In this document: piece by piece, positions 1-64,000 of the stretch | How positions within the stretch are numbered: the first letter of the stretch is position 1 | How the letters are laid out: each line of letters opens with the position of its first letter | Assembly: GCA_964016885.1 (NCBI GenBank) | Contig: OZ024743.1 | Location: 201,934,001 to 201,998,000, forward strand | Length of the DNA stretch: 64,000 bases | Source: Eledone cirrhosa | Taxonomy: Eukaryota | Direction of reading: 5' to 3' | The notes under the pieces: generated by a model | What the model was told of the DNA's origin: nothing | The model's input: only the letters and a program-made list of their open reading frames with translations | Databases searched by the model: none | Translations under genes and position numbers: made by a program

Positions 1-20
1 CTGGCCAAATCAAGAATAAC

Positions 21-582
21 ATAATTAATACAATAACAGAGATAGCTTAACGCTAAACTCCGACTGGTAACCATCTCACTCAACAAACATTAGGTTATAT
101 GTTAGTATAACCCAATTTAAGTGTTTGGGTGCTAACTATATGTATTTTGTGGAAGCCAGTTGTATTATTTTATGAGATATAATTAAAGTTAAAATATATC
201 TCTCTTTCCAAACAATTGTTTCATTATAAGTTTTCTACAAATTAGGAGAATGTTTCCAGTTTATGTAGAAGCCTAACATATATTCATGTAAGAATATATT
301 TAGGTGGGCACTTATAAATCTTCAGTGGAAGCCCATTAAACTTTGAAATAAGAAAAAAATCTTACCGCAGTTAAAAATCGTGTCCGCTAAGCTGCTCCTT
401 CACGCATCGAATGACCGCCAAATTTGAAATTCCAGCAGTCTTTTGACTGAGGAAGTTTCATAACGTCACGAAGCGGGAAAGGGAGACAACCACGACACGA
501 GAAAAGGAAAAAATAATAATATACACTCGGGTTAATTAGTTTTTTCAAAAACATTATCAATCCAACGTGTTAAGAACTCAAC
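21..582 (-). mobile_element. Non-coding PLE pLTR-like repeat, family F1 (inverted copy of ~18810-19375)
   Basis: Reverse complement matches 18810-19375 at high identity; carries a hammerhead motif; no ORF. Confidence 0.65.
206..330 (-). ncRNA. Type I hammerhead ribozyme, family F1, branched stem II
   Basis: Minus strand TTCCA-CTGAAGA-T TTATAAG...CTTATAA T-GAAAC AATT GTT-TGGAA. Differs from the 19064 copy at free core position 7 (A vs T). Confidence 0.8.
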
Positions 583-734
583 ACGGACGCTCTATCTCAA
601 AATTATTTTTGAAAAGCATTTAGAAATGCGCATCCGGTAAACACTTAAAACCACAACTGAATACTAACCAATACAATTACTAATACTCTTTTATTCCTAA
701 TTAAAGTATTTTTCAACTGTGAACAATTTGTCAA

Positions 735-1130
<396 letters not shown>

Positions 1131-1550
1131 TACATGGTGGGTGTGGGTGTTTGTATGTGTGAGAGAGTATGGCCCGTTACTGTGAGGTTGGAGGAACAAG
1201 ATGACAAGATGTATATATAGTTAACAATAGTTAAAGTTTCTGACCAAAGACTAATAATAGTAGTGGTATTAATAATGGTAAGCAGACAGTTTGTTGGGAG
1301 TGTGAAGAAATGTGGGCAAAAGTGGGGGATATATGTTGGATGCCGTTGCGAGTAGTTAAAATGAAATGTAAACAATAGATTGAGAATAAATGCAATTGTT
1401 TCTAATTTAGGAATAAGGGCAAGCATTTTTCGCAGAGGGGAAACTCAATTAAATCGATTCAAGGGTTCGTGTTCCTTTTTTGCTTGACTCCGGAAACAAG
1501 ACCTCGGAGGGAATTGAAGAGTTTAGGCAAATAACTGTAACTAAATAAAG

Positions 1551-1650
1551 GTTTCTGATTGAGGCACTAGACTAAGAATTTTGAGGTAGGGGAAAGTTAG
1601 TTAAATCGACTCCACCCTTACGAGTAGTTTATTTTATCGACTCTGGATGA
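1551..1650 (-). mobile_element. Degenerate SINE 3' fragment
   Basis: Minus strand CATCC..GTCGATAAAATAAA..GTCGATTTAA..CCCCT..CAAAATT..GTGCC..GAAAC resembles the repeat at 33130 and 60979. Confidence 0.5.
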
Positions 1651-1784
1651 CTTTTGGCAACATTTGATTAGGGAATGTAAAGTATGTTTCTGAAAAATAT
1701 ATATAATGAAGAAAATAAACAGAAGCCCGTAAAGATTAGATGATATTAATGTCAAATTAAAATCACCAATAGTAATAAATAAAA

Positions 1785-2075
1785 ATATAATAATAGAGAA
1801 ATTTATTACCAAAAATTCTAAATTTTGAAAAGTGGAATATTAATTTTAATTCCGTTATAAGATTCTGAAGTTTAAATTTTTTAATATTGAGTTCCACGCT
1901 TATTACATACTAATTTTATTTATTTATATAATAATAGAAGAATTTATTAGCAAAAATTCTAAATTTTGTAAACTGGAATGTTAATTCTAATTCTGTTATA
2001 AGATTGTGAAGTTTAAATTTTTTAATATTAAGTTTTACTCTTATTACATTATAATTATTTTATTTGTTTATATAC
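1785..2075. repeat. Two diverged tandem copies of a ~143 bp AT-rich unit
   Basis: AATAATAG..AATTTATTA.CAAAAATTCTAAATTTTG..GTTATAAGATT..GAAGTTTAAATTTTT occurs at ~1790 and ~1930. Confidence 0.8.
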
Positions 2076-2316
2076 TATTAGATAATTAAAATCTTCCATT
2101 CCCATTATGCCAAACCCATGACTTCCAAATATCTGATCCACCGAAACTCAGCTGTTTCGGACAATACCAAAATCAACATACTGATTGCGGATTTGGTACG
2201 GGTGATGAGAAACGTGTGATGAGAACTAGAGAGACACATACAATACTTCATCCACCGGTTACAATCAGAGAGATAAAATCAGAGTATATAGAGGAGCCAG
2301 AACCAAATGGTAAAAA

Positions 2317-2934
2317 ATGGTAAATAATGACACAAATGGGACCTGCCCCTTGTATAGGAGCAAATTTTGGAATAGAATAGAAAGAACTAGGAATAAGGTT
2401 AATAGAATAAACTCATGGTATGATAGCAATAAATACCAGAGTGTAATGTTCATCGATACAACGCCTAGAGGTGAATTAGCTTACAAATTTAGAAGGGCCC
2501 TAGATAAACATAAACTCAATATTAAGATAGTAGAAAGACCAGGTACCTCCATAAAAACACTTATTAGCAACACATACCCTTTTCAAAGACCTCCCTGTAT
2601 AGATAAGAAATGTATAATCTGTAAATTAACTCCCCATATTAACTGTAAAACTAGAAATGTAGTATATAGCATAAGATGTACTGAAGGACAATGTAGAGAT
2701 AAGAATATAGTGTACATAAGTGAGACAGCTCGTAGTATAGGGGAACGGATAAATGAACACTGGCGAGACCTTCAAGATAGTAAAGAATCATCTGTACTCT
2801 ACCAACATGCTAAAATAGAACATAAGGGTAAATTAGAGAACATAGAAATAAAAATAGAATCTACACACAGAAAAGATGCAATGTTTAGACAAATCACAGA
2901 GGCATTAAACATAAATGAACTCCAACCAAATTAA
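2317..2934 (+). pseudogene. PLE C-terminal linker and GIY-YIG endonuclease fragment
   Basis: CIDKKCIIC..NCKTRNVVYSIRC..C..VYISETARSIGERINEH..SVLYQH..RQITEALNI. Confidence 0.88.
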
Positions 2935-3179
2935 ATAGAAAACATGAATGGAACAGCAGCATCACAACTTACAATTAAGGACAAAATGAAAACACACACG
3001 CACATAGAACAAACAACCAACCAGTAACATGTAAATAAACAAATAAATAAACAAACATAAACACACACACAGACACCCGGATGTAACACATGCGCAAAAT
3101 AAGCACACAACACACACAAAAACAAGATGGCGTAGAACAGAACAAAGGAGAGGCACAAAAACAAAGAAAAGAATCCCCA

Positions 3180-3222
3180 GTCACTGAAGAGGTTACAGAA
3201 TGTGTGACGAAAGAACTTTGAC
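3180..3222 (+). ncRNA. Minimal type I hammerhead ribozyme, family F2
   Basis: GTCA-CTGAAGA-G GTTACA GAATG TGTGAC-GAAA GAAC TT-TGAC. Confidence 0.8.
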
Positions 3223-3428
3223 AACATATAAACAATCATTTGGTTGTGGAACCAACTAACCAACCGGAAATTTATAAATTCCTAAATTTATAAATTTATT
3301 ATAATAAATTGAAGTGAAAGCACTGGTGCGTGTGTTTCTTATTGGCAACATGACCCTCCCAAAGTTAACAATATCGGTTTCAACACACGTTTTCAGATAA
3401 AGAATCTTGCTAAACAAATTCAGAAACG

Positions 3429-3475
<47 letters not shown>

Positions 3476-3482
<7 letters not shown>

Positions 3483-4837
3483 TATAAAGCTGACGGCCGT
3501 ACGTAGGTAACAAACTTTCCGCCAAACAGCTGGACAAAACAGCACCAAATTTGCACCAAAGATGTAACTTTTTCGAAGTAAAAAAGTGAGGGTATTTTTG
3601 TCTACAGAATTTTGTTAAAAGATTAAAGACATTATTTAAATATTCACTTCTTTAAAATTTCAAATGTCATCACTTCCGGTTATACGTCATTCCTCACTTT
3701 TTCTTATGACGTCGCACAACATTCCCCTTTTTTCTTAGTCTCTATGTCTGGCTGTCTGCATTAGATAGCGTTTTTCGAAATATTTACTTCTGCGTTCACA
3801 GACTGATTTGTTTTATTTTCAGAAGTTCCCGTTAAAGGTGGAAGCAGCGATTCTTTGCTTCAACTTTAATCTGTTATTTTAATATATATATTCGTCTACA
3901 GATGTTTTTGCATACACAAAAACAAAAATCTATTTATTTCACGAAAACACAGACAGCTTATCGTCATTCAGCTGTTCGAGTTTAGAGGACGACAGTCTTT
4001 CCAAGATCTGAGAACCACCAATGGCCATCAATGTTCCACTTACCGATTGGCTTGCCAGATGCGTGGTATGTTACACGATGACAGCCATTGGCACATCACC
4101 CTGCAAGAAGCAGCAACTGCTAAAGTACCTTCTCAGATGGGAAAACCTTTTGCTATTATCCTGCACAACTGCGATCTCGCCGACCCTCTCGCAATGTGGA
4201 ACAACCACCGCGAAAGTCTAGCTGAGGATATCCTCCACCGCACACGCAGACACAACCCGAACGTAACATACGATGTCGTTTTCTATGAAGCGCTCATTTG
4301 TCTTGAAAACAGTGTCCTGGAGATTGTTGGTAGGCCTCTAAGTCACTACAGCGTGCCTGCTCCTGACAGGAGTGTTCAGAGATCAACGTCTACATAGCTT
4401 CTCCGCGCGACTAGCTACGAAATCAGTGTTTCTCCCATGGTCAATTATATGTAGGATGCTATAGGGTTAGCTCGTCAAACAATCTCTTCATCTTTGCTCC
4501 GGAGGGCCGAACAAAAAATATTGTATATTCTGACGCTCTAACAATGTAATTTAAATATTTTCTGTTACTTGGAATATCCATTATGGTTGTACAATTTATT
4601 GTTTGTTAAAAATGTTGTTCTCTGTTCAGCCTTTATTGTTGTAACTATCAATTTTCTTTAACGTACTAGCTGCTGAACTGTGAAATGCTAAAAACTGTTC
4701 AAACCCAACATCAGAGCACGTTACCCCGCCCCCCGCCCCCTCTCTGACTTGAGAGGGCGTGCGGTATCTTTGCACTAGAGTGTAGGGGGGATACCTGTAA
4801 AGATAAAATGCCTGTAAACCTAGCCAGGCGCCAGCTA

Positions 4838-4838
<1 letters not shown>
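3476..4838 (+). mobile_element. Internally deleted Helitron carrying a RepHel fragment and an inserted F5 PLE end (3770-3885)
   Basis: Helitron-like 5' start TATACACTATAAAGCTG..CACCAAATTTGCAC; 3' GC-rich segment ending GCCAGGCGCCAGCTAG|T; internal RepHel homology. Confidence 0.75.
3980..4397 (+). pseudogene. Helitron RepHel fragment (region between Rep and Pif1-like helicase)
   Basis: RGRQSFQDLRTTNGHQCSTYRLACQMRGMLHDDSHWHITLQEAA..PSQM..FAIILHNC..DPLAMW..ESLAEDIL matches the recognisable RepHel linker pattern. Confidence 0.85.
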
Positions 4839-5523
<685 letters not shown>

Positions 5524-5814
5524 CACAAATATTCAATGTTTATATAAATATACACATTGAATATGTACATATGTAAACATCAAATTGACGTATTTTCAAG
5601 TAGATTGAAAGATCTGAAGGACAACTACAATCAATTTTTAACTGCTGTTGATGTGTCATCAGCGGACATCTTCATCAACACACAACCAGTGGGGATACGT
5701 TACCCGTGACCTTATAACGTCTATCAATTGTAGTAGGGATCATAGAAGATGTACGAATTTGCATGTTATTAATGTTTGTCTGGCACTGAATGTTAATAAT
5801 ATGTATTATATTCT

Positions 5815-6112
5815 GGTGGTGGCAGTGGTGGCAGTGACGGCATTGATGGTGGTGGTGGTGGTGGTATTGGTGGCAGTGATGGCATTGTTGTTGTTGTTGG
5901 TGGTGGTGGTGGTGGTGGTGGCAGTGATGGCATTGATGATGGTGGTGGTGGTGGTGGTGGCAGTGAAGGCATTGATGGTGGTAGCAGTGGTGGCAATGGT
6001 GGCAGTGATGGCATTAATGGTGGTTGTGGTGGTGGTGGCAGTGATGGCATTGATGGTGGTGGTGGTGGTCGTCGTCGTCGTCTTCGTAGAGCTGGTGGTA
6101 TTGGTGGTGATG
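5815..6112. repeat. (GGT)n-based minisatellite with recurring GGCAGTGATGGCATTG
   Basis: Directly visible; produces poly-V/P/T pseudo-ORFs. Confidence 0.9.
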
Positions 6113-7555
6113 GTTTGCTTTCTTAATTGTTGCATAGAATATTTATAAATTTTGTTATTTTCCCACAATTAAGGAAACTCCATTTTATATTTAAACCATC
6201 ACTAATCGAAAGTGATATATCTCGCACTCCATATAAATTACGTAGAATACATTAAACATAAAGAAATAAGACAAGACCAGAACAAAACTTACCCGACAGC
6301 TACACCAGGTTGTACAGTGGAAACACAATGTAAATACACTACTAAAATTTAATTTAAAAAAACAAAAAAAAAACAATGTTGTTTTTGTTCGAGTCGAAGT
6401 GAGAGTATATTAGAATACATATAAAAATGTGAACGCCGTTGAAACAGCTAAATGTTGTCAAAGACTTGTCTTATACATTGCTTTTCTTTATTTCCTTCTT
6501 CCAGTCACTTCTATGCGCCAACACACTTCTCCATGTCCTCTTCCTCTTTCAATCTTTTCTATATTTCATCTGCTTGTCACCCACCTTGTGGATTGTTTCT
6601 CTGTTGAGCACTGGCCGTTGGTCGATCTGCTCTGAGGCATTTTTGCCCATCGTTGTCTTTGACAACATTTAGCTGTTTTAAGGGCTGTTCTAGCGATGCA
6701 TGTTTCCATTTATATATGTATCAATTAATAAATTAACAAAGTACTAATATGATATACCCTGGCCCTTTAACTCCTTATTGAGTAATAAACCTTAGTGATA
6801 TACGATATATCCTAAGCATTTGAACTCGGTGGAGACCATCTCTCTCTATGCCTGAACATTACAGAGTTTTTCCTTTCAGAAAAAGAGAGTAAAGTAAAGA
6901 GAGAATGGGGAGAAAGAGAAAGAAAAAAATTGACCTCAGTTCGGGAGTGATACTTTTTCACTGACATCGAAAAAATGAAATGTAATGTTGGTCTCGGCGG
7001 CATTCTATCCGATTTTCTATCCCCTCTACCAATTCCCAACCTAAGATATACTTTACAATACACTTAAAAAAATACTAAAAGAACAATAATGAAAATTATT
7101 TTCTGACATATGTAAATCAAATGTCTTTGTCTATCTGTCAAGCTCTTTGTCTCTCTCTGTCTTTCATAATATACTTTTCCAGTTGACTCAATATGCCTGT
7201 TGAGAATGTTATCATGTTTTACCTCAAAATAGACACATATTTTAGACACAGAATAGCAGAAATAAATGAAAATAAATCTTCGAGAAATTCATACTAAAAT
7301 AAAACTGCGTGCGTCTCTGTTTACAAAGCAAGATGACTAAACTGCCGTATTATATTTTTAAAAGATGTTATTTCAATAAAAAAATAATAATATCGGGGAA
7401 GACAATGATAATGATGATAGTGATGCCAATGATGATGATGATCATCATCATAATAAATACTTGTGTATGTATGTATGTATGTATGTATGTATGTATGTAT
7501 GTATGTATGTATGTATGTATGTATGTATGTATGTATGTATGTGTATGTATGTATG

Positions 7556-7589
<34 letters not shown>

Positions 7590-7683
7590 TATATATATAT
7601 GTGTATATGTATGTATGTATATATATATATATGTGTATATATATGTATATATATATATTCATGTGTATATGTATATATATATA

Positions 7684-7742
<59 letters not shown>

Positions 7743-7747
<5 letters not shown>

Positions 7748-7774
7748 GGAAGTACAGGAAATGTATATGTTTTA

Positions 7775-7852
<78 letters not shown>

Positions 7853-7877
7853 ATATTTTATATACATACACACACAA

Positions 7878-7951
<74 letters not shown>

Positions 7952-8240
7952 GTATGTTTGTCCGTCTGTGTGTGTAATTGCATACAACGTTTGAATAAAT
8001 AGAATATGAAGTACTAATGGAGGAATTCTTGTATTCAGACATGTCGACAAAGCTTTATGTTGTCAGATATTTTTCGCATTTTGTTTGTTTTCGAAAAATA
8101 AAGAAATGAAAAAAACTACACTTAAATATAAAGGCTAAACTATAAAAAATATATATTTCCTGTACTTCCGGTACCTATTTGACAATTGTTGTACTCATTC
8201 GATAGAATATGAATCTCAATATAGAGTTATGAAGGGATGT
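7743..8240 (+). mobile_element. Possible DINE-1/HINE-like non-autonomous element, interrupted by microsatellites
   Basis: Inverted repeat TACCGGAAGTACAGGAAAT (~7744) / ATTTCCTGTACTTCCGGTA (~8155) and a GTTTGTCCGTCTGT tract, a layout typical of Helentron-associated elements. Confidence 0.45.
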
Positions 8241-8447
8241 ATTTTTTAGTCGATTTCCTCTCCCCAATCTTGTCGTTACTGAATAGTTGTTGGGATTTGT
8301 TGTTGTTGTAGCTCTGTTCATAGCTATTAGCTTTTGTGGTTGTAGTTGTTGTCGTTGCCATTAGCTTTTGTAGTTATTGTAATTGCTATTGCTATGATTA
8401 TTATTATTTTATTTTATGTCAAACCTCGTGCTTAATAAAGAAAACAA

Positions 8448-8511
<64 letters not shown>

Positions 8512-8521
8512 GTTATTGTTA

Positions 8522-11500
8522 TTCCTTGAATCTCAGTCATTGATGTTGGTTAACTGGAAAGTCCGTTGGATTGAATATCAAGCCACTACCTGCAGCCTCA
8601 GATATTCAGGACGTATCGGAGGGTTCTTGCCGTTCCAAGCAAGCATGCCTTTTGAAGCGTTCCAAAAAGCGTGAAGGGGCCGATTTTCTTTAACCATCCC
8701 TGGAAACCTTTGGAGATAGTCCCCAGTGCGCCTATGACAATCGGGATCACTTTGACTTCATGGCAGTTCCAAATCCTTTTCACCTCCCACTTTAGGTCCT
8801 GGTATCGGTTAATTTTCTCCCTCTCCTTCTCTTGCACTCTCGTGTCGAACGGGCAGGCCACATCCACAATCAGGCACGATCTTTTTTCTTTGTCCACAAC
8901 CACCAGGTCAGGTCTATTGTGTTCCAGTTTTTTGTCCGTCTGTATCCTAAAATCCCACAGCACCTTCACCTGACTGTTCTCCATCACCGCCTCTGGCCTA
9001 TGCTCATACCATTTCTCAGAATGTGGTAGATTGTTTACTTTGCACAGGTGCCAGTGGATCACCCTGCCCATCACATCGTGTCTCCAGCCCTTATAGTGGG
9101 TCTGGGCTAGGTGTTTACACTCGGACACAATGTGAGCCACAGTCTCCTCTCTCTCTCCACAGATCCTGCACAGTGGGCTAGCCTCCTCCTTGTAGATATG
9201 GTGCTTCAACCACTTCGTTTTGAGGGCCTGCTCCTGCGCAGCCATTAGCATTCCTTCTGTAGCCTTTTTGAGGTCTCCTCTTCTCAACCAGTTCCATGTC
9301 TGTGGATCTCTAAATTCAGTTTTCTCAAAGAAGGTACTATGAAGGGATTTTCCCTTAAGGCTGCTCTTCCTCCTTGATGTTATTTCCTCCTTGGGTATCC
9401 CCTGGCCTACTCTCCCCTCCTTCAGTACAGCTCTGAGCATTGGCTCCTTACTATAGGTCACGTATTTGTATAGGTTGTTTTTCTCCATCTGAACACAGTC
9501 CTCTATGCTGATAAGACCTCTTCCACCCTCAGATCTCCTTAGGTAGAGTCTATCGACATCACTCCTCTTGTGGAACATGTTGTAGATAGTCAATAGCTTC
9601 CTAGTCTTCCTATCCATTTCTTTTTGTTCAGCAACATTCCATCTCAGAATTCCCGCACTGTACCTAATAATAGACACAGCTCGGGAATTTACTGCGCTTA
9701 TGGCATTTCTGCTGTTCAGATGTGACTTCAATACGCTCCTTACTCTCCGAATGTATTCAGTTCTTAACAATTCCTTCATTTTTTTGTTCTTTATGCCATC
9801 AGCCTCCAGAACGCCCAAATACTTGTATCCTTCCTCAGAGTCAATTTCCTTTATCATCTCACCTGTTGGTATCTGGATCCCGTTACTTCTGCTCAACCTA
9901 CCCCTCCTCATCACAATGACTCCACATTTACCAATACCAAACTGCATACATATATCACTGCTGAAAATACGGACAGTGTCAACAAGCACATCCAACTCCT
10001 TCTCACTTTTCCCGAAGAGCCTAAGATCGTCCATGAAGAGGAGGTGATTGATGGTAAGCTCTCCCCTTCCCAACTTGTATCCTGCTCTCACTTTTCGCAG
10101 CATAATGGTCAAGGGCATCAGGGCAAGGACAAACAACAGAGGGGACAGGCTATCTCCCTGGAAGATACCTCTCTTGATCTTCACGCTTCCCAAGGATACT
10201 CCAGTTGATGTCAACTCTGTCTCCCAGGACCCCATACTCCTGCCCAGCAACTCTCTGATGTTATCTGCCACCCTGAAGATCTCCAGGCTTTTGGTGATCC
10301 AGGAATGAGGCACCATGTCAAATGCCTTTCTGTAGTCTATCCATCCCATGGCAAGATCAGTGTGTCTCCTCCTGCAATTCCCCATTACCATCTTATCAAT
10401 AAGCAACTGGTCCTTTGTACCACGTGACTTCTTTCGGCATCCTTTCTGTTCGTCCGGCAACAAGTTGTTTGTGTGGAGGTGATGGTAGATTTCCTCAGAC
10501 ACAATGCTCGTCAACAGTTTCCACATTACGGGCAGACATGTGATAGGTCTATAGTTGGTAACATCATTACCCTTGATTCGGTCTTTCATTATCAGAACTG
10601 TGGTACCTTTTGTCAACCACTCTGGCACCTCACCCGACACCAAGCAGTCATTGAACATGGCCGTCAGCTTCGGGTGGAGGGATGTTAAATGTTTAATCCA
10701 ATACCCCTGCACACCATCTGGGCCTGGTGATTTCCAGTTGGTTAGTTTTTTGGCTTGCCCCTTAAGAGTTTCAACTGTGATACTCAAATCAGTCTGTTGC
10801 TGTGCCTGCTCACCGATCTCCCTCTGTACTGTCTCAATCCACCCTGCCTGGGCATTGTGTCTAACATCCTGCTCCCATATTCCTCTCCAGAATGTTTTAG
10901 CTTGTTCCGCCCCAGGGATCAAGTCGGTGCCTCTTTCTTTCCCCTCAAGCTGTCCAAACAGCATCTTCTGGTTGTTGTCGAACATGCGGTTCTGTTTATA
11001 CTGACTGACTCTGTTCTCGTATCGCCTGATTTTGGCACTCTTTGCTACAATGCGTTGCTTCAATTCCTCTATGATAATATTTAGCTTTTTACTCCTAGTT
11101 TTGTATTTTATTTCCAGTCTATTTTTAGTGCCTATGTTTTTTAGTGTCCCATTCAGTAGTGACTCAAGCTTTCCTATGTCATTTCTCATTTCCCCGATTT
11201 GCCCACTCAGTCGCTTCTTCCACCACGGCTCTGCTCTTTCTTGTCTGTTGTTTCCTCTCGCTTTTATACCAAGTAGTTTCCTCACCGTATTTGCTGTTGC
11301 TTTGAGGATATTGTTGCACTGGTGAAGACTCCTCGCCTCAAGGTATGGGATGACTTTGTTTACCTTAGCTGTTGTTTCTTTTAACTTTTTCCTGTCTACA
11401 AATCTTAGGTTCATAGGTCTCCCACTATCATTGTTCAACTCATCTACCACTAAATTTAGGATGTCAACCGAATCTTGTCCTAGCCCGTCAGCATTCATCT

Positions 11501-12332
11501 CCTCAGTGGCCGTATCTCTGTTCCAGGTATTATTTATCTCAGTATTCAGATCATTGTCTGCTTCGGGTGGTTCCTCCGCTCTCAGGACCTCCTCACCTTC
11601 ATTTCCCGCCGGCTCGCTTGTCTGGCATACTACACCCGCCATCTCCAAGCCATTCTCTCTGCTCAGTTCCTCCAGTTCCAGCTCGCTTATCCACCCATTA
11701 GTTCTTATTACCCGAGCCTGCCCGGCCAATTTTTGTTCATCTAATTTAAATAAACCAATCTCGTTCCAGATGTTATGCATCCGTCTCCTGTAGCCCCTCT
11801 CCTTGGGGTTACTTTTCAGGTAGCATTGCATAACAGTTCTATTCAATTCTTTCGTCCAGTTGGTTCTGGCCCCTTTCCTTCTTCTTCTTCCTCCAACATC
11901 AGCAGTATTTCGTTGACAGTCAGGTTCCTGCTGCTGAGCCAGGGGGCACCTGTTGGGTGAGAGTCTGTCACATGACGTTCTAGTCTCCATTTCACCGTTA
12001 TTCGAACTGTTTATGTTCGATATTTAAACACTCTTATCGAGGATTGGCGAATGTATGTTTACATAGCCATCTGTGGATCCGCCATCCCACTTGGCCCTTG
12101 TGTGGCATTATCACCACGCTGTATACGGACACACATAAACAAACAAACACACGGGCAGAAAGGGCCCCAAAAATGAATAAGCATAAGTTTCATTGTAATG
12201 TAGTATTCGAATGTCTGACTTAGTTTTTGTTTTTTAAGTTTTACTTTTTCCCCCCTCTTCTCTGTCCGTCCGCCTGCCTCTCTCTTCATTCTTATTTTCT
12301 TTACGTTTTGGGGGTTTCTTTTTTTGTTTTTG

Positions 12333-12336
<4 letters not shown>
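8522..12336 (-). mobile_element. Full-length Dong/R4-clade non-LTR retrotransposon inserted in a (TAA)n tract
   Basis: Single long RT-RLE ORF, short 3' UTR, ~345 bp 5' UTR; (TAT)n on both sides (8449-8521, 12337-12383). Dong elements are known to target TAA repeats. Confidence 0.92.
8598..11990 (-). CDS. Reverse transcriptase, CCHC finger and restriction-like endonuclease (Dong/R4 ORF, 1130 aa, uninterrupted)
   Basis: KSPGPDG, NYRPITCL, IDYRKAFDMV, GIFQGDSLSPLLF, HLLFMDDL; CRICGEREETVAHIVSEC; RPDLVV..IVDVACPFD..KEREKINRYQDL. Confidence 0.96.
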   Translation of the reverse strand: METRTSCDRLSPNRCPLAQQQEPDCQRNTADVGGRRRRKGARTNWTKELNRTVMQCYLKSNPKERGYRRRMHNIWNEIGLFKLDEQKLAGQARVIRTNGWISELELEELSRENGLEMAGVVCQTSEPAGNEGEEVLRAEEPPEADNDLNTEINNTWNRDTATEEMNADGLGQDSVDILNLVVDELNNDSGRPMNLRFVDRKKLKETTAKVNKVIPYLEARSLHQCNNILKATANTVRKLLGIKARGNNRQERAEPWWKKRLSGQIGEMRNDIGKLESLLNGTLKNIGTKNRLEIKYKTRSKKLNIIIEELKQRIVAKSAKIRRYENRVSQYKQNRMFDNNQKMLFGQLEGKERGTDLIPGAEQAKTFWRGIWEQDVRHNAQAGWIETVQREIGEQAQQQTDLSITVETLKGQAKKLTNWKSPGPDGVQGYWIKHLTSLHPKLTAMFNDCLVSGEVPEWLTKGTTVLIMKDRIKGNDVTNYRPITCLPVMWKLLTSIVSEEIYHHLHTNNLLPDEQKGCRKKSRGTKDQLLIDKMVMGNCRRRHTDLAMGWIDYRKAFDMVPHSWITKSLEIFRVADNIRELLGRSMGSWETELTSTGVSLGSVKIKRGIFQGDSLSPLLFVLALMPLTIMLRKVRAGYKLGRGELTINHLLFMDDLRLFGKSEKELDVLVDTVRIFSSDICMQFGIGKCGVIVMRRGRLSRSNGIQIPTGEMIKEIDSEEGYKYLGVLEADGIKNKKMKELLRTEYIRRVRSVLKSHLNSRNAISAVNSRAVSIIRYSAGILRWNVAEQKEMDRKTRKLLTIYNMFHKRSDVDRLYLRRSEGGRGLISIEDCVQMEKNNLYKYVTYSKEPMLRAVLKEGRVGQGIPKEEITSRRKSSLKGKSLHSTFFEKTEFRDPQTWNWLRRGDLKKATEGMLMAAQEQALKTKWLKHHIYKEEASPLCRICGEREETVAHIVSECKHLAQTHYKGWRHDVMGRVIHWHLCKVNNLPHSEKWYEHRPEAVMENSQVKVLWDFRIQTDKKLEHNRPDLVVVDKEKRSCLIVDVACPFDTRVQEKEREKINRYQDLKWEVKRIWNCHEVKVIPIVIGALGTISKGFQGWLKKIGPFTLFGTLQKACLLGTARTLRYVLNI

Positions 12337-12385
<49 letters not shown>

Positions 12386-13141
12386 TGTGGTTGTCGATGA
12401 AGTTGTTGTTGCTGCTGCTGCTGCTGCTGCATTTGTTCTTGAAAGTATAGATTTTCCAAAGTATTCTGATATTTATTGTTTCATTAGAAAAATAGAAATA
12501 AGAAAAGAAAGACGAGGTAGGGAAGCTGCTGGTGGCCGGAGGTGTGTGGGGAGTGAAACAAATAATAAAATCTAACAGAAACCAATTTTAGAAGATACTA
12601 GAATGACAGATATGAAAAAATATCATTAACCGAAAGAATAAAAATATAAATATAAATATTACTAATATTACCAACATCATCACCAACAACAACAGCAACA
12701 TCAAGAACACTAACACCACCAGAAACACCACCACCACCACCAACAATAATACCAACAACAATGCCGACGTCACCGATAACAACGACAAGAAGAAAAATAT
12801 GCAAAAGGATAATGAATTTTGGTTGACAAGATCTTTATGAACGAAAACTCTTTCCTTTGGTAAAAATTATAGAAAATTAAACACATTTTATTGTTGTATA
12901 ATTAACTGCTATAGCATGAGATGAAATAAAACATACAATGTTTGCCTTCAAACTGAATAGGTCGAAGTGAACTTTATAAACATGGGGTTAACAATTTCGC
13001 TACTCAAGCATTTGGTTTCAGGTGTGATCGCAATGTGTGGAATCTTGGAGAAAAGTATTTTTTATTCTCGTGTTGCTCAATATATTTTAAGTGGACGTCG
13101 GGAAACAGAAACTATATGAAAGCTTGTTAAATCTCTCTCTC

Positions 13142-13234
<93 letters not shown>

Positions 13235-13742
13235 CAATCAGCCTACTCGTCGTCAGGCACCAATCACAATCTTTCTGACCTGACCACTGACCATGTGACA
13301 ATTCTTAGCCATTTTCAATTCGTTTGTGGCGGGGATCATTTAAGAAAAATCTTTGTCCAATTGAGTTTATTTTCTGATGATTTCGAAACTCGTTGATTTT
13401 TCCATGATCGGATATTTCCAAAAAGCGAATGAAATCTCCGGTGGTAGAAACATAATTTTGGTATGTTTATGTACATTTTTTCGTCTAACTTTGATTTTGT
13501 ACCTAATTGTGTATGGTTAGCTATATATCTAGTCAATTTCTACGGGTTATTAGAAATACTAGGTAAATCTTCTGTGGCTGTGGGTCGCGGATAAAATAGC
13601 TATCATTTATTTATCTATTGTTTCTTCATAGGTCCATTTTAAACTTATAGCCTCGTTTAATTGATTTTTTATGTGGTTGATTATGCTGATTGGGAGAAGA
13701 AATACTGTATATATTTTATCAAATGATTCTATGGACTTACTT

Positions 13743-13829
<87 letters not shown>

Positions 13830-14085
13830 CAACATCACTTTACATCCGCTTAACCCCGTTTACAAGGGTTGCACGAATCATATTCAGCACAGCATCTCTC
13901 CACTTGTCACGGTCCTTCGTTATATATATATAGTTTTGAGTATGTGTTGGTTGTTTACAGACACTTACGTATGCAGGTTGGAACACTCAACGAAGTGCGC
14001 AGGATGGTCTGTTTACTCCGGAGTAATGTAAAAACAAGAAGTGTAATTCAACAGGATAAAATTACCTTCGTTTATTCATATACGC

Positions 14086-14140
14086 TGCTATATATATTTC
14101 AGAGATAGCCATTATTCAACAGCTATGACCTCATCAGGCA
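14086..14140 (-). ncRNA. Type I hammerhead ribozyme, family F3
   Basis: TGC-CTGATGA-GGTCATAGCTGTT GAA TAATGGCTATCTCT-GAAA TATATA TA-GCA. Confidence 0.75.
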
Positions 14141-14369
14141 CTAAGGAGTTGAACTGGAAAAACAGGAAAACAATCTTGTAATAGAGTTTACCTATTTAAT
14201 CCATTGATATGTTCAGATCCAGAGTGTGGTGTTAATCCTCTAAGGAACTTAAAACATTTCAATTCCTTACAGGACTAACACCACATTCTGGATCTGAACA
14301 TATCAATGGATTAACAAGAACAAATCTGTTACAACATTATGTTTTCCTGTTTTTCCTGTTCAAGTTCTT

Positions 14370-14428
14370 ACTACCTGATGAGGGCTTAGCTGTTGAATAA
14401 TGGCTATCACTGAAATATATATAGCAGT
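14370..14428 (+). ncRNA. Type I hammerhead ribozyme, family F3
   Basis: ACTAC-CTGATGA-GGGCTTAGCTGTT GAA TAATGGCTATCACT-GAAA TATATA TA-GCAGT. Confidence 0.72.
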
Positions 14429-14497
14429 GAATATGAATAAATTAAGATTATTTTACCCCGTTGACTTACACTTCTTGTTTATTTATATATGTATGTT

Positions 14498-14652
<155 letters not shown>

Positions 14653-14677
14653 AATATAAAAATATATATATATATAC

Positions 14678-14708
<31 letters not shown>

Positions 14709-14773
14709 TATATACATATATATATGTATATATATATATATATATAAATATAAATATGTATATATATATATAT

Positions 14774-14806
<33 letters not shown>

Positions 14807-14840
14807 TACATATATATATGTATATATATATGTATATATT

Positions 14841-14873
<33 letters not shown>

Positions 14874-14906
14874 ATTTATATATATATATATATTTATATA
14901 TATATT

Positions 14907-14937
<31 letters not shown>

Positions 14938-15088
14938 ACATGCAAAAGTTTTATTTAAAATTGTAGGGTTACAACGAGTAAATATTTTATAACTGATATA
15001 AAAGCACTCAACAGATTTTGGAGTATGTTTACGATATTAGTTTAATATCGTATATTTATATATATATATTTATATATATTTATATATA

Positions 15089-15189
<101 letters not shown>

Positions 15190-15208
15190 TTATATATATA
15201 TGTATATA

Positions 15209-15258
<50 letters not shown>

Positions 15259-15268
15259 AACGAGTAGG

Positions 15269-15364
15269 ACCCCGACGGCTGAGCTCAAGCCGTTTAGACG
15301 GCTAATTCTGGACTAAATGAACATTTTTATCCTGGTATTTGAATAGCCGAGCTTCTCAAGGGGT
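15269..15364 (-). ncRNA. Hammerhead ribozyme, family F4, U3:A8 core variant (G12 mutated in this copy)
   Basis: ACCCC-TTGAGAA-GCTCGGCTATTC...GAATTAGCCGTC-TAAAC GGCT TGAGCTC AGCC GTC-GGGGT. Confidence 0.7.
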
Positions 15365-16199
15365 AATTCCATATATGGTCAAAGTGATTGTCACATGGAT
15401 TGGTCAAAAGTTTGTAGTTGAGACATAATAATTCTATGATGGCAATTAGTGGAGGGAAGGGGTAGCTAAACCTGCCACTAGGAGAAAGAGGGAGAGAGGG
15501 TGGAGGAGACCCATTCATGCGTTGATAGTGCCGGCTACAGTTGGGCGTGAGGTCAAAGAAGATACTAGGGAGGGGGAGGGAGAGGAAGTCGAACCAGTAA
15601 GTAGAACAATGAGGGGTAAATATATAGAAAAATACTGAGAGTGTTAAAAAGCAATTAAATGTAAAAAAAAAAAACAATTTCTGGTTACTACGACCTAAGT
15701 CTCTCACTATTGCTAGGCTAAAGAAATATACTAGGTGGGACGGAATTAAAATGAGAACCTTTTAAGAGGTATAAGTAAATATCCGAGTATATCTTACGGT
15801 GACGGGTCAACAAGTGAGGGGCCAAAATACTAAAGAGACTACCACGAAATAATAAAAGTTTCTACCCCAGGCACAAGGTCAGCAACCACCCAGTGCAAAA
15901 AAGTAAATTAATACGAAATAATAATTCAGAGACCCGAAAAAGAATACTAATACTATCTCTAAGGGTGCCGCCCACCTAGGGTGCGGCCCACCTAGTATAT
16001 TTCTTTACCCTAGCAATAGTGAGAGACTTAGGTCGTAGTAACCAGAAATTGTTTATTTTCTTTTACATTTAATTGCTTTTTAACACTCTCAGTATTTTTC
16101 TATATATTTACCCCTCATTGTTCTCCTTACTGTTTCGACTTCCTCCCCCTCCGGGTCCGTAAATAATTAATCAGCTTCTTCCGCGACTGGGGATTTAAA

Positions 16200-17210
16200 A
16201 TAACACTACAAACGTCCCTGACCCGAGTAAACTTCCTGGACGTTACCCTCGACCTCGATAATGACCTGTACTACCCATACAGGAAACCTAACGACAACCT
16301 GCACTACATCCACCGCCGATCAAACCATCCTAGGAACATCACCAATAACCTGGTTAAAAACATCTCCCTCCGCATATCCCGTTTGTCAGCTAATGAGCAG
16401 ATATTCGATGAACATGCGCCTTATTACAATCAGGCCCTCAAGCGGAGTGGTTTCCGGGAGGAAATATCCTACTGTCCAGCTCCCATTAGCGGAACCAGCA
16501 GGCGACACCGCTGCTCACGCAATGTAACATGGTTCAATCCTCCCCACAACGTCGAGGTGACAACTCCTATCGGGAAAATATTCTTTAGCCTTATTGTAAA
16601 ACAATTCCCACTACAACACTGCTACCACAAAATAATTAACAAAAATACCATCAAACTCTCTTACAGTACTACACCAAACTTTGCACAAAACATCGTCTCC
16701 TCCAACAACAAAAAACTCAACCCCGATAGAAGAAATAACCTAAATAGCAGTGGAGAGACGACCAGGAGGTGCAACTGTCCTGATGGATCCATTTTCCCCC
16801 TCGACAACAGATGCAGAGATCTTAATGTGATCTACCAGTGCAACGTGAGGACGGACACCTCCAACAAAGCTTATATAGGATTAACCGCATGTGACTTCAA
16901 GACCCGGCTATACCAACACAGACATACCTTCCGAAACCCGGCCCGGCGTCACGCCACTACACTTTCGGGCCGCATATGGGACCTCAAGGATAACAACATT
17001 ACCTATGATCTCACTTGGAGATTACTGTCCAGAGCCAACTCTTACACGGGAGGACGCCCTCCGTGCAATTTATGCTCGGAGGAGACTTTACAAATGCTGT
17101 TTTCGACGGACCAACTCCTAAACAAGAAAGATGAACGGGTTACTGCATGTAAACACTGATTGCATAGGACTTACCTCGCCGTCAAACCCCATAATGACGC
17201 GGGAGTGTAG
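16200..17210 (+). pseudogene. PLE RT thumb and GIY-YIG endonuclease fragment
   Basis: VNFLDVTLDL..PYRKPND..SNHP..WFNPP..NTIKLSYS..CNCP..VIYQCNV..AYIGLT..FKTRLYQH..TTLSGRIWDLK..CNLCSEE..CKH. Confidence 0.9.
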
Positions 17211-18303
17211 ACTAGGGCTATAACACCCCACTTGACGATTTTATAATGGGTAACCATTGCTTGCTAAGGGAGACGTAAGATCTTTTATATCTTTTTATCG
17301 CTTCCTCTATATTTCCTTCTTCTTCTTCCCTCCATCCCTCCCTAGTCCTTCCACCCCAGTTCTTTTTCTTTGTCGTCGTCTTTTCCTTGCCCACCCGAGG
17401 CAGCCCCTCGGTCCTTTGTAGCCTCACTACCCCCACCCTTCCCCTATTCTATGATAGATTTGGCCGACTCCGCTTTTTATAGCAGATGTGTTAGACCCCG
17501 GATACTTGCCCTCTTATCCGACCGCTGCCCCCTTTCCGTCTTTCTATATCTCCTAGTGCCATCTTTGCTTTAATTTCTCGTTTATCAGTATTTATTATTT
17601 TTTTTTAGGGGGGTGGGGGGGATTCTGAATTAATTTTCCGTATCAAATTTTACTTTTACTTCGTACAAGCTTTTATGTAGCACTAGAAATTTTGTATCGT
17701 GGCGGCACTCTTAGAGAGAGTATTAGTACTCTTTTTCGGGACTGAATTATTATTTCGTATTAGTTTACTTTTTTGCACTGGGTGGTTGCTGGCCTTGCGC
17801 CTGGGGTAGAAACTTTTATTATTTCGTGGTAGTCTCTTTAGTATTTTGGCCCCTCACTTGTTGAACCGTCACCGTAAGATATACACGGTTTATTTACTTA
17901 TACCTCTTAAAAGGGTCTCATTTTAATTCCGTCCCACCTAGTATATTTCTTTAGCCTAGCAATAGTGAGAGACTGAGGTCGTAGTAACCAGAAATTGTTT
18001 ATTTTTTTAACATTTAATTGGTTTTTAACACTCAGTATTTATCTATATATTTACCCCTCATTGTTCTACTTACTGTTTCAACTTCCTCCCCCTCCTCCTC
18101 CCTAGTATCTTCTTTGACCTCACGCCCAGCTGTAGCCGGCACTATCAACGCATGAATGGGTCTCCTCCACTCCCTCTCCCTCTTTCTCCTACTGGCAGGT
18201 TTAGCTACCCCTTCCCTCCACTAATTGCCATCATAGAATTATTGTCTCAACTACAAACTTTTGACCAATCCCTGTGACAATCACTTTGACCATATATGGA
18301 ATT

Positions 18304-18399
18304 ATCCCTTGAGAAGCTCGGCTATTCAAATACCAGGATAAAAATGTTCATTTAGTCCAGAATTAGCCGTCTAAACGGCTTGAGCTCAGCCGTCGGGGT
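18304..18399 (+). ncRNA. Hammerhead ribozyme, family F4, U3:A8 core variant (G12 mutated in this copy)
   Basis: ATCCC-TTGAGAA-GCTCGGCTATTC...GAATTAGCCGTC-TAAAC GGCT TGAGCTC AGCC GTC-GGGGT. Truncated copies at ~49124 and ~52203 read CGAAAC. Confidence 0.7.
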
Positions 18400-18406
18400 C
18401 CTACTC

Positions 18407-18453
<47 letters not shown>

Positions 18454-18459
<6 letters not shown>

Positions 18460-19371
18460 CTTTTTTTTGGGTTGTAACTTCTCTGTTTTCTAGCTTAGGA
18501 AAATATTTATATATATGCCTACGTATATAATTACGGGCATATATGTATTTATTTTCTTTTATTAATTAAGTTCTTTACACGAGGGATTAATATTGGTTTA
18601 GAAATAACTAATTAACCCGCGTATGTTTTATATTTTACTCTTAATAATTCGGCCGGAGAATTATATTCCCATTTGCCCTTTATAGCATAACTTTCTGCAT
18701 TTACTGCGGTTATGAGAAGCGGTTCTTATTCGGGTACAACTTCTGATTTAGCCTAAGAAAATATCTATATGTGTGTGTAATTTATACAAGCATATATTTA
18801 TTTTTTTATTTTCAATTGAGTTCTTAAACATGTTGGATTGATAATCTTTTCAAAAAAACTAATTAACCCGCGTGTATATTATTTTTTTTCCTCATTTCGT
18901 GGGTTGTCTCCCCTTCCCGCTTCGTGTCGCTATGATACTTCCTCAGTCAAAAACTGCTGGAATTTCAAATTTGGCGGTCATTCGAGGTGAGAGAGAGTAA
19001 CTTTACGGACATTATTTTTGACAGCGGTAAGAAATTGTTTTCTTATAGCAATGTTTAAAGGGCTTCCACTGATGATTTATAAGTGCCCACCTAAATATAT
19101 TCTCACATGAATATATATTAGGCTTCTACATAAACTGGAAACATTCTCCCAAACTTGTAGAAAACTTATAATGAAACAATTGTTTGGAAAGAGAGATATA
19201 CTTTAACTTTAATTATATCTCATAAAATAATACAACTGCTTTTTCCACATTATACATATTGTTAGCACCCCAAACACTTAAATTGGGTTTATAGTTTAAT
19301 ATAACCTAATGTTTGTTGAGTGAGATGGTTACCAGTCAGAGTTTAGCTTTAAACTATCTCTGTTATTGTAT

Positions 19372-19375
<4 letters not shown>
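18454..19375 (+). mobile_element. Non-coding pLTR-like repeat, family F1, between (TA)n tracts
   Basis: Homologous to 21-582; internal diverged duplication around AACTAATTAACCCGCGT (~18605 and ~18857). Confidence 0.7.
19064..19189 (+). ncRNA. Type I hammerhead ribozyme, family F1, branched stem II
   Basis: TTCCA-CTGATGA-T TTATAAG [hairpin CCTAAATATATTC/GAATATATATTAGG; hairpin TTCTACA/TGTAGAA] CTTATAA T-GAAAC AATT GTT-TGGAA. Confidence 0.82.
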
Positions 19376-19452
<77 letters not shown>

Positions 19453-19462
19453 ATATATATTT

Positions 19463-19655
19463 ATAACGAAGGAAATGTGGTAAGGAACCGGTGGACCATA
19501 ACGCACCAGAGTACTTAATACTTAGGGTAGTAGAGTAGGTAATAGGAAAGAGTAGGATCCCGACGGCTGAGCTCAAGCCGTTACGACGGCTAATTCTGGA
19601 TATGCGAATTAGCCGTTGAAAAGGCCTGAGCTCAGCCGTCGGGCTCCTACCTGTT

Positions 19656-19660
<5 letters not shown>
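19463..19660. mobile_element. Miniature F4 two-armed insertion (~55 bp arms plus ~80 bp tail)
   Basis: ATAGGAAAGAGTAGGATCCCGACGGCTGAGCTC... / ...GAGCTCAGCCGTCGGGCTCCTACCTGTTCCTAT; tail ends ATAACGAAGG in (TA)n. Confidence 0.85.
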
Positions 19661-19708
<48 letters not shown>

Positions 19709-19871
19709 ATATATATATATATATATATATTTATTTATTTATTTATTTATATATATATATATAAATATATATATATATAAATATATATATATAAATATAT
19801 ATATAATTGTCCCAAGGCTCTGATACCATCAACACTATAAACACAGAGCTGGCATATCTAAGAACTGACGA

Positions 19872-19927
19872 ACTGCCTGATGAGGTCATAGCCATTCAAT
19901 GGCTATCATCGAAATATATATAGCAGT
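19872..19927 (+). ncRNA. Type I hammerhead ribozyme, family F3, in a ~165 bp insertion between (TA)n tracts
   Basis: ACTGC-CTGATGA-GGTCATAGCCATT C AATGGCTATCATC-GAAA TATATA TA-GCAGT; canonical core, palindromic stem III. Confidence 0.88.
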
Positions 19928-19972
19928 AAGTAAAGGATTATGAGTTCATGCAATTGACTTGTTTCGTCACTA

Positions 19973-20004
<32 letters not shown>

Positions 20005-20008
<4 letters not shown>

Positions 20009-20132
20009 AACGAGTAGGACCCCGACGGCTGAGCTCAACCCATTTCGACGGCTAATTCTGGACTAAATCTAAAGTATTGTGTACTTTGGTACGTTATGGT
20101 CCACCTGGTTCCTTACCACATTTCCTTCGTTA
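20005..20132. mobile_element. Miniature F4 insertion: inverted pLTR end joined to tail fragment
   Basis: 20005-20068 matches 15256-15318; 20070-20132 matches the F4 tail ending TTCCTTCGTTATA. Confidence 0.8.
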
Positions 20133-20375
20133 TATATATATATATTTATTTTTGTCAAATCAATTTTCCATTCGTCTTAGCGAGACAAAATTCCTGAAAC
20201 TAGTAAAGCAGTTCCATTTGTTTCACATTCGAACACGCACACATATATGTACACATAATATATATATATATGTGTGTGTGTGTTGTGTGTGTGTGTGGGT
20301 ATGTGTCTGTGTGTGTGAGTATCTATGGTTGGGTACTTCTCGAGTTTTAGGGAAACAGTTACACAGACATTCTTT

Positions 20376-20419
<44 letters not shown>

Positions 20420-20420
20420 T

Positions 20421-21941
20421 TATTAAAATAACAGATTAAAGTTTAAGCAAAGAATCGCTGCTTTCACCCTTAACGGGATCTTCTGAAACTAACAAAGTCA
20501 ATCTGTAAACGCAGAACAGGATATTTCAAAAAACGTTGCAACCGGAGGAAGACAGGAAGACGATACTTTGGTTTGTGGAAACGTTCGCTGGCAAAGAACG
20601 GGAAAAACGAATAATACGTCATTAATAGGAGCGGTGAAAAGCAATTACGCGCAAAGACAGAACCGCGTTTATGGTATAAAAGAGGTCGTAGACTAATGTT
20701 CTCTTAGGTGGTGCATAGAGACATTCTCTGGCAATGAACGAAAACACGAAGATAATACGTCATATGTGGAGCGTGGAGAACAATAGCACGCAAAGACAAA
20801 ACCACGTAAATGGTATAGCAGAAGTCGTAGACTAAAATCCTAACTAGGAAACCAAATGAATCTCCACTACAGAGTTAAGAACAAAGTAAATAAATACAAT
20901 ACAGAAGTAATAGAAATAAATAAATACATACATGCAAACGAATACGTACATACACAAGCATACGCAAAACCTTACCATAGGTATACAGAACCACGCACAT
21001 ATAAATATGTGTGTGTGTGTATGCGTGTATACAAATAAATAAATAATTATATAAACGTATATAAATAAATAAACACGTATATAACAAGCGCACATACATA
21101 CCTACATATAAATACACGAATGTTCGGAGACGTAAGTCAACTAAAACAAGAAGTACACATATACACGCACCCACCATACGTACGAACCTGCATACTCACA
21201 CAGACGCGAAACTCCCGTATACACATAGCCAAACCCTATGTACCAGGATATATAAAATTATACGCCATAACAATCAAATATAGGTGCGAGAAGTTATACG
21301 TACCTTCACAAAACATACGGGTAATATATACCTACCTATGCAAATAAGTAAAGGAATAAATAAAACATATAGTTAGCTCCCACATCAAGACGTGAAATAT
21401 CCACGTATAGATCGTACTATCCGTTAGGGTATAACGTGCGGCTGTAATACAGGAAAGTTTTGTGCAATTTATGTTTACAAGCCGAAATTGCCTCAGATTT
21501 TTTGTTTAAGATGTGGTCTGTGGCGTAGAGTATTTCCAGGGCCTCAGCGGCGCAGAGGTCACATAGTCTTTTATTTCCGTTATACGATCTAGCCCTAGCT
21601 AGGATCTCCCAGTGTAACTTATATTGGGTGTGGTTGTCTTTTAGACTCCAGATATAACCTGAAAGTGACGTCATATTCCTTCTTAGAGGGTAACGAAAAG
21701 AATGGGTATGCATGTAAAGACGCTGCTTGAAACTATTGGCGGTTAACCCTATGTAGGCCCTACGGGACGTGGGTGTTACAACCTTACATTTGTAGACAAT
21801 GTTACTAGAGAGGCATTTCCCGGATAGGGGCAATCAGCCCGATTCCTACAATTACAGTTAGTACTAACTACAGGGTTGCACGTGTTCCTACGGCTAGGTA
21901 GTTTAGCTAAATTTGAAGCTATGATGTTATGTGCAAGGTTA
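20421..21941 (-). mobile_element. 5'-truncated Naiad-type PLE, family F5 (GIY-YIG 21417-21941, 3' UTR/pLTR)
   Basis: CNC..CPLSGKCLSSNIVYKCKV..AYIGLTANSFKQRLYMH..CDLCAAE..CKH; homologous to 54000-54890 and 56346-56925. Confidence 0.9.
20431..20506 (-). ncRNA. Hammerhead-like motif, family F5, U4A core (CAGAAGA)
   Basis: ACAGATTGA..AGTTT-CAGAAGA-TCCC GTTAA GGGT-GAAA GCAG CGATTCT TTGC TT-AAACT.TTAATCTGT. Confidence 0.7.
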
Positions 21942-23637
21942 TCGTAATTGTAATTGCCCTATTAAAACTAAATGTCCTCTCAATAACCATTCTCTTGATA
22001 CAAACTTAGTCTATAAATGTAAGGTTATAACTGATACCAATTCCTTTACCTATTTCAGTTCCACTTCCACTTCCTTCAAAGCCAGATTTTCTAATCACAA
22101 TTCGTCTTTTAAATACCAACTTAAAAGAACTAACACGGCACTCTCGGAACTCATATGGTCCTTGAAAGACAAACATATTAACTATAACATCTCTTGGAGG
22201 AAGGTTTGTTCTGCCTTTCCTTACCTGAATTCTTCCCTATCCAGAACATTTAATCTCTGCCTAGCCGAGAAATTTACCATTATATCTAATTTCAATTCTA
22301 TAATAAATAGACGCACGAATTTATTTTCTCTCTGCTTGCATAAATTCCATAGAACATTCCATAAATTATACAGCTAATATCTCAATACCTTACTAGTTTA
22401 AAATCCTTTTTCTCAAAGGCTTATATATCTTTTACAAATATACCCATCTTTCTACCTTATTTCAATATTATATATTATATAATACAATTCACCCATTCTA
22501 TATCATTCCTCTTTATCATTTTCCTTTCTTCCTTTTTTCTTTTCTTTTTAATTTCTAACCTCTAATCTGTACTTTTTCTTCCCAACTACTTCTCAATTCT
22601 TATTATTACTCACCACAACATTATCCATTCTTCCATCTTTCCTTATATCATTGGCCATAAAAATTATTTTTTTAATACATTATAATATTACCATTAGAAG
22701 TCCTTCGTAAACATTTATTTTTTGACGTTAGATTTTTTTTCTTCCTTAAATTTTGTATATCTCTTCCATCCTTTCATGCTCATTTTAAACTACTACTTAA
22801 TTTGACTTTTACATATTACAATACATAGAAACAAACTTAAACCCTAACTAATTTCTTTTAATATATTATATTATTACCATTAGAAAATATTTCGTAAACA
22901 TATACTTTTTGATGTTAGATATTTTCTTCCTTAAACATTCTTTTCTTCTTTCTTTCCGCGCTCATTTTAAACAAACTATTTACGTACACATATTACATTA
23001 CATAAAAACAAACTTAAACCCTAACTAATTCCTCTAAATTCATAACTCATTCATTCTTCTCCTACTTTTCACATTATATCCCTAATATCATTAATATTTT
23101 TATTTTAATAATACATATTAATACATTCTTTTCCTCGCACATATTATTAAACACTTCAATATACAAACCTTAATTTAATACTATTCTTAATCCCTTTTTC
23201 TTCATGCATAAATCTCATTAACTTTTAATTTCAAAATCTTTAAAATTATCTATTATCTTCCAACAGCTTATTAATTTCTCTCTGTGAGACAATATATATT
23301 TTTTTCTCAGTTGTAAAGGCTATCTCTCTCTCTATCACCCATCTCTCCTCCTCTCTCATCCGTCCTTCTTATACACCTCCCCGCCATCCTTTACTCTCAT
23401 TTCTTCCTCTTCCTTACCTTTTTCAACGCCCCACTCACTTTTTCCCAATCTCATACATCAATCTTAATTTATTTTTCATATGTTGATTGAAAACTTGACT
23501 ATTGACAAGTGTTTTTTAAGCTTCATATAATGTCTCCCTATTTTATCTGATGAGAACGCAGATATCATCCCATGATGATACTTGTTTTTGAAATGCGCAT
23601 AATAAAATAGTGGGAACACTTTTAACCACCTTTTGAT

Positions 23638-23641
<4 letters not shown>
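21938..23641 (+). mobile_element. 5'-truncated Naiad-type PLE, family F6 (GIY-YIG ~21940-22377, long AT-rich 3' region)
   Basis: NCNCPIKTKCPL..LVYKCKV..FKARFSNH..TALSELIWSLK..ISW..NLCLAEK..CLH; ~187 bp internal duplication at ~22685 and ~22873; ends in (TA)n. Confidence 0.88.
23538..23610 (+). ncRNA. Type I hammerhead ribozyme, family F6
   Basis: CTATTTTAT-CTGATGA-GAACGCAGATATCATC CCAT GATGATACTTGTTTTT-GAAA TGCGCA TA-ATAAAATAG; 9 bp stem I, palindromic stem III. Confidence 0.88.
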
Positions 23642-23731
<90 letters not shown>

Positions 23732-24844
23732 GCTGTAAATGTATGTGTGTGTGTGGAAACCGATATGTCAGGTTTTAAGTATAGAAGAATATGTAGATAT
23801 GAATCATGCAGGTACGAATATGAAGGATGAATACCAGAATGTAACCAAAGGTTTCTATAAACAGAAACAAAGATAAAAGGAAGGAAATGAATATCGGATG
23901 AAACATGGGAGGTTAGTGACGTGTGGTCCGAAAGGAACAAAAAATAATTATTGAAAGTTAAAGAAGGAATACAATAGACGTTTAAATTAAAATAGCAAAA
24001 TAGTGGCGTCTTAATAGAGACGTTACAAACTATTAAAGAAGAGAGTGAAGGGGATTCCTGGAAGTAAACGCCGATAAATCAGATACATTTCTAAACACAG
24101 GAGCCAGTTACGGAATCAGAAAAGCTTATGAAATAATAGATACGATTATAGACACAATAGAGAGATAAACAGACTACCTGCCTATATTTTTCATGGGGAA
24201 TTTAAATCATCAGATATAACTATATGAGAAAGTTAGAATGCCCTGAGAATTTCTGAAGCACAATTACTTGAAGTAGCTGTATGCGAAATATCATTCGAAG
24301 AATTAGCAATGCTCAGTTTTGTAATATAGAACCCAACATATGTAAAGCATAACAAAAGACAAAACAACTTAGTTGTGCATTAATGTGAGTTTAAGGATGG
24401 GAGTCCTTACCATATATTCATTTTCCATTATCAAATCTTTATTGGATCGATTTTTCTTTCTAGCACCCCGAGTCAATTTCTATATAATAAGAAGCAATTC
24501 TCTACTACAATATATCTAGTCAACCCGTTTTGTTTGGCTTTATACCATTCAAACATTTTCAATACTTCCTGAGATCTCTCTATAATCTCTCTGTGGAATA
24601 CGATACCTGGAAAGAGAAATAATTCCATGACGCCTCAATTATGAATAGATTGACTTGATCCTAAAATGTTCTTAATGACAACAATGGGCAACATTAAATG
24701 CAATGACAATGAATTGGAACCATCAAAGAAATACGTCCATGAAGTTTCCTACTCTGCTCTGAGCGGAAACAGATTAAAAAACAACAAATCCTATGTGTCT
24801 TATATTTTAAGACATCTAACGAATTAAGTGATCACAGTTCCGAT

Positions 24845-25052
24845 ACTATGAGCATGTAGTTAGATTGTCTTAGGAAAGGAACACTGGATACATTTTACGG
24901 GCAAAACAAACCGGCAGGGGTATACCCTGAGCAAGATTGTTGGATAACATCAATGAGCTTGGCTGGTCACGCTTGGGAATCCGGCTGGATCAGTTGGAGA
25001 CGGTTGCCTCTGAAAAGACTCGGTGGGAGGAATGTTTGAGGACTCTGAAAAA
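24845..25052 (+). mobile_element. Degenerate RTE-clade LINE 3' fragment
   Basis: ..ILRAKQTGRG..RLLDNINELGWSRLGI..LETVASEKTRWEECL; homologous to 50600-50770. Confidence 0.7.
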
Positions 25053-25100
25053 TAATTGTGAGACGACGACGACGACGACGACAACGAAGACGAAGATGAG

Positions 25101-25147
<47 letters not shown>

Positions 25148-25388
25148 TTTTCTTTATTAACCACAAGGGTTTACATAAAGTAGACATTAAGTCAGTACAG
25201 TACAATACAGGACGGTACAAATGGGCATTTCTGCGTGTAAAAAAACAGAGGATGTAATAAAATAACAAAGAAAAATTCCCCAATAAGGGGGAGACTTCCG
25301 AGGGACATTTGTGGAGAAAGCCTATTAAAAGACCACAGTGACCCTGACCACCAGGGCAAGTGCCCTCTCCCAGTTTTCCACCTTTAAT

Positions 25389-28300
25389 TTACAGACACAT
25401 ACTCAGAGAAGGCCCATTCATTCGGGCCATACTTGCTTCTCTCACCCATCTCTCAACAAAATGCTGGGAAGAGAGCACTTCCCTCTGTACCCTGATTTTC
25501 CTTTTCAAATGGAATTTGAAAAAAATAATTAGGGCATCACCGAAGAGGTTAGTGCTCGTCTTCAGCCCTTTCAAACGTGTCCACCATACTATCTCTTTCG
25601 CCATGGCCACCAGACAGATAAAAACTGCCTGCCCTTCCCGGCTAAAGGAAGAGGGCGGGGCAATCCTCACGATGGACTTAGCTGATAGCTGGATTCGTCC
25701 TACACGTGACAGCAGGTGTTCGACATAAACCCACAAGTCAGCAATGCTCGGACACTGGACGAGTGCGTGCAGGACCTTTTCGTCGCCCTGCGCGCATCTC
25801 GGACATGCCCGGCTGACGGCACCTCCGTGCCTGTAGAGTTTATCCCGAACTGGCAAAGCTCCCCTGTAGCACTGCCAGGCCAGGGATTTCTGGAAGTTGT
25901 CCATAGGCCCCGGCCCGAAAGTTCTTCCGAAGAGATTGGCTAGTTGATTTTCGTCGACGCCTAGAGTTTCTCCAAGTACGTCGTCGCTCTTCCCCCCCCC
26001 CCACTAAACCTCTATAAAACGCCAAGGTGGAGTTTCCACCGATCACATTGCCCGATTGGTTGAGGGCTGTGAGCGCCTGAAGACATTCCAGTCTCCAAGC
26101 GCTCCCACTCGGTCTTCGCTTGACCCAGGACTGCAGCTCCCTCAAGGAGACGAGCTGGGGAAAAATGTGTCTAGCAAACGACGACCACACCTGATCATCG
26201 TCGAGGAAGAGGTGGAGATGTCGTAGCATGAGCGCGTGTCTGCGCATCATCAGCCACGGCATGCCCAGCCCTCCATGTAGCGGGTGTTGACAGCAGATGG
26301 ACCGCCTGACCATCGGAGCGCGTCCCTTCCACAAGAAGCGAAAGAGCAAACGCTCCAGCGCAGTCAGGCGAGGCTTAGGACAAGGTACGACGGTCAGGCG
26401 GTAGTAGATGACGGACGCGATGTACGCGTTAGCCACCTCCGCTCGACCTTTCAGGGATAGTTTCCTCTCCGCCCATTTCTGGGTGAGAGAAGCCACCCTG
26501 CTCGTCACCTCGTCCCAGTTTTTGTCCGTCTGGAGGTCCGGACCGAACCAGACCCCTAGCAATTTAACCGGTCCGTCCGTCCAGCATCCGACGACGCTGT
26601 TGGACGGCATGGACCTGCCTCTCCAGGTGCCGAGCTGCAGGCCCACTGACTTTTCCTGGTTGATCATTGCTCCTGTCACCGCTTCGTATTCTCGTAGTGT
26701 AGTGCCGATCGCCTCGATGTGTTTGGCGTTCGACACCACTACGGTGACATCGTCCGCATATGCTGACACGGATCTTCCGCATCCTAGTTCGCGCGGGACG
26801 CGCCTCAACGTCTCCAGTTTGTGCAGTAATGGCTCGAGAGTCAATACGTACAAGAGGGACGAGAGGGGACATCCTTGCCAGACCGAGCGCATGATGTTGA
26901 ACGATTCCGACAGGTGACCGTTCACTCTCACCACAGAGCAGATGTCGCTGTGCATGGCAGCGATCCAGCCTCTGAAGACGGGCCCAAAGCCAGCCGCCTT
27001 CAGGACTGCCGCTAGGTAACGATGGTCGACCCTATCGAAAGCTTTCGACTGATATAAATTGATCAAGGACCCACCCGTGCCAGGTTCCTTAGCTACCCTC
27101 TCTACGATGTATCGCATGAGGTGGAGGTTGTCGTGGATGGATCTGTCGGGAATGGCGCATGTCTGCGCCTCTCCCACCAGACCACCAACGACAAGCGCGA
27201 ATCTCTTTGCTAGCACCTTGGCCAAAATCTTGAACTCTGTGTTTAGAAGAGTTATGGGCCGGAAATTATCTATGTTATCCCCCTTGTTCGGATCCTTTTT
27301 CAGCAGTGCCACCGCTCCTCGGCTCACAGAACTGGGAATTCTCCCGTTCTGTTTCCAGTTGCAGTAGACGTCCGCAAAGAGGCCTCCGAACAGGTCTGGC
27401 ATCTGTACGTAAAGTTCATAGGGCAGACCATCCAAACCAGGCGATTTACCCCTTGTGAAGCCAGTCATTGCCTCCCTTACTTCAGCGGCTGTTATCGGCT
27501 TTTCGCAACACCTCGCCTCAGTGGCCGAGAGCCGCGGCAGTCCGTCGAAGTAGACACTAAAGACCATCCCTCGACCCGGCCCACCGCTGCCCCCGAACAG
27601 CTGAGCGAATTGTCGCTGAAAAGTTTCACACATTTGCCCGGGATCGAGTAGCATGCGCCCGTCGTGGTCCACCAAAGACCGGATCGTGGCTTTGTTGTCA
27701 CGACGCGCCTCCGCCACTCGGGCCCATTGAACGGCTTTCGTCCCCTCGTGTCTGAGAGCACGCACCCTCGCTCTGACAACGCAGCCTTCGTGCTTTGCAT
27801 TGAAGAATTGGTCAAGGGCCAATTTCGCCGCAAGCACGTCGGTCGCAATGCCTTTGCTAAGCGCCTCGTCTAATTTTCTAACTAGTTCTCCCTCTGCTCT
27901 ATTTTTCTCTATTGCTAAAGCCTTACTAAACCTAATGGATTCTATTCTAATCGCTCTTTTCAGAGCAAACCACCACTTGTTGTTGACGATGGCCCCCGTC
28001 AACGCCCGCTTAACTAGTTCGCTAATCCGGTCTCTGTAGGCCTTGCGCGCTGGTAAGGACGCGTTTAGCTTCCAGTAGCCGGGTCCTCGTCTAAGAAGCC
28101 TATCTAATTCAAGCACACAGATCACGAATTTGTGGTCCGTGTAGCTGACTATCTTGAATTGTGGACAGCCTATTCTAGACCTATCTATTTCCCTACAAAA
28201 TACTCTATCTAGATATGATCTGGATGACCCTATGCGATTTGTCCAAGTCCACATTAGCACATTCGGGAAATCCAATCGGTACCTGTCAGACAGTTAAAAA

Positions 28301-28811
28301 CGCCTGAGCAGGTTGGTGAGGCTCTTGCACCCTCCCACCCTATCCGCTAATCCCACACTGTCCCAGCGTGCATCTAAGATCCCGTTCCAGTCGCCCACTA
28401 ACACTAAAGAGCAGGACGTTCCAAGAAAGGTCTCCAGACGCCGGAAGAAATCAGGCCGCCCGGCTCCTGTCGGGCCGTAGACGGCCACTAGCCTCAAAGC
28501 TTGCCCGTCTCCGCTGGTCACGTCCAGCACCACCAGCTTACCCTCTGGGTCCAGGAAGATGGCCCGTATGGCGAGATCCAAACCTCTCCGAAAAAGCACA
28601 GCAACTCCTCCCCCCGATCCAGGACGGCTGGGAGATGCGTACACATCGTAGCCGCCAAAGTCGGTGCGAAGGCCCGTGCTTCGGAGATTCTGGTCTCGCT
28701 GATGGCCACTACATCTATGTTTAGTGACCTGAGGTCGTTGAGCAGGTGACCCTGCTTCCATGACGACCCCAAGCCACGCGCATTTATGCTGCCTATTCTG
28801 AGTGAGGTCAT
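25389..28811 (-). pseudogene. Tx1/L1 ORF2: apurinic endonuclease, reverse transcriptase, C-terminal Cys/His finger; about 3 frameshifts
   Basis: IGSINARGL, ISET, LVGDWN, SYLDRVF, TDHK, GPGYWKLN, KSPGLDGLP, FRPITLLN, QGCPLS, AYADDVT, CPRC..HALVQC, split over four ORFs. Confidence 0.93.
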
Positions 28812-28846
28812 GTTTAAAATAGAGTGGAAAAGATGGGAAAGACCAC

Positions 28847-30956
28847 TTACCGTACTTTTGGTAGAGGAGGGATGGTTTTTACATCCCTTTTCACTTGATC
28901 GTCTGGTGAAGGGACCGTTGAATCGTCCCTTCGGCTGGTCGTCGGCTCTTCTAAGAGAATGTCTGAATATACTCTTCGATTGATAGTTCCTCCTAGGTCC
29001 CTGAAATCACCAACTGCGTTGGGGAATTTCGTTTTAATGTTTGTGTATTGTTTCTGTGCTATTTTTAGCAGTCTTATGTTAGTTGGCGTTTTGATTGGTG
29101 CTGGTATTATGTAGTCGTGTTGTGAAATGTCTGTGTGTTTAATTATGTAAGTCATTAGTTTCTTGTTGTGTGTATTTATTGCCGTGCATTTGTTTTTCTG
29201 GGGGTGGGGTGTGGTTCTGCTATTTTCTTGTCGTTGTTGCTGGGTGTGTGTGTTTTGTTGTTGTGTTTGCGATGTTGGTGCTTGTGGTGGTGGTGTTGAA
29301 GGTGTTGTTGGCGGTGGGGTTGTCGCCGGTGGTGATGGTGGTGCTAGTGTGGGTGGTGATGGTGTTGGTGGTATTGCTGCTGTGGGTCTCTTTGCAGTAG
29401 ACTTTACCCTTTTCTCATTTCTTTCCTCCCTTTTCAAAGGCGACGATGCGCTGCTTCTGCGTTTGTGCCTTCTTACGACCTTTTGCCATCTCTCTCCCAC
29501 CTCACACTCCATGTCTGATTCTGTGAGGTCGGGGAGGGGTACCAGCTCCACTCTTTCACTTGTTATTGTTGGTGATGTTTGCACTGGAGTCTCTGTTGCA
29601 GCTGCATTTGGTATTGCTGTTGTTGTTAATATTTCCACTGCTGCTGCTGTTTTTGATTTCCGTGGAGTGGGTATGGGTGCCACGGACCTATCGTTCCTGG
29701 TTGCCGCTCGTCCTGTTGCTGGTAGCCGTGGAGCCGGTTTCGGAAGGAGGGGGGTTTTCTCCTTTCTCAGGGTCTTCTCGTTGCAGAAGGCCCTGAGGTG
29801 AGTCTTCGATCCACAGCGAAAGCATTTCGGGCATTTTCCCTCAACACTTATGGGCAGTTGAGTGCCGTTATCGAAGTCTATCACATCCGGGATTGCTTCG
29901 ATGCACTCCTGGTTGGTTTGGATTAGCATCTCAATGGAGGTGCCGACCCAATCTTCTCTTACTTTTTTCTGTACTTGCAGTACAGTTGTTTTGTCCTCGA
30001 TTCCGACGAGGACAGACGCGGCCAGCCAAGAAGGGGCCATCCGGGGGGGGGGGGGGGGGACGTGGGTCAGTTTGACCCTCACAATTATTTTGCCCGCAGT
30101 AGGAGGGCACCAACACCATTTCCTCGCTCCTTAGGGTCACTACGGATTGGGCCTTTGCCTCCTGGGGTGTGGCAAAAAGTACGTCTACGGTGGCATATTT
30201 TTTGCCTCGGGTGATGTGCGTTTTCCGCTGCCACACAGACCCCAAGGCTCTTTGTATTTGAGCCTCTGTGGCTCTTTCCACCCTACGGGATTTTGTACTT
30301 ACTGTACGGTACGTGACCGTACAGTGCTGTTGGGTTTCGAAAAATTTTTCCGCTGCCTTGCAGATTGCTCGGTGTCCAGTCTTTGTCACCATCTTCTTCG
30401 CTTCCTCTAATTCCTCATTTGTTATGAGGATTGTTTCCAAGTTTTTCGCAATACCTGCAAATGAGATTGGTTTTTCTTTGCTGCTGTTGTTGTTGTTGTC
30501 GTCAGAGCTGCTGTTACTTTTGTTGTTGCTGCAGGTACTACGACTACTGCCTCCGCCGCTGTTGCTGTGGTTGTTGTTGGTGTTGCTGCTGCTCATGCTG
30601 TTGTTGTTTATGCTGCTGGTGATGCTGTTGCGGCTGTTACTGTTGTTTTCATTGTCACTGTTGCTGTTGTTATTACGGCTGCTACTGCTATTATTCCTGA
30701 AGTCAGACGAATGAACTGGGTTTTCGTATTTCCCGCACACCTGTTTCGTCGCTGTCGTCGTTGTCGTGGAGAAACCTTGCACGCTTTGCACGAGACTTTT
30801 CTTTTCTTTCGTCGTTTGCGAAAGAGAAGGGAGGTAGAGAGACACATTTAAAGAAGGGAGGGAGAGAGACAATCTTCTCTCTGCTGTAGTGATGATTGAG
30901 GAAGAAGAAGACGGAATGAGAGGGAGTGACCTATGAAATTTCTTTTTCGTAGCCAT
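28847..30956 (-). pseudogene. Tx1 ORF1 (gag-like) with zinc knuckle; frameshift at or near the G-run ~30043-30059
   Basis: Asn/Ser-rich N terminus, ISFAGIAK motif, CFRCGSKTHLRAFC (CX2CX4HX4C), WQKVVRR, Pro/Thr-rich tail; lies directly upstream of ORF2. Confidence 0.85.
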
Positions 30957-33129
30957 GTTGTTTTTTTTTGTTTAAAATAAATATTGGGTACAAAACCCCA
31001 ATAAGCAGTTATTTAACCCCGAAGGGCCAAATAACGGGCAGAAAGACCCCTCTCACGAGGAGGAGGGTGTTTTTGTCTACAAGTTCGTTAAAGTTTTAAA
31101 CAATTTACAATTGTTATAGTGTTCAAAATTTACAATACCTTACAGAGCCGAGCCTCCGTCAACCATAGCATTCAATAATAATAATAATAATAATAATAAG
31201 AAGAAGAAGAACGTATTAAATCTATTATTTTTGAATAAGCGAAAGCTGTTTTGAGATATGTATGGCATCAGTTCAATTCTCACAGCCCTTCTTTATCTTC
31301 AGAAATGTCTCGTAGATAAAGCACATTGAGATTTGTGTCAATAAAAGAAAATATTGCAATCGTTTTAGTGTAAAATGTCATAAATATGCATTATTAACAA
31401 AGTCTGGTGTGGATATGTAAGTCAAAATAATGTAAATATTGCAATTGAAATACTCACGCACACACACGCACGTGCACACACACACTCACATGCACACATA
31501 CCCTCTCCATATATATAGAATATCTCTCCCTCAAATGTTTATATTTCATTGATATAGTTAATTTCCACTCAGATATAGCATATCATCTATAACGAGTAAC
31601 GGGAATGCTTCTACATGGTTGCTTAATCTACTAGGACGGCCAAACATATCTTCTTCAAAGCACATCCATTATTGCCTTATGACAGTGGAAACATTGGATA
31701 ACATAGATCGTGATATACTAAAATAATAGTCTATTTATCTTCAGAAAACAAAGAGAGAATGAGGGAATAAACCTGACTGCAACGCTTTTGGTCGTATACT
31801 TCCTACCCAGGGTTAATTTGGAGCTAAATCAACAACAATACTAGTTATACAGATACAACGAGGTAGCATCTACATGGTTGCTAGCAATAGTAGCCACATC
31901 CCTCTATTGTCTCTAATATTGAGGGATATACTAGATAAGTGTCTCCCAGATGCAATATTGCTGAAAAGAAAATACAAAACACTGGATCGTCATCGCTGAA
32001 ATCTTTTGGTGAAACGTCAGCTCAGTAAGGTTTGATTTGGGTCTAACTAAGAACAAAAACAACAAAAAACCGTTAGTAGTAAAATTCCTACCTAGTAGAT
32101 AATGAAAACCACGTACACATTGAATGCACTCTACAAAAACCTTGTTTAGAATAAATCAAATGCTAGTTAATAACAGATATACAAATAATTTAGTAGATCC
32201 AGAAAAAATTCAAAACATAACTATAGCCGACAACACCGAATGAAAACCAAATACACTTTAGTTATTTAACAATGCAACACAACATGCATTGCATCCAATT
32301 ATAAACTTGTATCAATAATATATTACAAATCACAGATATTAAAATCGCTTCATTAAGAGCAGCCCACACTCCTGCGAACCTGCATACCGTTGAATAAACT
32401 TTAAACGGCAAATAAAATTGAGAAAATCGATTGTAAACATGGACAATGTAAACAATTATGATTCTAGCTTTACACGTTATAGATTTATATATTTATATAT
32501 TTATTCCTGTTTACTTTATATACTAATTTCTGAAGAATAGCATCGTTGGTTTTCGATTGGACCTCCATCAGTTTCGACGATATGTTCTCAAGTTCTTCGG
32601 TCAATGGAACAACGTATTCGTTAAATGAAAATATTTCACAGACACATGTGTACCCATAAAGATGAGAGAGATGCAGAATATCACATTGTGAAACAAGGCT
32701 GATTCTTTGAAATATTGGAACGACTCATCAAACAGATGTCCAAACAACGTATTTCAGACTGCGGAAACAATTCTGAAATGCACAAGAGAAAAAGTACAAT
32801 TGAACGATTGCTATTGTTATTGTTTAGCTTTAGATTCAACTTTGTTTGGCTAGTCTAATGATTAAACATACCAGCTATGAACATAGTGTCGGTTTATTTC
32901 AGATGTCGTGATTCTAGGACTATAATTCTGCAACGTCTCCTTCCTCAAATATAGAGTGCGTTGTGAGGGAGATGTGTCTGCTTTTCTAGAGGATTGGATG
33001 ACTGAATAGTATTCCCCTCGTTACAACAAGAAAATACTTATACCCACTGCAACTACAGTTATCTCACCGGAGAAAGAACGCCAATGTCTTGAAATTAACT
33101 TTGTATAAAATACTAGTATTATTTTTATT

Positions 33130-33310
33130 TGGCAGTATCGGGAGAGAGTCAGACACCATGCTTTGACGCATAGAGTTACGGCCCTTGCCATTCTGAGTTT
33201 AAATCCCGCCGAGGTTAACTTTGCCTTTCATCCTTACGGGGTCGATAAAATAAAGTACCAGTAATGCGCTGGGTAATTGCTGGCCTTGTGCCAAAAGTAG
33301 AAACAATTAT
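33130..33310 (+). mobile_element. SINE, same family as 60979-61160 and 52830-52910
   Basis: TTCTGAGTTTAAATCCCGCCGAGGTTAACTTTGCCTTTCATCCTTACGGGGTCGATAAAATAAAGTACCAGT with B-box-like GAGTTCRAATC; recognised from memory as an abundant Octopus repeat. Confidence 0.75.
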
Positions 33311-34506
33311 TTTTATATACAGTCTGTCATTCAAATGTTCCACAAACTCGGATCACATCTTCTAAATTAACATGTTCTTGTGTTTTCTCTGTTCATTTAG
33401 CATATTCATTAGTTCATCGCTGGATATTCGAAGGAACTTTATATTCATGTAGTCGCAGAAGGAGCTGAAATTCTGGAATTTGGACTCGTTTCTTTTTCAT
33501 TTCTTTATCTTTGGGTTTTTTCTTTGTTTGCGCCGATATTTTTGCACACCTCCCCATCATTCATCACTATCCATCATTTTTGCACACCTCCCCATCATTT
33601 TATCACTATCGTTATGGAATAATGAGGTAGCTGAACTGACTATGACCTTTGGCTGGCTCAGAAATAAAGATAGGATCCCTGAGCGTTTTGATAACTATCT
33701 ACTTGTGCATAACACGAGGTGATATCTTTCACTGTCCTTGGAATTGTCACAGGTGGAAGCCTGGGGACTGTGATGTCCTGCAGATATATCATTATCATTG
33801 CCTCTGCTGATGTCTGCTGCCTTCATGACCGTTCAAAAATTTGATCTTTCGGAAATATAGCTCTCAAGAGGCTCTTACTGTAACACTATAGCATCTTATT
33901 TTTGCTTTCTTTTCTTCTTCCATGATAGAGTAAGGATCCGGGATTATATTATTTTAGTTGGGTTTCTTCAAATCCTGTGTGCCAATGAAGACTCCACTCA
34001 CTACGTGTGACGTTTTACATCAGTACTCACCTCCTGTCATATTGTTCAGCAAAAGTGATAACGAGTCAAGGGTAAATGTTTGTGCCAATGTATATGGCTG
34101 TAAACTTGGTTTTACCTCCTCAAATACTGCGATATCAGCCTTCAGCATGTATGTGGAGCATTAGCTAATTATATCCGCTTGTTCAGTTGCCATATTTCTT
34201 CTCTATTATTCATTCTTTAAAACAAAAAAATCGTAATATTTGTTTGTTTGCGAGAGAGCACATTAGTGAAAGCCATATTCACAAATATTTTTTTAATTTT
34301 CTTCCAAAATGTAAAATGTCTCCCCACCGTCTCCCTAATCTAGCTAAAACACAAAAGAGAAGACACCTCATCTCATTATATAACGGTTCCTTAAAAAACA
34401 TAAGAACAAAAATATCCAACTTGGAAAGTAAGCCGATAGTTTTTTCAAAATCTCACTAATATCTGTAAAACACGCATTTCACTAGAAACAACAACAACTA
34501 CTACTG

Positions 34507-34627
<121 letters not shown>

Positions 34628-34659
34628 CATTTTGATTATCGTTATTCTTATTATTATTC

Positions 34660-35720
34660 CTAAGAGTTTAGTTCTGGCAGACGCTATACCAAAAGAGCGA
34701 GCCACAGCCAATGGCCATAGGTCCTTTGGGTCATTCCTTCTCCTTCAACTTTCCAACACCCTTTTTAGAATCCTTGCTGTTCTTAGTAAGGCTGATTCTG
34801 CAATAATCATGTCTTGATGGTAATTTCTAGCTTCTTGAGCCATGCACCTAACCTTTTACTAACTGCTCCTAGTGCACCGACCACAAACGGTACAACTTCT
34901 ACGTGTCTGACTATCCACAAATTCCTGATTTCTCTCTTCAGCTCCTGGTATTTCTTAACATTCTCAGTTTCCTTTCATCCACCCTGTGGTCCCACGGTGA
35001 AGCACTATCCAAAATATATGCCTTGTTATTCTTCTTTTCTACAACTACATTGTCAGGCTGTCTAGCCACAATAAAATGGTCGCACTGGATGGTTATGTAC
35101 CACAAGATCTTATACTGTTCATTTTCTGCCACCCTTTCTGCTCATGTCATACTTATGAAAGAGCTTCCAATGAACTAATCCTACAGTTTTGTCGTATCTT
35201 CTCTTGTATTCTTACTAAGCGAGCATCTTATATTCACTAATGATGTGGTTTATTGTCTCACCTTTCTAACCATACAGCCTACAAAGTGGGAAATTCACTG
35301 ATTTGTCAATATTGAACGTGATATAGTTCATCCTCAGTGCCTGTTCCTATGATGCCAAATATGGTCCTCAGTTTCAACTTTTAAGTCCTAGTCCATTCCC
35401 AGTTGCTATCTTTCTATTCCAGGCATTTCAGATACGAATTGACCATACATTTGTTTTTTCCATCTATTCAATGTGTCATTCTGTCTGTCTTGTTTAAATT
35501 CTCCCTTTTCCTTTGCTTCATCACTGTTTAGCATATTTATCTTTCTTACTCCTGCCCTCAATCTTTCCTTTGAATTATTTACATACTATGCCAGCTTATT
35601 TTCCACCGACATCACATGCATTTCACAGCTAATGATTCCCCTTCCTTCTGTCTGTCGTGATAGATGCCGCCTGATTTACAGATCTCCAATATACCAGCAA
35701 TCCTCCTATTGAATCTCCCA
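34660..35720 (-). mobile_element. Degenerate 5'-truncated Dong/R4-type LINE (RLE domain remnant)
   Basis: ENEQYKILWYITIQCDHFIVARQPDNVVVEKKNNKAYILD..PWDHRVDE parallels the RLE of the 8598 ORF; 3' end abuts TTATTATT. Confidence 0.8.
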
Positions 35721-37246
35721 AAATCCTGAACTTATATATGTTGATTATGGTGATGTTGATAATGACGATGGTGGGGATTTTAATCAGGGTAATGATGAGT
35801 AATAAAGGTGTGTTGCAGTGGGGGCGCCGTTGTGGCAAGGTGTGTCAAGTCTTCAGTCATTAAATTTAGTAAAATCAACGATGAACGTCCGCAACAATGA
35901 CTGTTATGTTGCACCTTCTCATATACAGCGGCAGCAGCCTGTGAATAGGTTTGTGACACTGTCTTCGTCAGCCACCTCACCTGATTCTTTTTATTAAACA
36001 CCAAATTGCAGGTGTTCAAACGCTCTGACCTCTTTGATGGAGCAAATTAAGTGGCATAGATCAACCAGGAGTACTTTCAACAACTCCTTTATAGTAGAGA
36101 AATCACAGTTGTGTAATTTTCCTCCTTCCACGTTTCTCGGCAAAATACCCTGGCGAGGAAGCATTGTCTTTTTGAAAACCCTGTAAGCCCTTTCCTCTGT
36201 TGTGATTTCAGTCAGCTGAGGCTTGCACAGCGCTTCCCTTCGGCTCACAACGATCGTAGAGCTGTTATTGTTACCTTTACTATTTATATAATGAAAGCTT
36301 TCGCTATATTTTCCATTTGTATTTGTTAATTTGCTAATAACTGTTTGTTTATTCAATTGTTCTGCTATTTTTCTCTTTGGCTCTTTTGTTCTATCCGTAT
36401 ATTTTTTCAAATTGTGTCTTTGAGGGTTGTATACGTTGCCACAACGATTGTGTCTATCTTCCCACTTTTGCAGAGATAACCTTATTAAATTATGAGTAAA
36501 CAATATCTAAAACAAACCTTACTTCCGAACACAAAGTAATAGCGTATGGACTCTATTATCCGAAAGCAAAACAAAAGTCCTTACAGAAAAACAAGCCGTT
36601 TTTCATCAATGTTAACGTAGAACAATCCACATTTCTCCCGTAGCGTTACAGTAAAGTAAAAATAAAAGTTAAAATAAAAATAATTCAAATATTTTATTTC
36701 ATTTATTATTTGCTTAATTATTCAACATGCTCGATAAATAATATTATCAATTTTAACATTTATCCAAAATTATAAGTATTGCAGTTGTCATCGCTACCAT
36801 CCCCAGCACCAGCACATCTACCCCCCCCCAATATCACCACCATTTCTCCCCAGCCCCAGCACCAAAACCACCATCATCATCATCCTCATCTTCATTATTA
36901 TCATCATTTTTAAAAATGTTTATTTAATTTACATATGTGCTAATCACATAACATATCGTTGCTGAGGGGCTAAAGTGATCGTTAATGTGAAATGCCAGAT
37001 TGTAAATTAAAACACACACACACGCGTGTATATACACACATACACACGTGTATAGGCACACACACACACAGACCCGTGTATATACACACTCACACGGGCG
37101 CGCACACACACACGTGTATATACACACACACGTGTATACACACACGTGTATACACACACACACGTGTATATACACACACACACGTGTATACACAAACGCG
37201 CGCACACACACACATATATATACACATACGTGTGTGTATTTATATA

Positions 37247-37298
<52 letters not shown>

Positions 37299-37300
37299 TA

Positions 37301-37528
37301 TGGCCAAAGTAAATGGAAACAACAAGCACACCAATACATTGCAGTGAAGAAATATATAAGTTTAACCCTTGATTTAGTGGGGAAAATATCTTAACGTTTT
37401 GGAAGCTAGGCAATCATCGGGTTTTCGAGAATTGAAAGAAGAAATAAAAAAAAGAGTGAGAAGGTAAAGACAAGGAAAATATCTTTGCGACTCGAGCTCT
37501 GCCGTCGGGGTCTTGAACAATTTCCTAT
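37301..37528 (+). mobile_element. Short insertion ending in an F4-like terminus
   Basis: GAGCTCTGCCGTCGGGGTC..TTTCCTATA matches the F4 end; flanked by (TA)n; upstream part diverged. Confidence 0.55.
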
Positions 37529-37572
37529 ATATATATATCCATATATACCCATTCATCCATGCATACTAATGT

Positions 37573-37677
<105 letters not shown>

Positions 37678-37683
37678 TATATT

Positions 37684-37743
37684 AGTTTCAGAAGATCCCG
37701 TTAAGGGTGAAAGCAGCGATTCTTTGCTTAAACTTTAATCTGT
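37684..37743 (+). ncRNA. Isolated F5 hammerhead-like motif (U4A), ~75 bp insertion in (TA)n
   Basis: AGTTT-CAGAAGA-TCCC GTTAA GGGT-GAAA GCAGCGATTCTTTGC TT-AAACT. Confidence 0.7.
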
Positions 37744-38059
37744 TATTTTAATAAATATATATATATATATATAATATATATATATATATATAAATGTAAA
37801 CGGAAAAAATGAAGCGAAATTTCATTTCCCACTCTTAGTACGGCTGTTACTTAAATATAAGTATGTACACGTACATACATATATGCATACAGACGTACAG
37901 TAGTATGTACATATATATACATGCACACATATATATATGCACGTATGGATTCACCGAACATTTATTATAATGCTCGGTGTGTTTGTAAACAAACATCCCG
38001 TATTAAGCCGTAGTGTCTAGCAACCACCGTTCCTCGTTTGTTCAACACTGACAAAGGAA

Positions 38060-38100
38060 CGTTGTACTAGTTTCAAGTTTATTAGCTATCGTCAGCAACG
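38060..38100 (-). ncRNA. Minimal type I hammerhead ribozyme, family F7
   Basis: CGTTG-CTGACGA-TAGCT AATA AACTT-GAAAC TA GTA-CAACG. Confidence 0.82.
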
Positions 38101-38483
38101 TATACCTTCCTGCCAGATTGTTGAACGTATATACTTACCTTATGCATATTACCGGCTGAGTAGCCCAATTTGCATATCGAGTGGGTTAATCGGCCAAGTG
38201 CACCAAAAACGATAAACGGAAAAAATGAAATGAAATATCATTTCCCACTCTTAGTACGGCTGTTACTTAAATATAAGTATGTACACGTACATAGATATAT
38301 GTATACAGACGTATAGTAGTATGTATATATATATACATACATGCACACATATATATATATATGCACGTATGGATTCACCGAACACTTATTATAATGCTCG
38401 GTGTGTTTGTAAACAAACATCCCGTATTAAGACGTAGTGTCTAGCAACCATCGTTGCTCATTTGTTCAACACTGACAAAGGAA

Positions 38484-38524
38484 CGCTGTACTAGTTTCAA
38501 GCTTATTAGCTATCGTCAGCAACG
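38484..38524 (-). ncRNA. Minimal type I hammerhead ribozyme, family F7
   Basis: CGTTG-CTGACGA-T AGCT AATA AGCT T-GAAAC TA GTA-CAGCG; palindromic stem III ACTAGT. Confidence 0.87.
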
Positions 38525-38669
38525 TATACCTTCCTGCCAGATTGTTGAATGTATATACTTACCTTATGCATATTAACGGCTGAGTAGCCCAATTTGCGTA
38601 TCGAGTGGGTTAATCGGCCGGGTGCACCGAAAATGATAAACGGAAAAAATATAATATAATATAAATATA

Positions 38670-38729
<60 letters not shown>

Positions 38730-38744
38730 TATATTTATATTATA

Positions 38745-41420
<2,676 letters not shown>

Positions 41421-41435
41421 CCTCTACCCGACCTC

Positions 41436-41482
<47 letters not shown>

Positions 41483-41483
<1 letters not shown>

Positions 41484-43589
41484 TTGCTGTTGAAAAATGT
41501 AATCAGTGAGAGTGAGGTGGAGTTCTGTGACGTTGACACAGATGAGCTTGGCCTCCTACGTAGACTTACTTATGACACTGACTACCTAGATAGCCAGGAC
41601 CTTAGCCGTTTCTGCCCCAGTAGACCCATAAGGGGTAGACACCCCACCATAACCTCAATGGCAAAAAAGACTCCCATGGGAAGGTGGATTGGGTGGACCA
41701 AAGCCATACGGACACTCCAAAACAATGATCAGGTAAGAAAAATGGTCGCGCATGCAATAGGGGCTAGTATTAAAACTACCGTAATGGGACATATATTCAA
41801 ATTCAACGAGAAGATCTACACCCAAAATGAGGGAGCAGCCATTAGTGTCAGCATAGATGGTGACGTTGCTAACCTTTTTATGGCATGGTGGGAAAGGAGA
41901 CTCAAAGATTTCCTTGAAGAGAAATCCATAGACCTCATCATGTAGTCTCGTTACGTAGACGATATTAATATAGTAACAAGGACACCCCCACAAGAGAGTA
42001 CTAACGAACATGATTTACAATATAGCACAACGGAAAACATCCAAGAGATAGCTAACTCCATACACCAGAGTATAACTGTAACTATCGACTACCCTTCCAA
42101 ACACCCTGACAATAAACTACCTGTATTATACATGGAACTCTGGATTAACACTATAGACGAGAGAGCCCAAATTCTCCACTCACACTACGCTAAACACATG
42201 GCCGCCAAATACCTGATACTCAAAAATCAGCAATGTCCAGTAGTGCTAAGTTTAATATTCTGATCGCAGACTTGGTACGAGTGATGAAGAACATGTCCCG
42301 CATATGCGCACCCAACAGAAATGGAAAGACACATCCAACACTTCATCAACCGCAGGGAGTTCTCTGGCTACAACCAATGAGACATAATCAGAGTATACAA
42401 AGGAGCCACGGAGAAGTATAAGACCTTCATAAAACTGGACATGAAAGGAATTTGCCCATTATAAAGGAGCAAATCATGGAATAGCTTAGATAGGACTTAA
42501 CATATGATAGGGAAAGCCACCTCATGGTACGACAACCAGAGATACAAGAGTGTTATGTTCGTGGATACTACCCCTGGAGGGAAATTAGCTAACCAATGTA
42601 GAAAGGCCCTAAGAAAGATCCACTTAAAGATTAAAGTGGTAGAAAAGCCAGGAACTACCATAACATCCCTGATCAGCAAAACATACCCTTTTAAGAAAAC
42701 CCACTCTACTAATAAGAAATGTGTTATATGTAAAGTAAACCCCCCAGATAAACAGTAAAACTAGAAATGTAGTCTATAGCATAAGATGTACAGAGGGTAC
42801 TTGCAGAAACATGACAACAACATACATAGGTGAGACACCTCGAAGCATAGGTGAAAGGATAGCCAACACTGGGGCGAATTGACAAAAAAACCCAGTTCAG
42901 TACTATACGAACACGCCAGACAACAACATGACGGTAACATAGACAACATAGAAATTAAAATAATATCTAAACATAGAAATGACTCAACAGGTAGGCAAAG
43001 CAGAGAAGCAAGCGAAATAGAGCTTAGAAAGCCAAAGGTAAACAGAAAAAATGAATGGAATAACAAGAACACCCAAACAAACGATACTGACTTAAGAGAA
43101 ATATAAATAAATAAATAAATAAATATATACACAAGCACAATAACAACAAACACATATAAACGCACACTAATAAACTAAGATAGAATACAATATCCAAAAC
43201 ACAGTCACCCAAACGCGAACACACACACCAAACACTATACACACACCCAAACGCATGCGCAGAGACACAGACAACAATAAATACATAAATAAATAAATAG
43301 ATAAAATTAAAATGGCGTAGACATACAATACCACAAGAGGAAATATAATAGTAGCATTGATGATGTTGCAGATGTGCAACGAAAGAACTTTGTATATAGA
43401 CTATATATATGTATTTATAGCTTATTTTTGACTGTTGGTCACTCAGTGATAAACATTGATGGCCAAATGAATTAACTATGGAGATATAAAAGCTGCAGAA
43501 GCAAAAACCAACCAAACCGTGAGTGTGTTCTGTTATTATTTCTGGCAATATTATCACAACAATATGACCCTCCCCAAGTATAACAATAT

Positions 43590-43590
<1 letters not shown>
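41483..43590 (+). mobile_element. Degenerate PLE (F2-related): RT, GIY-YIG, pLTR
   Basis: HIFKFNEKIYTQNEGAAI..VANLFMAWWE..RYVDDI, thumb, YKSVMFVDTTPGG, CVICK, SVLYEH; many stops; pLTR homologous to 5190-5425. Confidence 0.9.
43354..43393 (+). ncRNA. Minimal hammerhead motif (F2-related), C3 mutated to T
   Basis: GCA-TTGATGA-T GTTGCA GATG TGCAAC-GAAA GAAC TT-TGT. Confidence 0.6.
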
Positions 43591-43645
<55 letters not shown>

Positions 43646-43677
43646 TAAGATCAAAAGATGGTTAAAAGAGTTCCATG

Positions 43678-43748
43678 TATTTTGTTATGCGCATTTCAAA
43701 AACAAATATCATCAAGGGATGATACTTACGTTCTCATCAGATAAAATA
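43678..43748 (-). ncRNA. Type I hammerhead ribozyme, family F6, in a ~160 bp pLTR-end insertion (43643-43800)
   Basis: TATTTTAT-CTGATGA-GAACGTAAGTATCATC CCTT GATGATATTTGTTTTT-GAAA TGCGCA TA-ACAAAATA. Confidence 0.8.
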
Positions 43749-43893
43749 GGGAGACATGATATGAAGCTTAAAAAACACTTGCGAGCAGTGAAGTGTTAAA
43801 TCTACATATATATACACGCATATATATGTGTGGATATAAATGTATACATACACGCACAAAATCACACACACGCACGCATATACAAGCATAAAG

Positions 43894-43992
<99 letters not shown>

Positions 43993-43994
43993 CA

Positions 43995-44305
43995 TCATCG
44001 TAGGCACCATTCAGTACGAATGACCATGGTTTTGCACCTAGAAATTTCCCCACCGAGGTACTAGCTAGGACAAGGTGTGTTTTGGAAGATCAGTGCGTCC
44101 ATTCATGAAAGTCCCGCCATCCATGCCACCAATGTTGTCCAAGAGGGAGGCAAAGGCAACGATACAGCTCGGTAACAGAGACGTCGTAACTCATTTCTAC
44201 AGCTGAGTGATCTGGAACAACGTGTAATAAGACAACAACGCACCGTCCGGTCGGGTATTCGAACTGTCATCCTTAAAATTGTGAGCGCACTCTCTAACCA
44301 CCATT
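43995..44305 (-). mobile_element. tRNA-derived SINE
   Basis: Minus strand starts GGTGGTTAGAGAGTGCGCTCACAAT..CAGTTCGAATACC (A/B box-like), body TCACTCAGCTGTAGAAATGAGT, ends GATGATG. Confidence 0.65.
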
Positions 44306-44362
44306 ATACACACACTTACACAGACGCATACACTTAAACACACACTTACACAGACACATACA

Positions 44363-44432
<70 letters not shown>

Positions 44433-44461
44433 CGTGCATATAGATTTACACACACAGACAG

Positions 44462-44570
<109 letters not shown>

Positions 44571-44594
44571 TCCATATATATAATAAACATATAT

Positions 44595-44636
<42 letters not shown>

Positions 44637-44659
44637 ATATATATATAATATACATATAT

Positions 44660-44717
<58 letters not shown>

Positions 44718-44936
44718 GGGGTAACAAATAATAGTTAAATGCAGTCCACTTAGGTATAGTCCAGTTATGGTATTCCAGGTAGTGGATGATATTAACGCTT
44801 GGCTTGGTTTGACTCAACAAGGCGTTTTCATACTGATGCTGCGGGTATGCTGTAATTCCTATGTTGTAAACACTTGGAGTAATAATAAATCAGGAAAGAA
44901 GGTTGACATGGTTTGCTATACAAAAAAGGTTTTTAA

Positions 44937-45057
44937 TCTCATAGCTGACAATTGTTTCTCTGAACTGGTAGGTCTAGAGATCGCTATTCGCTTATTTTCA
45001 CGTTACTCGATCGCCAATACAAAATTATAACCAGTCAGATCTTCGGAGCATGCGAGA
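44937..45057 (-). ncRNA. Hammerhead-like motif, family F9, U4C core (CCGAAGA), extended stem II
   Basis: TCTCGCATGCT-CCGAAGA-TCTGACTGGT [~60 nt] ACCAGTTCAGA-GAAAC AATT GTC-AGCTATGAGA. Confidence 0.72.
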
Positions 45058-45430
45058 ATGAAGAGAATACACAGGCAAGAAAAGAATATAGAGGCTACTA
45101 TATGAAGTAGTAATGGCATTCAGTTAGAACAATAACAACAATTACAACAATGCTATTAATAAATTATTTGAGGAGACCCTGACATTACTTAGGTGGGGGG
45201 TATAGTGTATCTAAGATTACGGCGTGTAAAACTAGCTGTCATGAGGCAAAAGTAAGAGTTTGGCATGTACAGAGTATCGAAGTGTGTATCAATTTTAAAT
45301 TATAAAGATAAGCCAGTGTTTACAGTCTTTCTTTTCATCTTCAATAACATACATGAGTAGGACAACACTGTCAAAGCTAAATAGTTGTTGAGTTAATACA
45401 GAGGTTAACGAGGTGATATACGCATATATT

Positions 45431-45506
<76 letters not shown>

Positions 45507-45824
45507 CACATGCATGTGTACATAGACACATACATACACATCAATATACACTCGTACAAAAATATACATACATGCAAAGAGATAAGCGTGCTAATTGTAA
45601 TTATGGCAAAAGGAAGGTAAAGTTACATTGTAGTAGTGATTTGAGAAAAACTAGGATTTAGGATCAAATGATGGCAGCAGCTGAGAAGGAATAAGTTTGT
45701 GGGTTGATGAGATACTTACAGACATTTGTGTGGTATAGACTTGTGAAGGATATAGTATACTTAATGAATATATTTCTGTGGGTAGTAGGTATCCTAATTT
45801 AAAGCTATGTTGTGTTGGTTCGAT

Positions 45825-47840
45825 TCACGGAGGTTTGAATCTTATGAATTTAGTGGCAATTCTATGTCTGCAGAAGATAGATCTTTCTAACTTATTAAGT
45901 AGCCTTTTTACATTTTTGAGGATATACAACAGCTCAAGATCACATAGCCCGCAGTGGGACATCCCTGTACTATAGGTTTTAGCAGCCGACAACTTCGACC
46001 AGTTGATACTGTAGTTAGTGCTGCTGTCCTTCAGTTCCCATATTTTTTTGGCGAGGGTTGTGGAACCCATAAGTGCACGGTTTTTCATTGAGTGCCTGTG
46101 CACATACCATCTTATTTTAAAAGAACCCGCGGTAGATCCTATGTAATTCCAGGTGGAGTTACCCAAGATGACCGTGCACATGTACACTAGGCTCGAATCG
46201 AGACATCTGTTCGCCAATGGGCACCTATCTGGTAGGTGACAGTTACAGTTTGAGGCGCTATTTTGTGCAGCTTTTACATTCCTGTTTAGTACTCTGTTAT
46301 AAGTGGGTTGTGATATATGCCCAATGGGGTTTTCCTGCTGCGCGTTTGTATGCGCTTGTGGTTGTGATGTTTTGATGTGTTTGTGCTTATAATTTGGTGC
46401 TACGTTATGTATAGGTGCAGTTGATTCACTAGAGATATTTCTGTGGTTGATCTTGCGTATGTGTGATTCTATGTTTGCTGCTGTTGAGTATGAGAGTTTT
46501 ATAGTAGATCTATTGAGTATTTTGTGATATCTATGCGAGATAGGGAAGTGTTTATCTATTAGTTTAAAGAATGTAGAGGGCAGTCTAGTTTTTATAGAGG
46601 AGTTGAATATTGGGTTGAACCATAGGTATTTCCTTTGTCTGTTTCTTCTATTGTTTCTTGGGTTTACGTTATTAGTGTTTTGGCCGTTTACTCCAGGTGT
46701 TACGTGTCTAACCCTATGTCTAGTCAAGTTATTTCTATTATTATGTGAGCGGTTGGAGTAGTAATTACTAGGATTGTTTACGTTGTCTTTATTCACTATA
46801 TACTGCAGTTTATCTTTATGACCGGCCCTACGTAATGCTGCATTATAATAGTCAGCATGCTCGTTAAAGATTTCTAGGTTTGAGGATAAGCGGAATATTC
46901 GGAGGGATATACTACGTGCTATGGATTTAATTATGGATTTGGGGTGATTTGAGTTGTAACTAATGTAGGCAAGATTTTCATTATTTTTGTGGAAAGGTTC
47001 TATTAATCCAGTATTTAGATTTAGAGTCACATCTAGAAAATTTACCTTCTTATGGTTCAGTTCGTAGGTAATACTTAGGCCTAGTTTTTTGAAGAATATT
47101 CTAATATTTTTTCTTAGTCTTTCCATGCTCTGGTTGTTTAGGTTCCTAGCTATAAGTAACGTGTCGTCCCTATAAATTCCTCCTTGGAGATTACTGAATT
47201 CCTTATGTAGGTTGTGTGCTATGAATAGCCCCACGATATCTGTGATTTGCGCAGAATCATTTGATCCCATTGTTATATCGAAGCTATTTATTCTATCCTT
47301 TCTTACCCAGTAGCTATTTTCAAATTTTATGATAGTCCTTCTAGCCGCTATTATTATTTCAATTTCATCATGGGTAAGATCAGAGTTATTTTGGGCAAAT
47401 ATAAGCGCCTTATCTAGGGTAGCTGGGGATATGGATGCATAGTAGTCGTCTATATCAAATTGTATGAAGTTACACGTCTCCCTATTTTGTATTTTATTGA
47501 ACCATTTAATTGCCTCGTTAGTGTTGCCCCATAAACTGATTTCTAGTTTACCCTTTATTTGTGTGATTACCCTATCTAGAATGTTCTTGCTAATTTTACC
47601 TATGTCTGACTTGGATGGGCATATTAATCTAATGGTGGGATTAGTTTCAAAGTTATTTTTGTGATCCTTCAGGTTAAATGTTGGGTTGCACGGAGTTAGC
47701 GGTTCGGTCCTATCTGGAATTCCGAGTTTATTAACTATCTTGAGGCCCTCCACTTTAATGCTGGTGAGTGTAGATTCATTTGTTTTTTTATATTTTTTAT
47801 GTAGTTCACGCTGGATAAAGCTATTGTATGCGTTAATGTG
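45825..47840 (-). CDS. PLE reverse transcriptase and GIY-YIG endonuclease (stop-free, N-terminally truncated at the inversion junction)
   Basis: LKDHKNNF..RLICPSKSDIG, FIQFDIDDYYASI, FDITMGSND, GIYRDD, NFLDVTLNL, SNHP, WFNP, CNC..CPL..LVYMC..YIGST..CGLCDLE..CRH; frame stays open upstream of 47753 to ~47840. Confidence 0.93.
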   Translation of the reverse strand, partial: HINAYNSFIQRELHKKYKKTNESTLTSIKVEGLKIVNKLGIPDRTEPLTPCNPTFNLKDHKNNFETNPTIRLICPSKSDIGKISKNILDRVITQIKGKLEISLWGNTNEAIKWFNKIQNRETCNFIQFDIDDYYASISPATLDKALIFAQNNSDLTHDEIEIIIAARRTIIKFENSYWVRKDRINSFDITMGSNDSAQITDIVGLFIAHNLHKEFSNLQGGIYRDDTLLIARNLNNQSMERLRKNIRIFFKKLGLSITYELNHKKVNFLDVTLNLNTGLIEPFHKNNENLAYISYNSNHPKSIIKSIARSISLRIFRLSSNLEIFNEHADYYNAALRRAGHKDKLQYIVNKDNVNNPSNYYSNRSHNNRNNLTRHRVRHVTPGVNGQNTNNVNPRNNRRNRQRKYLWFNPIFNSSIKTRLPSTFFKLIDKHFPISHRYHKILNRSTIKLSYSTAANIESHIRKINHRNISSESTAPIHNVAPNYKHKHIKTSQPQAHTNAQQENPIGHISQPTYNRVLNRNVKAAQNSASNCNCHLPDRCPLANRCLDSSLVYMCTVILGNSTWNYIGSTAGSFKIRWYVHRHSMKNRALMGSTTLAKKIWELKDSSTNYSINWSKLSAAKTYSTGMSHCGLCDLELLYILKNVKRLLNKLERSIFCRHRIATKFIRFKPP

Positions 47841-47912
<72 letters not shown>

Positions 47913-48293
47913 AATATATGCGTATATTACCTCGTTAACCTCTGTATTAACTCAACAACTATTTAGCTTTGACAGTGTTGTCCTACTCATGTATGTTATT
48001 GAAGATGAAAAGAAAGACTGTAAACACTGGCTTATCTTTATAATTTAAAATTGATACACACTTCGATACTCTGTACATGCCAAACTCTTACTTTTGCCTC
48101 ATGACAGCTAGTTTTACACGCCGTAATCATAGATACACTATACCCCCCCCCCCCCCACATAAGTAATGTCAGGGTCTCCTCAAATAATTTATTAATAGCA
48201 TTGTTGTAATTGTTGTTATTGTTCTAACTGAATGCCATTACTACTTCATATAGTAGCCTGTATATTCTTTTCTTGCCTGTGTATTCTCTTCAT

Positions 48294-48414
48294 TCTCGCA
48301 TGCTCCGAAGATCTGACTGGTTATAATTTTGTATTGGCCATCGAGTAACGTGAAAATAAGCGAATAGCGATCTCTAGACCTACCAGTTCAGAGAAACAAT
48401 TGTCAACTATGAGA
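48294..48414 (+). ncRNA. Hammerhead-like motif, family F9, inverted-arm copy
   Basis: Same fold as 44937-45057 with one stem I mismatch (AAC for AGC). Confidence 0.65.
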
Positions 48415-48569
48415 TTAAAAACTTTTTTGTATAGCAAACCATGTCAACCTTCTTTCCTGATATATATATATATATATATCCATATATATATATATATATA
48501 TATCCATATATATATATATATACATACACACATATATATATATATACATACACACATATATATATATAT

Positions 48570-48926
48570 TTGTGTATAGTGGTAGCTATGGTGCTTCCGT
48601 AGGCGGTATGCCAAAATTAGCACTCGATATTCATCAGAGTAGAGTGTACGAATTATAAAAAAAAAACGAAAAATCCGTGATGCATCTGGACTTAGTTTAT
48701 TTCGTGTTACAAATGTTTCGCGGCCATGTAGCTCGAGTCATGGTCCTTGTATGGATCTGGCTGATTCTACTTCTGCGGGTTCTTTCAGACACGTCTGTTA
48801 TGTCCGGAGCAAATTTTATCATATAAAATTTGCTCCGGACATAACAAACGTGTCTGAAAGAACCCGCAGAAGTAGAATCAGCCAGATCCATACAAGGACC
48901 ATGACTCGAGCTACATGCCGGCGAAA
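48570..48926. mobile_element. Near-perfect 211 bp palindrome (48716-48926) plus ~145 bp one-sided tail, family F10
   Basis: Arms of ~104 bp around a 3 nt loop at 48820-48822; (TA)n flanks. Confidence 0.9.
48703..48793 (-). ncRNA. Hammerhead-like motif, family F10, core CTGAAAGA, extended stem II
   Basis: CGTGT-CTGAAAGA-ACCCGCAGAAGTAG...CTACATGGCCGC-GAAAC ATTT GTA-ACACG; base of stem II is imperfect. Confidence 0.5.
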
Positions 48927-48933
48927 TATATAT

Positions 48934-49011
<78 letters not shown>

Positions 49012-49016
49012 CATAC

Positions 49017-49197
49017 ATAACGAAGGAAGGTTGGTAAGGAACCAAGTGGACAATAGCGCACCAGAGTACTCGATACTGTAGGTATTAGAGTGGGTAATAG
49101 GAAAAGAGTCAGGACCCAGAACCCGTTTCGACAATTAGTTCTGAACAGCTGTCGAAACGACAGGCGCTCAGCCGTCTGGGACCTGACTCTTTTTCTA
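49017..49197. mobile_element. Miniature F4-related two-armed insertion with tail
   Basis: Tail ATAACGAAGG..CACCAGAGTACT..; arms GAAAAGAGTCAGGACCCAGA / TCTGGGACCTGACTCTTTTTC. Confidence 0.8.
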
Positions 49198-49457
49198 TAT
49201 ATATATACATGTATGTTTTATAACATTTACGACTTGTTACTACAGCATTTTGCGCAACCTATGAAACATATGTATGCAAGTATGTATGAATGTATGTATG
49301 TATGCATGTATGTATGTATGTATGAATATGTGTATATATGTATGTAAGTATGCAAGTATTATGAATGTATGTATGCATGTATGTATGTATGTATGTATGT
49401 ATGTATGCATGCATGTATGTACGTGAATAGGGTGAATGATTAGTCTGTTTGATTAAA

Positions 49458-49505
<48 letters not shown>

Positions 49506-49975
49506 GTGTGTGTATGTGTGTGCATGTGTGTGTTTGTGTGTGTTTGTGTGTGTACAGCAAAGAAAAAAAATTCCCGTCATTACGAATGAAAACTAAATAA
49601 TATCTAATGAACTGAATTTAAAATGTTATAATGTGTATATATTTTCTTGTTAGTATCTGTCTCTTACTGGAATTGTAATTATGGTGTTTTATATATTAAC
49701 AGAAACCTAATATAATAATGTTAATTAATAGAATTAATAGCATTAAAATGATTTATTTTAAAATATAAAAAATATAATTATTAATGAATATTAATAAAAT
49801 GTGTTGCTTAAGGGAAGGCATGAGTTGGCATACGTTTCAGCCGTAAATAATTTCTTGTATTTTCATGGAGTTTAGTTAGTATGTGTTAATATGGAGTATA
49901 ATAATTTAGCATGGCCATAACCTCTAGTTCGATTAATCATCGAATATGCATGTACTCAAACACAAATACATATGC

Positions 49976-50008
<33 letters not shown>

Positions 50009-50469
50009 TATGCGTATCTATATATATGCATACACACACATACACCACCCCGCCAAACACACACACTCACAAACACATACATATATACCATTTCAGTTAG
50101 TTTGAATATGTGTAGTACAGATTTTTCTGGTTGGCAAACCATTATGTAATATACCATGATATGTATATATATATATATATATATTATATAATATTCCACA
50201 CACTGCCGTCGACAAGAAATCTCAAAGATTTCGATTATCTTAATAGCATTTCCTTATGTCTAGTCAACCCGCTGTCACAGCGTCGGACAGAAGCCAAAGC
50301 GCTGAAAGACAACACAAAACAATAACTGATAGCAATTAAGTCTTAATAGGTACACAGAAAATTATGTGACGACTAGAAAAAAATATTTTGTTTTTATAAC
50401 ACGGATATTCAAGTGAGAAAAGGAGGAGATAAACAACGAAAAAAAGAAACGAAAGGATAACATTCCCCC

Positions 50470-50775
50470 CCGAATGACATTTGGAGTAATGTTACTCGAT
50501 AGAATGCGTAGCTCGGAGATCAGAGAGTCATTCCAGGTAGAACCACTACTTCTCCAATTTGAGAGATCACAGCTTCTATAGTATGGGAATGTTCTTAGAA
50601 TGTCACAGGAAAGAATCGCTGGACAGATTTTATGGGCCAAACCAACCGGCAGGGGACCCAGGGGTAGACCCCAAGCAAGATGTTTGGGTAATATTCATGA
50701 GCTTGGCTGCTCTGGCTTAGGGAACCAGCTGGATCAGTTGGAGACGGTTGCTTTTGACAGTACAAATGGAAGACA
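50470..50775 (+). mobile_element. RTE-clade LINE 3' fragment
   Basis: GVMLLDRMRSSEIRESFQVEPLLLQFERSQL..YGNVLRMSQERIAGQILWAKPTGRGPRGRPQ. Confidence 0.8.
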
Positions 50776-51373
50776 CAGAACTCCAAGGTTTTTCAGCCGT
50801 CTGACAGTTTCGATCCCTAACGATGTCCCTGCTGGCCTGTTTTCCCTCCCCATCCATACAGCCAGCCACGACAACAATTTGGCTGCTGCGAACTGCAATT
50901 GGGCGTTCGCTCTCAGCTGTAAGCATTGGCCTTTGTCTTAAATACTTCTGATACATTCCTTTGTGTTTTATGAATTGCCACAATGTATAATTTACTGGAT
51001 TTAGCTTAAAATCAAAATCTGTGAAGTTCATCTTTTACTGGAAGTAATGTAGAATACAATTTTCTTGCGCCGCAAGAATAATTCATTACTTATTATTTTA
51101 CGTTCTATTTGATTTCATATGCCCACACAATATTGATTTCCTAAGGCGCATTTAAATCAACCATTAAAACTATTGTTTTAAAGTTTCTTCATGGGTCTGA
51201 AAGTCTTACAAACAAAATCTTCATGCGATTTTCTTCTTGGAATAGAAAGTTGTTGTTTCAAACAAGCTGCAAAGAATTTCAATGGAAAATATCAGAAAAA
51301 ATTAAAATTCGAAGTCAGGTTTTAAATAATTCACACACAAACACTCATACACGCACACACACACACTCATACA

Positions 51374-52155
<782 letters not shown>

Positions 52156-52166
52156 ATATATATATA

Positions 52167-52361
52167 TAGGAAAAAGTATGACCCCGACGGCAGAGCTCAA
52201 GCCGTTTCGACGGCTATTTCTGGAACCAAAATAGCCGGCGAAACGGCTTGAGCTCTGTCGTCGGGGTCATTCTTTTTCCTATTACCCACTCTACTACCCT
52301 AAGTATTGAATACTCTGGTGCGTTATGGTCCATCTGATTCATTACCACAATTCCTTCGTTA
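52167..52361. mobile_element. Miniature F4 two-armed insertion, tail on right arm
   Basis: TAGGAAAAAGTATGACCCCGACGGCAGAGCTCAAGCCGTTTCG / CGAAACGGCTTGAGCTCTGTCGTCGGGGTCATTCTTTTTCCTA plus tail to TTCCTTCGTTATA. Confidence 0.88.
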
Positions 52362-52442
52362 TATATATATGGAGCGCTTGTCTGCACAATATGGGAGCTC
52401 TGTTTCGCTAATTTCTACCCGCCGAAATGCGATTCTCGCTAA

Positions 52443-52478
<36 letters not shown>

Positions 52479-54894
52479 CTTCTATCGAATTTACGAACTA
52501 TTAAATCAGTTTAAGCACACATCATATTACGTGTTGGCTCACTATAAACCACCTTAGTACGCATGAATCGATTTGCTTTGATTAGATACGGCTTTTTAAT
52601 AAAATCATTGCAGCAATTTCTGTGAGGTTTCCTAAACTCTTTTGAAGATTTCTTATCACTTCCGGCTTCTTCTCTTATTCACAAAAAATAATGGCTTCTT
52701 GCTTCGGATCCTGGTTTTGTAGAGAATTTTGCCCGAACATGATTCTTTAAATTATAATTTTCCTTTTAACTTAATTCAACTCATTAAAACAGTGTTGTTA
52801 AAGTGTTTGTATAAAATGGCTTAGTATTAACTCCGGCTCTCTGCGTTCCGAGTTCAAATCACGCGGAGATCAACTTTACCTTTCATCTTTTCATGGACGA
52901 TAAATAAATTACTACTTCAGAAGTGGTTGCGAAATTGTTAAAATGCGGATAGAATGCCGGATTATGTCATTAGTTGCGACATACAGATACCATCCACAAT
53001 GGAAAGACCAATAAAAACTTAGTTTCCATGGTCCCATCTAACGATTGACTGATTCACTATTTTTCAGAAAAAAAATCATTTTATATACTCTTTCAATGCT
53101 TGTATCATTAATTCACATTTGAACGGGTCTCTGTAAGAATAAACAGAACTTTTGTGCACATACACGCTTGCAAGTATTGAAAAAGAATATATATATATAT
53201 ATATAGTAATAATAATCAATTTGAAGACTAAAAGCCAAAGAGAGCTCTATAAGGATAAATATATATCAAATATATAAGAACCCTAGAGCAAATATTTATT
53301 AAAATGACAGAATAAAGTTTAAGCAAAGAATCGCTGCTTTCACCTTTAACGGGATATTCTGAACCTAAAAAAATCAATCTGTGAACGCAGAAGTAAATAT
53401 TTCGAAAAACGTTGCAACCGAAGGAAAACAGGAAGACAGTACTTTGGTTTGTAAAGACGTTCCCTGGCAATGAACGGAAAAAAGCGAAGATAATACGTCA
53501 TTATGTGTATCGTTAAGAACAATTACACACAAAGACAAAACCACGTTTATGGTATAAATGAAGTCGTAAACTAATATTCTATTAAGGAAACCGAGTGATT
53601 CTCTGGCTTCAGAGTTAAGAATAATGTAAATAAATTAGTAGAACTAAAGTGACAGAGGTTGTTGAAATCAACAGCATAACCAAGAACCTGGTACGAAACG
53701 TTTCCTTGAGGCTCTCCAGTCTATCTACAAACGAGCATATTTTCACCGACCATTCCACATACTACAATGAAACTCTTGCTCGGAGTGGATTTGTCGATAA
53801 GGTAGCGTATACTAACGTTGAGCATAGACCTAGGAAAAATAGATCCCGACGCATTATATGGTATAACCCACCATATAATATGGAGGTGGCCACAGCATTA
53901 GCTCAGATATTCTCTCCCTTATTAAGAAGCATTTCCATTCAGCACATACATATAATAACATTTTAAATAGAAATACCATTAAAATATCTCACTCCATGAC
54001 TCCTAACCTTGCACATAACATCACTGCTTCAAATTTATCTAAATTAGCTAGCCGTAGGAACACATGCAGCCCGGTAGCTAGTACTAACTGTAATTGTAGA
54101 ATCGAATTGACTGCCCTCTATCCGAAAAATGCATCTCCAGTAACATTGTCTACAAATGTAAGGCCGAAACACCCACGTCCCGTAGTGCCTACATAGGGTT
54201 AACCGCCAATAGATTCAAGCAGCGTCTTTACATGCACACCCATTCTTTTCTTGACCCTTTAAGAAGGAATATGACGTCACTTTCAGCTTATATCTGGAGT
54301 CTAAAAGACAACCATACACAATATACACTGGGAGATCCTAGCTAAAGCTAGATCGTATAACGGAAATAATAGACCATGAGATCTTTGCGCTGCTGAAGAT
54401 CTGGAAATACTCTACGCCAATGACCACATCTTGAACAAAACATCGGAGGCAATTTCGCCTTGTAAACATAAATTGCATACAACTTTCCTGTATTACAACC
54501 CCACGTTATACGCTAACGGATAGTACGAACAATACCGGATAATTTACGTCTTGATGTGGTAACTAGTATATTTTATGTTTATACCATTACTTATTTATAT
54601 AGGTGAGTATACCTTACCCGTATCTTTTGTGAAGATACGTATACTTTCTCGTACGTATATTTGCTTGTATTTGTTATAGGTGTATATATCATACTATAAA
54701 TACTGGTACATGTGTATATGGTTATGTGTATATGCGTTGTTTTTGTGTTTGGTATGTGTATATGAGTACTTTGTATTTTAGTTGACGGACGTTTAGTGAA
54801 CATATGTGTATTACTTGTAGCTGTGTGTGTGTGTGTTTGTGGGTGCCTTATATGCGTATTTATGTGTGTATATTTATCTACGTTTATATAATTA

Positions 54895-55755
54895 CTAGAA
54901 GAATGGCCCGGCGTTGCTGGGGATTTGCTCTAGGGTTCTTATATATTTGATATATATTTATCCTTATCGAGCCTCGTGAAATAAATACGTTCGTTTATAT
55001 TTTGTTATTGTGTATGTAAACATATTTCTCCATGAATATATAATTATATATATATATTAAAATAACAGATTAAAATTTAAGCAAAGAATCATTGCTTTCA
55101 CACTTAACGGGATCTTCTGAAACTAAAAAAATCAATCTGTGAACGCAGAAAATGAATCGCTGCTTTCACTCTTAACGGGATATTCTACCTAAAAGCAGTA
55201 TGAAGTACACTAAGACTAACTGATGTAATCTTTGGCCTTGTTTGTTTATATTTTGTTTGTGTGTATGCAAAAACATATGTACACGAATATCTATATTAAA
55301 ATAACATATTAATGTTTCAGCAAAGAATCGCTGCTTTCAACCTTAATGGGATCTTCTTAAACTAAAAAATCAATCTGGAAAACAGGAAGACGATACTTTG
55401 GTTCGTGAAGACGTTCTCTGGCATAAGAATATATATACACACACACACACTGATCGCGTCATAATGACGTAATGTAGACAGTCAGGCATACAGACAGATA
55501 TTATGAAGGCGCGACGTCATATCTATGTATCTATCTAAAAAGAGAAAGACTAAGAAAAAGAGAAAGAGATCGCTAAATCGCCTAATGCGATCCCTAGGGC
55601 ATTGCAAATTTGAATCTTTTTTGCTTAGAACACTCAATAGGACCATAAGTATTACATGTGTAAAGTTTGAAAAAAAACGGTTGGGTAGTTCTCGAGTTTT
55701 AGGGAAACAGACAGACAGACAGACAGACAGACATCCTCTGTTTTATATATATAGA
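54895..55755 (-). mobile_element. Non-autonomous Helitron A containing F5 PLE pieces
   Basis: Minus 5' TCTATATATATAAAACAGAGGATGTCTGTCTGTC; 3' CCCAGCAACGCCGGGCCATTCTTCTAG|T; the same 5' end occurs as a fragment at ~20325-20385. Confidence 0.82.
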
Positions 55756-55834
55756 CTAGCAGAAAACCGCCCTCGGGTGGTTTTCTGCTAGTATATATAT
55801 ATATATTACACACACAGAAATGTATATATATTTC

Positions 55835-55881
<47 letters not shown>

Positions 55882-56346
55882 CACACACAGAAATGTATAT
55901 ATATTTCTGTGTGTATATATATATTACACACACAGAAATGTATATATATTTCTGTGTGTATATATATATATATATAGCTCTCTGTGTGTATATATTTATA
56001 TATATTACACACACACAGAAATGTATATATGTTTCTGTAGCACTCCTCAATTCCCTCCTCTCTCCCTCCCGCTATCCCCCTCTTGTAGTCTGTCTCTTTC
56101 TTTCACTCTCACTCTCTCTCTACGCGTGCGCAAAAAACATTCGCACGCGCGCACGTGTTTTAGCTTCTATTCACTCTCTCTCTCTCCCACTCTCCCTCCC
56201 GTTATCCCCCTCTCGTAGTCTGTCTCTTTCTTTCACTCTCACTCTCTCTCTACGCGTGCGCAAAAAACATTCGCACGCGCGCACGTGTTTCCACTGTCGG
56301 ACAGACAGACAAACAGAGAAATTACTGGTTATATATTATAAGGAGA
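55756..56346 (-). mobile_element. Non-autonomous Helitron B abutting Helitron A
   Basis: Minus 5' TCTCCTTATAATATATAACC..GTTTGTCTGTCTGTCC; internal ~130 bp duplication; 3' palindrome ending CTAG. Confidence 0.7.
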
Positions 56347-56840
56347 TATGTATACACACACACGAACACATATATTTTTTATGTGTATTTGGTGTATACG
56401 TTCGTATGTGTGCGGGTACAGGTGTCGCACGGGTTTATGTATGTATGCGCATGTTTATGTGTCCATGCATGCTTATGCATGCATTGCGGGTGTGTTCCGT
56501 TTGCATGTGTATGTACGTATATGGACGCGTGTATGTATATATTTTATTATTGTTGATTTCAATAACCTCTGTCATTTTCGTTCTACTAATTTTTTTACAT
56601 TATTCTTAACTCTGAAGCCGAGAATCACTCGGTTTCCTTAATAGAATATTAGTCTACGACTTCATTTATACCATAAACGTGGTTTTGTCTTTGCATGTAA
56701 TTGTTCTTAACGCTCCACATAATGACGTATTATCTTCGCTTTTTTCCGTTCATTACCAGGGAACTTCTTTACGAACCAATGTACTGTCTTCCTGTTTTCC
56801 TTCGGTTGCAACGTTTTTCGAAATATTTACTTCTGCATTC

Positions 56841-56916
56841 ACAAATTGATTATTTTAGTTTCAGAAGATCCCGTTAGGAGCGAAAGCAGCGATTCGTTGC
56901 TTAAACTTTAATCTGT
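56841..56916 (+). ncRNA. F5 hammerhead-like motif (U4A)
   Basis: AGTTT-CAGAAGA-TCC CGTTA GGA GC-GAAA GCAGC GATTC GTTGC TT-AAACT. Confidence 0.65.
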
Positions 56917-56918
56917 TA

Positions 56919-56968
<50 letters not shown>

Positions 56969-57174
56969 CTTTTTCAAGACTTGCAAGCATGTATATATGT
57001 ATGTGTGTGCGTGCGTGTGTGTGTGTGTGTCTGTGTGCGTGGATATGTGTTTTGTGTGTACGTTTGTACGTATGTACTGCCACGTAAATACGTGAATGGA
57101 TGTGTATATAAGTATGCGCACGAACATATAAAAGTTTCTGCGCAAAATGTATGTGTACGAATAAAGCCAGATGT

Positions 57175-57400
57175 AAGCAGGTTGTCGAGTCCAAGCTAGC
57201 TAATGAAAAGTGTGGCTTTCATTCCTGCTGACCAAATATTCACACTGTGGCAAGTCTTTGAGGCATCGTGGGAGTATTGCCAAGCGATGTATACATGCTT
57301 TGTAGACCTCGAAAAGGCATATGACTGAGTTCCACGGGAAGGTTCTGCAGAAGTATGGGATCGATGGACAGTTACTTGTTTCGATGATGTCTCTAAACGA
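57175..57400 (+). mobile_element. Degenerate RTE-like RT fragment
   Basis: ..CGFHS..DQIFTLWQVF..WEY..MYTCFVDLEKAYD.VPR. Confidence 0.75.
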
Positions 57401-59660
57401 ACGGCCTTGTATTTGTATTTGGAAAATTGGATATTCAGCCCCCGACGTTAACTCTACAACATGCACCCTTTCTCTCAATTATGCATCACATTCACATATG
57501 CCAAATCCTGTATTAACTCATAACATTATATGTCCCTCTGTACTGCTTTGAAAATTTCCCCAATTATATTTAACAATTTAGTTACTATCGTAGGAAATAA
57601 TTTTATGAATTTGTATAAAACCTTTATTTCTTAATTTTCAATAACGCAACACTGAGAGTGTGGGACATACGCGGCTACGTAGTTGGCTCTTTAATAAAGC
57701 CAGTCTGTGTTTAGCATTCCGACACAAAAATTAAGATACATTTCAATTACTTGATGCATCAATGAAGCATTTTAATTTCTGTTTATACTAAAAGATGTCA
57801 TATCTTCTTGCTCTCAAGATTAACAAACGACTGATTCAAAGTTTCATGAACCAAACTAGATCCTCTACGTCACACCCCATGCTAGAAATAGCAGCCATAT
57901 CTTTTTCGAAACAAACAGTACCTTATTAAATTAATAAGATCAAATTTAGTGATGTAGTCCCAGAAATTCTTAAAACGCATTTACAGCTGAATTGCATTTG
58001 ATCATTTGTTTAATCAATCAAGCTTGACCTAGAGCCAAACAACAACAACAACTATAGTATCAACAACAACAAAACGGTTGTTTCATCCTGGTCAACTCTT
58101 CAATACAACTAACCTTTCAATAATTCTATTCACCGTCTCATTTGTCGATATTTAATGGCTTCTGGCAAAAGAGGAAACGCTATTCAAATCCGCCTTGAGA
58201 AACCTCATTGCAAAACAGAAGTCGATTATTCTGGTGCCAGTTCGTTGGTTCATGATAGCGTTTGAGATTTCATTGTTTGATATGTTCAAACGTTTCTCCT
58301 AACTCTCTTTCTATATCAAATATCAGTCTATCGTTCTATCTATTAGACCGTCTTAATCGCTTCATCTTTCTATTCATCTGTCACTCTCTCTTTCGATCTC
58401 TAATCCATTTATCTTTTTCTCAGTCTATTTTTCTATCTTTCTCTCAGTTCTCTATCTTTATCTCTATATATTTCTGTCGAACACACCCGGTTTACTCTCT
58501 GATATTAATTTAATGTTTGAAAAAGTTTAAATCAAATCCAGCATATTATCACTACTCTCCCTATTTATCATATCAACCTTCTGAATCACCCTGATGCTGT
58601 TTATCCTGTAGTAAGATGTGATAGAATTTGGTTGCGATTTTCGCGTTGATTGAGTGACTAGAAAACCTGATAGTCAGAAGCAAAGGATATCAAAACTTAT
58701 AGACATATTCATATGTCAAAACGAGATAGCTTAAAATAAATCAATAAAAAGTTTGATAATGGAAGAAAGAGCTTAATATTAAGGTATATGACATAGTTTA
58801 TGTCAGAAAACTACTTTAAAATTCTATTCGTCTATATCAGTTATGGTGTGTGTCTAATAGTCACGAAATTACATTAACACTATGTCAGCTTCAATGGTTT
58901 TCAAAGGGACAATTCAGTCATAGTACCTGATACAATGAAAGTTCCCGCGAATATATACTATTACATCGTATTAAACTCTAATCTAAATAAAATAATACAT
59001 TATAGCATAATACACTATGATATGAATCCGTTGTTTGATGACACATACATATACACAGAGACACAGATACACATATATACGAACACACACACATACACAC
59101 ACACACACACACACATAAATACATAAAGGAAATAGGGCCATAATTTAATTAGATTGATGATGAAAGAAGGCAGATGAACGCATTAATGTTATGAGTACTC
59201 TTATATAAAGGAACATACTTTGTCCTACGGTTAACAAGTTGGCAAGTTAGGCTTTCAAACATATCTCAATCAAAAAAACTATTGACAGAATCTTGAACAA
59301 GATAAATTGAAAGGAAAGACAAATAAAAGAGAAGAAAAAAACGAATAATTTAGCATTGTTGTATTTGATAGCTGTTTACATATATGTCAAACTACGGGTT
59401 TTTAAGTCACCTTGTTGTTCTTGTTTAAGCTCAATTTCATGCAAGCACTAACCCGAGGTCGTATAACTACTAGCATTCCAGATGTGACCATCAATTTTGT
59501 GTCATAAAATCTATTTGCAACTAACTACATGTTTTAATATAACGTCTTTTCTTACGGCGGAAGGGCACATTTTCAATTGGATCGAGCTGTTGTTTCTACA
59601 AGTTGTAGCTACATTTTTGCCTCAGGTGTGTGTGTATGCCTGTGTGTGTGTGTGTGTGTG

Positions 59661-59724
<64 letters not shown>

Positions 59725-60056
59725 TGTGCGTGTGTCTGTGCGTGTGTGTGTGTGTGTGTGTATTTGTGTATGTGTGGTGCATAGAATGATAGCTTGTGCT
59801 ACGTCTATCCTCATTTTACAAAGAATGCACCATGGTCGACTGATGAAGTTGTTCGCTTCACGATCATTAGGTGTGAGTATTTGATCTCACTATGTGTATT
59901 TTACAAATGTTGACATAGCCAAGGAAAACATTCCTTATCAGTTGAATACTCTTTGGGTAGTGAGATTATAGAACGGATCTTTCAAACTTATGCAAATGAA
60001 TCAGTTATAAACATTTATATTTGTTGAATTTCCAACAAATTAAATATCCCTTTCAC

Positions 60057-60233
<177 letters not shown>

Positions 60234-60703
60234 CATATATATATATACATATACATATAGCGCTAAATATATGATTAGAATTCATTTCTTTACTTTTTAA
60301 ACATGTTTTTGTGTAGTTTTTATAAATATATTCAATATTGTATTTTTTTTATACCATTATAATAGCATTAGTTTTAGATTGTAATTTTTTGGCAGTTCTC
60401 GTGTCAGAAGCGAGTTACGTTTATATTTTTAAAATAACATACTTCAAAGAAACTCTCTCTATTTTTCACATGTGTTAATATGCATGACCCAGTTTTAAAA
60501 TATGAAACTGCAATAACCGAATACAAAAACAACTACACAAAGAACATAATAACCACACTATAGCGTGAAAGGAAATATAATTTTTTTGAATAAATAAAAA
60601 TCATGCAGAAAATCATATTTCTAAAACATAAAAATTAAGTTTTAGTCAGATAAAAAAGTTTCCAACACGTCATGGTTGAAAGATACATACATGCAATTAC
60701 ACC

Positions 60704-60737
<34 letters not shown>

Positions 60738-60821
60738 GATATGCATATATATTGATATTGGAAAATAAGCTATAAGTCAGTCTAGAAAATGTTGTATGGT
60801 TATAGCTTTGATATGTTTAAA

Positions 60822-60926
<105 letters not shown>

Positions 60927-60978
60927 TGTGTCAGTGTGTATGTGTGTGTGTGTGTGTCTGTATTTATTTACTATCATT

Positions 60979-61160
60979 TGGCAGTATCGGTAGAGGGTCG
61001 GACGCTATGCTTTGAAGAATGGAGTTACGGCCTTTGCCATTCTGAGTTCGAATCCCGCCGAGGTTAACTTTGCCTTTCATCCCTATGGGGTCGATAAAAC
61101 AAGGTACCAGTATTGCACTGGGATAATTGCTGGCCTTGTGGCAAACGTAGAAACAATTAT
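60979..61160 (+). mobile_element. SINE, same family as 33130-33310
   Basis: TTCTGAGTTCGAATCCCGCCGAGGTTAACTTTGCCTTTCATCCCTATGGGGTCGATAAAAC. Confidence 0.78.
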
Positions 61161-61889
61161 TAGCATAGATTAAACGACGGCATGAAGGAACTGAAATATG
61201 ATTAGTGTTATTCAATGCTTGCTACCTAGGGTACCGAAGCCTGCCCCTTCTATTAACCGTAAAATTATATGATGGACTGCTCGGGGATATGCTTTTATTC
61301 AGGCAAAAAGAGATGATGGCTGACGTGTTTTCATATGAAATTTCGCCTGTCTTAAAATACGCCATCCAACATATCTGAAATATTCTTGAAATATGAAAAT
61401 AATCTTTAACATAGAAGAGAGAAATGAAAAAAAACAACAAAAAAACCTAAACAATCGAAATTGGTGCTTCGGCCAAATCCTATCAATACCATCCACAACA
61501 CTTCATAACATAAACCAATATAGCCCCAGCATTAATTTGGCATTCGATGTTCCTCAGTTGTACAGATCAATTCCAAATGGATTACCAAACGAGACCAATG
61601 TTTCTTCTGAGACATAAAACAAGAATCTAGATCAGCAATCTACAAACTTCTATAACCAAAACCGTGTAGCCATTACCAATTCATTGATTCACCCAATAGA
61701 CGTGCCAGTATAATGAAAAATACACCGAAAGCATTGACTCTCTGAAGATAGGACACATGGTGTGTTCCAGCATCATTTTGTGTCTTGTGGCTAAAACAAA
61801 AAAAACCCAAAAAACTTAGGAATTAAATACTTTACTAATGTGTATGTACACAATTCTGCACATTTGTGTGTATATATATGTATGTAAGT

Positions 61890-62055
61890 GAAGGAGCGTG
61901 GTTTAGTGGTTAAGAGGTTATATGCTCATGATTTTAAGATCGTCAGTACGATTCCAAAAATTGAGTTCTGCTTGCAATTCAAAAGGCCAGTTGAATGGAC
62001 TTGAGAATGAAATTAAGGGTACACGTGTCTATTGAATGCTCAGCCAAGTTCACTA
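61890..62055 (+). mobile_element. Degenerate tRNA-derived SINE
   Basis: GGAGCGTGGTTTAGTGGTTAAGAG (A box-like) ..AGTACGATTCC (B box-like). Confidence 0.5.
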
Positions 62056-62424
62056 TAATTTTTTTAGTTTGGCTGTTATGTTGCTCGCATAACTAAAATA
62101 TTGTTCATTGTATTCATTAGATGTCCAGTATGTATTCGTTCACAAGTGCTTGTGCAAAAAATATCTTTATATATACATATGTGTATGTACACCATCGCCA
62201 TTTTGAGGGATGCAATGGATGAGAACAGTATTATCAGATATCTGTGCGCATACAAACAAATATTCATACAGAGGCAGAGACATGAGTTGCATACGTGTAT
62301 TTACGCGTTACAATTTAATGGTGGTGTATATATATAGATCGCTATCGCACACTTTTTGAATGGGTATTCCTACTCCTACTCTAGCAGCGAAATATAGGCA
62401 CAAATATTATTTAAACACACACAT

Positions 62425-62459
<35 letters not shown>

Positions 62460-62463
<4 letters not shown>

Positions 62464-62835
62464 GATCGGCAATGCCCGAGCAGTGTACCAATGCGTGTGC
62501 AACGGTTTCCTCGTCGCACACGCATCTGGGACAGATCTTTTTCGAGGGGTCCTTACCCGGGCGCCCGTGTCTGTAGAGCCTTTCTCGAATGGGCAGAGCC
62601 TTTCTGTAGCCAAACCAGACCAGGGACCTCTGGAAGTTATCCATGGGTCCCGGGCTGAATGTCCTACCGAACAGGTTGGCCAGTTCGTCTTCCTCCATGC
62701 CTAGGGCTTCTCCGAGGGCGTCGTCGCACCTGCTAACCACCAGCCCTCTATAGAATGACGAGGTGGATTCTCCACTGACAGCCGGGTCCGCCTGCCAGAG
62801 AGCCGTGAGCCCCTGGGCACACTCAGTGTGCCAGA
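62460..62835 (-). mobile_element. Tx1 ORF2 C-terminal fragment
   Basis: SFYRGLV..LFGRTFSPGPMDNFQRSLVW..ALPIRERLYRHG..CPRC..ETVAHALVHC; homologous to ~25740-26100. Confidence 0.85.
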
Positions 62836-63519
62836 TAGATATCATGGGTGCAAGCTCTGCTATGAGTATTGCAATCGCTTGTCAGATTACAGAAACTGCA
62901 CTTTTAGGGTACGGCCAGCCACACGAACCTGTAACATAATCTGAACAAGCAATGACTGTGCTTTGAAAGTTTTTTTAAGTAGGGAAAATCCTTGCACTCG
63001 ATCAATCTCACTCCCTGAGCATCAATAACACTACCGAAAAGGAGAACTGGTCAACATACTCGGATGCTTCCGAAGCTGTAGGTATTTTTTCAGATTTTCC
63101 CTCTCTTAGAAAGATGTGACAACAATTGGAGGCCTTTCACTCACAGGTGGGAAAAAAGCACTATTTGGATGGCCGTTGACTCTGCTGAGTTCCTCCGCCC
63201 TTCACATATATACATACATATATACATACATATATACACATATTCACACCATTAAAACACATACACTCACAACCCCTCCTATATATATATATATATATAA
63301 TATAGTGGTAGAACACTGGAAGGTAATATCCGTAGTGGTAGAGCACTCAGTCCTTGGGACGAGTTAGGTAGAAGGGGTTACACAACAGTTAGTTCACCAT
63401 ACCGAGAACACTATATATAATATATATGAGTGTGTGTGTGTATACATTCTTACATATATATTTAAATACATATCCGTACATACGAATGTATATATATATG
63501 CATATTTTTATGTGTATCA

Positions 63520-64000
63520 ATCTATCCATTTACCTACCTGGTCTTCCTCTGTCTGGTGGCTATGGCGAAAGAGGTAATATGGTGGACGAGGTTAAAAGGA
63601 CTGAGGGCAAGCACCTTTCTCTCCGGACAACAACTCATCCCCTTCTTTAAGTACCACTTCAGAAGGAAGGTGAGAGTGGAGAGAGAGGTGCTACACCCCA
63701 ATAAATTCGCTGAAAGGTGGGGGAATGTGGCGAAATGACCCGGGTGAATAAGCCTTCTCTATATATAAACCTGTAGGTTGACGAAGTCGGGAACACCTAC
63801 AAAACGTGTTCCTGGTGTTGAGGGTTGTTCTATCCAGGGGGTGTAAAACAACCCCGCAGTTAGTTACCCCCCGCCACCTATTGGGGATTTGAATTGTTTT
63901 ATTTTTATATAGTTTATTGTTATTTATCATTGTTAAAGATTTTATGTAAAATCCCCGCCGTCACGTCTTGTAATGTCCCATTTTTGTACGTCCCTGTGGC
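63520..64000 (+). mobile_element. Tx1 3' fragment (ORF2 end and 3' UTR), running off the window
   Basis: VAMAKEVIWWTRLKG..FFKYHFRRKVRVEREVL..FAERW; 3' UTR AATGTCCCATTTTTGTACGTCCCTGTGG parallels 25160-25230. Confidence 0.85.

Follow-up and report, generated by a model that had tools for sequence, protein, structure and literature searches.

An insertion in the genome of Eledone cirrhosa, with a hammerhead-like motif near each end in opposite orientations, raises the question of whether a ribozyme whose core departs from the canonical C3:G8 pair is a working part of a mobile element or a remnant of one. The core reads TTGAGAA, placing U3 opposite A8, and the original prediction took this for a compensatory exchange that argues for function, in a copy that had itself lost activity through a change at G12. 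We consider it probable that the motif belongs to a high-copy Hydra-clade Penelope-like element (PLE) as its type I hammerhead, likely a weak or conditional ribozyme that is under selection and is not needed for copying, and that the insertion is a truncated copy whose ribozyme was likely inactivated by the change of G12 to T. The evidence comes from the window, which is the whole stretch of 64,000 nucleotides that was analysed, and from genome-wide counts taken on the 3.0-Gb assembly.

The insertion occupies 15255-18409 and consists of a Hydra-clade PLE truncated at its 5' end, together with an inverted partial copy; (TA)n runs flank it on both sides. Its parts, and four further short inserts discussed below, are as follows, in coordinates of the window.

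15255-15972, minus strand: left arm, an inverted 5'-truncated copy of the element 3' end, 95.4% identical to 17701-18409 over 715 nt
15269-15364, minus strand: type I hammerhead of the left arm (core 15359-15353, T12 at 15296, C17 at 15274)
15984-16152 (169 nt), plus strand: additional direct copy of the 3' UTR at the inversion junction, duplicating 17930-18095
16152-17204, plus strand: 5'-truncated ORF, residues 366-716 of the 719-aa family protein, 92% identical to the intact ORF of locus L122
17205-18303, plus strand: 3' UTR or pseudo-LTR, which evolves fast along the lineage
18304-18399, plus strand: type I hammerhead of the right arm (core 18309-18315, T12 at 18372, cleavage site after C17 at 18394)
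18364-18380, plus strand: alternative hairpin, a predicted off-fold that would sequester positions 12-14
18400-18409, plus strand: end of the element at (TA)n, including the 3' strand of the internal loop in stem I
19547-19650: palindromic insert
20009-20131: palindromic insert
49085-49195: palindromic insert
52170-52280: palindromic insert

The left arm terminates at the putative first RT start site of the family, adjoining (TA)n, as most family copies do; a tail of about 80 nt, present at one end of many family copies, is absent from this one. The piece at the inversion junction, 93.5% identical to 17930-18095 and 95.9% to the left arm, may be the product of a template switch. The truncated ORF retains the RT thumb, the CxCx5C linker (its third C lost here) and the GIY-YIG endonuclease. 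Since the RT active site is missing and a premature stop stands at 17157-17159, the window copy is dead whatever its ribozyme does.

The stems, the TTGAGAA core and the GUC site of the original prediction were all recovered in the arms by a motif scan. In the right arm, stem I pairs 18304-18308 with 18395-18399 and continues through an internal loop; its ATCCC differs from the predicted ACCCC, which holds for the left arm. G10.1 (18316) stands opposite C11.1 (18371) as an isolated pair; a 2x1 internal loop separates it from stem II (CGGCTA, 18319-18324, with TAGCCG, 18364-18369), which is extended by TTC/GAA with one bulged T. Loop II (18328-18359) has the expected length of 32 nt and is predicted to contain an inner stem of its own, and stem III (18375-18380 with 18388-18393) closes a near-palindromic hairpin, 18375-18393. 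Membership of the hammerhead class rests on three helices around the core, open at stem I, with stems 87-100% paired across 27 distinct rows, and on U4 G5 A6 N7, A9, G12 A13 A14, A15.1-U16.1 and an NUH site in all ten subfamily consensuses; the window copy deviates from this required core at G12, which is T in both arms. Exact pattern counts across the genome bear out a family consensus with UUGANAA and GAAA.

The motif is not a chance occurrence, since exact genome-wide matches to its 3' half exceed 36,000 against 0 for a reversed control. An Rfam search (E<=1) returned no hammerhead family among the 150 of 154 matches listed, which were repeat-driven miRNA models only; the window copy has T12 and a long loop II. 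Whole-motif folding energy was no better than that of shuffles (z 0.17, -0.24 and 0.06). When both strands of the window were scanned with relaxed type I criteria, four motifs came up: the two arms and two unrelated canonical ones with CTGATGA. The latter, at 19872-19927 (+) and 23542-23608 (+), are hammerhead-like motifs of other families, with a short palindromic helix III, and each lies close to a (TA)n run.

The nature of the carrier is clearest at locus L122, where two motifs in tandem delimit a unit of 3,118 nt with an intact 719-aa ORF, its start codon following the cleavage site at a distance of 191 nt. This is a single ORF, RT followed by a C-terminal GIY-YIG and with no N-terminal endonuclease, and its protein carries RWR at residue 37, DKT at 117, YRDD at 348, CxCx5C at 572, the GIY-YIG-like motif at 592, CxxC at 670 and CxH at 698. 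These motifs are common to 89-119 of 120 homologues, with RW[KR] in 114 and DK[TS] in 118. The insertions themselves show a (TA)n target, inverted or tandem partial copies and a tail at one end. In the published description of the clade, RW[K/R], DKT rather than DKG, CxCx5C, GIY-YIG, CxxC and CxH together with (TA)n are given as its defining traits (PMC8557442), and on motifs and target the carrier can be assigned to the Hydra clade. Pfam gave nothing useful for five ORFs of the window and no hit for the intact L122 ORF, so that GIY-YIG was recognised by motif, and a PDB search with the same ORF was empty. A PLE of the Naiad/Chlamys kind, with an N-terminal endonuclease and no canonical hammerhead, was ruled out by the C-terminal endonuclease found here, as was a non-LTR retrozyme (a short non-coding tandem repeat), the unit being 3,118 nt long and coding and the short copies being inverted half-motifs.

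The change at position 12, the residue G12 of which we take to be the general base of the hammerhead, was found in both arms as predicted (18372 and 15296). Exact 23-nt matches genome-wide carry G at this position in 36,243 cases, T in 120 and A or C in 704, with C12 at about 127 as estimated from 18 C in the first 100 listed of the 704 A/C matches. T12 is ordinary decay, at the frequency of neutral transversions, and because the family has G12 the window copy is very likely dead, in line with the inactivity originally proposed. A subfamily amplified with a dead ribozyme was considered and rejected, T12 being scattered over several subfamilies, mostly in one arm, at about the frequency of C12. 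The truncated copies at 49124 and 52203 that had been set against the window copy do read CGAAAC, but they are short palindromic inserts of older relatives outside its subfamily: the first groups with an old sibling family, and the second resembles older subfamilies by eye.

The two arms had also been held to share one source. T12 is the only rare variant common to both; the other four shared differences are common markers of a sub-subfamily, and 25 and 15 columns are private to the two arms. Two independent hits are very unlikely at a frequency of 0.3%, and at least 4 double-T12 pairs occur among the 100 T12 matches listed, so inheritance from a shared template is the simple reading. To that extent the claim stands; later gene conversion also fits, for the last 104 nt (18306-18409) are identical between the arms whereas the remainder differs by 4.6%. 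That T12 arose in one arm after insertion and was then copied by conversion, or homogenised in assembly, is in our judgement less likely than not. In its favour, about 5 arm differences would be expected over 18306-18409 at 4.6% and there are 0, in a stretch that was, however, picked after the fact. In 26 further loci with two arms, divergence between the arms is 3.0% in the motif part and 4.1% upstream, which argues against any general homogenisation, and the 4 double-T12 pairs fit occasional changes before insertion equally well.

Positions 3 and 8 present a different picture. When both were left free, 3,931 matches were obtained, the first 100 of which all have A8, with U3 in 76 and C3 in 24; full-core matches number 5,011, divided into 3,681 with U3:A8 and 1,330 with C3·A8, and the 43 non-A8 matches include 6 C3:G8 and 15 U3·G8. 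The Watson-Crick pair between these positions is thus U:A in the window copy and is replaced by a C·A mismatch in 1,330 members of the family. As an argument for selection, the U3:A8 majority supports the original reading; the pair is not obligatory in the family, nor, on the trees described below, was it required for mobilisation. The proposed joint change of C3 to U and G8 to A did not hold within the family, where U3 was gained on an A8 background according to the trees described below; relative to the clade, whose hammerheads in File S2 of PMC8557442 are all CUGANGA, U3:A8 does amount to a double change. A C3:G8 sister family in this genome was rejected within the patterns used, 128 loose matches being mostly chance junctions. 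In an old sibling family whose stem II carries a compensatory change, 25 of 30 loci have U3:A8. Sequencing run X19 gave C at position 3 in 24% or 42% of depth, depending on the reference, and may derive from the assembly's own sample, so it is not an independent count.

U3:A8 itself is already known. It has been published for PLE hammerheads, with about 1,300 hits in the Cercyon elements of Schistosoma (PMC4209133), and elsewhere as a natural U3-A8 covariation, cited there as previously shown to be active in vitro (PMC3088659). In a Schistosoma hammerhead, a CUGANAA core showed no activity when assayed co-transcriptionally (PMC8490949). We found no published report of an amplified C3·A8 core, on which the kinetic literature on 3-8 exchanges could bear.

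The order in which these states arose was read from two trees. The 173 full-motif arms gave ten groups, all small (5-38 arms), with 3 arms unclassified, and the first tree, on UTR and motif, used the 100 arms with enough UTR. It forms a ladder from A (U3) through B, C, D and E (C3) to F, G, H and I (U3), in which the young U3 groups F-I hold together with support of 100/95 and the window arms fall in F, the group in which U3 first reappears. The second tree, on 420 nt of ORF DNA from 38 arms with the ribozyme columns excluded, was rooted with one long-branch copy of the old family and one copy of group A; it gave the same order (100/97 for the split that separates the old family and A from the rest, 95/92 for D with the young groups, and 93/88 for the young groups), and monophyly of the C3 groups was rejected at a p-AU of 0.0099 with one misaligned long row dropped. 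Median UTR divergence from the group consensus was 0.061, 0.047, 0.043 and 0.037 in the C3 groups and 0.023, 0.031, 0.037 and 0.019 in the young U3 groups; it peaks in B and C and reaches its minimum in I, which sets the direction of the ladder. The C3 groups were coding masters whose ORF remained under purifying selection, as the ORFs of B and D differ by a pS of 0.123 and a pN of 0.013, a pN/pS of 0.11 over 371 codons, set against a control (private changes in single D copies) that was not fully neutral at about 0.2-0.7. The family therefore likely kept multiplying for a long time with a broken C3·A8 pair before U3:A8 returned, and the passage of the master lineage from U3:A8 to C3·A8 and back, which these trees imply, would mean that mobilisation tolerated a broken core pair.

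The rest of the motif did not drift during this phase. Over 300 nt of UTR, B and E differ by 0.265, while the motif has changed at none of 8 columns of the 5' core, none of 5 of the 3' core and none of 31 in the stems. Across the ten subfamily consensuses positions 4, 5, 6, 8, 9, 10.1, 11.1, 12-15.2, 16.1, 16.2 and 17 are invariant, partly by construction because the retrieval patterns fixed much of the motif, whereas N7 occurs in three states and variation affects 26 of the 39 columns of loop II. In an unselected check of the 5' half, all 15 arms retrieved by the 3' pattern alone (8 U3, 6 C3 and 1 G3) fit known groups; contigs from run X19 showed no other common core change, yet missed the known N7 variant as well. 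The conservation of the other core bases, together with the return of U3, points to residual selection on the fold.

Stem II covaries among subfamilies, with four pairs changed on both sides, one of them in a single copy, and none of 500 shuffles reached the cell count of the hammerhead fold in the 27 distinct natural rows, whose relatedness inflates the figure. The alternative fold had no covariation signal in the same 27-row alignment (119 of 500 shuffles). That an inactive hairpin could compete, as was proposed from the sequence, is borne out in prediction, where the two folds are near-isoenergetic: hammerhead versus alternative, in kcal/mol, is -27.5 versus -28.2 for group F, -26.9 versus -27.6 for the left arm and -23.0 versus -25.9 for the right arm. 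The alternative is the predicted minimum in 7 of 10 subfamily consensuses; the hammerhead-fold probability, from predictions that omit tertiary contacts, is 0.96 in the old family, 0.98 in A, 0.09 in D and E, and 0.75 in I, and the alternative fold is most prevalent in the C3 groups D and E (0.83). For stem III the predicted energy is -30.7 as a homodimer versus 2 x -7.1 for two hairpins, and a stem III palindrome favouring the homodimer is likewise found in dimer-type PLE hammerheads.

The ends of the insertions show what was copied. One end of a copy usually lies about 19 nt downstream of C17 and the other about 99 nt downstream, and since both points lie beyond the cleavage site, the copied template spans that site, either uncut or re-joined. 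The tail between the two end points (L122:2990-3090) is about 80 nt, roughly twice the 30-40 nt quoted for PLEs. At the other extremity, among the first 30 arms on one contig (C1), 22 break off within the 30 nt that precede the 3' strand of stem II (median 10.5), and of the 34 inverted pairs in the first 100 matches, 28 are separated by at most 40 nt; further upstream the break-off rate is 0.0013 per nt (22 events, with 27 of the 30 arms measurable), at least 30-fold lower. Most family copies are palindromic inserts of about 130 nt in (TA)n, with the inversion point in hammerhead loop II, and the old sibling family shows the same break-off pattern. Such inserts could pass for MITEs or miRNA hairpins. 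A second cleavage, at a GUC within loop II, was rejected as the source of the break-off, the ends being spread over 3-17 nt with no single point. A near-perfect long palindrome by (TA)n at 48716-48915 belongs to an unrelated family and is probably a short inverted insert of the same kind.

A mechanism consistent with these ends would have RT begin at two internal sites on opposite target strands, yielding the two inverted arms, while the alternative fold, nearly equal in energy, would hold the ribozyme inactive during copying of the RNA. Cleavage could then serve to process read-through transcripts, cutting them at a unit's 5' end, perhaps aided by the element protein or by RNA dimers formed through the palindromic stem III. 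Parts of this scheme (two internal RT starts, an uncut template and protein-assisted cleavage) are carried over from the anole element to this clade by analogy. In that lizard PLE, hammerhead mutants were without effect on insertion in vitro and cleavage needed protein (PMC11167929). A ribozyme that is gated and dispensable for copying would explain both the tolerated mismatch and the retained anatomy; the 3' half of the motif could instead owe its conservation to a role as the protein-binding site. More tentatively, and with somewhat less than even confidence, we suggest that one autonomous lineage records a full compensatory cycle, from U3:A8 to C3·A8 (four subfamilies and over a thousand full-core copies, built on a core inactive in other hammerheads, while selection went on acting on the remainder of the fold) and back to U3, that the bistable fold and palindromic stem III form a cleavage switch gated by protein or dimer, and that the same structure sets the break-off site of three quarters of reverse transcripts and so produces the tiny palindromic inserts.

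The same observations have to be weighed under two other explanations. The ribozyme might be essential and C3·A8 active in this setting, through a C·A wobble, the long stem II or help from protein or dimers, with no phase of low activity. The 1,330 C3·A8 copies speak for this, as does the constancy of the other core bases and stems in the C3 phase while the UTR drifted by 0.265, the chance of no change being about 0.03 for 11 core sites and 0.005 for the 17 sites of the 5' half. We nevertheless judge it unlikely: the CUGANAA core failed to cleave in the Schistosoma hammerhead (PMC8490949), single mutants at 3 or 8, albeit with different substitutions, abolished the lizard PLE hammerhead even with protein (PMC11167929), groups D and E are those predicted to spend most time in the alternative fold, and U3 came back and was kept in all four young groups.

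Alternatively, the motif might be a catalytically dead relic that serves the element protein only as a structural signal for binding or RT start, with position 3 drifting neutrally. Such a relic would accommodate the mismatch tolerated across four subfamilies, the lone G10.1-C11.1 pair, the frequency with which the off-fold is the predicted minimum, and the fact that the uncut site always lies inside insertions and most copies retain the 3' half only. It is harder to reconcile with a 5' core half that lies upstream of the part kept in short copies and is conserved in the exact hammerhead pattern, N7 free while U4-G5-A6 and A9 are fixed, with stem II covariation that fits the hammerhead fold and not the off-fold, and with the two oldest groups, which fold as hammerheads with a predicted probability of 0.96-0.98; we regard it as improbable. 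A weak or conditional, selected hammerhead remains our preferred reading.

Much of this anatomy has precedents. Hydra-clade PLEs (Craig et al. 2021, PMC8557442) share with the present family the single ORF with C-terminal GIY-YIG and the same motif set, in an order that matches by eye in the supplementary proteins, (TA)n targets, an inverted 5'-truncated copy, a tail at one end and a type I hammerhead near the 3' end, with a lone G10.1-C11.1 in some members. The hammerheads of its File S2 have CUGANGA, a loop II of about 3-10 nt and a short stem III, unlike the U3:A8 or C3·A8 core, 32-nt structured loop II and 6-bp stem III with palindromic loop found here; the longer tail (~80 versus 30-40 nt), a unit slightly above 3 kb and tens of thousands of copies are further differences from the elements of that report, which calls the function of PLE hammerheads unclear and the ribozymes possibly passengers. 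The Cercyon hammerheads of Schistosoma mansoni (Cervera and De la Pena 2014, PMC4209133) likewise have a U3-A8 core in the pLTR, a short stem I, long stem II, palindromic helix III and inverted pairs, but no stable helix III and short loops, and the accessible part of that account describes neither an amplified C3·A8 state nor an order in time. Natural U3-A8 variants (Perreault et al. 2011, PMC3088659) show the same covariation in another element, with no amplified mismatch cores reported in the portion of the paper available. In the Poseidon PLE of the green anole (Frangieh et al. 2024, PMC11167929), two internal RT starts downstream of the hammerhead define the tail, both target strands are extended and uncut RNA is copied, as is proposed here, but the core is canonical C3:G8 and overlaps the ORF start, and the element belongs to another PLE clade.

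The kind of hammerhead and its core swap are therefore known, and what is new is the long-loop bistable anatomy and the mismatch detour. Descriptor searches that demand CUGANGA and a short loop II miss a family of tens of thousands of copies. The family supplies one ribozyme in ten natural versions that can be ordered in time, among them a long mismatch phase during which the ORF stayed selected, so that activity can be set directly against copy output, a natural series for testing whether a ribozyme matters to its element.

The window holds other, more diverged traces of mobile elements. Hydra-like PLE ORF remnants lie at 45831-47834 (-), 53673-54502 (+), 21450-21830 (-), 21943-22368 (+) and 40485-41165 (-), with 34-54% identity to the L122 protein, and a 671-aa frame at 45825-47840 is still open. 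By eye, 8598-12023 (-), with an open 1,141-aa frame, and the multi-ORF region at 25389-30971 (-) resemble non-LTR retrotransposons of other kinds.

Follow-up and report, generated by a model that had tools for sequence, protein, structure and literature searches.

A fixed adenosine at position 4 of the hammerhead core in a Hydra-type Penelope-like element family of Eledone cirrhosa

The hammerheads in the pseudo-LTRs (pLTRs) of Penelope-like elements (PLEs) are reported to have low activity in vitro, and the available text of that account names a single core variant, U3-A8 (Cervera and De la Pena 2014, PMC4209133). Within the PLEs, the Hydra clade is described as having a DKT motif, a CxCX5C linker, a C-terminal endonuclease and (TA)n targets (Craig et al., 10.1101/2021.04.23.441226). 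Natural departures from the hammerhead core have been collected elsewhere, among them a U4C change that makes cleavage much slower and yet suffices in a viroid, and a U-U closing pair of stem II (Perreault et al. 2011, PMC3088659). In a pairwise-mutant scan, the single mutants of the CUGA turn are all described as low in activity, with no rescue except by the C3-G8 swap (PMC9901934). In a PLE of Anolis, the hammerhead is reported to cleave only when the element protein is present, hammerhead mutants had no effect on insertion in vitro, and none of the RNA reads terminated at the site (Frangieh et al. 2024, PMC11167929). Non-LTR retrozymes, non-coding tandem units that each bear a type I hammerhead, reportedly cleave themselves and form circles (PMC7229834; 10.64898/2026.07.22.740005). 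Hammerheads in PLE pLTRs and rare core variants are known already. A family in which A is fixed at position 4 appears to be new: text searches of the literature turned up no earlier account of a natural A4 (U4A) hammerhead, and four A4 core words are absent from the text of 11 supplement files of PMC3088659.

The family considered here, F5, was met in a 64,000-nt window of contig OZ024743.1 (the whole stretch of DNA that was analysed, in whose positions coordinates are given unless a locus is named). By its sequence features F5 is a Hydra-clade PLE. It has a single ORF with reverse transcriptase (RT) and C-terminal endonuclease (L070:3623 and other copies), DKT in place of DKG and the CxCX5C linker can be read directly in its translations, and it shares with the clade (TA)n insertion, a pLTR, tandem and inverted structure and a hammerhead in the pLTR. 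Homologues of the ORF number 567 (best 57% identity), and a Pfam search with it returned no domain at E 0.1; consequently, the GIY-YIG label rests on the motif reading and the description by Craig et al. The placement is by features, the tree being composed of this genome's families and metagenome relatives without named Hydra reference families, and membership of the Naiads was rejected given that the endonuclease is C-terminal. The whole layout is present in locus L070 (hammerhead, 5' UTR, ORF from 3623, 3' UTR, hammerhead, (TA)n), where the two hammerheads are spaced 3259 bp apart. F5 copies are 5'-truncated to varying extents and end in (TA)n either 26 or about 115 nt past the predicted cut, and new copies are reverse-transcribed through the hammerhead from start points at these same two distances downstream of it. 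Elsewhere in the window lie the long ORFs of two other non-LTR retrotransposons, 8598-12023(-) and 25840-30971(-), namely a 1141 aa RT ORF and an endonuclease-RT element with upstream ORFs.

Table 1. Parts of the F5 hammerhead, its host element, other F5 copies, and hammerheads of other families (window positions unless a locus is named).
Feature	Position	Strand	Basis or remark
5'-truncated F5 Hydra-type PLE copy: ORF end, ~0.95-kb 3' UTR, 3' pLTR with hammerhead, terminal (TA)n	20419..21941	-	1452 bp upstream of motif common to other genomic copies; matches 54004-54894
C-terminal GIY-YIG-type endonuclease end of RT-endonuclease ORF, including end of CxCX5C linker	21417..21833	-	ORF list; same protein end in L063, L068-L075
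Distal stem I, 5' arm	20498..20506	-	9 bp with 20431-20439; pair probability 0.996 (folding ensemble)
U-rich bulge of stem I	20491..20497	-	subfamily variants at L070:3414 and 3418
Proximal stem I, 5' arm	20486..20490	-	5 bp with 20440-20444; aligned to model stem I; predicted pair probability 0.05
Core C3 A4 G5 A6 A7 G8 A9	20479..20485	-	A at position 4 (20484)
Stem II: U10.1-U11.1 mismatch, three C-G pairs, 5-nt loop	20466..20478	-	sequence
G12 A13 A14 A15.1	20462..20465	-	core numbering
Stem III: 4 bp, basal G15.2-C16.2, one G-U, 7-nt loop	20447..20461	-	pair probability 0.34-0.45
U16.1 U17 and predicted cleavage site (20445/20444)	20444..20446	-	hammerhead consensus homology
3' arms, proximal and distal stem I	20431..20444	-	core numbering
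Short F5 end, complete core, without distal stem I 5' arm	37682..37753	+	sequence; model match
F5 hammerhead copy, A4	55055..55145	-	sequence
Older F5 copy, A4, private stem II and III changes	56838..56926	+	sequence
Decayed F5 copy, CAGAA kept	3793..3884	+	sequence
Decayed F5 copy, CAGAA kept	53297..53387	-	sequence
Decayed seventh F5 copy, C3 lost, A4 kept	55294..55381	-	sequence
F5 sister family	hammerhead about 18300-18450, ORF 16167-17159; L320	+	U3-A8 core, long loop II, 5-bp stem III, palindrome in its loop
F5 sister family, short ends	15214-15318, 19540-19700, 19971-20068, 52120-52290		
L310-type C4 family	44945-45053(-), 48298-48405(+); ORF 45825-47840(-)	both	very long stem II insert, palindromic stem III, GUC
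L308 C4 element, intact	L308:2567 and 6766, ORF 2819-5315	+	unit about 4.2 kb
Canonical-core hammerheads, other PLE families	3184+, 14137-, 14375+, 19877+, 23547+, 38095-, 38519-, 39098-, 43740-, 51672-	both	

The F5 hammerhead, of type I, sits on the minus strand at 20431-20506, inside the 3' pLTR, with C3 at 20485, A4 at 20484, G12 at 20465 and U17 at 20445; by homology to the hammerhead consensus, the cut is predicted between 20445 and 20444. Around the core, in what is a minor predicted conformer, stand three stems (5+9, 3 and 4 bp), open at stem I. Set against the type I consensus (C3 U4 G5 A6 N7 G8 A9, G12 A13 A14, A15.1-U16.1, H17), the motif departs from it at U4 only, and given that U4 is replaced by A in 18,366 of 18,547 matches it is a core variant and not a canonical member of the class. 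A sequence-only reading of the window had described stem II as CCC/GGG, followed by GAAA, a stem III of GCAG/TTGC, a CUU triplet and a bipartite stem I, all of which were confirmed; it had passed over the U10.1-U11.1 mismatch that closes stem II. By comparison with hammerhead structures, the U-rich bulge of stem I is the predicted partner of loop II, and together with the A-ending loop II it would be compatible with a tertiary contact between stems I and II.

That reading was also right that four copies carry CAGAAGA (C3 at 20485-, 37689+, 55119- and 56862+) and that CAGAA is retained in degenerate copies at 3798 and 53317; the seventh, decayed copy had been missed. Its description of F5 as the most abundant PLE end is true of the window, with seven F5 copies, but finds no support genome-wide in 56 evenly spaced 10-kb loci, where the descriptor introduced below matched F5 three times and three other clusters 12, 11 and 10 times. 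A stretch of about 140 bp from the F5 end, containing the hammerhead, lies inside another small non-coding repeat (55010-55790; L076, L077, L078), which has its own flanks and has itself multiplied. The F5 end also adjoins a shared fragment at 3793-4397, and likewise at L084:7200-7852, whose translation resembles what we take to be part of a Helitron helicase gene.

The proposal that the variant is fixed in the family held up against the genome. The exact 30-mer with A4 has 18,366 matches in 3.0 Gb, the same 30-mer with C, G or T has 181 (99.0% A), and the reversed-pattern control has none genome-wide; in copies not selected on ribozyme sequence, position 4 is A in 85 of 86 letters, some of the loci overlapping. 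Among the first 100 of the 181 exceptions listed, the letters are G 38, T 37 and C 25, a spread consistent with sporadic mutation rather than with a U4 subfamily. A looser U4 pattern does find 1147 genome matches, and a U4 ancestor or subfamily of F5 was nevertheless rejected, since 18 of 20 inspected U4-looking copies proved to be fold-back junctions, where an inverted copy attaches on or close to a palindrome centred on position 4, without the 5' half of stem I. Such junctions, with position 4 at the centre and false canonical cores as the result, occupy about 1100 genome sites (examples L198-L217) and are consistent with the joining of two inverted cDNAs at a short palindrome. Among the rows listed for contigs of four sequencing runs there is no position-4 variant in F5; two contigs that begin at the predicted cut were discounted, their start being 30 letters ahead of a branch point, which is what an assembly graph would produce. 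Six of the genome's Hydra-type families fall together in one group (support 91, FastTree; three own-genome rows partial), and the sister of F5 within it, the family at 16167-18450, has a hammerhead with the U3-A8 swap that keeps U4, so that A4 probably originated on the F5 branch itself, from which it would have been carried along by the master element.

Whether so altered a motif still belongs with the hammerheads of its clade was approached through relatives. When 77 metagenome loci encoding relatives, several of them near-duplicates, were searched by a descriptor with position 4 left free, a hammerhead was found in 51, and in the best matches position 4 was U in 50, C in one and A in none. 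A covariance model trained on 25 of the relatives' U4 hammerheads recovers F5 at 20436-20494 (E 0.026) and 37680-37738 (E 0.021), the E-values being rough, and ranks these two copies 4th and 5th of its 13 window matches, above several motifs with a canonical core; among the alignments listed, the same model found seven further metagenome loci with CUGA. Features of F5 that look odd are mostly normal here: in the 51 related hammerheads, stem II is closed by U-U in 22, A7 is present in 13 and U17 (GUU) in 7. G stands at 16.2 in all 51 best matches, whereas the basal pair of F5 is swapped (G15.2-C16.2) and still paired, and this swap and A4 are the only features unusual for the clade. The predicted fold is less favourable, the catalytic fold lying 2.1 kcal/mol above the minimum, in a calculation that leaves tertiary contacts and proteins outside, and the motif folding no better than shuffles (z -0.33). 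Other core departures occur singly among the Hydra-type hammerheads of the metagenome loci, at L266:2569-2627 and L273:1627-1688 (an extra base after A6; GUAA for GAAA). The window itself holds at least ten canonical-core hammerheads of other PLE families, none of which reaches the Rfam threshold.

Within the genome, F5 is not alone, as non-U4 cores recur in three other families. Two further Hydra families, each with an intact ORF, have fixed C4, those of L308 (2878 pattern matches; C in 99 of 100 listed) and L310 (792 matches; C in 100 of 100 listed), and a related motif with C4 and U7 occurs at L061:9576. The third is a second A4 family, found in a randomly placed locus, L319:1795-1905(-), and also in L347-L366, with 355 pattern matches (89 A, 10 C and 1 T among 100 listed). 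Its core is otherwise canonical (G10.1-C11.1, GUC, an 8-bp stem I), its minimum-energy fold is the hammerhead (z -3.24), and it has no evident sequence in common with F5 outside the core. The unit is non-coding, about 500 bp long with (TA)n ends; two cores lie in tandem 473-538 bp apart in six of eight chosen loci, and no ORF of its own was found in 21 loci. One of its subfamilies has C4 in 12 and A4 in 11 of 23, so that both states, and not U4, have been propagated. Two of its subfamilies, represented by four and two units, differ at 37 of 468 columns; the core, stem I and the basal part of stem II are free of differences, and the two in stem III preserve pairing by turning A-U into G-U. A7 is shared by both A4 families and both abundant C4 families. 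The descriptor required all other core letters, and families with other core losses would be missed by it; L066, considered as such a family, is an old single copy with G5 and A9 changed, and was rejected because its pattern has one genome match. We infer that position 4 is the one core position under relaxed constraint in the Hydra-type elements of this genome.

Signs of selection on the hammerhead fold are suggested, weakly, by the distribution of variants. Shared non-CpG variants of F5 (6% or more) fall on one of 56 paired or core sites and on seven of 55 unique upstream sites (Fisher p 0.03, the classes having been set after inspection). Such conservation tests are weak in general, in that the site classes are post hoc, the 3' end is likely to be a protein-recognition signal as well, and the search patterns fixed part of the motif. 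Covariation of the stems within F5 gave no compensatory pair and no pair changed on both sides, and a G to C variant in stem III at L070:3453 (7 of 113) breaks the wobble. Across the clade, 10 of 12 pairs covary in the 25 relatives, which the descriptor had preselected for pairing. The stem III of the 56841 copy, put forward as improved, turned out to be a private variant, and its candidacy as covariation was rejected, the changes in stems II and III both being private: the stem II variant pattern has seven genome matches, with GAGCG in this copy only. As a possible trace of cleavage, a peak of 5' junctions at the predicted cut was sought. Among 70 F5 copies that include the 5' UTR (70 of 525 matches, all on contig C1), 46 read through the upstream hammerhead, 23 begin downstream and one begins at the cut; for a Hydra family with canonical U4 (30 of 47 matches) the corresponding counts, on our reading of the junctions, are 21, 8 and 1. 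With no peak in either family (1/70 and 1/30), the trace is non-discriminating, and the similarity of the two implies templates that were uncut or circular in both and says nothing on A4.

Our preferred interpretation, held with moderate confidence, is that the F5 hammerhead would be a slow, probably protein-assisted ribozyme and not a dead one. In mechanistic terms, A4 would weaken the uridine turn and slow the ribozyme, with the consequence that most F5 transcripts would persist uncut for a time sufficient to act as templates. Slow cutting might be harmless or even useful, since reverse transcription starts downstream of the cut in the same RNA. A minority of transcripts would cleave at CUU, probably only with the element protein or a host factor present to stabilise the catalytic fold, and this residual cleavage may trim or circularise unit-length RNA. 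The match to a U4-only model, the Hydra context, the exceptional status of position 4 alone, the recurrence of non-U4 cores, the sparing of paired and core sites by the variants of F5 and of the second A4 family, and the precedents of the viroid U4C and the Anolis element argue for such an interpretation, and read-through copying in F5 agrees with what is reported of the Anolis PLE (PMC11167929). Against it stand the position of the catalytic fold above the minimum, the 0.05 of proximal stem I, the z of -0.33, the lack of a compensatory pair in F5, the low activity described for CUGA mutants (PMC9901934) and the proliferation of Naiads without a hammerhead. The sequence-only reading had offered an active variant or a deliberately slow ribozyme; the general proposal is plausible and gains support from the non-U4 cores of three other families, but none of the results points to selection for slowness, and the reading did not consider that the motif might be dead or dispensable and owe its fixation to a founder copy.

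That last option, in which A4 was neutral in the master copy, spread by founder effect, and the fold is kept only as a 3'-end signal for the RT-endonuclease, is rather unlikely in our judgement but is the likeliest of the alternatives: catalytic mutants did not affect insertion of the Anolis PLE in vitro (PMC11167929), Naiad PLEs proliferate without any hammerhead, CUGA mutants are poor ribozymes (PMC9901934), the predicted fold is weak, and 46 of 70 F5 copies read through the hammerhead where one begins at the cut. However, the canonical U4 family gives the same junctions, A4 and C4 were both propagated in one subfamily, and four families changed position 4 while the other core letters were kept, when random decay would be expected to strike other positions too (with the caveat of ascertainment, as the descriptor fixed those letters). 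The opposite extreme, a fully active core compensated by its context through A7 or the contact between stem I bulge and loop II, seems improbable. It would fit the success of F5 with its 18,366 matches, the presence of A7 in both A4 and both abundant C4 families as against 13 of 51 relatives, and the layout of the tandem A4 element, which is that of self-cleaving, circularising non-LTR retrozymes; but A4 is absent from all 51 related metagenome hammerheads and from the seven more in the model alignments listed, the C4 and U7 of L061 show that the link to A7 is not strict, and the mutant scan is described as finding no second-site rescue (PMC9901934). That AT-rich DNA resembles a hammerhead here by chance, finally, is hardly credible and is largely refuted by position and model match. 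In its favour, no hammerhead was found by Rfam in the window at the gathering score, nor in seven loci at E up to 10, and the folding z is -0.33; but the canonical hammerheads of L254 and L228, included as controls, were missed as well, so that the failure of Rfam on F5 is uninformative. Further, the motif occupies the same place in the pLTR as the canonical hammerheads of sister families, a model built independently of F5 finds it, and the descriptor gave one match in three rounds of shuffling over the 77 loci and one on the antisense strands.

It is a tentative thought, and one we do not press, that Hydra-type elements of this genome have repeatedly adjusted position 4 (from U to C to A) to set the cleavage rate, and that CAGAAGA could be a working natural core, possibly switched on by the element's own protein, serving in the processing of an autonomous retroelement and of a retrozyme-like circle alike. 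The implications differ with the outcome. Should A4 cleave, a letter regarded as invariant is not invariant, and hammerhead searches undercount by copies in the tens of thousands within a single genome; if CAGAAGA works, standard CUGANGA searches miss a whole class. If A4 does not cleave, a family of more than 18,000 copies has spread with no need of catalysis. Why PLEs keep hammerheads at all is a question, since insertion proceeds in vitro without cleavage and yet almost all of these elements carry the motif. This genome provides a natural series within one clade (U4, U3-A8, C4 twice, A4 twice, and A4 with C4 in one subfamily), and a comparison of rates across that series would put the retention question directly to the test.

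In relation to described systems, F5 resembles the type I hammerheads that PLEs carry in their pLTRs, as characterised by Cervera and De la Pena (2014, PMC4209133), with which, as there described, it shares the pLTR position, the type I topology and massive numbers of dispersed, truncated copies; it differs in having a real 4-bp stem III where theirs is minimal or palindromic, U-U where theirs is G10.1-C11.1, and A4. The Hydra clade as portrayed by Craig et al. (10.1101/2021.04.23.441226) likewise has DKT, CxCX5C, (TA)n, a pLTR hammerhead and tandem and inverted insertions with a tail, although the F5 unit of 3259 bp is slightly longer than the '<3 kb' given for the clade, and the available text of that account describes no core variants. 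The second A4 family finds its closest counterpart in the non-LTR retrozymes (PMC7229834; 10.64898/2026.07.22.740005), which in the available descriptions are also non-coding, low-GC tandem units with one type I hammerhead each; it stands apart in its length (about 500 bp against about 170-400 nt), its A4/C4 core and its Hydra-type (TA)n ends. Like F5, the Poseidon PLE of Anolis (Frangieh et al. 2024, PMC11167929) is reported to have two internal reverse-transcription starts downstream of the hammerhead, with copying through the uncut motif, but it has a canonical core, belongs to a different clade, and has had its protein-dependent cleavage demonstrated, where for F5 such dependence is presumed. 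The natural core variants of Perreault et al. (2011, PMC3088659) offer the nearest parallel for the core itself, in that a single position departs while the rest is kept, a U-U closing pair is found, and an activity that is reduced but sufficient sets a precedent for F5. Unlike those variants, among which U4A is not named in the available text, the change in F5 is fixed in a family of more than 18,000 copies and recurs in a second family.

Follow-up and report, generated by a model that had tools for sequence, protein, structure and literature searches.

A predicted hammerhead motif with cytosine at core position 4 as the family state of a Hydra-clade Penelope-like element in Eledone cirrhosa

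A stretch of 64,000 nucleotides of the Eledone cirrhosa genome (assembly GCA_964016885.1, contig OZ024743.1, positions 201,934,001 to 201,998,000; hereafter the window) holds a PLE insertion whose two arms each carry a hammerhead-like motif with C at core position 4, where the consensus has U. This raises the question of whether C4 is an accident of one insertion or the state of a whole family and, in the second case, what it implies for the self-cutting predicted for these RNAs.

The insertion was found to be wider than the 44937..48414 originally delimited, extending from about 44717 to 48459 (Table 1). Its arms form an inverted repeat; the left arm alone has the sense orientation with respect to the ORF and lies 781 nt beyond the ORF end. 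Their near identity, part of the original prediction, was borne out by 533 identities and 6 mismatches over 539 aligned bases, plus indels, and the jumping-gene family that carries the C4 motif is young. The open frame of about 670 codons, also predicted, has indeed 671 codons and zero stops but proved to be 5'-truncated and non-autonomous. Full-length copies have an 808-codon frame with Met at codon 15, corresponding to a protein of 794 aa; the window frame aligns with this protein from residue 130 onwards, and its first Met, at residue 191, is C-terminal to RT motif A. The window copy is thus unable to move itself, because the first 129 of the 794 residues are missing.

Table 1. Coordinates of the element and of its predicted motifs, numbered from the first base of the window.
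Feature	Position	Strand	Remarks
PLE insertion, 5'-truncated, Hydra-clade by motifs	~44717..48459	(-)	(TA)n on both flanks; carries inverted copy of own 3' end
671-codon stop-free frame	45825..47840	(-)	RT, then putative GIY-YIG-type nuclease; lacks first 129 residues and start codon
RT motifs in frame	47459, 47270, 47174, 47039	(-)	
CxCX5C linker	46247	(-)	CNCHLPDRC
GIY-YIG-type nuclease motif VY..YIG	46187	(-)	motif match
CxxC	45953	(-)	CGLC
CxH	45872	(-)	CRH
Inverted arm (3' UTR copy)	47847..48459	(+)	meets truncated ORF inside a (GT)n run; terminates at the +60 site
Tail 3' of predicted cut	44717..44946	(-)	family ends about +60 or +235 from cut, the putative RT start sites
Sense type I hammerhead motif	44944..45049	(-)	stem I GCU/AGC; predicted cut 44947/44946 (GUC)
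Core C3-C4-G5-A6-A7-G8-A9	45046-45040	(-)	sense hammerhead motif
GAAA of hammerhead core	44958-44955	(-)	sense motif
Stem III A-C/G-U around AAUU	within 44944..45049	(-)	sense motif
Position 4 = C (consensus U)	45045	(-)	whole family
81-nt stem II domain	44959..45039	(-)	basal helix, middle helix GAUCG/CGAUC, apical 3-bp helix; compensatory changes across families in each
Second hammerhead copy, C4 at 48306	48302..48407	(+)	antisense to ORF; private changes disrupt two helices

The predicted fold of the element protein matched RTs, with telomerases at ranks 2-4, and its C-terminal nuclease is putatively assigned to the GIY-YIG type from motifs; a Pfam search of the protein gave zero matches at E<=1. 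The marks described for Hydra-clade PLEs are RWK, DKT, no GxKF/Y, a CxCX5C linker, no CCHH, CxxC and CxH (Craig et al. 2021, PMC8557442). A full-length copy (L071) has RWK at 37 and DKT at 120 and lacks GxKF/Y, in a region that is missing in the window copy; the CxCX5C linker, CxxC and CxH are present and CCHH is absent, with a single Cys between VY and YIG. As in Hydra PLEs, which share the C-terminal GIY-YIG domain, (TA)n targets and an inverted 5' copy (PMC8557442), both the (TA)n insertion and an inverted, 5'-truncated copy were found here. By its motifs the element is assigned to the Hydra clade. A Neptune or Nematis assignment was rejected, both the CX2-5CxxC linker and the CCHH motif being absent. 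The closest protein relatives are 38-47% identical, and no relatives were found among viral contigs.

Both arms read GCT-CCGAAGA-TCTGACTGGT...ACCAGTTCAGA-GAAACAATTGTC, with C3 and C4 at 48305 and 48306 (+) in the right arm and at 45046 and 45045 (-) in the left arm. The spacing from A9 to G12 is 81 nt in both, in agreement with the expected CCGAAGA core and stem II of about 80 nt. The required letters C3, G5, A6, G8, A9, G12, A13, A14, A15.1-U16.1 and H17 are all present in the window motif, and they are invariant across 41 aligned motifs that were themselves selected with these letters. The left arm folds into stems I and II with an energy that is ordinary with respect to shuffled sequences (z -0.24), stem I having only 3 bp at the junction; in the right arm, which carries the private helix changes 48339 G>C and 48406 G>A, the hammerhead fold was not obtained. 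No hammerhead appeared among the 150 Rfam matches listed, of 154 for the window, a search that missed the canonical short hammerheads too, and sequence searches of Rfam, NCBIfam and PDB had no relevant result. No hammerhead dimer came out of two-strand folding, and no loop contact between stems I and II was identified. The palindromic stem III that had been reported holds for F9, as the family of the window element is called here; a sister C4 subfamily (L069-L076; ACAAATGT) has lost it. The motif as first described is confirmed.

Since both arms belong to one insertion, they are not independent evidence for C4. Exact 22-nt patterns were therefore counted over the 3.0-Gb genome, each arm of an insertion being counted, and gave 1048 matches with C4, 8 with U4 and 13 for a G5A control (C4 in 1048 of 1069). 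This scoring of C against T had been set beforehand as the test: CTGAAGA is not the family state, and the proposal that both arms had inherited one private mutation is ruled out. The eight T4 copies, no commoner than the G5A control, look like post-insertion mutations. C4 was found in 38/38 motifs of the 30 best loci, some of which overlap and repeat motifs, and in contigs of three public runs positions 7 and 10.1 vary, whereas the 40 variant rows listed, of 45, include none at 45045. A mutation private to this insertion, the common origin of the arms notwithstanding, or an assembly error is on these grounds practically untenable and was dropped. C4 is the family state of F9. A further proposal, that C4 is held against CpG decay by positive selection, was rejected: C4>T (0.7%) and G5>A (1.2%) are no commoner than the difference between arms (about 1%).

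C4 is shared with the second subfamily, about 93% identical in protein, in which 10.1/11.1 is U.U, the site reads GUA and loop III is not palindromic. Of 664 codons compared between the two C4 subfamilies, 50 have synonymous and 37 non-synonymous differences, which indicates that both derive from lineages under purifying selection.

The window motif is part of a large set of predicted hammerheads with a stem II of 70-100 nt. Such matches are not due to chance: with a descriptor scan, 890 kb of this genome returned 244 hits, versus 3 on the reversed sequence. Searched with a long-stem pattern (68-98 nt of stem II plus GAAACAATTGTH), the genome returned 5948 matches with U4 (control 5) and 4692 with a non-U letter (control 16); among 100 of the latter listed, 90 were CC, and of the remaining 10, 8 were fetched and proved to be off-register. 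A G5A control with the same pattern gave 276 matches, so most of the U4 matches represent true U4 families. The idea that U4 families are decayed C4 families was rejected on this comparison and on ten basal U4 copies that retain 2-6 other CpGs each.

Across the 41 motifs, 91.9% of the cells expected to pair do so, and changes on both sides occur in 10 of 17 pairs. The covariation score was 0.380 versus 0.231, reached by 0 of 500 shuffles and by slid controls only up to 0.113, for motifs that were hand-picked, share ancestry that inflates the test and supplied the structure against which they were scored. Stems I and II covary and the stem III pairs are invariant; RNAalifold, independently of the drawn structure, recovered only the two inner helices. 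C3, G5, A6, G8, A9, GAAAC, G16.2 and U16.1 are fixed in the long-stem group, and position 4 varies between U and C; this invariance is partly built in, because most loci were found by patterns requiring the core. When stem II interiors were used for a core-blind BLAST, no subfamily of this group was seen to share any other core change, among loci mostly chosen by core patterns. These data support a constraint at position 4 that, in the long-stem group, has loosened only to pyrimidine.

To read the history of position 4, a tree was built from stem II and the tail, with the 5' core excluded. It holds 133 of the 202 motifs extracted, each near-identical group being represented by no more than five members and two mis-assigned loci having been removed. 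Position 4 switches between U and C 16 times on this tree and the free position 7 changes 18 times, versus a mean of 43.7 for shuffled labels; read by eye, 7 of the 16 changes separate groups of at least two loci and 9 are single rows. All four bases occur at position 7, just U and C at position 4. The F9 group sits inside a ladder of U4 copies that retain other CpGs, the direction of change resting on a midpoint root and a short alignment. Because both C and T patterns were used in sampling, frequencies on the tree do not stand for those in the genome. No compensating change emerged: none of 339 column traits switches with position 4 over 11 independent pairs, a comparison of low power (best trait: on average 2.9 of the 11 pairs in the same direction and 0.5 in the opposite one). 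The relaxed or altered constraint at U4 that had been suggested is thus upheld as far as repeated switches among related families go, with the reservation that only a pyrimidine is admitted in the long-stem group.

Position 4 also varies in other families. The second, independent substitution suggested for the window was confirmed as CAGAAGA, the core of a short-stem family with a 5-bp stem III, in which A4 occurs in 21,970 of 22,215 matches and the ORF ends with the same CxxC and CxH motifs. Another short-stem family (2824 matches) has C in 36, U in 64 and a purine in none of 100 matches listed. A related lineage with a stem II of about 62 nt, represented by 20 loci picked from search listings, has the cores CUGAGGA, CUGACGA, CCGACGA, CCGAAGA and CCGUCGA (A6U), as well as extra-base variants; all of them retain the 3' strand GAAACAAUUGUA and stem I, and A6U is common to 5 motifs at 4 loci. 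Metagenome loci with related proteins yielded 50 distinct motifs in 46 of 77 loci (2 hits on reversed sequence), placed 3' of the ORF with the layout of the window element: 47 CU, one U3-A8 and two C4, the latter with short stems (L123, L146). Finally, 400 kb taken at round coordinates, regardless of content, held 34 CU, 4 UU, 7 CA and 2 CC cores and 2 probable chance hits. Non-U cores thus make up 9 of 47 plausible hits, common enough for consensus-based censuses to undercount these predicted ribozymes.

Copy ends bear on whether these RNAs are cut. Among 92 mapped 3' ends, taken as alignment ends that reach a few bases into (TA)n, 42 lie at +61 to +65 and 46 at +232 to +237 from the predicted cut; 88 of the 92 therefore fall into two clusters, and 0/92 at the cut itself. 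As the ends lie about 60 or 235 nt beyond the cut, every motif-bearing F9 copy would have been made from uncut RNA. At the 5' side, 19 F9 junctions lie exactly at the predicted cut, versus 7, 1 and 10 at offsets of -6, -12 and +5 (raw counts); the 19 matches reduce to 14 events once four pairs are merged and one duplication is dropped. The A4 family has 420 junctions at the cut versus 141 and 63 at nearby controls, and the mixed C/U family has 25 versus 5 and 7, with 8 of the 25 resembling deletions between repeated letters. This excess in three families might be a weak hint of cutting. The self-complementary AGCT accounts for 3 of the 14 F9 events and (TA)n microhomology for many in the A4 family, the control filters handle (TA)n unequally, and microhomology can explain much of the excess. 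Contigs of four runs (X1-X4) showed a few loose ends at the cut site and no pile-up. Among the runs listed as containing the sequence there was no RNA run, which carries no information on expression.

On balance, we lean towards the reading in which the C4 motif is predicted to be a slowed, still constrained self-cutting RNA of a Hydra-clade PLE. RT would start at two sites 3' of the motif and would thus have to traverse it; an RNA cut at the motif would be lost as a template, so that a fast ribozyme would not be needed. As a protonated C, C4 may preserve the uridine turn, and the restriction of position 4 to pyrimidines in the long-stem group would then be accounted for; occasional cutting, probably as a dimer or protein-assisted, may matter enough to retain the catalytic G8 and G12. 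The repeated swap of this letter in related families makes it likely that the predicted ribozymes need only slow cutting.

Several known systems offer parallels. A protonated C can substitute for U in the U-turn of a riboswitch (PMC4105743). U4 contacts the A6-N7 phosphate and U.U is tolerated at 10.1/11.1; in a viroid, U4C is much slower in vitro and yet permits infectivity (Perreault et al. 2011, PMC3088659, citing Ambros and Flores 1998). The viroid change is a variant seen rarely in a plant RNA replicon, whereas here C4 is fixed in retrotransposon families and has been gained or lost several times. Dimer action with low activity has been proposed for the minimal PLE hammerheads (Cervera and de la Pena 2014, PMC4209133). 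The Poseidon PAc element of Anolis has a hammerhead that needs protein to cut and that is not required for insertion in vitro; two internal RT start sites define the tail, and the main template is uncut RNA (Frangieh et al. 2024, PMC11167929). The two start sites 3' of the hammerhead and the uncut template would be shared with our element, where copy ends point to them; the PAc hammerhead differs in having a canonical core, in belonging to another PLE clade and in its demonstrated cleavage, the motif described here being predicted from sequence.

Some observations count against the slowed-ribozyme reading. A4 is fixed in one family, beyond the reach of the protonated-C idea; A6U or an extra core base is common to several loci of the related lineage; and a mutational scan of another hammerhead found low activity in every CUGA-turn mutant except the C3-G8 swap (PMC9901934). 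Also to be weighed are the non-palindromic loop III of the sister C4 subfamily and cofolding that gave no dimer.

The same observations lend some weight to an alternative that we consider unlikely, namely that the motif no longer cuts and that its three-way fold is a binding or positioning site for the element protein beside the RT start sites. Core letters would then persist for shape and be lost singly, beginning at position 4, as the shared A6U and extra-base cores would suggest in a lineage that keeps GAAACAAUUGUA and stem I, together with the A4 of about 22,000 matches. A non-cutting fold would also fit the derivation of all full copies from uncut RNA, the unimpaired insertion of hammerhead mutants in vitro (PMC11167929), the 3-bp stem I and the ordinary fold energy. 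However, diverged families retain G8, G12 and a non-G17 (C, U or A), albeit in searches that selected for these letters; C has gone back to U in some lineages of the midpoint-rooted tree, and junctions are slightly in excess at the cut site.

Improbable, in our judgement, is full compensation of C4, by which a tertiary contact of the long stem II would restore a fast ribozyme. The extra stem II helices are conserved with compensatory changes, and peripheral contacts have been suggested to offset core variants (Perreault et al., PMC3088659), but the same long stem occurs with U4 and with non-U letters in thousands of matches each, C4 is found with short stems too (in the mixed C/U family and at L123 and L146), and none of the column traits, at the low power available, switches with position 4.

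PLE hammerheads, Hydra elements and U4C itself are already known. Like the window element, Hydra PLEs carry a type I hammerhead 3' of the ORF, in many cases with U.U beside the core and with GAAAC-N-GU-H, but every one of the 26 Hydra rows of File S2 shows CUGA, with a stem II region of at most about 26 nt, against C4 and 81 nt here, and the tail between their two 3' ends is 30-40 nt, against about 175 nt (PMC8557442). The minimal PLE hammerheads share the type I fold, the pLTR and a short palindromic stem III and differ in having U4 in 56/56 representatives of Fig. S3 and a short stem II; U3-A8 is the sole core change that the text reports for these representatives (PMC4209133). Descriptor searches built on CUGANGA would miss the C4 family. 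We found no report of U4C, U4A or a long stem II in PLE hammerheads in the literature searched, which subscription papers may extend; PLE families fixed for C4 or A4, and the long stem II, thus appear to be new.

PLE hammerheads cut poorly, and insertion in vitro can do without cutting (PMC4209133, PMC11167929). A broader proposal, possible in our view though rather doubtful, is that position 4 works as a tuning dial, lineages repeatedly fixing U4C (and once U4A) to throttle cutting, because copying would be possible only from RNA with an uncut 3' hammerhead, and some of them ending as a non-cutting fold. If so, the genome would hold a graded series from canonical ribozyme to protein-binding scaffold, including a new 80-nt stem II domain, all of it out of reach of CUGANGA-based searches. 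The long covarying stem II would represent a new peripheral domain. The U4 and C4 sister subfamilies, both of which have spread in a near-identical context, are ready pairs for rate assays, and such pairs show which core letters evolution lets go.

Substitution at hammerhead core position 4 (consensus U) took more than one form among the predicted motifs. Besides F9, the C4 long-stem family of a Hydra-clade Penelope-like element (PLE) whose window copy is truncated, metagenome contigs with a related element hold C4 hammerheads, indicating that U4C occurs beyond the E. cirrhosa genome. A4 hammerheads were found in the window with a stem II of 3 bp, stems I and III of 5 bp each and a CUU site, and the ORF of another PLE lies ~955 nt 5' of an A4 core; genome-wide, 21,970 of 22,215 matches of the CAGAAGA-type family had A at this position. 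The hammerhead at 19069 belongs to a large U4 long-stem family, and those with canonical core were absent from the Rfam window matches listed (150 of 154). Five additional fragments of related PLE ORFs, with 25–40% identity, were detected within the 64 kb.

Many fetched loci carry, as in the two tabulated, further hammerhead motifs shortly downstream of F9 copies, and the (TA)n flanks of these PLEs appear to serve as insertion sites for one another. Small head-to-head palindromic insertions were also observed at L437/L438, L444/L445 and L446/L447 (about 1504), with their centre exactly on the first four bases 3' of the predicted cut; one arm stops at +60 and the other extends further, reaching +235 in two of the three (both distances being inferred RT start sites, where F9-family copies end).

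Hammerhead and PLE features in the window and in fetched loci (L)
Feature	Position	Strand
A4, core CAGAAGA	20485	-
A4, core CAGAAGA	about 37689	+
A4, core CAGAAGA	about 55100	-
A4, core CAGAAGA	about 56862	+
C4, short stem II, metagenome	L123:1793	+
C4, short stem II, metagenome	L146, scan position 1985	-
U4, stem II 97 nt, GAAACAATTGT strand as in F9	19069	+
Canonical core	3184	+
Canonical core	51672	-
Canonical core	13374	+
PLE ORF fragment	16152-17189	+
PLE ORF fragment	21444-21830	-
PLE ORF fragment	21946-22311	+
PLE ORF fragment	40485-41162	-
PLE ORF fragment	53673-54502	+
Inverted 3' end, other PLE family, directly adjoining F9	48708-48934	
One additional core base, CTGAAAGA	48854	+
One additional core base, CTGAAAGA	48788	-
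Non-F9 motif shortly downstream of F9 copy	L069:5883	-
Non-F9 motif shortly downstream of F9 copy	L016:2323	-
U3-A8 swap	L201:1620	-
U3-A8 swap	L032:383	+
U3-A8 swap	L091:871	-
U3-A8 swap	L137:2400	+

Relatives of the extra-base CTGAAAGA hammerhead showed U4, C4, A6U and further insertions, with the 3' strand unbroken, and stem II measured 72 nt in one of the four U3-A8 swap motifs. In a U4 subfamily basal to F9 (motifs L289, L290, L364 and L377), an additional A follows A9 on its 3' side and stem II positions 1–3 are unpaired, a further sign of loose constraint adjoining the core.
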